A stretch of DNA of 39,537 nt from Sphaeroforma arctica JP610 (Eukaryota): contig NW_014040439.1 in assembly GCF_001186125.1 (NCBI RefSeq), positions 107,749-147,285 on the forward strand. The letters run 5' to 3'. A model generated the notes under the pieces. That model was not told the origin of the DNA, ran no database searches, and saw only the letters and a program-made list of their open reading frames with translations. The position numbers and the translations under genes were made by a program. Below, piece by piece: positions 1-39,537 of the stretch. Positions within the stretch are counted from its first letter, which is position 1. Each line of letters opens with the position of its first letter.

Positions 1-230
1 TATATATATTTGTATGTATGTATGTATATATGTATGTAGGTTTGTATGTATGTCCAGTGGACGTTATGTATATGTGTGTGTATGTGTCTGTGTCTGTGTG
101 TGCATGTGTATATATATATATGCACTCACACGTATACATACACTCTCACACACACTCACATTGCATAATATGTATGTATATATATGATTTTTTTATTCAT
201 TGATTTATTAATCTATATTTATATTTATAA

Positions 231-271
<41 letters not shown>

Positions 272-345
272 TAATATATATATATATCTCTCTCTCTCTC
301 TGTAATATTTTTTCTAATTTATATCTGTAATATATATATTCATAT
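1..345. repeat. (TA)n/(TG)n/(TC)n microsatellite-rich intronic sequence
   Basis: Dinucleotide runs are directly visible. The ORFs here translate to low-complexity VCVC/YIYI strings. Confidence 0.9.
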
Positions 346-372
346 GCATACTATTACAACTGTATATATATG

Positions 373-517
373 TATCGTGTACATCAGTTATACTAACCTC
401 TCCTGCTCCATTTGTAATCGTTCGAAACGCATTTTTATACCATTCTGCACTATTGGTATTCACACTGTTGGTATTCATCTTATTTCAGCCTTTCTTTCTG
501 CCTTGATTATTCATGGC

Positions 518-559
<42 letters not shown>

Positions 560-680
560 TATATATATATATATATCGTGTACATCAGTCTTACTAATAA
601 CTTCACTTGCTCCATTTGTTTTCGTTCGAAACGTCGTTACCACTATTGACGTTCACACTGTTGGTATTCGTCTTACTTGC
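373..680 (+). repeat. Diverged ~110-bp tandem duplication (about 373-487 and 574-680) inside an intron
   Basis: Both copies read TATCGTGTACATCAGT...TGCTCCATTTGT...CGTTCGAAACG...CACTATTG...TTCACACTGTTGGTATTC.TCTTA, each preceded by a TA microsatellite. Confidence 0.8.
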
Positions 681-771
681 TTCTGGTGTATGTCAGAACT
701 GATAATCACATATGATAAACATAGAACGTGCACAGTAATCTGATTTGACAGTTTGCCTTTTTATGTATTAG

Positions 772-3700
772 ACCGAGATCTCTGGGACTCAAAGACTCTG
801 ATAGACAGCGCTATACACCCTGATCACAAAGGGACGGTGCCGCATCTCTTCCGATTCTCGGCATTTGTACCCGCGAATATAGTGGTGGTGGCTGCTATGT
901 TGTCTCCGGTGGTAATTGCCTCGCCCGTGCTCACCATTGCGGCCCATTGGTGAGTATTGTAATGTTTGAAACGTACTCGATTAGGGACACTCGTAGCAGC
1001 GTGCAAGATTGGGTGTGCTGGTTTCTGTTAACGGAGCCGTTTTGTTTTGTTTTTTGGTGACCGTAATGCTTCAACCGGAAGTGATTGGAAGGATAGGTAG
1101 TGCGGATGTGTGGTGCGTGTGTACCACATGGTGTAGATGAATAAGTACGCATGGCTATAATCGCTGTACGCTAGTGGTTTACCGGGGGGGGGGGGGGTAG
1201 TCATCATCGCCGGTGGCATACGCATGGCCTATCGCGTTGTGTGAATCTCTCACAGCTCGTTCACCTTGTTATGCATGACATTTGCTACTTCTACCTTGTG
1301 TCTGTGTCCCAGTATCCACTCGTTGACAGCAGCGTTTGTTTGATACGAACAGGTATCAATCCTGCTTTAAATTGCATGTATGTGTGAAGCAAATAATACA
1401 TCCGAGTGCAATCATATCCGCGTAGCTCTCTGTCACTTCACGCCGATATATATGTGCGTTGTGCCCGTTTGTTTTTATCTGTTCAGAATTGATTACACGA
1501 GTTTGAATCTGTATACATACAAGCAAGCGGACTCCATTAGCTACCAGCGTACTATCAAGGCAGTCGTGATCTTGGTATATCAAAACTATCATCCCTTATA
1601 CTTTGCGTCACTCCGTATGGGCTACATGCACAGCTGCAGTGCAGGCCGTTGTCCTCACTCATGCTCAATTGACCAACCCCGCCAACAGGACTAATCAGAG
1701 TTACAATGCTGCTGTGAACTATTGCAATCGAAACGCGTCACAGCCCGTGCCCGCCAGTTTGCTCGCGCAGGTGAGGATGAGTGACCGTTTGGAGAATAGT
1801 ATGCTCTCGTGTATGACTTTTATTTTGTGTATGACTGTCCGTATCGTATATGTGAATAGTATAGTATACTTCAATCCATCAATTGCGCGCTCTGTGGGCT
1901 GGGTGGTGGCACTCGATTTGTATGATTATTGTGCACGCTAGGTATTCTCCCATGCGGACCCTGTGTCGATGTTTTCACCTTTGAACACTGAATAGCCGCG
2001 TGCGCCCTATTCGTTGCAATTAAAATTTTGTTGAAACAATTTATAGATTTCAAGGAGCAGAGACGGCACTAGACTCCGTTGGTGTTGGGTTGTCCCTGAT
2101 AGACAAGTCTCGAGTGCCATTGCTGTACTTGTGCGAAATCATCCCAGAAATAAATCGGATTAGTGTTAAGAGTGATCTCGCAGCATTGCAGCTATTTTGA
2201 GAGTTCATACTGTAAGTGTAGTCTGAGCCCGAAATAGGGTCTTGTCTCGACTAAACGCAAACGAAGACGGGGTACTCATCTGGAGTACGATGTTATTGTG
2301 CAGGGCTACGTAGGGGCAGTGGGAGCATCGGTATCAATTGGTTTGGCTGCGACGGCACTGACCACTAAGGCTGCCAAGCTCGGTACGTATACGAATCTTC
2401 CCTATTGCTTGCTCGTCGGGCGGCTGTGATCTGTGTCTGTACGGAGTTCATCGTTGTTTTGGCCCCCCCTCGGGGCATTTCCCTCCCATTCCTTACGCAT
2501 CTCGTGTTGTACCTTGTGTCTGCCAAAGGTGTTTTCTGTATTAGTCCGGTGTTCGAAATGTAGCATTGTGCGTTGCACGCTCTGAGATGCACTTGCGGTG
2601 AATACGAATAGTTACATGCTAGTCGTATAGGTTTATAACTACCCGGTTTATAAAAAGCAGAAACGTGGGTCGAGGGTGCAGCTGTGGCGATGGGCGGGCT
2701 CCCACGTCCTTTGTATTTTAAATACAGATATGGTGACCAATGCGCGTTCACTTGTATAGATGTATTCAGATATATGAGGGTTTTGTCTGGGGAAGGAATT
2801 TATTAGCGCATCCGAGAATTTATCAGCGTATCTGACCCACCACATTTTCTGCACACGCTTATCCCAAGGCCCGGGTGCTGCCTTGGCCATTCGTGCGACA
2901 CTCCCGTTCTTGGCGTGTGCCGTGTCGGGAGTACTAAACATTGGACTTATGCGACGATCGGAACTAGAAACCGGTGTCACGGTGTTCGATCATGAAGGTA
3001 ACTTTTATTGACGGTATATGCGCTCCCTTTGGACACAAGGGCTGGGTGTTGAGTAGTCTAAGACACTTGCTTGCAGTGCGAATATACACTGGTCTAGCTA
3101 CGGCTCCTTCGCCCTCCGGTATTGGGTATTGATGTGTTTGATCCATTTGAATTTTGTGAGCTCTCCGCCAGCGATATTCTTCCATTCTACCAAGAAGTGT
3201 TTGATATCTTGTTACAGTGCTATTTTAAAATTGGTATTGGCGGGAAGAGTACTACCGAGCTGACAACATGGTTGGTGCTGTGCGCACTTTCTGGTGTGAC
3301 CTGGCCTGTTTTGGGCATTTGATATGCACGTGCAAAATGCTATACATCTATATCTTCCATATAACCAAACAAACTTTAATAGGGGAAGCTAGGGGACAAT
3401 CTATTAAAGCAGCGGAGAAAGGTCTGAAAGAGTGTGCGGCAGCTCGTGTGTTGTGGAACATTCCCATCACCGTGTTCCCAGCGCTGATCATGAGCAGGTG
3501 TGGCATATACGCATTTTATTCAGTACGAATGTGAGGATTCAAATTATTTTAGAAGGTGACATGTTGTTTTATGTTTTCGTTCGCATACGTGTATTTGTGT
3601 GTTTGATTTTGGTTGTGTTTTTGATGCAGAATCACTCTTTACGTCGCTTTTTGGGACATTGCTACCTATGCTTTCCCGTAGTCTCCTTTGTGTCTTATAT

Positions 3701-4636
3701 AGATCGATTTTGTTTGTGTGTTTGGATGAGGTACCAATATAATTTTACGAAGCGTAGTATAGCTGTGCGGGAGCGCCTCAGCACGTCATCGGAGAAGAGC
3801 TGCCGGCGCATTTACACCACACAAGATAATATTCACTCAAATCCAATCAGTTTCGATACACACAGACAATTTATCCGGTGCAGTGCATCAGTGTGTGCGC
3901 TATTTAGTGTAAATGTTTATTGTATGGCCTGGTGCACCAAAGTGAGTAGCATTACAAGTCTGTCTCTCCAGAAGTGTTGGTGGTGTTAACCACCCTATAG
4001 TGTGCAAAATCGATACTATTGGTCTGCAAAAGTATTTCCTCATTTCAGGCTGATCAGTCGTACTGCGACTGCGATGCTTCTAACTGAGTTGTAACAATTT
4101 TATCTTGTCCCCGACATGCTTCTAGATATTGTATTGGAGTGTCTTTCGGTCAGGTTTTCTTCTGTATATATCCATCAGTCAGTATATACGCACTCTAGAG
4201 TTATATACATATCCCACATAAGGCTCAAAAACCACACTATATTGCTGATCAGACTGGAGAAGAAAACATTTTTGGTATCCAACCCACGTGTGCGAATGGC
4301 AGTGGAAATGGGGGTTATTGGCGTGTGCCTATTCCTGGGCGTAGTTCCAGCGCTCGCCGCGTTCCCACAGGTATGTCACTACTGTCTAACTCTCTGGAGG
4401 TGCTTGCGTCTATTTCAGATTTTGCACGTTGTGCCATTCAAAATGCTGTGGATATTCATAAAATTTTATTATTTATAACCACTACTTCATGTGTACCATA
4501 CTCGTGTCTCTCTCCTCTGATATACTTGTTACAGATTGAATCTATGAATGCGGATGATATGGAAGAGCAATTCCAGAATCTAAAGGATTCTAACGGCCAG
4601 AAGGTGGAAAAGTTCGTGTTTAATAAAGGCCTGTAG
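772..4636 (+). CDS. SFXN: Sideroflexin (mitochondrial tricarboxylate/serine carrier family), 5'-partial; exons 772-949, 1689-1770, 2304-2382, 2869-2997, 3383-3497, 4253-4370, 4535-4636
   Basis: GT-AG introns with consistent phases join sideroflexin motifs: LWDSKTLIDSAIHPD, FSAFVPAN, HWTNQSYNAAVNYCNRNAS, LPFLACAVSGVLNIGLMRRSELETGVTVFD, GQSIKAA, LAAFPQ and the diagnostic C-terminus FNKGL*. The start codon lies upstream of the window. Confidence 0.93.
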
Positions 4637-5699
4637 ATTCGCCGCAGGGTGACTGGCCCCCCGAACCCAACACCGCGCACGTACAGTCACGGCGAAGTGT
4701 ACGTGTAGAAATGGGGGATTCTTCACGAACATATAGCCGTTTATGCTGTATCAGATAAATCCACTGACTCGAACACGACGACCTGAGCAACATAATAGAA
4801 TGAAAATTGACAGTTAGTCGGATTCGCGCGCATGGAGTGGGGCTGTGTTAGCTAATCACGATCACCCGCCACAACAAAATCTAGAGATGAGATGCGATAG
4901 AATATTTAACTGGTCCGAGTAGTTAGTGTGAACCATGATTGGCAGTGCCAATTGCAAGATTCTCAAGCGATAAAGTTTATATTAAATATAACTCTCCGAT
5001 CTGTGCAGTACGTAACGAATTTCAAAGCCATTTTCATGCAGTGCTGTCAAGATAAGAAAGCCATTATACGATGGATTCTCATGTTTTATTTTTCTTTCCC
5101 GGTCGCGTAGAATTACTCTGCGCTTCCAACAAATGATAAACTATTTATATGTATGGTTGGTGGCAAGGTTCCAGATTGAATTGCGGATAACTATGAACTC
5201 GGGTGCTATTGCTCGAATGACTACAAGTTTATATTTTGTCAGTATATATTTTGCAAACGAAGCACTCAAGAACTCATGTGCAAACATCTGTGGTATTAAA
5301 TAAAAAAAGCAGTGTCTTTCCGTGGTAATAAAAAAAACAGTCTTGACGAAACGAGCTCGGTACCAGTAGAAAACTCTAGCAATTTAAACACAACCTTACC
5401 AGATACGAAATGTAGCACCATATTTGTGACAATTCAGATTCTTCTATGTTCTGAAGCTTGCTAATGGCACACCATATATGCGCGTGTCAAAATCATTTCA
5501 CAATTAATCGTTTTTTATTCCAAATAATTATGATTTCGATTGCGCTACTGATATAGCAGATACGCACCTAGATACAGATATCCATCGCATAACTGTGACG
5601 GCTGACGACGGCCAGTAAGTCCTAAATTTACCACCTTCAATCTGCATGGGTTGTCAACTTGTCGCCGACGGTAGCTTTTTTATCATTGACCTATCCTTT

Positions 5700-6190
5700 C
5701 GCCAATACATACATGAAGAAAAGACATTGCTGACCAACATCTGCCGGTATGTTCTAATGAATTGAGGCTAGATATTTGCTGGCCTGCTGGCAGCCTGGTT
5801 TTGTGGATTCTGGAGTCTAGAGTCTGGACTACTTGTGACTGTGTTGAAAAAACAGGTATTGGGTATGGGACGTTTTGCCGTGGGTCTTGGGTAGCAGCGC
5901 ATTGGCCAGCACTGTAGCAGCTACAGTATGATAATAGTAGTCCATGTCCCACGCAGCACGAAACGCTTGTGCTCGCGGCGGCTGGTAGAGAAGGCCGCAC
6001 CTTAGTCCGACCGTGGACCCTCTGCGGGCAATACACGTTGTACAAGTGTCCATGATGTCCGCTAGCAGATCTTTTGGGATGTTCCATCTCAACTTGTCTT
6101 GGAACAGACGTCTGAGACGTATGGGTCATGCACACATATGTGTGTCATGCAGCGACCAGACTAACTGCAGCACCGTTACCGGTTTATCAT
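5700..6190 (-). pseudogene. Retroviral/Ty3-type integrase: HHCC zinc finger and start of the core, disrupted
   Basis: VLQLVWSLHDTHMCA*PIRLRRLFQDKLRWNIPKDLLADIMDTCTTCIARR...GLLYQPPRAQAFRAAWDMDY matches the H..H...W...CxxC, GLLxP and WxMD (first catalytic Asp) pattern. Confidence 0.7.
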
Positions 6191-6315
6191 TCACCACACT
6201 CTTTCACGTGGCCACGGACTGCAAGGCGTCCAAACACATCCTGTAGCGAACGGGGTGGTTCCCACTATGGACGGGGAGTCTCGACGCGTTCAACCCCTAC
6301 CAGGTGTCGTCGGTT

Positions 6316-6837
6316 GGGCTGCATAACGGTTTCTGAATGAGCACGAGGTGGAACGACGTCTTTTTCTTGCGTACCCCTAGCGTTTGTCCCTCTTGTTTCT
6401 CCCAGAACTTTTGTTCATGCTGCAGAGTTTGTATTCTGTTTCTCCGTCCACTCACGGACATGCGTCAATGGTTCTGGAGTCGTCATCATCCACCCAACTA
6501 GTACTCAGGTACTGTTGCCAAGAAATCTCTCGTTTTGCACGGGCCTCTTCCAAGGCCGACTGATATTCCTGAATCATGTCCCTCATTGACATGGGAAGCC
6601 TCAACACGTTCGTTTAAACCCTACAGACACCCTCGGCTCCATCATCATCCATATGCAATGAGTACGGCCTCGTTTGGACTGCATAGCGAGTTTCTGAATG
6701 AACAAAAGGTGAACGTCGTTTATTCCTTACTTCCCCTCGGCGTTTTGTCCTTCTTGTCTCTCTCGGAACTCCTACTCTTGGTACACAATTCGTATTCTGC
6801 TCCTCCGTCCACTCGCGGGCATCAGTCAATGGTTCTG
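6316..6837 (+). repeat. Diverged ~160-bp direct repeat (6316-6477 and 6676-6837) in the linker of the minus-strand element
   Basis: Shared blocks CTGCATA..G.TTTCTGAATGA, TATTCTG.T.CTCCGTCCACTC and GTCAATGGTTCTG. The minus-strand peptides REWTEKQNTN and REWTEEQNTN match. Confidence 0.8.
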
Positions 6838-7674
6838 AAGTCTCTGGATGAGGTCGCCGAAGGCGACCTGGTCTTCATCCATCTCTCTAGAATCTTGGTG
6901 TTCCTGAACTGTATCTCTCATTGACATCGCCGGTCGCATCAGTCCGGTTTGCTTCTCATTCCCATCCTCATCCCATGACATCGAACTACCGATCAGTATA
7001 TCGGTTGTCGTAGTTCTCTGTTGCCATCCACCCCCCCAGCCGCGACAAATGTATTGCCTTGAGACTTACCTCATATTGGCCTCGATATCGTTGGAACGAC
7101 AGTCCCCACCACCATCGTCTATCCACATATCATCCCCATATACTGGCCCTGTGTCGGCCTTCAAAACTGCTCGTCTGTGCTGGAAAACACTGCCACCGAG
7201 TTATCACCGTCACTGTAGTCTGCGACTACACTCTTCCCGTCCGAAGTGATCTGTTCAGACGCTGGCACGGACAACGACCGGTCACCTACTGGAACACGAG
7301 ACATGATATTTTCCTCTGAAGCTGGCTCACGGTCAATATTCACAGGCGGGCAGCTACTGGTCTCACTACTGTTCGAGTCCCCCATCCGCACTTTGACCTC
7401 AGGTTCTCACATCGCCAATGGTGCGCTCATAGCTCCCCTTTCTCTTCCTCCTCTAATAGATCCGTCACTTGTCGAAAAGATGCATACACACTATTCTCAT
7501 CCGTGCGTGCTCCCTCCTTAGCAGCTGGCACCTCGACCTGGTTCGGGTAACGACCGCCATACACCGGCCCCAGAAGGCTGCGCATCCTATACGGCCGGGA
7601 CTGAAATCTCAGCTGCCGCCAGAACGGACGCGGCAAGTAATGTACTGTATCGGTTTAATGCAGTCACTACGCAA

Positions 7675-8018
7675 CAAGCTAATCAATGTACAACCCCAAG
7701 AGTGTGACCCAAGCGGCCGACCGTTCTCACCAAAGAACGTATCGTGCTCCGGCGACACCACTATCGGTACATTACCCATCATAGCGCAATACCGTGGAAA
7801 CCACATAGTACCAGTCCACACCGGCTTAGCCATCACAACCCTGGCCATTGCAAAGGAATGTAAATACGTCAAGAACGCGTTTATCTCATCCCAGGGCCTT
7901 GTTGGTTATAATATCTAACGATGCTCTGCATGCGTTCGTTAGTGACAGTAGCAAACCCATCATACCAAAGCCTGCCGTAGAATAGATTTAGAATACTACA
8001 AGGTACTGCAAGTCGCAT
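7675..8018 (-). pseudogene. DIRS-type N6-adenine DNA methyltransferase domain, disrupted
   Basis: MRLAVPCSILNLFYGRLWYDGFATVTNERM (DxFA...N motif), a frameshifted N.PW, then DEINAFLTYLHSFAMARVVMAKPVWTGTMWFPRYCAMMGNVPIVVSPEHDTFFG...W. It is collinear with the MTase at 18390-18770. Confidence 0.6.
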
Positions 8019-10306
8019 TGAACTTGGTTCCCGAATCAACGGAAGCTCTGACCGATAGCTTACATCGTTTCACATCCTGCGAGTCCTCTAAGTAACGATC
8101 GTGATGAACAGGGAGGTATTTCCGATATGCAATCGTGCCAATAGGTACATTTGCAATATCCTGGCAATTATCCTTCACCTCTTCTGGTGAGCGTGAACGA
8201 CGATGGCGTTGTAGCTTGTCACGAAATAGATTCGCAGCTACTTGACCTTGATTAAGCTGTTGTCGTGGAGATTTCATCACTCTACGAAATACATCAAAGG
8301 AACGCTTTGCCGACGACGACAAGTTCTGGTGAGTGTCCATTGCAAAGTGCAAATCCGCTGGTTTCAAACCAAATTTCACCAAAATAAATTTAAACACAGT
8401 TGTCGATTCATGAGTACGGCTTGAATCACATAAGTCGGTCGGCATTTCCTCAAGTGTCGTAATTTCTTGTGCTCTGATTTTAAGCGTGTTTCAATATCCG
8501 CTCTCTGGGGTATCGGCTTCGTGCGGCCAATTTTGCGGTTCGTTGGGCTGATTTGTTTATCTCGTCCGCCACGCTGCGAAGTAACTGGCTATTTGGTGTC
8601 GTCCATACCTGTTGAGGAACCCATTGTAGTTGCGATGTTGGTGCTACCTGTTGCTCAAGATGATTATCACCCGACGCTGGCTGGTCCGTGTTCTTGACAG
8701 TAGACTTGTCACTATTCGCAGACATGTCACTATTCGCCGTTGAAAATCCACGACGTTGGCGGAGTTGTCCACGAATGAGATGAATAATATCCGTGGCCTC
8801 CTACACATGCGTCAGCATCCTCCAGTGTCCATCTCGATCAGAAACCCACCCCGGATGCTGTTTGGCCATATCCAACGTAGAAAACGAGTGTTGGGCCTCC
8901 GAAACCAAACGGGCCAGCGTCACGTGAATTTCTGCCTTTTCTTCATTCTCAGGTGTCAGATCCAAAGAAATGCTGACTCTACCTTAGTACAGATTTAAAG
9001 ACAATCGACGATGAACTCCGAGCAGCTGTTTCGATAGCAGGTCACAAGCTTGCTTACCTACCTCAGGTACCGGTGTAGCACTAGGTCTCATCATTAGCGT
9101 AAGCAAAATTAAAAATCAACTAAATTGTCTTTGGTTTGTTTGGTCTATAAAGAATGTAGTGTAATAAATACAGTAGTTCGGTCACTTAAAATGTAGTCGC
9201 GTGTTACGTCTGAATAAGTGGGCTCAGTCAGAAGTGTCGATATGAACGGCGCGACTGCTGTATTTATTAATCACGTTCATATGTGGGATGACATTCTCTC
9301 TGACAACGGGTAGTTGTGTGTTAAAGTGCAATGCAGCCTGAGACCTGTAGTCTCATTGTGAAATTATCCGTATCTATGGTTTTGGTCTCCTAGTTACTAA
9401 ATTCTGATGACACCCGATGTGTCATCCTGCTCTCTAACTATATCCTTTATTCCACTATATGGACCGGTCCTCTGGTCCGGTCCTCATGTCCGGTCCTAAA
9501 ATGTACGCAGTGATTTCTAGCTAACTCTGATTATGATGGACTGGCTGAACACCCACACACCTGAAAGTGTCGTACATTTTGACGAGACACTTATGGTCGC
9601 CATAGATTTACACAACGAATTTGCACAGTACGCATTGGTCCTACCTCAGCTACTAGCAACATTTCATACATCATTAGAGAATCGTCGCCCTAATGTAACT
9701 TGTTTAAAAAGTCTATTAGAAACACGCTACTGTAATTGTATCAATCACAAGCGCTTGAACACTGGGGGTCAACCTCGTGTGCAACATTGCAGAGACTAAG
9801 TCTCATCCAGTTGTGACTCTGCACACATCAACTGCAAGTATGCTCATGTGTAGCATATCAAACTGTACGAGCCCCTCAACTCATGCGGCTCCCAACGACT
9901 CAACATAACTGAGTTAAACCTCAGCCCCAAAACCGGTTAACCTCCCACGAGAAATATCATCAATTCCATCACTGTTACTTCACCACGAACCTCTCCCACC
10001 ATGGATGGTGTGGCCAAAGATATCCACCCAGTCAACTCACACGTACATCCGCTTGTTAGTCTTGTTAGAATTTTATCACCACTAAATTTTTTACCAAGTC
10101 ACCAGAGGATTTTCCACTTATTACATAAATTCAAATTTCCAGATAGAGAGAACTTAGATATCATACGCAGCATGCTCACAGAAGGTGCCAACAAAGGAAA
10201 TGTAGGCACGCTTCCACCTGCAATACACAAACCTCTCACTCAGCTACAGAACACGCCACCCAACTCCAGACAGTCATATCGATCAGGAGCTAGCTCATAA
10301 TATCTC

Positions 10307-10700
10307 ATGAGTCCCATACTCCTGGACGAGGTGAAGACCTGGCCCTACTATTACCTGTCCCCATTTGGTATCCTTCAGAAGATCCGTAGCGATGGCTCGG
10401 TGAAGCTTCGCTGTATTCATCATTTATCCTACCCACATGGTGTGAGCATAAACGATCACATAACCTCTCGGAAACTACAAGATCTAAAGCTACGCAAAGT
10501 TCTAAACGCAGTTGCTGCCATACAGTCGACATTTCGCCTAACCAAGATCTAAGAAACAGACATAACTCGATACAAACCGATTCGTCGATGATTTCACAGC
10601 TATCATTCTTCCTGTTTTAGGTACCTGCGACACAGCCAAGCTACAAGCACTTTTCGCACACGTAAAGGTTGTTGTAGCGTTTGATGTTGAAACAATGGCT
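10307..10700 (+). pseudogene. Reverse transcriptase fragment, DIRS/Ngaro-like, internally deleted
   Basis: LSPFGILQK...KLRCIHHLSYPHGVSINDHI resembles the SP.G...K...RLIxxLSxPxGxSxN N-terminal RT block of tyrosine-recombinase retrotransposons. RFVDDF follows near 10580. Confidence 0.55.
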
Positions 10701-10879
10701 TGGAATTCATCGGTAATCGCCATCGCGTACTGATGAGGTGACGGCATAATTTTCATCTGATTCTATACCAAATGAAGAAACCAAGGCAGAGGTTCAAGCT
10801 ACGCTAGACTGTTTTGTATTTGAGACTCAACAATCGATCCCTACGTTGGATAAGGCCATACAACCTATTGAAAGGATTA

Positions 10880-12491
10880 TCAAGCGGAGTAACAACTTAG
10901 GGCTGCTGACACATGTATAAAAAGATCAGGGTGTCATCAAACTCCGAGTACGATCTATCGACTTGCGACACGCGGCGCCAACCCTCCGTATAAATGGTGA
11001 GCTAATCACGCCGACGCTCGCAGACGCACCCTGGAACACACTTTACCTCTCCCTGAAGATGGTGCCTACATATGCCAAGCCAAAACGCTCCGAATATCCG
11101 GGGTTCCCACTTTCTCACGGAATACCAGGGATCAACCTCGCGTGACATATGGAATCACTGTTTGCAGCATTGTCCCTTGGTATCGCCTCTTTCGCTGGCG
11201 ACACCCCCCCCCCCGAACCGACTGGTGCTGTTCAAAACATTCATCCTATCTACGGCTACATATGGCCTGAACATTATTGCCTGGGCTCCGCCTATATGGA
11301 AGGATGATNNNNNNNNNNNNNNNNNNNNNNNNNNNNNNNNNNNNNNNNNNNNNNNNNNNNNNNNNNNNNNNNNNNNNNNNNNNNNNNNNNNNNNNNNNNN
11401 NNNNNNNNNNNNNNNNNNNNNNNNNNNNNNNNNNNNNNNNNNNNNNNNNNNNNNNNNNNNNNNNNNNNNNNNNNNNNNNNNNNNNNNNNNNNNNNNNNNN
11501 NNNNNNNNNNNNNNNNNNNNNNNNNNNNNNNNNNNNNNNNNNNNNNNNNNNNNNNNNNNNNNNNNNNNNNNNNNNNNNNNNNNNNNNNNNNNNNNNNNNN
11601 NNNNNNNNNNNNNNNNNNNNNNNNNNNNNNNNNNNNNNNNNNNNNNNNNNNNNNNNNNNNNNNNNNNNNNNNNNNNNNNNNNNNNNNNNNNNNNNNNNNN
11701 NNNNNNNNNNNNNNNNNNNNNNNNNNNNNNNNNNNNNNNNNNNNNNNNNNNNNNNNNNNNNNNNNNNNNNNNNNNNNNNNNNNNNNNNNNNNNNAAACAA
11801 ACTTACTCCACTTTTGTGGCCTGCTCCCCGCGCGACCATTCGCGGACTACCTCGGAGGTTGCCTGGGAATACAACTCGACTCAATGGCCAGCACAAATTC
11901 ACTCACCCTTCTGACGCAACCCGCCTGGGCCCACGACAAACCATCACTGCGCTTCCCGTACAGTATCTATGCTCACCTGAGAACTGTACACATAACCACG
12001 GGCGGGCGTACACCCGATCATGTAGCCCTCCGCCAACACTGTGACGACATTAGGAAGAACTCAACAAAACGCTGGTCCAATAAGGAAATCGTGGCAATGG
12101 CCCGGCACCAATACTACTACCAAATGGTCATGAGTACAAAGCCGGGCACGACAGCTTCAACCGCTGCTTAGAGCCTACACCAATCTGGCTCTGTACTACG
12201 ATTGAAACGAATACGTACATGTTCACATTGCTCGACTACCGCACTGACGGCTATATCTGCTGTGTCTACCCCGGTAGCCCCAAATTCACCACCAGCCACT
12301 TTACCTGCATCCAACAATTGATCCGACGCATCCTGGTAGGCCCGAAACTGCCGCACATTGGCCCTGACCTCCTCCAGCAAATACAGGAGCGCCACGACTT
12401 CCACGGTATCTGGACCCTCCACGAATACCTTGGATCCTTTTTCCAGCATATAGAACAACCGCCGTACCTTCTCTCTGACACATCAACCTGA
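10880..12491 (+). mobile_element. Decayed non-LTR (LINE-like) ORF2 C-terminal remnant spanning an assembly gap
   Basis: NLGLLTHV.K, LRINGELI and RLVLFKTFILSTATYG are typical end-of-RT and post-RT LINE segments. A degenerate Cys/His knuckle ICCVYPGSPKFTTSHFTC lies near the 3' end. Confidence 0.5.
11309..11794. other. Assembly gap (N run)
   Basis: Run of n. The other gaps are at 20740-21461, 26994-27262 and 28967-28986. Confidence 1.
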
Positions 12492-13806
12492 CACATCAAC
12501 AGATGTTCCCCATACCCCGGCTAATCACGCTGTTGAAGTACTACTTCCACATTTCGGTACAAACCCAGTCATCGCGCTTGTTGGTTCCGCCTATGATCTT
12601 CCAGTACAGGCCAGCCAGCACATACCGAGTGCATTCGTGGTCTGATGCGGCATTGGCTTATACCCAACCTTGCTCTACTCGGTATTGTAAATTTCGATGG
12701 ATATTTCTATGTTTTAAACTATGTTATATAAAACAAGATACAATTTAAGTCAGTTAAGATTTAGCAGTGGTAGCTTGTGTAAGAATAATCGGGACTGCCT
12801 CTTGTAGAGTATGGAGAGTAGCTGAACGGTACGAGACAATAGGATACAATAGACCTCTTCTCAAGTACGGTTATCTCAGCTAGGAAAAGTCCCTAGACTG
12901 CGAGAACCGAACTGAGTCTTTAGTTGTGTTTTCACTAGACTCATATTTACTTGAGTGTTCCTCGGGAGTCCCGGTATAGCTTACCGGTTCTACCGCTAAT
13001 ATTTCTGATGATTCTAATATCGGAAATATTCCAATCCTAATTCCAAAACTCAGTATTTGATTATTCTGGGTTTTGGGATTTGGATTGGCTTTTTGATAAT
13101 CTGGTCCCTAGTAGATGCTACACTCTTGGTAAGAGCCTTAATATCCTCGATCACACAGGACGTACCAATTTTCACTAAAAGCACTAAGTGTTCATGACTA
13201 CATGCCTAATTTGTAGATAGACAGAAGAACGTAAGTCAAGTTAATACATTAGCTAATATAAATAAAGTTCCATCTGAAGAAAAGATAAAGAAAAAGAAAA
13301 AGACTTATTGGATTTTGGAGATTGGCGGGAAGACCAAAACCTGTAAGTAGTAGTTCAGATTATAAAATTTGTTTATAATATCCTACATTTACTATCGTCT
13401 CAAATAGGTCCATGTAAATGAGTCATACCAAATACTCAGGCTATTGGAGCCATCATTTTTTTTTTAGAACACTTTGGAAATCTTGGAAAAAGAACTTGTA
13501 TTAAATTATTCTCAATACAAATAAAAACCAATGTGATATCTCATTTGATCTTGATATTTTATACTGACCGGAGGCCGTATATCTACATAAATAGCTTTTA
13601 GAACTACGGACGTACGTGAAGGTACAATCTAGTTCGTAAAGTGAAAACCAAAGTAAACCGCTTTCGGTCATGGCTTATCGAGTAAGTATTTGCCCATATG
13701 TACGAGTTCAAGACTCATGTTGTACTCTTATGTCATTTAGTATTTGGTCCAGTAAGAGGAGACCGACTTATACATATTTTTAAGTTTATAATACGCTATC
13801 GATATT

Positions 13807-15113
13807 ATGACAAAAGGGAAGAATAGGGCAGCGAATGTAGTTAAGGCTGCAAACGCGAAAGAATTTGCTGTAGGCGAAGCGAAGCAGAAAACGCCCCCGG
13901 CACCACCAGAAGCTGCTGAGGCAACTGAGGTCACGCCAACACAAGTAGCACCAACTCTATCAAACTGGGAACGTAAGAAGTCGGCTGATTCGGGTGTAGG
14001 CTCTTCAGTTGGGAGCGTGACATCTGAGCCGCTGAAGCCACCAGCAAAGAAGTCAAGGTCCAGAAAGGGAAGGTTGAGCTCGGAAAATTCAACTTCAGAG
14101 AAAGTACGACATGCACTGGAATCAGATGTATCATCTCCACCAGTAGACACGCGCACCTATCATACCTATCATATGTTATCCCGAGATATGAGAACTTTCT
14201 TGAAAAACTACCAACCAATGGTACATGAACTGAGACCCACTAAGCAGCGGAAGAAAAAGCAAGCCGCAGCGAAGGATCAAGGTCATGGTGAATCAGGAGA
14301 AAATTACTCGGAGGATGTGCCAATAGCACACAAACTGTTGGATCAGCCCCAAATCAACGTAACGGAGGAACAACTGCGTTTCGTGGATATTGGTCCGGAT
14401 GATGTTGACCATACACTTCACCGTCAGGACGACGATTCGGACACCAGGCTGGATTCACAATTCTTGCGTTTACCCAAACACCACTCCGACCGGCTTGGCG
14501 ACAGAACTTTGATCTGGGCCATCCATACCAGACTCAGATTGATATCCAGGAGGAGGGTCAACGAGAGCTGATCCGACAGCGGGCCAACCGGGCATAGGTG
14601 TTAATGGGTGTTAAGACCAAGCCGGATGGTACAATCTCACTTAGGTTTGTAATGAATGCAGCGGTAAGAAATTTTAGGCTCGATTTGTTTAGAGATTCTA
14701 ATTACTACAATCGGCTAGTAGCAATGAAGACTGACGAGGATAAGCAGGCACGCAAACGTTTTCGTCAGTTTCAAAAGATACTACCGAAGGTATTCGGAAT
14801 TAAGAGAGATGTAAGTTTTGCACACTTAATTTGGTACGCAATTTGCGATCTTCTTGGAGATATTCCCGATTTGATATCGAACCATTTGGCACTCTATCAA
14901 GCCATATTGGTATTTGAGATGTTGTCCAGACAATGGAGAGGCAAACACAATCCGATCTTCATCATCCGAAGCTCAATCTTCTCCTGGATTGGATGCAACA
15001 ACAATGTCACGAATGGCATCCGAACAGGAGCCTGTACCAAATCCACCTACGGAAGGCAATCCACAGAATGCCCCAGAGGTAGTTCCGAAGGACAAACCGA
15101 CCGAAGAGCCTAA
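13807..15113 (+). pseudogene. Unknown 5' accessory ORF of the retroelement (basic, S/P-rich N-terminus followed by a globular-looking segment)
   Basis: ORFs 13807-14571 and 14598-15113 have protein-like composition and are co-oriented immediately upstream of gag. No recognisable domain. Confidence 0.45.
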
Positions 15114-16486
15114 ACCTGATCAGGCGGAAGCAAAAACATATTTGTCATCATCGGGAGACAGTTCGCCCCCAGCGGCTATCCCAACGACGACACAAGATGC
15201 TGATCCATCACATGCGTTCATACACATAGAACAGGTCGATGGATCAAAGAATGAGGCAGACATGTGACTGCAAGGTATCAGATCACTCCAGTAGTGATTT
15301 GAAAATAGCTGAATTCTCTGTTTAAATGAACAAAGCTGAGGCTGCTTCTCTCGAGGCGATGGATCAAGGTAGGATTGATGCCGCTAGTCTTTACATGTCA
15401 ATGGCTGCGCACTTCCAGACCAAGATTGATTCAGAACTAAGAGTGATTCAGACCGAGAAGGCTGTGGAAGGCAAGAAGTTTGTAAAGGACATAGGTAAAC
15501 TACCAACGGCATACATATCTGATCGAAAGGACCGAAAGGATCCAATCGATACTAGCAGTCTGGCGTTGTTATCTAGGTATTTGAAGGAGTTTGACAGATT
15601 ATGCTTACAGCAAATCTACGTAAGAATCTATGGTTCGAAGCAGCGCAGCAGAGCTTTAAGCCGTCCTCTTACAAGTACAACAAGTTGGAGAAGGCGAAAC
15701 AAGCGATCACTAAGCTGAAGACGTGGAAAGAGCAGAGTGAGATGATCGTTATCTATTCTCGACGGACCCTCAACCGGAATTGCTTGTATCGATCATGATA
15801 CCACCGGAAGAAGGAACGCCAGTGTCCCACTACCTACTGGAGTTGAACACACACATGTCAAGGGCCCAGACTCGGAAGATATCACCTGATATGCTAATCA
15901 TGTGTGTACTATGGGTGCAGACAATCTTTTGGTCGAGCCTGCATAGGAAAGATCAAGAGATCCTGTATGCTGATATGCATCAATCTTACCCGGACAAGGT
16001 ACGAGAGATCTCCATTGAGGGACCTACCTACGGTATTATGAAGCTTGCTGACTTAACCTGGGCTGAGTTTTACTCGAGAGCAGATCAGACGTTTACGAAA
16101 CGTCCCAGTTCCGTGGTGAAAGTCACCAATGTCCAGAAGAAGGTCGGAGGCAATCTCGCCGGAGGATCAGGCATGGTCGAAACTCTCAGTCTACTAATGG
16201 AGGTCAGAAGGTGAACAAGGGAGGTGACAAAGGTGGCCATAAGAACAAAAATACCAATGGTTCCGATGGCAACAAGAACAATGTCATCCCTAAGGGTAAC
16301 CAGACCGCCAGAAATGGACCACCTGCAGGCAATCCGAAGCCCAGGCATAGGGAGGTCAAGAACTGTAGTGAGACTGATTGCAATTGGCGAATGACCCAAC
16401 ATGAGCCGAATGGCAGATGGAATAGGAGGCACGCAGACAAGTGTAAGCACTTTGTCACGAAGTGTGCCGACTTGCAAGGGTTTTAG
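14914..16486 (+). pseudogene. Gag-like ORF, frameshifted
   Basis: It sits directly before PR. Helical-looking segments are followed by a G/N/K-rich tract and a Cys/His cluster (CSETDC...H...H..KCKH...C) at the nucleocapsid position. Confidence 0.55.
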
Positions 16487-16579
16487 GGTTGCAAGGTGCA
16501 ACCAAAGGTTGATGTTAAGTGACAAACATACCGAGTCTTGTCACTACGACAAAAGAACGCACCTCAAGACGAGCGTGTC

Positions 16580-18350
16580 ATCCTTGATATACGAGTTAAT
16601 GGACATTAAAAAAAAGCGTTGTTGGGTCCAGGCTCGCAAATTTCATGTATATCATCTAGATTCTGTAAGATGACAGACATAACTCGTAAGTCAGAACCAA
16701 CTATGTTGAAACTGGCTGACGAAAGAGAGATCACTTGTAGAGAGATGGCGATCGATCTTAGGTTTACTTTGACAGACCAACGTACTACAGTTACTAAGGC
16801 AGTCATATGTAACACATCACCTGACTATGATCTCATAGTGAGCATGGGTGATTTATTGTCACTAGGTATAGTAAATACAGGCTTACCTATGAACATTGAA
16901 CCACAGAAGGATCAGTCGGACGATAAACCTTCGAAGACTGTGAACGAGATGATCCCTCACTTCACAAAGAAACTCAAGGACTTACTTTTTGAAAATGACA
17001 AGACCAAGATTACTGACTGGGCTAAGTTCAAATTCAACAACGGATATGTTAGTCTAATCTGACCAGAGTGGATTTCTCGAAGTTGAAGCGTCCTACACGT
17101 AACTATGTTGCATGGCGTTATGAGCAGGTCGTACGTGAGCAGGTTAAACTTGGTTAGATGATGGAGTGATCGCCGTCAACTACGACCCGACTCCCGTCAA
17201 CCTAGCGCTTTTAGTCGTCGACCAGTTCAACTCTGACGTGACGCTGAAGAAGGTTTGGGTGTGTTTGGACATAAGCGCCAATAACGCTCTGATACCGACA
17301 CACAATTTTCACTTACCAAGGATAAACGAACTACTCAGGCGTATGGAGGGAGCTAATATATTTTCCACTATCGACCTGAAGCAGGGCTACCACCAGATGA
17401 AGATGTACAAGCCACATCGGAAGTATTTCACCTTTACCTGGGAGGGTCAGTAATATTTGTTCAAAGGCGCCCCCTTTGGGTTACACATTTTACCTGCCTT
17501 CTTCCAGCAGATAATGCAAGATTTGTTTAGGGACATGTACAATGTACAAGTATACATTGATGACATTGTGGTACTCACCAAAACCAAAGAGGAACACGAC
17601 AGGGTTGTGCGAGAGGCCCTAGACAGACTCAACAAGCACAACTTTAATGTCAACAGTAAGAAATATCACTTCGGTGTCAACGAGATTCAACTGTTGGGTT
17701 ACCGAGTATCCGGGGATGGAATCATGATCGATCCCGGGAAGGTCGGACACTAGCTAGACTGGAGAACTCCTACCACAGAAAAGGATGTCAACAGCATGTG
17801 CGGACTCGGCAACTTTTTGTCTGACGGGGTACCACACCTGGCGAGCTACTTGAAGCCCTTTGGACATTTGAGATGTCATAAAGGCAAACTAGGCGCACTG
17901 TGGACCAAAGACTGTGATGACGCATTTAAGCAGCCCAAAACAGTGATTCAGCAGGCACCAGTAGTCCAGCCACCAAAGTATGGTATTCCATTCATGGTAG
18001 CAACAGACGCGTCCGACATGGCACTCGGCGGCGTTCTGTATCAAATGATTGAAGGGAAACCAAGATATGTACAGTTCTTTAGCAGGGCTATGAACTCGTC
18101 TCAGATCAATTACCCAACCGTGCAACAAGAGCTTTTGGCTATTGTTACTGCACTCACTCATTTTAAGGACTATCTATATGGCACACACTTTAACGTGCTA
18201 TGTGATCAGAAGTCATTGCAACACCTAAAGGACATGAAAAATAACTCACAGTTAGTCAGTCGGTGGCATGACACAATTGCGAAATTTTCTTTCGGCATAA
18301 CACACATACCGGGTTTTCACAATCACTTACCCCACATGTTGTCTCGCTTC
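16580..18350 (+). pseudogene. Pol: aspartic protease, reverse transcriptase and RNase H (Ty3/gypsy type)
   Basis: PR: VILDIRVNGH*KKALLGPGSQISCIS (catalytic Asp replaced by Gly) and YDLIVSM. RT: FSTIDLKQGYHQ, APFGL, VYIDDIVV (17553), IQLLGY. RH: FMVATDASDMALGGVLYQ, FFSR, YPTVQQELLAIV, VLCDQKSL, RW, HIPG..N...MLSR. Confidence 0.92.
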
Positions 18351-18389
18351 GTACCAGATTGTAACAATATGGTTAGGGAGTTACTTAGG

Positions 18390-18770
18390 TGGTTTAAGAT
18401 CGCTGACAACACACATGGACCACATACCATAGATATGTTTGCCGCACATCATAATGAGCAACTGCCGAGGTACCGGACATTGGAACATCCGGAAGGAGTC
18501 GGATTCCAGATAGACTTGTCTAACGAGAATGCCTGGGCAAATCCTCCATGGCTATCAATACCACAGTTACTAAATTATATACATATTCAAGATGCTACCA
18601 TCACGTAGTGTTGTCCCCTAAGACACTCAGATAAATGGCTACCACAGTTGATCTCAATGATACAATGTGGGCCGATCTATGAGGATAGAGAGGTAGATAC
18701 TTTCTATGCCAGGGTACCCGTGCAGTCCAGAAGACGCCTTGGCGACATACTATAATATGTCGAATAGGTC
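18390..18770 (+). pseudogene. N6-adenine DNA methyltransferase domain (DIRS/phage Dam-like) fused in frame after RNase H
   Basis: WFKIADNTHGPHTIDMFAAHHNEQLPRY (SAM-binding DxFA at 18432) and AWANPPW (catalytic NPPW at 18540-18551). It continues ATIT*CCPLRHSDKWLPQLISM...GP...DTF, then after a frameshift KTPWRHTIICRI. Confidence 0.85.
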
Positions 18771-19429
18771 CTGTTGGAACAACCAAGTGGACTCCATCCG
18801 AGACTTTCAAACAGAAGGTTGATGAGTCCAAGATTCCACTCTTGAATCCTAAGTCTCAAGCAGAGACTGGGACAACACAAGCACCTGCAGTATGTGTTAC
18901 CGAGATACAGCCAAATTCAAAGGAATCAAAGAGGAGCGCAACACTAGCGAAAGCCTTTTACAAGAAGATACGGTCTGACAGGGAAACTGCATACCAAGCA
19001 GAGACTCGATTGTCTTTTGAGAGACTAAAGTAGTAGACGTATTTCTATATACGTTAATAACGTTTTACGTCGTCAGCCCAAGAGTAATTTTGGGTCAGCC
19101 CGAGAGAACGTAAGAGTAATTCGAGACTTCTTCTCAAAATATTCTATTTATAGAATACGGGCCACCGGCTAGCCGAGAGCCGAGGTCCGAGACTGAGTGT
19201 AGTATCAGAGAATATGATATATTTATTTCTGGAAAATATATCCGAGTGCTAGTGTTCTGCATAAGGTTTCTCATACTGATCATATAAGTTTTTACCCTGG
19301 CCAACCTAAGTGGTTGAACACTAGTACAAACACCATCAGTATATGACTTAGTATAATAAATTTACCCAATATGCGTACAACTCGGACCAAGAAAATAAAA
19401 TAGTTGCACGCAATATTTTATTCATGACG

Positions 19430-19590
19430 TACACACATCACATACTGTCGTAATAATCTCTAATAATTTATGCTACATAGCCAACATATAGCGCATATAT
19501 CACATACTGCCATACCAACACATGCTACATCATATGCTACATAACCAGCATATATCACATTCTGCAATATCAGCATATGCGCCATATAAT
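19430..19590. repeat. Degenerate CATA-rich short tandem repeats
   Basis: Recurrent ATGCTACAT, CATATATCACAT and CATACTG units. Confidence 0.55.
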
Positions 19591-19984
19591 ATTTAATAAC
19601 GTAATGTCAATCAGTTGCATGACTATAGTTAAATAGTGTATATAGAATAACTAGTGCAACAGGATCATTATTCATATTTGACTTGTGAATACAGTTTATA
19701 TACTTGAAGTTTGTACGATGACTAGTAAGCAGGCTACACCAGCTACACCGAAAGTAAAGGGTAGAATTGCTGATGGTGACGCAACACCCGCGAGAATAAC
19801 CCCCAAACGAGAAGCAAAGTATAATAATCCGTACTGTACAAAGTATGCCGCAGACGGTAAGGATAACAGCAACCGTAAACGAGTTGTCTGGGCAAAACAG
19901 CGACCGACCAAATAAAACTCTTGACCTTGGAGGTAAGGAACCCAAAGGTAAGGAGGAAAATGGGTTACCTAAAGGTAGGGAATA

Positions 19985-20147
19985 AAAGCAAAAGCCAAAG
20001 TGTTTGCTTAATATACCCTATGAAGAGAAGGTTCATGCGCACAAGCATGAGATAAAGACAGGTACCCTACTTTTACTACCCGATAGGAAGCTGTACCGTG
20101 TTCAGAATGTGAAGCAGGATGGCAATTGTCTTCCAAGATATACATAG
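19985..20147 (+). pseudogene. Possible OTU-like cysteine protease N-terminal fragment, cut off at the MULE TIR
   Basis: The frame reads ...PDRKLYRVQNVKQDGNCLPR. V..DGNCL is the OTU catalytic Cys box, and the frame ends where the TIR begins. Confidence 0.45.
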
Positions 20148-20386
20148 TTTTGGAAGGTAAATATGGTTCTATTAATAGTATTAGACTAAATCTTATATTT
20201 GGTATTTTACTGGGGCCTTTTAATGACCTTGTCCAAATATCTAATATGTAAAATGGAAAAGGTGTTAATTAATAAAACCGTTAAAACCCATTTAAGGAAA
20301 ACTGAGTTTACGTACTTTTAAGAGTACGTTTTGCGTACTATTAAGAGTACGTTTATATTACAAGATTCTAATGTGGAGGCCCGGCT
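20135..20386 (+). repeat. Left terminal inverted repeat
   Basis: AAGATATACATA...TTTGGTATTTTACTGGGGCCTTTTAATG...TCTAATGTGGAGGCCCGGCT is a diverged reverse complement of 27678-27935. Confidence 0.88.
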
Positions 20387-20394
20387 TTTACATA

Positions 20395-20480
20395 GATAAG
20401 CGTTCCACTCTCGCCTCCCGCTAGATAAGCGTCCCACTCTCGCCTTCCGTTAGTTATGCGTCCCACTCTCGCCTCCCGCT
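20395..20480 (+). repeat. Subterminal ~29-bp tandem repeats (x3)
   Basis: TAGATAAGCGTCCCACTCTCGCCTCCCGC units. Inverted related copies occur at about 27293-27400. Confidence 0.8.
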
Positions 20481-21461
20481 GGCTCAAATAGCAATTTGCG
20501 CATCGCTGCGCACACGTGCATGCGTAGATGCAATTTTATGTACACGGATAAGCACGCGCACATAGTCACGTATTGTACATACATCTCATAAATATACCTC
20601 TAAATTTTAAGAGAAGTTATTTTTTCAATGCAATGCAAACGTATTTTACATCGTACGCACTAGCGCATGCCTGCGTGCACAAATGAATGATTGGAACGCA
20701 GATCTTATTACTGTAGTGACGCATTACCATAAATTTATANNNNNNNNNNNNNNNNNNNNNNNNNNNNNNNNNNNNNNNNNNNNNNNNNNNNNNNNNNNNN
20801 NNNNNNNNNNNNNNNNNNNNNNNNNNNNNNNNNNNNNNNNNNNNNNNNNNNNNNNNNNNNNNNNNNNNNNNNNNNNNNNNNNNNNNNNNNNNNNNNNNNN
20901 NNNNNNNNNNNNNNNNNNNNNNNNNNNNNNNNNNNNNNNNNNNNNNNNNNNNNNNNNNNNNNNNNNNNNNNNNNNNNNNNNNNNNNNNNNNNNNNNNNNN
21001 NNNNNNNNNNNNNNNNNNNNNNNNNNNNNNNNNNNNNNNNNNNNNNNNNNNNNNNNNNNNNNNNNNNNNNNNNNNNNNNNNNNNNNNNNNNNNNNNNNNN
21101 NNNNNNNNNNNNNNNNNNNNNNNNNNNNNNNNNNNNNNNNNNNNNNNNNNNNNNNNNNNNNNNNNNNNNNNNNNNNNNNNNNNNNNNNNNNNNNNNNNNN
21201 NNNNNNNNNNNNNNNNNNNNNNNNNNNNNNNNNNNNNNNNNNNNNNNNNNNNNNNNNNNNNNNNNNNNNNNNNNNNNNNNNNNNNNNNNNNNNNNNNNNN
21301 NNNNNNNNNNNNNNNNNNNNNNNNNNNNNNNNNNNNNNNNNNNNNNNNNNNNNNNNNNNNNNNNNNNNNNNNNNNNNNNNNNNNNNNNNNNNNNNNNNNN
21401 NNNNNNNNNNNNNNNNNNNNNNNNNNNNNNNNNNNNNNNNNNNNNNNNNNNNNNNNNNNNN

Positions 21462-21652
21462 GCCTCTCTTGCACATATCTCTCGTACACCTCTCGCACAC
21501 CTCTCTTGCACACCTCTCTCGCACACCTCTCTCGCACATCTCTCTTGCACATATCTCCGCACACCTCTCTCGCACATATCTCTCGCACGCCTCTCTTGCA
21601 CATATCTCTCGTACACCTCTCGCACATCTCTCTCGCACATCTCTCTCGCACA
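21462..21652. repeat. CTCTCGCACA-type minisatellite adjoining the gap
   Basis: Repeated CTCTC(G/TT)GCACA(C/T) units. Confidence 0.85.
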
Positions 21653-22523
21653 CCACATATTGATCCATTTTGATCTATAAACTATAGAGCGGACGGGGAA
21701 CATGACCCTGAGTCATCAAAATCCACCATCGTGGACATCACCGGACCGGAAGCAGAAGAGCGGCAAAAGACAACACCGGAGCAAGCTTTAAAGGAGAGCA
21801 AGAAAAAAAAGAAAAAAAAAGCCTTCTCGAGAAAGTTACCTAATCCGGAAGCGTTGAAACCTCCTAATAGATTATCATCAGCTAAAAATACCCCTGACGA
21901 AAAGCTGCATGACCATGGTGACACAGCCGGAATACTGCATACAGGCAGTGAAGACAAGAACGTCGACTGGGATAGAAGCACCGACAGCAAACTTGACTTA
22001 GACTGGCAGTGATAACATTGGCGATGATGAAGATGGCGACGACAGAGAAAATGAAAAGGAAAACATCCCTGACGCTGACAAGCCCGACACGGAAAATAGA
22101 AAGGATAACATACCTGACGCTGACGCTGACGAGCCCTATCTACCAAAATTGATACCCAAAAAGGATTTCTGGGACTGTGCCATACAACGCGAACACGATT
22201 ATGACAAAACAGATAAGAATATTTCAAGAGGATGTATCTGGGAGGAACAACTACATCCAGATAAAAAATTCAAAACCTAGGCTGAAGCGAGGAGGTTGTG
22301 CGATAAGATTGCTGACATTTGCAATGTGGTGCTATGTAGCAATGTAGACTTGAAGCGAGGTAAAGGGGTGTTAGCTCACAACAGAAGCGGTTCTGCCACA
22401 AAATTGAGAAACCGCAATAAGGTTAGAAGATATTTAGCTAAGCAGGTAACTCACAAAGTACCAAAACATCGCATGAGGCATTCCATAAAATGTGACTGCA
22501 AATTCAAGGTAAGGCTATTTATG

Positions 22524-22667
22524 TGCCCCTCTCTCGCCTCCTTCCAATTAAGCGCCCCTCTCTCGCCCACCTCTAAGTTAAGGGCCCCTCTCTCGCCCCC
22601 CTCAAATTAAGCGTCCCTCTCTCGCCTACCTCTAAGTTAAGCGCCGCACTCTTGCCCCCCTCCAAGT
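22524..22667 (+). repeat. Intronic ~30-bp minisatellite
   Basis: TTAAGCGCCCCTCTCTCGCC units, about 5 copies. Confidence 0.85.
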
Positions 22668-23508
22668 ATAACACACTTAATAATATTTTATGCTTTCAGC
22701 TTAACTTCGTGCACACGGACGCACCACCAGGTTTTGACCCAACTCCATTTATAAGTGGTGAGAAGTATGACGGTTGGATAGCGCCAGGCGTAAGTCATTT
22801 TATACACACTGAAGGATGCAACCCCTGCAATGAACAAGCAACTGTTTCGTTTGTAGTAAGTGGGAAACTGTCAAATGGGACAGATTTGGACTCGAGGTAA
22901 GCAACTAATGATGTCAGAAAAGGTATATTTTATGTGGAATATAATGGTGTTTAGAGAGGAAGAGTGCAAAAGAGGTGAATTTAAAAACAAATTTCATTAA
23001 CAAATTATATATATGCAGATGAAGAACATCCTAGTTACCATGGCCATGCGGAAATGCCCGACGAACGAGTTCCGGAAGTATATACTTTAGGTGTTTCCAG
23101 ATGAAGTATTCGCTACAGCCCAAACTATACATAACATCCGAGTCGTAAGTTATATCAAAAAAAAATTATCGGTTACTGTTTTATGACACACCATACATCG
23201 TTTTAGGGTTTAGGGTTATCGTATACTTATGTTACATAACCTGCCACACGCTAAATATGTGCTTATTTATGCATGCACTTATATTCAGAACGCTATCAAA
23301 TACGCCTTAAGATACAAAATGAGCAAACAACTTTTTGACGATGTTAAGACCTTGCCGTCTTATAATAAGAGGTCAAGCACATTTGCACCTGGTGAGGAAA
23401 TATCAGAGGAGTGCATCGAGGAGTTTGTGAAGATAACAGAATGTGAAGAAGCAATGAACTCGTAAGCATTTTAGGGTTTGTACGTATAAACCTCGATGTG
23501 GTGTCTCT

Positions 23509-23728
23509 TTCTAATGCATAACTCTAATACATAACTCTAATGCATACCTCTAATCCTCACCTCTAATGCATACCTCTAATTCTCACCTTTAATGCATAAC
23601 TCTAGTGCATACCTATGCGTACCTTTAATGTATACCTCTAATGCATAACTCTAATGCATACCTCTAACGCATAACTCTAATGCATACCTCTAATGCATAA
23701 TTCTAATGCATACCTCTAATCCTCATCT
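23509..23728 (+). repeat. Intronic 13-bp minisatellite
   Basis: CTCTAATGCATA(A/C) units, about 16 copies. Confidence 0.9.
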
Positions 23729-24798
23729 CGGGAGCGACTTTCTCAACTTCTTCAAATTGGCACAATCTATGAACCCGCACCTGTATGTTCGAACTCTGCG
23801 CGACAAAGCGACCAATGTTCTCAAATGTGTTCTTTGGATGACGAACACCATGAGAAAGAATTATAGAAATTTTGGTCGTATTGTCAGCATGAATGCTCGC
23901 CAGAAGGGGAATAAGGAGTGGTGGTGGCAAATCTCTATATTGGTAGGGCCAGGCAACGACGGCAAAATCAAGTACTTCGGTGCTATGCTATTCTATATGG
24001 AGACGAAAGAAGTATATAGATTTGCATTAGATTCTCTACATAAATCAATGGGCGAGAGGGCGCCATTGAAAACTAAGATAAATTTTGCCGATGGATTTTT
24101 GAATCAATCCGATGTTAGAGAAGGACAGTTTTATTTTGCTGATAGCTACAATACATGGCAGACTATCAGTAAGAATCTTGGTAGGTACTACAGTGGGCGG
24201 GTGAAAAAGGCCTTGGACAAAGATATGCACGCCACAACACAACAACTATGTGACCATTACCTTGATATTGCCATTGATATACTGTCTCAGAAGAATGCTG
24301 CCACTGGGGTTCGATTCTTGAATAAGATGAAGCAATCATCTGAACACATGTTTGAATGGGGTATAGCTGGAAAGCTCACAATGGGGCTTAAAGGGTCACA
24401 GATGAGTGAATCGTCAAATTCTCAACTGGAAGCTTGGTTCAAGTCTTTGATACTTACAATGCCTAGACTTTTCACTGGCATATGCAAAATTGCCAATCAG
24501 ATGCATTCAGCCAGTAGAATAGCAAGAATCAGGTATAATATGATATGCAACATAGGGAAGTACGATGATGACGGCCCGCCTAGATTCCACGAGCCCGTTC
24601 ACATAGCAGACTGCAGAAAGTGGGGCAGTGAAATATGTACCGAGCGGGTTTCAGTCGAGGTTGATTAGGCCAGATCGTATCGTATCGACTCATCCCAGGA
24701 CCTCGGAGAAAATGTGACGTCCTACAAGTGCGCGTACGACGGAAGAGAGGACCGATACCTAACCGTTTTAGGGACAGGAGAAAGGTAATCGTTCACTA

Positions 24799-24979
24799 CT
24801 TATGCGCCCCACTAATCTACATCGCTTATGCGCCCTACTAATCTCCACCGCTTGTGCGCCCCACTAATTTACACAGTTTATGCGACCCACTAATCTACAC
24901 CGCTTGTGCGCCCCACTAATCTACACCGCTTATACGCCCCACTAATCTACACCGCTTATGCGCCCCACTAATCTACACC
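24799..24979 (+). repeat. Intronic ~27-bp minisatellite
   Basis: CTTATGCGCCCCACTAATCTACACCG units, about 7 copies. Confidence 0.9.
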
Positions 24980-25719
24980 ACAGGTTCATATGCACATGTG
25001 CAGATTGGAATCAATACCAGATTCCGTGCAGACATATTGTGTCAGTGTGTTAACACATAGGCAAACCTTTATTCCATCAGGCGTACTTCGACCACGTGTG
25101 GAAGCTCGAGATCAAGGATTCGAAAGACACGAAGTTTCCTATCATTGACGAAAACGATGTGGAAAACTTCGACTATGACACCATGGGAATAGGCGATGAT
25201 AAAGACAGAGACAGCGAAGATTTGGATGACGGTGACGGTGAAGATTCGGATGGACACAAAAGTGATGAATCGGATGACAGTGACAATGATGATGCGCATG
25301 ACGATGCCGGTGCAGATAAGCAACGGAGAAAGAAGTTTCACGATTCAAGTCTCATTTGAGCGAGAAGTATGGGACGTATCAAAAGCTGATGGGTGGAGTA
25401 TACAAACAAGCAGACACCAATGGCCAAAATGATTTTCTACTCGCCTTGATGGAGGTTATGAGTTTAATATTTAAGCGTCTTAATGATGCCGAACATGGTG
25501 ATGACAAGTTGGCAGCAGTGGGACGTGGGTTAGTGTTTTATTCCAAAAAGAACAAAAACGAACCTGTATCTCCATGTAATCTGTTCACCGACCCTGGACC
25601 AAGATCGAGACAGCCAGGAGGTCAAGCAACTAAACGCTACCATGGAGCTGAACCTCGAAATCAATCTAAAAAACCCCCGAACTGACACAAGAGATGGTGA
25701 TCGCAAATTAAGTCTTAGT

Positions 25720-26135
25720 GATGAGTGCGCATCAAATTCCAGTGGTGAGTGCGCATCAAATTCCAGTGGCGAGGGCGCATCAAGTTCCAGGGGCGAGGGC
25801 TTATCAACTCTAGATGGTATTTCTACTTTGTGGGGTGATTTGTTTGGCGATGACAAGGCTCATACTGCTTTGGTCGATGATATGCTAACCGGTAGCAAGG
25901 CGGAGGGAGGCCAGAGCGGTAGCAAGGCAGAGGGGGGCCAGAGCGGTAGTAAGGGAGAGGAGGGCCAAAGCGGTAGCAAGGCACAGGACAAAAAAAAATC
26001 ACAATCTAAGTCATTGGGCACCAATATTGACAGCGGTGTGTTCCATGAGCTAAAAGAGAATGGTCCCAAAGCCGATCCATCACCTAATCAAGCCGATCCA
26101 TCACCTAATCAAGCCGATCCATCACCTAATCAAGC
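25720..26135 (+). repeat. In-frame coding tandem repeats in the transposase C-terminal region (24, 27 and 21 bp units)
   Basis: ECASNSSG x3, GSKAEGGQS x3 and ADPSPNQ x3. Confidence 0.85.
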
Positions 26136-26659
26136 TTCACAATTCCAATCACAAGGCCGACATGCGTACGATGAGCTGACTCAATCGTCGCAAATCGATG
26201 AATCGATGAAGGTGCAGACAAGATCTCCTGGTAAAAAGGGTAGAGTATGTGAGATGTGCGGTGAGTCTGGGCATATTGGTGGAGTAAATGCATTTATATC
26301 AAGCGAAGGGGATAGGCAATTCCCAAGTCAACGCGTGAGGATTGGAATAACGAAATACCTCCAGTACAAACCAATCGGCTCACTAATAATATAAGTAACA
26401 GAAACGTTGAGATGATTCCTACTCAAAGAGCGAAATGTATCACTATATTGGGATACCATTTCGATACGCATGTTTCTAAAACCATTTTTTTAGTAGAAAT
26501 AATAGGGTCAGTGGATAATCTAAAACATCAGGGATTGCACTATTGGGCCAGTGCATCTGATTACAACTCGGATATCCAAGAAGAAAAGTACGGTAGTTTT
26601 TGTGGCCAACAGCTAAAAATGCTTCAATATAATACACTTTGCTATTAAAATATACTTAC

Positions 26660-26952
26660 ATACATTGCTATTATTATATACCTTCATTGCTATTATTACA
26701 TACCTTCATTGCTATTATTATATACCTACATGCTATTATTATATAACTACATTCCTATTAATATATACTCAAATTGCTATTGTTATATACTAACTTCCAC
26801 TGCTATATTTATATACTTACATTGCAGTATTTCTATACTGTCATTGCTATTACTATATACTCTTACGTTGCACTTACGTTGCTATTCTTGATATACACGG
26901 ACTTTCTTGGCGCATATATATATATATATATACATACACACACACACACATT

Positions 26953-26993
<41 letters not shown>
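26660..26993. repeat. TTGCTATTATTATATAC-type minisatellite followed by TA/CA microsatellite
   Basis: Repeat units are directly visible. Confidence 0.8.
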
Positions 26994-27677
26994 NNNNNNN
27001 NNNNNNNNNNNNNNNNNNNNNNNNNNNNNNNNNNNNNNNNNNNNNNNNNNNNNNNNNNNNNNNNNNNNNNNNNNNNNNNNNNNNNNNNNNNNNNNNNNNN
27101 NNNNNNNNNNNNNNNNNNNNNNNNNNNNNNNNNNNNNNNNNNNNNNNNNNNNNNNNNNNNNNNNNNNNNNNNNNNNNNNNNNNNNNNNNNNNNNNNNNNN
27201 NNNNNNNNNNNNNNNNNNNNNNNNNNNNNNNNNNNNNNNNNNNNNNNNNNNNNNNNNNNNNNGAAAGAGGTGTACAAGAATGCTAGGCATAGCAGCGGGA
27301 GGCGAGTATCGGGCGCTTGTCTAACGTGACGCGAGAGCACTAGCGCCAGGCATATCAGTGGGAGGTGAGTGTCGGGCGCTTATCAGGCGTAGCAGCGGGA
27401 AACGAGTGTGAGGTGCAGAGGGCAACGGGAGAGGTTCACATGTCGGTGTGAACTGGAATATATCTGTTTAAATAGCGATAATGTTATGTATTGATTTTTA
27501 TTGTTTATGGATTCACTCAGTATTACTTAGGTCGCTAAAACGCAGTATGTAAAGAAAAAGAGTAACGTGCGAGTAAAGTACTTGCTAGATAAAGTAAGAT
27601 ACTCACACAGTTACCAGTTACTGAAGGCAAATCCCTTCGCTTCTTTTAGACAAATAGTCATTAGTCCGAGTTGTAAT

Positions 27678-27935
27678 AGCCGGGCCTCCACATTAGACTC
27701 TATGTTATAAACAAACTCTTAAGCAGTACGTATACTAAAAACGTACTCTTAATAGTACAAGGAACTTAAGTTTCCTAAATGGGGTTTAATGGTTTTATTA
27801 ATTAATACCTTTTCCATTGTGCATATCAGATATTTGGACAAAGCCATTAAAAGGCCCCAGTAAAATACCAAACATAAGAGTTGGTCTAGTTCTATTAATA
27901 GAACTATATTTACTTTACAACTTTATGTATATCTT
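27678..27935 (-). repeat. Right terminal inverted repeat
   Basis: AGCCGGGCCTCCACATTAGA...CATTAAAAGGCCCCAGTAAAATACCAAA...TATGTATATCTT is the reverse complement of 20135-20386. Confidence 0.88.
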
Positions 27936-28613
27936 AATACTTTGTTAGCGAGATGGCTCAACCAAATATAGGTTTCTAGGGATTATTAACGTTACCTAGT
28001 TGATCCTCCGATCAGCCGTCCATATGTGCCAGTCTGATGAAGGCTGAGTAGGTATTTCTTGATAAGTGACAAGTTATTGGTTAAGACAATAACTAAGGAC
28101 ATCAAGAGTATTTCTATTTTTTATTTTATTTTTTTCTAAAGATAGGATTTTATGAGTCTCTCGGATTCGCCCCAGTGAAACATACCATAGTTTCTAATAG
28201 AGCGACAACGAAGCACTAAATAAAATCCCTTCGGCGGCAACAGTACTGAGAGAATTATATATAGGCAATGTCTCAGCCTCACAATCCCTCAGAGTATTGC
28301 TGTTTTCACGAGGCATACATAACTTTACTAAAAGTCTCATTTCGATTATTTACCTTGATATTTTCACGATACTTAGAATTTACCTACGCGTTTATTTACT
28401 CTAAGACGTTAATATCGCATTAATAGACCGAATCTTACAGTGTCAAAGTCTCCACACGCAGTAAACAACATTTATCGTATTCATAGTATTCACTGGCCCC
28501 ATAAAGGCGATCCCCGGATTGAAAGAACATTTCCTCCAAGCAGTATGCTGTAATTTAAATAATAAGCAGGACAGGACGCGTGGTAAGTAAATGTTTCAAC
28601 AAAATGTAGAAGC

Positions 28614-29663
28614 GAGCATGTATCAATGCATGCATTCATTTCTTCTTCACCTTGATCTGTATTGATATTGTAAAAATAGTGAGTTCCTAATTTATTATAA
28701 ACGTATCAACGTATCAACGTTTATACTTATAATACTGGCAGTAATACTGGGATACGTTTAACGAATTAGACATGAACAAGAGCTGCGAAATTCAAGATTC
28801 TGAACATGTGACAGTATTTAGTAGAGTATGGGACTTTACTGTGGACAATTAGGTGGCTTTCCAAATATAGATTGGGTTTTCCACTGAAATTAGAATTGTA
28901 CATAATATCGGAATGACACCAGCCTGACACCTGAATATGACACTTTGGGAATCTCTAATTAAAGGGNNNNNNNNNNNNNNNNNNNNTATGGTATAATTCG
29001 AAGATCTCAGAGCAAGATAATTCAATGAGAAAAGGACAGGATCAGAGTTGTTAGAATTTAGGACAACATGGTTTAACTCCTCCTAGCTAGCCAACTAGAT
29101 GTGCTCGTCTATGCCTTAAATGGGATGGGGAGCTGGGTACCAAGTGATGGGGTTTAGGTGCAGATATGTATACTGCACCGATTTGGTATTTTGATTTTAT
29201 TTTATATTTTCTTTAGTTGGACTTAGAGGTATTTTACTGGTTAGTTTGATTAGGTGATTGTTTCGAGGCGTGAAATGTAAACTAAGCGTCTAATGAAATG
29301 ATACCTAGTCTTAGTAAAACAAAAAATAATCTAGACCGAAGTAGTGAGTGATTAGAGCGGAGCCTATAGACAATAGTCTCAGTCTGAAATTCCCTAATCC
29401 TTTGCTCATTACCAAGGGCTGAAGCTAAACTTATTTAACATTTTGTATTTTAACATTTTAACGTACTGTATTAATAACGTAAACGTCTTGGTATCGTATA
29501 GTCAGCCTAGAGGAGACCAAGTCTTGCAAATGTCTCGCCACTAATTTAATGACAAAGAATTAGTTAGGTTGTTGGAAAGGACGTGTGAATGTATTGAGCT
29601 TGTATGCAATGCATGCTTTCATTTCTTCTTCGCTTTGAACTGCATTGATATAATAGCAATAGT
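28614..29663 (+). repeat. Diverged ~67-bp direct repeat (28614-28680 and 29596-29663)
   Basis: CAATGCATGC.TTCATTTCTTCTTC.C.TTGA.CTG.ATTGATAT occurs in both copies. Confidence 0.7.
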
Positions 29664-30099
29664 ATTTCTGATACGATTAATGATATAGAATCAATCAGAT
29701 CGGAAAGCAGACATACCATCAAGCATTATTTATACATATTTTGCATTTGCACGCATGCGCATGCGCATTATCAGCTTACCTTGATGTTACCAGTTATGGC
29801 TCCATTGATGCTCTCTCTTCTCTCTCCCCCCGTAAAGTTTGCTGTATGTAGCCAGATCAATTTCATAAATTTAGCATTATTTCATAGCAAACATCAGAAA
29901 GGCTACTGACACAAATACAGCTTATTTCACAAGATACCTCAGTTATCAGCTACGTATGCGATATACGATGCTAAAAAAAGAGTATTATTTTTCGCTCGTC
30001 TATATACACGTTAATTTATTTATTAATTTATTACCTACATCTTTCCCGCTCTTTCCAACAGATCAATAAAAACATACTACCTTTTTATAGTAAGAAGTG

Positions 30100-30399
30100 T
30101 ACGAGAGAGGGGCGTTCAACTTGGAGGGGGGCGAGAGAGGGGCGCTTAACTTAGAGGTGGGCGAGAAAGGGACGCTTAATTGGGGGAGGCGAGAGAAGGG
30201 CGCTTAACTTGGAGGGAGGCGAGAGCGGGGCGCTTAATTGGCGAGAGGCGAGAGCGGGACGCTTACCAGAGGGAGTCTTTACTGGACGCTTAACAGCCGT
30301 AGTCTTAACGGGACGCGTAACAGCCGTAGTCTTAAGAGTTAGTCATACCAGCCGTATTCTTAAGAGTTAGTCATACCAGCCGTAGTCTTAAGAGTCCCC
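30100..30399 (-). mobile_element. Orphan terminus of a related MULE/foldback-like element
   Basis: The minus strand starts GGGGACTCTTAAGACTACGGCTG, with tandem CAGCCGTAGTCTTAA(GAG) units. About 5-6 GCGAGAGAGGGGCGCTTAA units follow, the reverse complement of the 22524-22667 array. Confidence 0.55.
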
Positions 30400-31901
30400 G
30401 CTAAAATCACGCTAATTAAATCTTTAAAAAAGCAAAGTAAACTCGAGAAAGTATAAGTATGAGACTGGTAGGAAACTGGGCCTGAGGTGGTTTATATAAT
30501 TTTATTGTCACCGGTGCCGTATAAAGACATGCGTCCGAGAGTCTACGACTTCAACATTTTACCAGTAGTTGCTTTTTTAAAACCCCCCAATATTTTAACT
30601 GTAAATAAACTAATATGGATTTTAAACAAGTTCGAACCCTCGTCCTCGAGTCGAGTCCTCGACTTTGGGTCTTTGAAGGCTCGACGAGACAAGACAAGAG
30701 ACTCGAGACTGCTCTCTTCTTCGACTTTCGAGTTTCGAATCCTGCGCGAAAAAAACTAACTTTTCTGTTTTGTAATTTTTGAGAAGAAAAAAAGGTTAGC
30801 ATTTTGTTGGTTGTTTTTGTGAGTTGCAGTTTTGCGCCCTCTGAAGTCTGAACTTCTGAAGTCTGAACTTTTTAACCTCCGCATTTTAAAAAGTTTTCCT
30901 TTTTTTTAAAAACTAAACAAATAGTAAATACTTTCCAACTATAAACTGAATACGAAGGAATTTTTGACTTTTAGTGTTTCGTTGAAAAAACGGTAATGTG
31001 TAGCAGTACATTTAAAACATCGTAGTGAAGCACATAAGTTTTAATAAAAACTACTCGAAGTTTTAAAATTGAGTGCCATTCCAAATATAACTCGACGCAA
31101 TTTCGCTTGTATTTACTGTTTTGTGTAATTTATTTTTCTTTACTTTTTGTATAGCCTTCTGAAAATATCTTATTTAAAAATAGAACTTTTTTGGGGGCGT
31201 TGTTTTTTTGATACCCTGTGTATTTATGTACAGATGTATTTATGTACTGTATTTGTAAATATTTATTTATATACATAACAAAACAAAAAAGAAATATTTT
31301 GTTTTTTTATGAAAAATAAATAAATATACAGAGCCTACTACATAGAGTAAGCCTACTAAATAATAAATTTTTACTATAAAAATAAAGTTTATGGCAGAGT
31401 TGGAAAAATTAAAAAACCCCCCCCAAAAAAAGTTATGTTCAATTCATATTTATATGTATTTAAATATAAATATTTTCTTTGTACAGCGAGAGGGAGAGCC
31501 GGAGAGGTTCACGACTCGCGACTCAGGAGATGACTTCGGAGAATATATCGGATGAAGTGAACCCGCATGGATTCAGTTGCATCGCACTTAATTTACAATT
31601 ACGTGTCCGTTGGTTAGTATCTCCTTTTTATTGTATTCGCATCAGTACACCATAGTCGTCTGTAGGATAACAGGAGTAAGTGGAGACATTATACTTTAAC
31701 TAGATGAACCCAAACAAGGTTCGATAATATAGGCACATACTCACACTCACGACGCCTTTAACCTCGAAATATACAAGTTCACTCGCCATTAAATTTGTCA
31801 TAGAATATACACCCTCCTGTTCTACTTAATCTCAGGGCTGGCACACATATTCGTATGAATTTTAATTGATACAAATATAACAATTACGCGAAAGTCGAAC
31901 T

Positions 31902-34900
31902 ATGCTTGTACACCGATTGCTAGCACTGTTTGTATCCGTGCACGCCTCGCTGTCTTTGTCTATCTCCGACACACAACAACGGCAACAACTTGAATATGAT
32001 GGAGAGAGACAATATCGACAAGATACACCACTTTACGATAAATCACACGGCTCTTCTGTAAGCAGGAGGCAAGTATTATCTGAATGTGCCACCGAGCCTT
32101 GCAGACGTGGTACGTGTGTGGATGATGCGCAAGGATTCACTTGTATTTGTCCCGAAGGCTACAAGGGATATACATGTATCATAGAGATAGGCGGGCTTCT
32201 GGATGTACCGGACTTATCTCCAAGTCCATCTAGTACTCCATTGCCATCTCCTATAGCGATTCCGACTTCTATTCCAACTAAAACACCATCAGCAGCACCA
32301 TCAGCATCGAGTCACCCTACACAAGCGCCATCGACCACGCCCAGCCCGCTACAGCTCGTAAAGGGAATCAATGTAACAATCGCAAAAACTGCGAAGATTG
32401 GGACAGGTGTTACAATTGGGGATGATGTGACAATTGAACAGGACGTCGAATTGGGCGACTATGTGGAGATTGCAAGTAATGTAATCCTGTATAGAAATAC
32501 AAAGGCGGACAATTACGTAAGGATCGGTATTGATGTATCGGGTGAACCTAACTATCATTATCGACGAGCAGTTGGTGACGAACGCAGAGCTCTAACCATA
32601 ATCGGGAACAATGTTAATCTTCAGACCGCCTCAACTGTCGCCGCCGGGGCTAGTGTTTGTATGTGTAGTTTTATACAAGGATTATGTATATTTAGGATTG
32701 CTCAGTTTTGTCCTCGCTAACTATTTGTTGTTATGCTTGCGCTGTATAAATAATGACAGTAAAAGTTGAAACGCAGACATTCAAATGCGCCTGCAAAGTG
32801 CTTGTATAATTTTTGCTTTAGAATTGTCGAGTTTTGTATGCGGCCTGCACCAATATTATTTTAACTGTATCTGCATCCTTGTACGTCACAACATGTGTGT
32901 AATATCTACACTGCAACGAAAAGGTATAGTTTGTTATACATGTTTTCGAATCTGATGATCGTGGTTGGGAGTAGCAGTAGCCGAACGGCCTCAAATTACA
33001 TTCATGTGTGTAACCGTGAATGATGGCGCGTCAATATTTGACAGTATCTAGTCAGGCTTATAATTATGTACTTCATCAACCTTTATGTCACTGTATTTGC
33101 TGTGCTTGAATTTCAAAAATCGAGGTTTACAAAGTTCTTATCCCGTAATATGTGTCCAATGATGTCGTAGCCCCTGTGAGTATATTTGCACGTGTTATCA
33201 AAGGTATGCATATTGGGAACTTATTATCTATTTACCTTTTTCAACTTTTTTCCTTGCATACCTTCAGCTAGATACGCCACAATCGGAGAAAACTCTATCA
33301 TAGGACCCTCGACTGTGTTGGCGCAGTATGTTGATGTGGGCGCAAATACAGTTGTGGGGAGCAATTGCTCTTTAGGATCTTTCACCACGATCGGCGAAGG
33401 CGTTGCGTTGGGCCCGCTATCGAAGGTCGATACAAAGGTTATCATTGCAGATAATGTCAATATCGAGGAGGAGTATGTGCTTTTTTTTCTCCTTCGGCTT
33501 TCTCAGGGAGGACTGTTAGGTGTTGCAGGCACGTGATGATATAGTAGCCTCGTTTGTGTGCATCTCCAAATTTACTGTACGAATATTATAGCGACTCGTT
33601 CAAGCTACCTGAAAATTTGTACTTGCAACCTGAGTCGCACACCTTGGTATGTGCTATGTTGATCACTTAAATCCTTTTTTGAAGACAGTGTGAATCGAAG
33701 GAAGATTACAATCTCACAGCATTTTAATACTTGCATCACTCTTTAGATTGACAATTGGGAGAGGCTCAACAATAGATATCAATTCGTTCGTAGGTGCGCG
33801 CAGCACCATCGGAGAATCGGTGACCCTTGGATCTGGTAGGTCGTACACGGTTGTGTGTGATATCTACCCTTTTTGATTTTTTTTCATGAGTTTTGGGCCG
33901 AGTTTGAAGTGTTGGGAAACTCAATTAATTCTGTACAAATTCAATAAGGGAGGAAACGAAAACTCTACCCAGCCCCCCCCCGGTGCAAGGTGGATTTCCC
34001 CCCCCACTAGATTATCGTTAATTGTCTTGAATAAACAAATTCCCATCGTACGCATTCTCTACTTTTCAGACGTTGCTGTGGGCCCGGATACCGTCATAAA
34101 GAACGGAGCAAAGGTGGAGAACAACGTAAAGCTGGGAACCGCAACAGTCGTCGGTGATAGTGTGGTGATACCATATCAGACGGTTGGCGCCGATGGGCAG
34201 CAGTTTGTCGACGACACTTCTGTCTCGAGTATGTGAATGTAGTTTTTGTTCTGACACTTCTGTCTCGAGTATGTGAATGCAATTGACGTTCTGTCCTGCT
34301 AGGTGTAAATGAACTCGCTGTTCTAGAATTGAATGTACTACTGGAATACCAGAATAGATTCCAGTGGCGTTTTTCGATTCAAATTCTTTGAATCTAGTGT
34401 TATCTACATCGCTTGCTATGAATGTGTGATCCGATGGCGCCGTGCTCTCATATCACATAGAGCGAAATACTCACCCAGCGTGCGGTATAGTCGAGTCTAC
34501 CATGGTATGCATCTGATCTTTTTTTAACGTTTATTTGCTTTTACTTGTAATTGTTCTCTACTGCATTGTTGCGACGATTCTGGCTTGTACGCGTCTCACA
34601 TTATGCCAGCAACCCTCTAATTTTTAACAGTCAAACCTTATAGAAGTAAAATACGTCGCTTACATTTAATTTCGTCGTACAAACAGTGACATCAATAGTC
34701 GGCGCAGTTACCGGTGTAGTCGCGGCCCTCTTGATTGTCGGGCTTGGCATCTGGTGCTTTTTTGAACGTCGCAAACAGCAGGATATCGACAGATGGACTG
34801 GCAAGAAATCTAGCGAATCTATCGACTGTGAGATTTTCGAGACTGAGGCTCCGGTCTCAGTATTGCGCAATGTACGCGCTACATAGTAAGTTGCCGGGTG

Positions 34901-39537: not shown

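What the first reader, a model, noticed from the sequence alone, without database searches (positions are those of the whole stretch)
5680..9093. Second, divergent element pairing an adenine-MTase domain with an HHCC integrase but no RT
Seen: the minus strand carries FYGRLWYDGFATVTNERM, a frameshifted N.PW, and ARVVMAKPVWTGTMWFPRYCAMMGNVPIVVSPEHDTFFG...W. This aligns motif by motif with the MTase at 18.4 kb, without obvious nucleotide identity. About 1.5 kb of low-complexity linker follows, then LHDTH...W...CTTC...GLLYQPP...WDMD. The roughly 350 codons upstream of the MTase show no RT or RH motifs. Known: MTases of this type normally travel with tyrosine recombinase rather than DDE integrase. 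Inference: this is either an internally deleted or non-autonomous relative that shows the missing 3' order (MT-linker-INT), or a Ginger-like integrase DNA transposon with MTase cargo. Two divergent instances in one window would imply a diversified family.
Basis: partly seen in the sequence, partly recalled or inferred. Interest (0 to 1): 0.75.

Follow-up and report, generated by a model that had tools for sequence, protein, structure and literature searches.

The report
Dead methylase-carrying retrotransposon fragment
This is a broken stretch of jumping-gene DNA, likely from the single-celled animal relative Sphaeroforma arctica, in which a ruined adenine-methylase domain sits behind a cut-off repeat gene; the reverse transcriptase was likely deleted rather than never present, and this kind of element was described in a 2026 preprint.

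Summary
7678-7899 (-) is the C-terminal half of a Dam-like adenine methyltransferase (DAM): profile E 2e-7, next unrelated hit 8.6. It has a frameshifted N.PW and lacks about 15-22 residues. The integrase at 5.8-6.2 kb has motif support only. RT and RNase H are absent, but this looks like damage, not design. At 8054 a multi-copy gag-like ORF is cut in mid-frame and joined to the DAM. The closest relative of this DAM (SARC_06453, 56% identical) lies behind RT-thumb/RNase H-like sequence. Intact relatives of the 18.4-kb element show PR-RT-RH-DAM-linker-integrase. No TIR or LTR pair was found. So this is most likely a dead, deleted and possibly chimeric Ty3/gypsy DAM-LTR remnant, not a Ginger-like transposon. 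DAM-LTRs, including in S. arctica, are described in bioRxiv 10.64898/2026.05.21.726589. One modest point remains: this DAM is only 22-29% identical to the 18.4-kb family, so it marks a second DAM lineage in the genome, possibly a separate capture.

The parts
9192..9680 (-). Repeated segment upstream of the ORF; candidate 5' LTR (inferred, ends approximate)
   Evidence: Many unlike contigs lay here in 4 of 4 runs, with summed depth falling at about 9682 (depth is not a copy number). No second copy near the 3' side.
8054..9094 (-). 5' part of a multi-copy ORF, gag-like by position only; two internal stops and a frameshift near 8485; cut off at 8054
   Evidence: 9 of 12 phmmer hits match this part at 47-76% identity; all 9 are S. 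arctica JP610 gene models. Gag identity was not confirmed by Pfam, Atlas or fold.
8050..8058 (.). Junction where the multi-copy ORF is joined to the DAM remnant
   Evidence: Other copies leave the window sequence at 8054 with a common loose end (9 contigs in X1, 5 in X16). One contig with 0 differences spans 4300-8360 in X1, X10 and X3, so the junction is real DNA. Protein matches also stop at 8053-8065.
7612..8053 (-). Dead Dam-like N6-adenine methyltransferase: weak N-half 7905-8053 with about 15-22 residues missing, frameshifted N.PW at 7891-7907, C-half 7678-7899
   Evidence: 55-58% identical to SARC_06453 and SARC_06695, 22-29% to the 18.4-kb family and other intact Pol DAMs, 34% to a DIRS-like DAM.
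6230..7611 (-). Decayed coding linker with an internal duplication 6310-6481 / 6670-6842 (77% identical)
   Evidence: Patches match the post-DAM region of SARC_06695 (6571-6503: 4 of 1000 shuffles reach the score; 4 of 15 overlapping windows with 0 of 60 shuffles) and of SARC_06453 (1 of 12 windows).
5832..6182 (-). Probable integrase remnant (HHCC zinc finger and first catalytic D); no recognisable third acidic residue or GPY/F; motif-level support only
   Evidence: Motif in 1 of 3000 simulated regions, pattern written post hoc; no profile hit; motif scan.
12750..19400 (+). Comparison element: repeated Ty3/gypsy DAM-LTR copy (gag-like region, PR, RT, RNase H, DAM at 18387-18769), with no integrase detected; ends approximate
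   Evidence: Pfam RVT_1, RT_RNaseH, Dam; 62-66% identical to intact Pol proteins P0003 and P0004; many unlike contigs lay on it up to about 19400.

Best explanation
This is a dead fragment whose DAM, linker and probable integrase are likely the 3' half of a Ty3/gypsy DAM-LTR retrotransposon, and whose protease, RT and RNase H were likely removed by a deletion ending at 8054. Shown: the DAM remnant, the absence of RT/RH, the junction at 8054 and the truncation of the upstream ORF there. Inferred: the intact parent read gag-PR-RT-RH-DAM-linker-INT and moved by ordinary reverse transcription and DDE integration, carrying DAM inside Pol. The preprint's model, in which DAM lays 6mA on the new copy so that host AMT1 keeps it transcribed, is untested, and its E. 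coli assay was negative. This copy cannot do any of it. Whether the upstream ORF is the parent's own gag (one internal deletion) or the 5' end of a younger neighbouring element fused by the same deletion is open; I put it at about 45:55, because many unlike contigs lay on the upstream part and none on the DAM-linker-INT part at 80% likeness.
For: DAM C-half significant. The closest DAM relative, SARC_06453 (56%), is named 'Reverse transcriptase RNase H-like domain-containing protein' by UniRef. Its residues 6-97 hit a gypsy RT-RH profile at E 2.5e-4 and align better to a gypsy Pol (6 of 1000 shuffles) than to the DIRS-like P0022 (415 of 1000). Four intact Pol proteins show PR-RT-RH-DAM-(linker)-integrase; Pfam rve is hit in 3 of 4. 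The linker has matching patches in SARC_06695, which also carries this DAM. Other copies of the upstream ORF run on past 8054 with a shared sequence; translated by hand it matches the continuation in SARC_02465, SARC_01237 and SARC_03448. S. arctica is one of three species with the published ichthyosporean DAM-LTR lineage.
Against: No intact member of this DAM family was found, so the parent architecture rests on two decayed gene models that may be mis-spliced. SARC_06453 has no Pfam hit up to E 10, no PDB hit, and only 1 of 4 gypsy Pol comparisons of its first 100 residues is below p 0.01. The integrase has no profile support. This DAM is slightly closer to a DIRS-like DAM (34%) than to the known DAM-LTR proteins (22-29%). 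No LTR pair was found. The gag identity of the upstream ORF is unproven. No SARC number of the upstream-ORF family is adjacent to 06453 or 06695 (only cluster representatives were seen).
Confidence: 0.8

Rival explanations
1. The DAM comes from a DIRS/Ngaro-type element, where DAM also follows RT-RNase H, and the integrase-like motif is chance or a separate scrap.
For: Best non-family match of the DAM is DIRS-like P0021/P0022 (39-41% in tblastn, E 2e-10 to 6e-9; 34% in the alignment). The integrase has no profile hit. A segment that looks to me like a DIRS/Ngaro RT start (recalled motif) lies at 9941-10552.
Against: The RT/RH part of SARC_06453 fits gypsy better than P0022. No recombinase was seen. 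The HHCC-G.L-W..D motif lies in the expected place and strand. The 9941-10552 segment is on the other strand and unconfirmed.
Confidence: 0.1
2. The RT-less arrangement is a non-autonomous element that was copied as a unit (gag-like ORF, DAM, integrase), borrowing RT from an autonomous partner.
For: All parts lie on one strand in the canonical order, from an ATG at 9094. RT-less LTR derivatives exist (general knowledge).
Against: In X1, X10 and X3 only the window's own contig lay on 4300-8043 at 80% likeness, while other copies of the upstream ORF diverge at 8054. No 3' LTR. The junction breaks the reading frame.
Confidence: 0.05
3. A Ginger-like DDE DNA transposon that carries a methyltransferase as cargo.
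For: No RT or RNase H in 8020-11308; an integrase-like motif is present.
Against: No TIR pair and no YPYY. Ginger1 transposases have the integrase at the N-terminus, whereas here it would be last. The closest DAM relative has RT/RNase H-like sequence upstream. The RT-less state ends at a visible break.
Confidence: 0.02

Closest known systems
DAM-LTR retrotransposons, ichthyosporean lineage (Fernandez-Moreno et al., bioRxiv 10.64898/2026.05.21.726589; whole main text read, figures and supplements not seen)
   Same: Dam-like NPP-type domain with Ty3/gypsy parts and no chromodomain, in S. arctica. The paper also treats orphan DAMs as degenerate transposon remnants.
   Different: This copy is dead and lacks PR, RT and RNase H. 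Its DAM is only 22-29% identical to the 18.4-kb family, which I take (not shown) to be the published lineage. Whether the paper's tree includes this second lineage could not be seen.
DIRS retrotransposons with a Dam-like domain (noted in de Mendoza et al. 2018, PMC5890265; passages read)
   Same: Same DAM domain after RT-RNase H; a DIRS-like protein is the best non-family match.
   Different: No tyrosine recombinase seen; the relative's RT/RH part looks gypsy-like; an integrase-like motif follows.
Ginger1 and Ginger2/Tdd DNA transposons (Bao et al. 2010, PMC2836005; passages read)
   Same: Gypsy-like HHCC integrase without RT.
   Different: No TIR, no YPYY or GPY/F, integrase last rather than first, and RT loss explained by a break.

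Membership tests
Ty3/gypsy DAM-LTR | Dam-like domain with an NPP-type motif | tested here: met
   Profile E 2e-7, 31 bits against 10 for the best of 1000 shuffles; motif broken by a frameshift.
Ty3/gypsy DAM-LTR | Gypsy RT and RNase H in the same element | tested here: not met
   None in this copy. RT-thumb/RNase H-like sequence precedes the closest DAM relative SARC_06453. So it is filed as a remnant derived from the family, not as an intact member.
Ty3/gypsy DAM-LTR | DDE integrase downstream of RNase H | tested here: inconclusive
   Motif only; no profile hit.
Ty3/gypsy DAM-LTR | LTR pair with target-site duplication | tested here: not met
   No direct repeat between 9150-9950 and 4640-5900 (best E 0.42); only a one-sided candidate.
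Ty3/gypsy DAM-LTR | gag upstream of pol | tested here: inconclusive
   Multi-copy ORF in the gag position; a relative has a CX2CX9HX3C stretch (read by eye); Pfam, Atlas, AlphaFold (pLDDT 55) and Foldseek gave nothing.
Ichthyosporean DAM-LTR clade of the preprint | DAM falls inside the published clade | not testable with these tools
In a 9-sequence tree of about 80 columns this DAM and two S. arctica models are separated from the rest with support 97.
Ginger DNA transposons | TIRs of about 40-300 bp | tested here: not met
   No inverted match better than E 1.1 between the two flanks; none among the 25 longest of 176 inverted repeats shown.
Ginger DNA transposons | Ginger1: N-terminal integrase with YPYY and GPY/F | tested here: not met
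   No YPYY in three minus frames of 4700-9100; the one GPF lies at 8915, far upstream of the integrase-like motif.
Ginger DNA transposons | 4-bp target-site duplication | not testable with these tools
   Ends are not defined and no genome is held.
DIRS/Ngaro | Tyrosine recombinase | tested here: inconclusive
   No recombinase family among the Pfam scans of the longer frames; no dedicated profile was run and decay could hide it.

The most novel reading that the evidence does not exclude
S. arctica holds a second DAM-LTR lineage whose methylase was captured from a DIRS element independently of the published ichthyosporean lineage, so that the same genome records two separate captures; it survives only as decayed copies that an ORF-based Pfam screen would miss.
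Probability: 0.25. Interest if true: 0.4.

Novelty: new member of a known kind. Interest (0 to 1): 0.2.

Why it matters
As a single dead copy it matters little. If the second lineage proves to be a separate capture, it would add one more independent DIRS-to-gypsy transfer of DAM in a host with AMT1-type 6mA. That would support the idea that 6mA-using hosts favour such captures, and it would give a second family in a cultured species with nanopore 6mA data. It says nothing new on what DAM methylates.

Tried and rejected
No genome is held, so no copy census was possible. Word-based protein searches with the DAM C-half (12 candidates) and with alignment A1 (7990 candidates) found nothing; this is weak evidence, since one search also missed SARC_06453. 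The metagenome scan with alignment A2 gave 11 loci with 18-24-residue matches at E 3e-5 to 4e-4; I judged them chance and did not examine them. The viral scan with P0003 found nothing. PDB sequence searches with the integrase-like frame, SARC_06453 and the 9941-10552 frame gave nothing meaningful. Atlas searches on the upstream ORF and on SARC_01237 stayed below 0.9; no Atlas result exists for the integrase-like frame. The AlphaFold model of SARC_01237 was of low confidence and Foldseek found no match at E 0.001. A by-eye 'integrase core start' in SARC_06695 was not upheld: BLASTP against the window frame gave E 1.3, and that stretch aligns as well to the linker. No integrase was found after the 18.4-kb DAM. 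No RNA holder was listed for the stretch, which is no evidence on expression. Earlier notes of this scan: none for this genome or by sequence. A paper search for ginger + DNA transposon + adenine methyltransferase + integrase returned one unrelated review (listing only); searches returned no other description of S. arctica DAM elements (listings only).
Full report
Setting. The window is eukaryotic: it has sideroflexin exons at 4.1-4.6 kb and a tyrosine kinase at 36.8-38.7 kb. No genome is held. Eleven of the 12 proteins found with the finding's own translation are Sphaeroforma arctica JP610 gene models, so the window is likely from that ichthyosporean (inference). The finding lies in a cluster of transposon remains between 5.7 and 28 kb.

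The reference element. 13.8-19 kb (+) carries protease, RT, RNase H and a Dam-like domain. It is 62-66% identical to two intact Pol proteins. These and two more distant ones show the order PR-RT-RH-DAM-linker-integrase; Pfam rve is hit in three of the four, and two have a weak Chromo hit. The kind is described in bioRxiv 10.64898/2026.05.21.726589 (whole main text read; figures and supplements not seen). It reports DAM-LTRs in at least four independent lineages, one of them in Pirum, Abeoforma and S. arctica, with raised 6mA and expression and a negative E. coli methylation assay.

The methylase. The C-terminal half at 7678-7899 is hit by all four Pol proteins (E 1e-4 to 2e-2) and by their profile (E 2e-7, next unrelated hit 8.6). 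With X at the frameshift it scores 31 bits against 10 for the best of 1000 shuffles. The N-half aligns in register but is not significant alone. The catalytic N.PW is split by five extra bases and about 15-22 residues are missing before it (counted), so the domain is dead. There is no nucleotide similarity to the 18.4-kb DAM. Over the C-half it is 55-58% identical to SARC_06453 and SARC_06695, 34% to a DIRS-like protein and 22-29% to the 18.4-kb family and the other Pol proteins. A nine-sequence tree separates the three from the rest with support 97. That tree is short, sparse and unrooted, and cannot show an origin.

The integrase. The peptides are there, but Pfam, tblastn, a four-sequence HMM, HHalign and a PDB search all missed them. 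A post hoc HHCC-G.L-W..D pattern is unique in the window and arises in 1 of 3000 simulations. I call it a probable remnant with at most the zinc finger and the first aspartate recognisable. The linker is decayed coding DNA with an internal duplication. Parts of it match the post-DAM region of SARC_06695, so DAM and linker travelled together; most windows of that comparison (11 of 15) were not significant.

Why RT is missing. No RT, RNase H or protease signal lies in 8020-11308 on the minus strand. Contigs of four public runs were laid on 4300-11300 at 80% likeness. From 4300 to 8043 only the window's own contig lay in X1, X10 and X3. From 8054 upward many contigs lay; the longest listed ones differ at about 15-18 letters in 100. 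At 8054 they leave the window with a common loose end (9 contigs in X1, 5 in X16; 763 further loose-end rows were not shown). One contig without differences bridges the junction in three runs, of which X1 may be the window's source, so this is not an assembly error. The protein matches to nine S. arctica gene models stop at or before the same place, and the loose end, translated by hand, matches their continuation. So the 350 upstream codons are the 5' part of a repeated ORF cut in the middle. The closest DAM relative, SARC_06453, has RT-thumb/RNase H-like sequence ahead of its DAM: UniRef name, profile E 2.5e-4, better fit to gypsy than to DIRS. This support is modest, since Pfam and PDB searches do not recognise it. 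Together these results make RT loss by deletion the simplest account.

One element or two. If the upstream ORF and the DAM came from one copy of one family, both should have relatives of similar closeness. The upstream part has many above 80% and the DAM-linker part none, and among the 12 protein hits 9 match the upstream ORF and 2 the DAM family. Summed depth is not a copy number, and 55-58% amino-acid identity could sit just under the 80% nucleotide cut-off. I therefore lean only slightly (55:45) to a fusion of two neighbouring elements. The upstream ORF is gag-like by position and by a cysteine-histidine stretch in SARC_01237, but no tool confirmed it.

Ginger. Bao et al. 2010 (PMC2836005, passages read) define Ginger by TIRs, 4-bp target duplications and, for Ginger1, an N-terminal integrase with YPYY and GPY/F. 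No TIR, no LTR pair and no YPYY were found, and the integrase-like motif is last. This reading is rejected. That Dam-like domains occur in DIRS elements is stated in PMC5890265 (passages read).

Verdict. A dead, deleted and perhaps chimeric remnant derived from a DAM-LTR retrotransposon, a kind already described for this species. Earlier notes of this scan on other genomes reach the same literature; they are unchecked and not used as support. What remains open is whether the second DAM lineage is a separate capture (probability about 0.25). Interest 0.2.

Noticed in passing
window 12750-19400 +: Repeated Ty3/gypsy DAM-LTR copy with a few stops and frameshifts; similarity to other copies ends near 19400, before any detectable integrase.
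   Followed up: partly
window 9941-10552 +: Frame with a PFG...RCIHHLSYP...ND stretch that looks to me like the start of a DIRS/Ngaro RT (recalled motif); no Pfam or PDB hit, weak match to P0003 only.
   Followed up: partly
window 10680-10950 +: Second fragment of the same upstream-ORF family, 75% identical to 8859-8947, pointing the other way and cut near 10927.
   Followed up: partly
window 10927-12700: Very abundant repeat across an N gap; LINE-like by eye, no Pfam hit.
   Followed up: no
window 20135-27935: Element bounded by 165-nt inverted repeats (87%) with a ZSWIM RNase H-like hit at 23694-24665 (E 0.003); likely Mutator-like.
   Followed up: no
window 31881-38722 +: Exons with EGF, hexapeptide-repeat and tyrosine kinase domains; if one gene, an unusual receptor-kinase architecture.
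   Followed up: no
protein P0003: This intact Pol has CPP where its relatives have the catalytic NPP.
   Followed up: no
window 13556-13572 + and 9178-9195 -: Both elements have a similar ATTTTA...TGACCG stretch just inside their presumed 5' ends; possibly a shared primer-binding site (by eye).
   Followed up: no
window 4095-4636 +: Last exons of a sideroflexin gene, the host gene next to the remnant.
   Followed up: no

Follow-up and report, generated by a model that had tools for sequence, protein, structure and literature searches.

The window, a stretch of 39,537 nucleotides from Sphaeroforma arctica JP610, very probably carries a dead Ty3/gypsy retrotransposon copy that is truncated at the 3' end. 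Intact relatives of this element encode a polyprotein of protease (PR), reverse transcriptase (RT), RNase H (RH), a Dam-like methyltransferase domain (DAM) and integrase (INT), in that order. On sequence comparison, the copy likely belongs to the Ichthyosporean DAM-LTR lineage. Recently, Fernandez-Moreno et al. described Ty3/gypsy elements with DAM domains and named this lineage, listing Pirum gemmata, Abeoforma whisleri as well as Sphaeroforma arctica as its hosts and assigning it a conventional gypsy organization that lacks a chromodomain (bioRxiv 10.64898/2026.05.21.726589). The element type, the lineage and a model of cDNA marking are already described in that May 2026 preprint. The analysis presented here places a decayed copy in relation to intact family members, weighs what the methyltransferase domain may do, and reports a chromodomain in most full-length members of the clade. 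Two intact relatives, here called P0004 and P0165, serve as references in the following outline of the locus.

13792-16486 (+): broken ORF pieces, likely the gag region as judged from position only; covered by many related contigs from four runs
16547-17059 (+): decayed aspartic protease and the linker after it, with a stop at 16607 (Asp_protease_2; similarity to P0165)
17056-17148 (+): beginning of the RT, set in another frame by a frameshift on either side (tblastn over 31 aa: P0004 55%, P0165 61%)
17148-17714 (+): Ty3/gypsy reverse transcriptase, with a stop at 17451 (RVT_1; RT tree)
17754-18347 (+): connection and RNase H, with a stop at 17751 just before (RT_RNaseH, RT_RNaseH_2)
18363-18769 (+): Dam-like (PF05869) domain, predicted N6-adenine methyltransferase (Pfam, PHROG 111, fold of an intact relative's domain)
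18770-19012 (+): beginning of the DAM-integrase linker, truncated there (tblastn end 18991; contig departure 19012)
19013-19345 (no strand assigned): high-copy repeat piece adjoining the truncation point (loose ends before 19018 and past 19334-19348; depth falls after ~19365)

Six-frame translation reveals a stop-free frame at 17754-18608, with an ATG at 17796, that leads from RNase H directly into the Dam-like domain. The motifs ATDAS, ELLAIV, CDQKSL and HIPG start in this frame at 18000, 18129, 18201 and 18303, respectively, and MLSR occupies 18336-18347; the motifs of the Dam-like domain, IDMFAA (18429) and WANPPW (18534-18551), follow. In Pfam, the ORF matches RT_RNaseH (E 1e-29) and RT_RNaseH_2 (E 3e-30). 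Dam PF05869 matches the same ORF with E 0.0017, under the curated cut-off, and the Dam part reaches E 1.6e-4 when the stop is read as X; an 8-residue gap lies at the beginning of the domain. The RT matches RVT_1 (E 3e-26) and has YIDD at 17553-17564. Further upstream, the protease matches Asp_protease_2 (E 0.004) and shares 42% identity over 170 aa with the corresponding region of P0165; Gly replaces the catalytic Asp. The original prediction, made from the letters of the DNA, had proposed an uninterrupted ORF at 17796-18608 running from RNase H to WANPPW, an intact NPPW motif and a protease; all three are borne out, the last in decayed form. It had also placed the C-terminal half of the methyltransferase behind a single stop codon. 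This part of the claim stands as far as DTF (18696-18704), which is reached in frame beyond the stop at 18606. It fails for the last PW and its strand (18734-18769), which lie in a different frame, indicating an additional frameshift near 18703.

Altogether, the copy has stops at 16607, 17060, 17451, 17751 and 18606 and frameshifts near 17056, 17148 and 18703, and it is truncated at 19012; it was rightly predicted to be dead and cannot make the protein itself. Homology to intact pol ends at ~18991 by tblastn and extends up to 19012 by contigs. At 19012, contigs of other copies diverge from the window and continue like residues 809-820 of P0004, in the direction of its integrase. Thus, the window copy is cut off in the DAM-integrase linker and lacks an integrase, and blastx of the window downstream of 19012 gave no match to integrase or other pol parts. 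On the upstream side, the broken ORFs gave no useful Pfam match in the five pieces scanned (5/5) and no blastx match, and 15741-16211 had no Atlas match. A repeat finder, blastn and local alignment (score 23 against a shuffled mean of 24.5) found no LTR pair around the truncated copy, and the label of LTR element therefore derives from its protein relatives. A TGG-starting stretch near 13745 resembles a primer-binding site by eye and is a candidate for one. Run X1 supplied 1820 contigs that align across 18300-19500, at depths that do not translate into copy number; as 942 of them are less than 95% alike, many diverged copies are implied. The repeat at 19013-19345 showed no match to the 5' flank of the element. 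In other contigs, this repeat runs on at both sides, and in one contig it forms a 326-base tandem.

The remainder of the window holds other remnants and several host genes. A second, more decayed Dam-like remnant lies at 7672-7994 (-), with a DAM-profile match of E 1.5e-11 for 7672-7899; it falls on a long branch of the same DAM clade, and its surroundings gave no match to RT or RNase H. At ~9940-10600 (+), a segment without a Pfam match looks by eye like the start of a Ngaro/DIRS-type RT. A 324-aa ORF at 23694-24668 (+) has a weak RNase H-like match to ZSWIM1-3 (E 0.003) and lies between the arms of an inverted repeat (22520-22672 and 30085-30265); it is possibly a remnant of a Mutator-like transposon. 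The host genes comprise a tyrosine kinase at 36776-38719 (+; PF07714, E 1.5e-47), in keeping with a holozoan host, an EGF and hexapeptide-repeat ORF at 31881-32717 (+) and sideroflexin-like exons at ~4190-4630 (+). No tRNA was found in the window.

Intact relatives show how the live family is built. Searching with the DAM part recovered P0004 (1376 aa, from a Logan contig), which is 66% identical to the window copy over 526 aa and in which Pfam recognizes RT, RNase H and Dam together with an H2C2 zinc finger (E 0.04) and, at E 8e-4, an integrase core; its best solved relative is Ty3 Gag-Pol (E 3e-71). P0165 (1400 aa), with 62% identity to the window copy over 527 aa, has the full order PR-RT-RH-DAM-integrase, including an rve integrase at E 6e-9 and a protease above the Pfam cut-off. 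At its protease active site, P0165 has DPG, and its methyltransferase motif reads CPPW instead of NPPW. With 1.84 billion representatives searched, the DAM domain was present in 14 of the best 150 RH-DAM matches, and single-sequence DAM searches returned one protein each. Two of the proteins, P0111 and P0028, are from Abeoforma whisleri. Over PR, RT, RH, DAM and the linker, the window copy is colinear with the intact polyproteins, whose pol order is PR-RT-RH-DAM-INT. Further RH-DAM-integrase(-Chromo) proteins (P0012, P0030, P0034, P0037, P0072, P0120, P0027 and P0168) lie outside the clade of the window copy that is described below; NPP has been lost in P0012 (NIPF) and in P0072.

Phylogenetic analysis was used to place the RT. 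The RT tree, obtained from a quick search, has 78 rows. Besides the window copy, these are 15 DAM-integrase proteins (after four near-duplicates were dropped), two partial ones, a random 25 of 58 DIRS-like proteins (RT and Dam without integrase) and 35 of the 99 gypsy proteins that lack DAM. Rows are labelled by domain content and do not include named DIRS references; "DIRS-like" denotes proteins classed as such by domain content and motifs. The window copy groups with P0004 and P0165 (support 98) inside a 12-row clade (SH-aLRT 99) that also holds P0028 and P0111, and a branch with support 99 sets off the 25 DIRS-like rows. The RT of the window copy lies outside the DIRS clade, whose RT would mark membership in that group. 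A DAM tree with 52 rows, likewise from a quick search, recovers this set of 12 with support 96; the agreement between the two trees shows that RT and DAM were inherited together. Local alignment points the same way, with median scores for the window RT of 269 against gypsy (n=35), 108 against DIRS-like (n=25) and 396 against the DAM-integrase proteins.

These trees bear on a reading in which the window would hold either a true DIRS element or a one-off chimera created by a DIRS fragment that is nested within a gypsy copy. Some observations lend it a degree of appeal: the RT-RH-methyltransferase order is also found in the pol of DIRS1-like elements, which encode a tyrosine recombinase and have inverted termini (PMC3266345); the window copy has no integrase; and of the 94 matches to the DAM profile, most have RT and Dam but no integrase. 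We nevertheless regard this reading as extremely improbable, given the colinearity of the window copy with intact DAM-integrase polyproteins and the recovery of one and the same clade in the RT and DAM trees. Moreover, AU tests rejected nesting of the window RT within DIRS subgroups, which were taken from the RT tree itself, in all three cases (p 0.013, 0.002 and 0.016). A further AU test concerns the attachment point of DIRS only: a placement of all DIRS beside the three proteins closest to the window copy could not be rejected (p 0.47). No match to a tyrosine recombinase was found in the ORFs of 13792-19030 or in six frames of 4001-13600, with 19030-39537 scanned partly, and no inverted repeat pair was found around the element; the integrase of the relatives makes a tyrosine recombinase unlikely. 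P0004 and P0165 refute the chimera and DIRS readings.

The preferred reading is a gypsy element with a built-in methyltransferase domain, and the domain itself can be compared at the levels of profile and fold. All 13 aligned DAM domains match Pfam Dam and 12 of them match PHROG 111; a single one matches PCIF1_WW, at E 0.064. The P0004 domain exceeds the Pfam Dam cut-off (30.5 vs 28.1 bits). Its structure model (pLDDT 95.6) finds phage DNA N6-adenine methyltransferases as the best fold matches in a viral library (E 4e-9, TM 0.72-0.81), followed by PCIF1-type proteins (E 4e-5, TM 0.60-0.69). Among solved structures, the best match in two programs is PCIF1/CAPAM (TM 0.69-0.72; Z 10.8 and rmsd 2.9 over 132 residues, vs Z 8.1 for T4 Dam). 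On the model, the domain has an amino-methyltransferase fold. In sequence searches, the DAM profile gave only chance CHK1 matches in the PDB, and tblastn of the window DAM against phages gave one weak match (E 0.8). The original prediction of an LTR-retrotransposon lineage with gypsy-style RT and RH that captured an amino-methyltransferase is thus supported. The RT lies on the gypsy side by tree, AU tests and Pfam, the segment matches Dam profiles and folds, and intact relatives have this domain in the equivalent position with an integrase after it; such a lineage has meanwhile been published.

Whether the domain acts as an enzyme can be approached through its conservation. Between P0004 and P0165, identity is 68% for DAM, 62% for RT and 23% for the linker, and between P0004 and P0028 of A. 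whisleri it is 45%, 46% and 15%, respectively; on these sequence identities, DAM is as conserved as RT. NPPW is present in 11 of the 12 clade members, P0165 with its CPPW being the exception, and DxxA in 12 of 12. This conservation weighs against the view that DAM is a catalytically dead module that binds nucleic acid or SAM and has a structural or targeting role, as does the enrichment of 6mA at such insertions (bioRxiv 10.64898/2026.05.21.726589). A dead module would be in keeping with the CPPW of P0165, with the lack of NPP[FW] in 24 of 84 DIRS-like domains, and with the finding that DAM-LTR and DIRS domains produced no 6mA in E. coli (bioRxiv 10.64898/2026.05.21.726589). In addition, Iyer et al. 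placed the methyltransferase domains of DIRS in the PCIF1 clade and judged them likely inactive (PMC4738411). Taken together, we consider a dead module unlikely.

A different possibility is that DAM is active on RNA rather than DNA and, like PCIF1/CAPAM, methylates the genomic RNA of the element or a cap-adjacent adenosine. The rank of CAPAM as best solved structure in both programs would fit this idea, as would the assignment of DIRS domains to the PCIF1 clade in PMC4738411; PCIF1 is absent from the main text of the preprint (bioRxiv 10.64898/2026.05.21.726589). The viral library argues in the opposite direction, since phage DNA methyltransferases outrank PCIF1-type proteins there, and so does the preponderance of Pfam Dam over PCIF1_WW among the 13 domains. 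Furthermore, of the 482 aa in the CAPAM chain, the model spans 139, and a cap-binding part is not implied. An RNA methylase thus appears decidedly unlikely.

For the live family, we favor a mechanism in which DNA is the substrate. As part of Pol, the DAM domain would be carried into the particle beside RT-RNase H, where it would bind SAM and place N6-methyladenine on new cDNA in its single-stranded or RNA-paired state. Following integration, the AMT1 system of the host would keep the mark, so that the insertion would look like active chromatin and be transcribed. The host and AMT1 part of this scheme comes from the preprint, in which methyl-marking of reverse-transcription intermediates was proposed and in which ichthyosporean DAM-LTRs showed 6mA and expression above other LTR elements (bioRxiv 10.64898/2026.05.21.726589). 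The mechanism as a whole seems plausible, if a shade short of probable. By analogy with PCIF1, a single-stranded or hybrid substrate could be the cause of the negative E. coli assay. PCIF1 is reported to be most active on single-stranded RNA and least active on double-stranded DNA, with hybrids and single-stranded DNA in between (PMC11550742); a negative result in E. coli fits this ranking, which proves nothing for the DAM-LTR domain. The modeled fold may likewise point to single-stranded and hybrid substrates, which are outside the scope of the published double-stranded test. The NPPW-bearing intact relatives P0004, P0028, P0101 and P0164 offer ready test cases for the function of DIRS and DAM-LTR methyltransferases.

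The published account of the lineage can be extended in a second respect. An HMM built from eight Pfam-positive chromodomains from outside the clade detected a divergent C-terminal chromodomain in six of the nine full-length clade proteins (P0028, P0046, P0101, P0164, P0166 and P0256; E <= 0.001, database of 11), two further proteins ending before the integrase. The best match was P0028 of A. whisleri (2e-7), and P0004, P0165 and P0023 gave no match to this HMM. A profile of five tails picked by eye matches HP1 (E 4e-9), and four of these five tails match Pfam Chromo weakly. For a model of the P0004 tail (pLDDT 78), only chromo and chromoshadow domains are among the Foldseek matches listed, none at E <= 0.001. 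The window copy ends before the chromodomain region. A literature search for chromodomains in ichthyosporean DAM-LTRs gave only the preprint's statement of absence. As P0028, a named member of the lineage, has the domain, its presence indicates a gap in the published description rather than exclusion of these proteins from the lineage, and it would amend what has been published on the lineage closest to animals.

The combination of the two domains invites a tentative proposal, somewhat unlikely in our estimation, that ichthyosporean DAM-LTRs are reader-writers: the chromodomain would steer integration, and a PCIF1-like DAM would mark single-stranded or hybrid cDNA in the particle. If correct, this would explain the inertness of the domains on double-stranded E. 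coli DNA, and it would provide the first shown activity for a DIRS or DAM-LTR methyltransferase.

Among known systems, the Ichthyosporean DAM-LTR lineage is the closest to the window copy. Both have a Ty3/gypsy pol, a Dam-like domain and the NPP motif, and the window copy groups with two A. whisleri proteins in the RT and DAM trees; unlike the lineage as described, the window copy is dead and lacks an integrase, and six of the nine full-length proteins of its clade have a chromodomain where the description reports none. The other DAM-LTR clades of the same preprint (Chlorophyta DAM-chromovirus-like, Chloro-Ochrophyta, Pyropia and Euglena) also have DAM within a gypsy Pol. The RH-DAM-INT-Chromo proteins P0012, P0030, P0034 and P0072 have this arrangement as well, and neither tree includes them in the 12-row clade. 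DIRS1-like elements (PMC3266345) share the RT-RH-methyltransferase order and a related methyltransferase domain, but they use a tyrosine recombinase and carry inverted termini, whereas protease, gypsy RT and DDE integrase characterize the window's family. Finally, the phage methyltransferases of PF05869 and PHROG 111 and PCIF1/CAPAM have the fold in common with the DAM-LTR domain; they differ from it in sequence, with 14-21% identity, and in context, the DAM-LTR domain being embedded in a polyprotein.

What the first reader, a model, noticed from the sequence alone, without database searches (positions are those of the whole stretch)
31902..34770. RTK ectodomain built from EGF plus left-handed beta-helix hexapeptide repeats
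Seen: four exons encode long runs of [IVL]-G-x-x-[VAST]-x hexapeptides (AKIGTG VTIGDD VTIEQD VELGDY VEIASN; ATIGEN SIIGPS; VDVGAN TVVGSN CSLGSF TTIGEG) between the stalk and the TM helix. Known: such repeats form LbH folds, typically homotrimeric, in mostly intracellular acyltransferases (LpxA/GlmU class). They are not an ectodomain of animal RTK families. Inference: this may be a trimerising or glycan/surface-binding receptor module, possibly of prokaryotic origin, giving an RTK that does not signal as a simple dimer.
Basis: partly seen in the sequence, partly recalled or inferred. Interest (0 to 1): 0.7.

Follow-up and report, generated by a model that had tools for sequence, protein, structure and literature searches.

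The report
Protist receptor kinase with beta-helix stalk
A single-celled relative of animals transcribes a receptor tyrosine kinase whose outer part is a long run of hexapeptide repeats, predicted to form a rigid beta-helix rod of a kind best known from bacterial enzymes, interrupted by an arginine-rich loop that two related receptors share and that is likely cut by a protease.

Summary
Nine in-phase GT-AG exons (31902-38722) give a 1236-aa protein identical to a Sphaeroforma arctica 'TK protein kinase' record. Its order is signal peptide, EGF, P/S/T stalk, 36 hexapeptide repeats, one TM helix and an intact tyrosine kinase. Contigs from three studies splice all eight introns, one as a single contig, so ectodomain and kinase are one transcript; two further organisms do the same.

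It is a small family: two Creolimax RTKs also carry hexapeptide repeats next to the membrane. All three have one Arg-rich loop breaking the helix 173-186 aa before the TM. In both Creolimax ectodomains the only R-x-[KR]-R furin-type sites lie in that loop; here it holds two RR pairs.

Best reading: a non-catalytic beta-helix spacer, likely clipped by a kexin/furin-type protease into a two-chain ectodomain. The kinase also has a 438-aa activation segment.

Not shown: left-handedness (the AlphaFold model appears mirror-handed), trimer formation, cleavage, kinase activity or bacterial origin. The repeat is missing from the domain labels I could read in the 2014 ichthyosporean RTK catalogue. Verdict: new variant of a known kind.

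The parts
31902..38722 (+). RTK gene, 9 exons: 31902-32658, 33268-33472, 33747-33835, 34070-34228, 34687-34885, 35156-35276, 35953-36049, 36278-36430, 36792-38722; 1236 aa
   Evidence: All 8 introns GT-AG and in phase. Identical to P0001 = KNC85203.1/XP_014159105.1. All 8 joints seen in contigs.
31902..31958 (+). Predicted signal peptide (about aa 1-19); a polar segment ending in an RR pair (aa 55-56) follows before the EGF
   Evidence: Hydropathy heuristic only, 11-residue mean 2.0; RR position. No signal-peptide predictor was available.
32085..32177 (+). Single EGF-like domain, aa 62-92, six Cys
   Evidence: Pfam EGF above cut-off; Cys at 62, 67, 72, 81, 83, 92.
32187..32354 (+). Pro/Ser/Thr-rich stalk, aa 96-151, fast-evolving
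   Evidence: 58% P+S+T. 2 synonymous and 10 non-synonymous codons against run X10, and two in-frame insertions.
32358..32537 (+). Hexapeptide block A, aa 153-212, 10 hexads
   Evidence: modelled as beta-solenoid.
32538..32597 (+). Arg-rich loop interrupting the helix, aa 213-232, with RR at 221-222 and 228-229; candidate convertase site
   Evidence: pLDDT below 50 at aa 211-228. Equivalent loops in P0065 and P0034. 3-nt deletion at aa 213 in run X11.
32598..34182 (+). Hexapeptide block B, aa 233-388, 26 hexads over exons 1-4 (three introns inside)
   Evidence: pLDDT block means mostly 90-98.
34689..34763 (+). Single TM helix, about aa 405-429, followed by a basic cluster (ERRK)
   Evidence: Only hydropathy peak above 1.7 in a 19-residue window; Pfam TM_ErbB1 E 3e-5, below cut-off.
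35181..38521 (+). Tyrosine kinase domain, aa 479-1170, split by the long activation segment
   Evidence: GSGTFG 486, VAIK 507, HRDLAARN 605, DFG 632, LPLRWMAPE 1073, SDVWSYG 1092; PF07714 E 4e-75.
36914..38227 (+). 438-aa Ser-rich activation segment with 8 Tyr between DFG and LPLRW
   Evidence: Against 19 and 45 aa in the two Creolimax relatives. No joint inside exon 9 in any run laid; its one indel is in frame.

Best explanation
This is a transcribed single-pass receptor tyrosine kinase of an ichthyosporean whose 36 hexapeptide repeats are predicted to form a rigid, likely non-catalytic and likely left-handed beta-helix rod that would hold the EGF and P/S/T tip away from the membrane, and whose arginine-rich loop is likely cut by a kexin/furin-type protease to give a two-chain ectodomain. 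Shown: gene structure, one transcript, type I layout, intact kinase motifs, repeat periodicity, and the loop in three receptors. Inferred: (1) a 12-turn rod of roughly 6 nm (p about 0.9 for a solenoid, 0.85 left-handed); (2) no enzyme activity in the rod (0.9); (3) cleavage at the loop during secretion, with the distal piece (EGF, stalk, 10 hexads) kept on by beta-strand stacking against the membrane-anchored 26 hexads (0.55); (4) binding or pulling at the tip clusters receptors or releases the distal piece, and kinases then trans-phosphorylate Tyr in the 438-aa activation segment, which would serve as the SH2 docking region that the relatives carry in their C-tails (0.4).
For: One transcript: all 8 joints in runs X3, X4 and X5 (3 studies); X3 record 2 (4336 nt) spans 31828-39273; single contigs in organisms C and D, one study. 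Constraint: X10/X11 differ at 7 and 5 of 204 nt in exon 2 and 3 and 6 of 160 in exon 4, against 53 of 856 and 58 of 855 over exon 1 with its UTR. All 5 coding indels are in frame and none falls in a helical turn. Fold: pLDDT 84.8 beta-solenoid with only the loop and C-end disordered; the top 26 VIA rows are all LbH proteins, Z 14-19. Family: 2 of 149 non-self hits listed are RTKs, Creolimax CFRG0219T1 and CFRG1497T1. Loop: 3 of 3 RTKs have it, 173, 186 and 175 aa before the TM, with 2, 3 and 3 RR pairs and none elsewhere in the repeat region. Control: of 147 other hits, 53 have a comparable gap; 6 of 53 hold RR and 1 of 53 holds R-x-[KR]-R. The only R-x-[KR]-R in the 4630-aa ectodomain of P0034 is in the loop. 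The only His in aa 152-400 is in the loop, and the relatives' loops have none. Kexin-like genes are reported in yeast, Capsaspora and Monosiga (10.1101/802215, passages).
Against: The window's own loop has RR pairs but no R-x-x-R or R-x-[KR]-R site. Three receptors are few. The loop limits were set by eye, and the RR shuffle test (72, 1 and 61 of 100000) uses a weak null, because helix positions disfavour Arg anyway. The Creolimax repeats are no closer to this one than bacterial ones are: ranks 41 and 94 by best BLAST segment, and not grouped in the quick tree. Kinase identity is only 43-49%. The model superposes on LbH structures at rmsd 10-12 A but on right-handed solenoids at about 3 A, and Foldseek gave no match at E<=0.001, so the model does not confirm left-handedness. 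Tyr docking motifs in the insert are not significantly enriched: 4 of 8 against a shuffle mean of 1.83, reached in 1715 of 20000 shuffles. P0065 lacks an evident signal peptide. No convertase was looked for in this genome, which was not available.
Confidence: 0.5

Rival explanations
1. Trimer receptor: three beta-helices pack about a threefold axis as in LpxA/LpxD/GlmU, pre-assembling three kinases that are switched by ligand binding in the inter-subunit grooves, which the loop would flank. Compatible with cleavage.
For: The closest solved sequences and folds are LbH acyltransferases and gamma-carbonic anhydrases, which are mostly trimers (recalled). In those enzymes, loops inserted in the helix line the inter-subunit site (recalled). 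An aromatic ladder Y255/Y273/F291 sits on one corner.
Against: No helical or coiled-coil trimer domain follows the repeats. Outward-facing columns are mixed polar and beta-branched with no clear hydrophobic stripe (by eye). Non-trimeric LbH domains exist (eIF2B epsilon appears; dynactin p25/p27 and insect antifreeze proteins recalled). Helix length before the loop varies from 60 to 249 aa in the family.
Confidence: 0.25
2. Uncut spacer or adhesin: the rod is an intact stalk or polyanion/glycan-binding surface, the basic loop is a binding patch rather than a cleavage site, and the receptor signals as an ordinary ligand-induced dimer.
For: No canonical furin site in the window's protein. 16 of 34 top hits scanned pair long hexapeptide runs with TSP3, lectin, fibrinogen, PKD, Ig-like, FG-GAP, protease or EGF domains. 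One third of ichthyosporean RTKs use adhesin-like I3 repeats (PMC4342544, passages).
Against: Both Creolimax relatives place canonical R-x-[KR]-R sites in this loop and nowhere else in the ectodomain. Comparable gaps in the non-kinase hits rarely hold RR (6 of 53).
Confidence: 0.2
3. Ecto-enzyme or pseudokinase: the repeats are an extracellular acyltransferase or carbonic anhydrase, or the huge activation segment has inactivated the kinase.
For: Fold relatives are enzymes. The 438-aa segment is about 10 to 20 times longer than in the relatives.
Against: No conserved His and no enzyme accessory domain. All kinase motifs are intact, and exons 6-8 differ at only 4 of 119, 2 of 97 and 3 of 153 nt in X10.
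Confidence: 0.05

Closest known systems
Ichthyosporean RTK radiation, IchRTK1-20 (Suga et al. 2014, PMC4342544)
   Same: Same organism (37 S. arctica RTK domains counted there); signal-ectodomain-TM-TK layout; EGF use; lineage-specific shuffled ectodomains, including I3 repeats shared with prokaryotic adhesin-like proteins.
   Different: The domain key lists EGF, LRR, CLECT, TNFR, I1, I3, ANF, TSP1, Kelch and PbH1 but no hexapeptide/LbH. I3 is a 25-residue GGA(V/I)(Y/F) repeat, not this 6-residue one. The gene is probably in that catalogue under an EGF-only or unclassified label; I could not map it.
Creolimax fragrantissima CFRG0219T1 (P0065) and CFRG1497T1 (P0034)
   Same: Hexapeptide run directly before the TM, one Arg-rich loop at a similar distance from the membrane, TK 43-49% identical.
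   Different: P0065 has no EGF and no evident signal peptide; P0034 has about 4100 aa of Cys-rich EGF-type repeats. Both have canonical furin-type sites, short activation segments (19 and 45 aa) and long Tyr-rich tails. Neither is shown to be the one-to-one ortholog.
LbH acyltransferases LpxA, LpxD, GlmU, QdtC and gamma-carbonic anhydrases
   Same: [IVL]-G-x-x-small-x repeat; same 18-residue coil distance pattern (Z 14-19; profile E down to 7e-32).
   Different: Here extracellular, fused to a kinase, 12 turns long, with no conserved His and no accessory enzyme domain; trimer untested.
Secreted bacterial modular proteins with long hexapeptide runs (named examples from Bradymonadia, Myxococcota, Vicingaceae)
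   Same: Long uninterrupted repeats in proteins with extracellular-type domains, one of them with EGF (P0026).
   Different: No TM-kinase (0 of the 147 other hits); rarely an RR loop; identity only 24-38%.
Convertase-processed two-chain receptors: insulin receptor, Met, Notch S1 (recalled)
   Same: Basic site in an exposed ectodomain loop, with the fragments expected to stay associated.
   Different: No homology implied. No Cys pair could link the two pieces here (one Cys in the repeats), so association would be non-covalent; cleavage not shown.

Membership tests
Receptor tyrosine kinase | N-terminal signal and a single TM helix with basic residues inside | tested here: met
   One hydropathy peak at aa 401-431 followed by ERRK; signal by heuristic only.
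Receptor tyrosine kinase | TK catalytic motifs (GxGxxG, VAIK, HRDLAARN, DFG, PxRWMAPE) | tested here: met
   PF07714 252.9 bits against PF00069 129.5.
Receptor tyrosine kinase | Ectodomain and kinase on one transcript | tested here: met
   runs are labelled 'RNA?' by guess, but the contigs lack exactly the 8 introns.
Receptor tyrosine kinase | Ligand-regulated Tyr phosphorylation | not testable with these tools
   Needs an assay.
Hexapeptide-repeat (LbH) superfamily | Aliphatic residue every 6 positions; Pfam Hexapep above cut-off | tested here: met
   34 of 36 hexads; 80 bits against 27.
Hexapeptide-repeat (LbH) superfamily | Parallel beta-solenoid with LbH coil geometry | tested here: met
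   Model pLDDT 84.8, built on an alignment of hexapeptide proteins, so not independent of the sequence match; best Z scores are LbH proteins.
Hexapeptide-repeat (LbH) superfamily | Left-handed coil | tested here: inconclusive
   High Z with rmsd 10-12 A to LbH and about 3 A to right-handed solenoids suggests a mirror-handed model (my inference, coordinates not inspected). AF2 flips solenoid hand with sparse alignments at equal pLDDT (PMC10192328, passages).
LbH acyltransferases (LpxA/LpxD/GlmU) | Conserved catalytic His (recalled) | tested here: not met
   Only H219, in the loop; no His in the loops of the two relatives.
LbH acyltransferases (LpxA/LpxD/GlmU) | Accessory enzyme domains (Acetyltransf_11, LpxD, PglD_N, nucleotidyltransferase) | tested here: not met
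   None in Pfam scans of the exons or the whole protein.
LbH acyltransferases (LpxA/LpxD/GlmU) | Homotrimer | not tested
   No complex model was obtained.
Gamma-carbonic anhydrase | Three His zinc ligands on the helix (recalled) | tested here: not met
   One His in aa 152-400.
A named IchRTK family of Suga 2014 | Listed domain architecture and tree position | tested here: inconclusive
   Figure drawings not visible; labels hold no hexapeptide domain; the alignment text was scrambled, so motif look-up failed.
Furin-processed two-chain receptors (works-like) | Canonical R-x-[KR]-R site in an exposed ectodomain loop | tested here: not met
   Window protein has RR pairs only (kexin-type dibasic, recalled); met in both Creolimax relatives.
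Furin-processed two-chain receptors (works-like) | Site exposed and unstructured | tested here: met
   pLDDT below 50 at aa 211-228 between ordered strands; predicted only.

The most novel reading that the evidence does not exclude
An undescribed ichthyosporean receptor family in which a hexapeptide beta-helix, co-opted from secreted bacterial proteins, assembles three kinases into a pre-formed trimer and is cut mid-helix by a convertase, so that the distal turns act as a detachable, force- or ligand-released cap: a threefold, Notch-S1-like RTK that evolved independently of animal receptors.
Probability: 0.15. Interest if true: 0.8.

Novelty: new variant of a known kind. Interest (0 to 1): 0.52.

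Why it matters
It adds a module, not found in the searches run here, to the ectodomain repertoire of premetazoan RTKs, and shows the hexapeptide fold used as a eukaryotic cell-surface receptor part rather than an enzyme. The conserved basic loop gives a sharp test of whether convertase-matured two-chain receptors arose outside animals. The fold makes the oligomer state of an RTK directly testable (monomer, dimer or trimer). A kinase that tolerates a 438-residue activation segment is a natural experiment on activation-loop control. Both species are studied in the laboratory, so these tests are practical.

Tried and rejected
No whole genome was held, so paralogs and a convertase gene could not be searched.

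Folding exon 1 alone without an alignment failed (pLDDT 39). Foldseek on the good model gave no match at E<=0.001.

Word-index homolog searches found only the query itself or it plus one Myxococcota protein; each scored about 8000 crowded candidates, so absence is weak. Only the best 150 of 3776 hits were listed, so more LbH-RTKs may rank lower. My first regex missed the kinase of P0034; a profile search corrected this.

ESM Atlas gave no usable hit and did not hold P0065.

A tree of 47 repeat segments was a quick tree only: 2 of 44 inner branches starred, median end branch 1.68. It neither groups nor separates the three ichthyosporean rows and names no donor. GC and GC3 of the repeat exons match the rest of the gene (0.48/0.47), and turns share only 37% nt identity, so neither a recent transfer nor a recent internal duplication is seen.

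No listed run is on record as RNA; the case for transcription rests on the joints.

Earlier-findings look-ups returned nothing. CFRG0219 and CFRG1497 were not in the text or the 3 held supplements of PMC4739763.

Rejected: separate genes, retained intron in the activation segment, pseudogene, acyltransferase, gamma-carbonic anhydrase.

Full report
1. Observation. Reading 28000-39537 and the stop-to-stop frames gave nine exons from the ATG at 31902 to the stop at 38722. All eight introns are GT-AG, the phases agree, and the product is 1236 aa with no internal stop. A search with the last exon returned one protein, P0001, named 'TK protein kinase [Sphaeroforma arctica JP610]' (KNC85203.1), identical to my model. 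The gene is therefore already annotated, and its precomputed Pfam list already holds PF00132 and PF07714. The host is an ichthyosporean, a unicellular relative of animals. The repeats form 10 + 26 hexads, with I/V/L at the core position in 34 of 36 and Gly next in 20 of 36. The periodicity was reached by 0 of 100000 shuffles for the long block and 293 of 100000 for the short one.

2. One transcript. I laid 6 of the 23 listed runs. X3, X4 and X5 (three studies) each show all 8 joints and X6 shows 6 of 8; X3 record 2 runs from 31828 to 39273 as one 4336-nt contig. X10 and X11 (organisms C and D, one study) carry single contigs of 90-95%-class likeness with the same eight skips. The runs are RNA only by the tool's guess, but the contigs lack exactly the introns. 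Repeat exons 2 and 4 differ at 7 and 5 of 204 and 3 and 6 of 160 nt, like kinase exons 6-8 (X10: 9 of 369) and less than exon 1 with its UTR (53 of 856, 58 of 855). The five coding indels are multiples of three and fall in the stalk (aa 109, 129), loop (213), activation segment (957) and tail (1185). Only 40 of 223 difference rows were shown. The 35 coding ones give synonymous/non-synonymous codons of 2/4 (leader), 5/2 (EGF), 2/10 (stalk) and 5/2 (repeats to aa 203); these are small numbers.

3. Anatomy. The order is signal, polar leader ending in RR, one six-Cys EGF, P/S/T stalk, repeat block A, a 20-residue loop, repeat block B, TM with a basic inner flank, and kinase with all catalytic motifs. 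Between DFG and LPLRWMAPE lie 438 aa, Ser-rich with 8 Tyr, unspliced in every run laid.

4. Relatives. phmmer with aa 151-406 over 1.84 billion representatives gave 3776 hits at E<=0.001, of which 150 were listed. Two of the 149 non-self hits carry a kinase: Creolimax CFRG0219T1 (P0065; repeats-TM-TK) and CFRG1497T1 (P0034; about 4100 aa of EGF-type repeats, then repeats-TM-TK). Kinase identities are 43-49%. Of 34 top hits scanned with Pfam, 16 join the repeats to extracellular-type domains and 3 to acyltransferase accessory domains; 15 show only repeat families. The named ones are from Bradymonadia and Vicingaceae, and one is Plasmodium TREP. HMMER sums over repeats, so this ranking favours long arrays and is no evidence of descent. 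By best single segment the Creolimax repeats rank 41st and 94th, and the quick tree is unresolved. Bacterial origin is possible and unproven.

5. The loop. All three receptors have one interruption of the helix, 173, 186 and 175 aa before the TM, while the helix before it varies (60, 138, 249 aa). The loops hold 2, 3 and 3 RR pairs and the rest of each repeat region none. In both Creolimax proteins the only R-x-[KR]-R sites of the whole ectodomain (345 and 4630 aa) are in the loop. The window's protein has two RR pairs there but no canonical site. Among 147 non-kinase hits, 53 have a 12-45 aa gap between repeat runs; 6 of the 53 hold RR and 1 a canonical site. Kexin-like genes occur in yeast, Capsaspora and Monosiga (10.1101/802215, passages); their presence here is inferred, not tested. 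Kex2 and furin specificities are recalled.

6. Fold. AlphaFold2 with a 52-row alignment (51 of the 149 hits, chosen for compact repeat runs) gave pLDDT 84.8 and pTM 0.76, with short strands every six residues on both sides of a disordered loop at aa 211-228. The alignment's profile matches 201 solved sequences; the 60 shown are all LbH proteins. VIA-align ranks LbH proteins first (7 top rows, 26; Z 14-19) but at rmsd 10-12 A, whereas right-handed solenoids superpose at about 3 A with Z 11-14; Foldseek found nothing at E<=0.001. I infer that the model is the mirror-handed version of the LbH coil. AF2 is reported to flip solenoid hand with sparse alignments at equal confidence (PMC10192328, passages; 10.1101/2025.03.18.644030, passages). 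Left-handedness thus rests on sequence homology. The only His is in the loop and is not shared, which argues against acyltransferase or gamma-carbonic anhydrase activity. The oligomer state is untested.

7. Mechanism. Most likely the rod (about 12 turns, roughly 6 nm at the usual strand spacing, recalled) is a non-catalytic spacer. It is likely cut at the loop in the secretory pathway and held together by strand stacking, with the EGF-stalk tip as sensor. Clustering or release of the tip would activate the kinases, which would phosphorylate the activation segment. The relatives have 19- and 45-aa segments but 215- and 651-aa Tyr-rich tails, while this protein has a 66-aa tail, which suggests the docking region moved into the loop. 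Motif enrichment in the insert is not significant (4 of 8 Tyr; 1715 of 20000 shuffles). The species has SH2 proteins of Src, SHP-like, GRAP and PLC-gamma type (PMC4342544 supplement). Rivals are a pre-formed trimer (0.25), an uncut adhesin-like stalk (0.2) and an enzyme or pseudokinase (0.05).

8. What is known. Suga et al. 2014 (PMC4342544) catalogue 37 S. arctica and 30 Creolimax RTK domains with lineage-specific, rapidly shuffled ectodomains, including prokaryote-like I3 repeats. I saw the abstract, passages, sections 6, 9, 17 and 25, supplement 2 parts 1 and 4 of 4, supplement 1 part 1 of 25, and term searches of both files. 'Hexapep' has 0 occurrences in the main text, and 'hexapep', 'LbH' and 'beta-helix' have 0 in both supplements. 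The figure drawings were not visible, so a drawn but unlabelled domain could be missed, and the gene is probably listed there under another label. Full-text searches pairing hexapeptide or left-handed beta-helix with tyrosine kinase and holozoa, ichthyosporean or extracellular, and Creolimax RTK with furin, returned 0 papers. Searches listed nothing on this architecture by title or start of abstract. Subscription journals are mostly not searched, and bioRxiv supplements are closed. I also saw passages of PMC5876402 and PMC7616799, and passages, section 11 and a supplement search of PMC4739763; none describes it.

9. Verdict. A real, transcribed, constrained RTK with an ectodomain module and a conserved basic loop that I did not find described, shared by at least two Creolimax receptors. 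It is a new variant of a known kind, interest 0.52. The trimer and transfer ideas stay open.

Noticed in passing
window 36914-38227 (+): 438-aa low-complexity activation segment inside an otherwise intact tyrosine kinase, kept in frame in two other organisms; 19 and 45 aa in the Creolimax relatives.
   Followed up: partly
window 34213-34279 (+): A 27-nt stretch including the exon 4 donor site is duplicated 40 nt downstream; all contigs laid use the first donor.
   Followed up: partly
window about 3229-4636 (+): Exons of a sideroflexin gene (Pfam SFXNs above cut-off in three frames).
   Followed up: no
window 16610-18608 (+): Stop-interrupted retroelement pol: RVT_1, RT_RNaseH, then a weak Dam-type methyltransferase match (E 0.0017, below cut-off).
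   Followed up: no
window 23694-24668 (+): 324-aa frame with a weak ZSWIM RNaseH-like match (E 0.003), probably a Mutator-type transposase remnant.
   Followed up: no
protein P0007, aa about 1630-2390 (one search hit): Plasmodium ovale TRAP-like protein TREP has a run of about 100 hexad-periodic repeats before its TM, a second possible eukaryotic surface use of this fold; a paper search on TREP and beta-helix found nothing.
   Followed up: partly
proteins P0006-P0154 (one search hits): Many unnamed or loosely named secreted bacterial proteins carry 30-60 hexads next to TSP3, lectin, PKD or fibrinogen domains; 19 of 149 end in a similar aliphatic-aliphatic-Pro cap motif, which resembles the last hexads here.
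   Followed up: partly
window 30103-30395: Short tandem repeats (about 30-nt and 21-28-nt units) upstream of the gene, seen by eye; transcript contigs begin near 31582.
   Followed up: no
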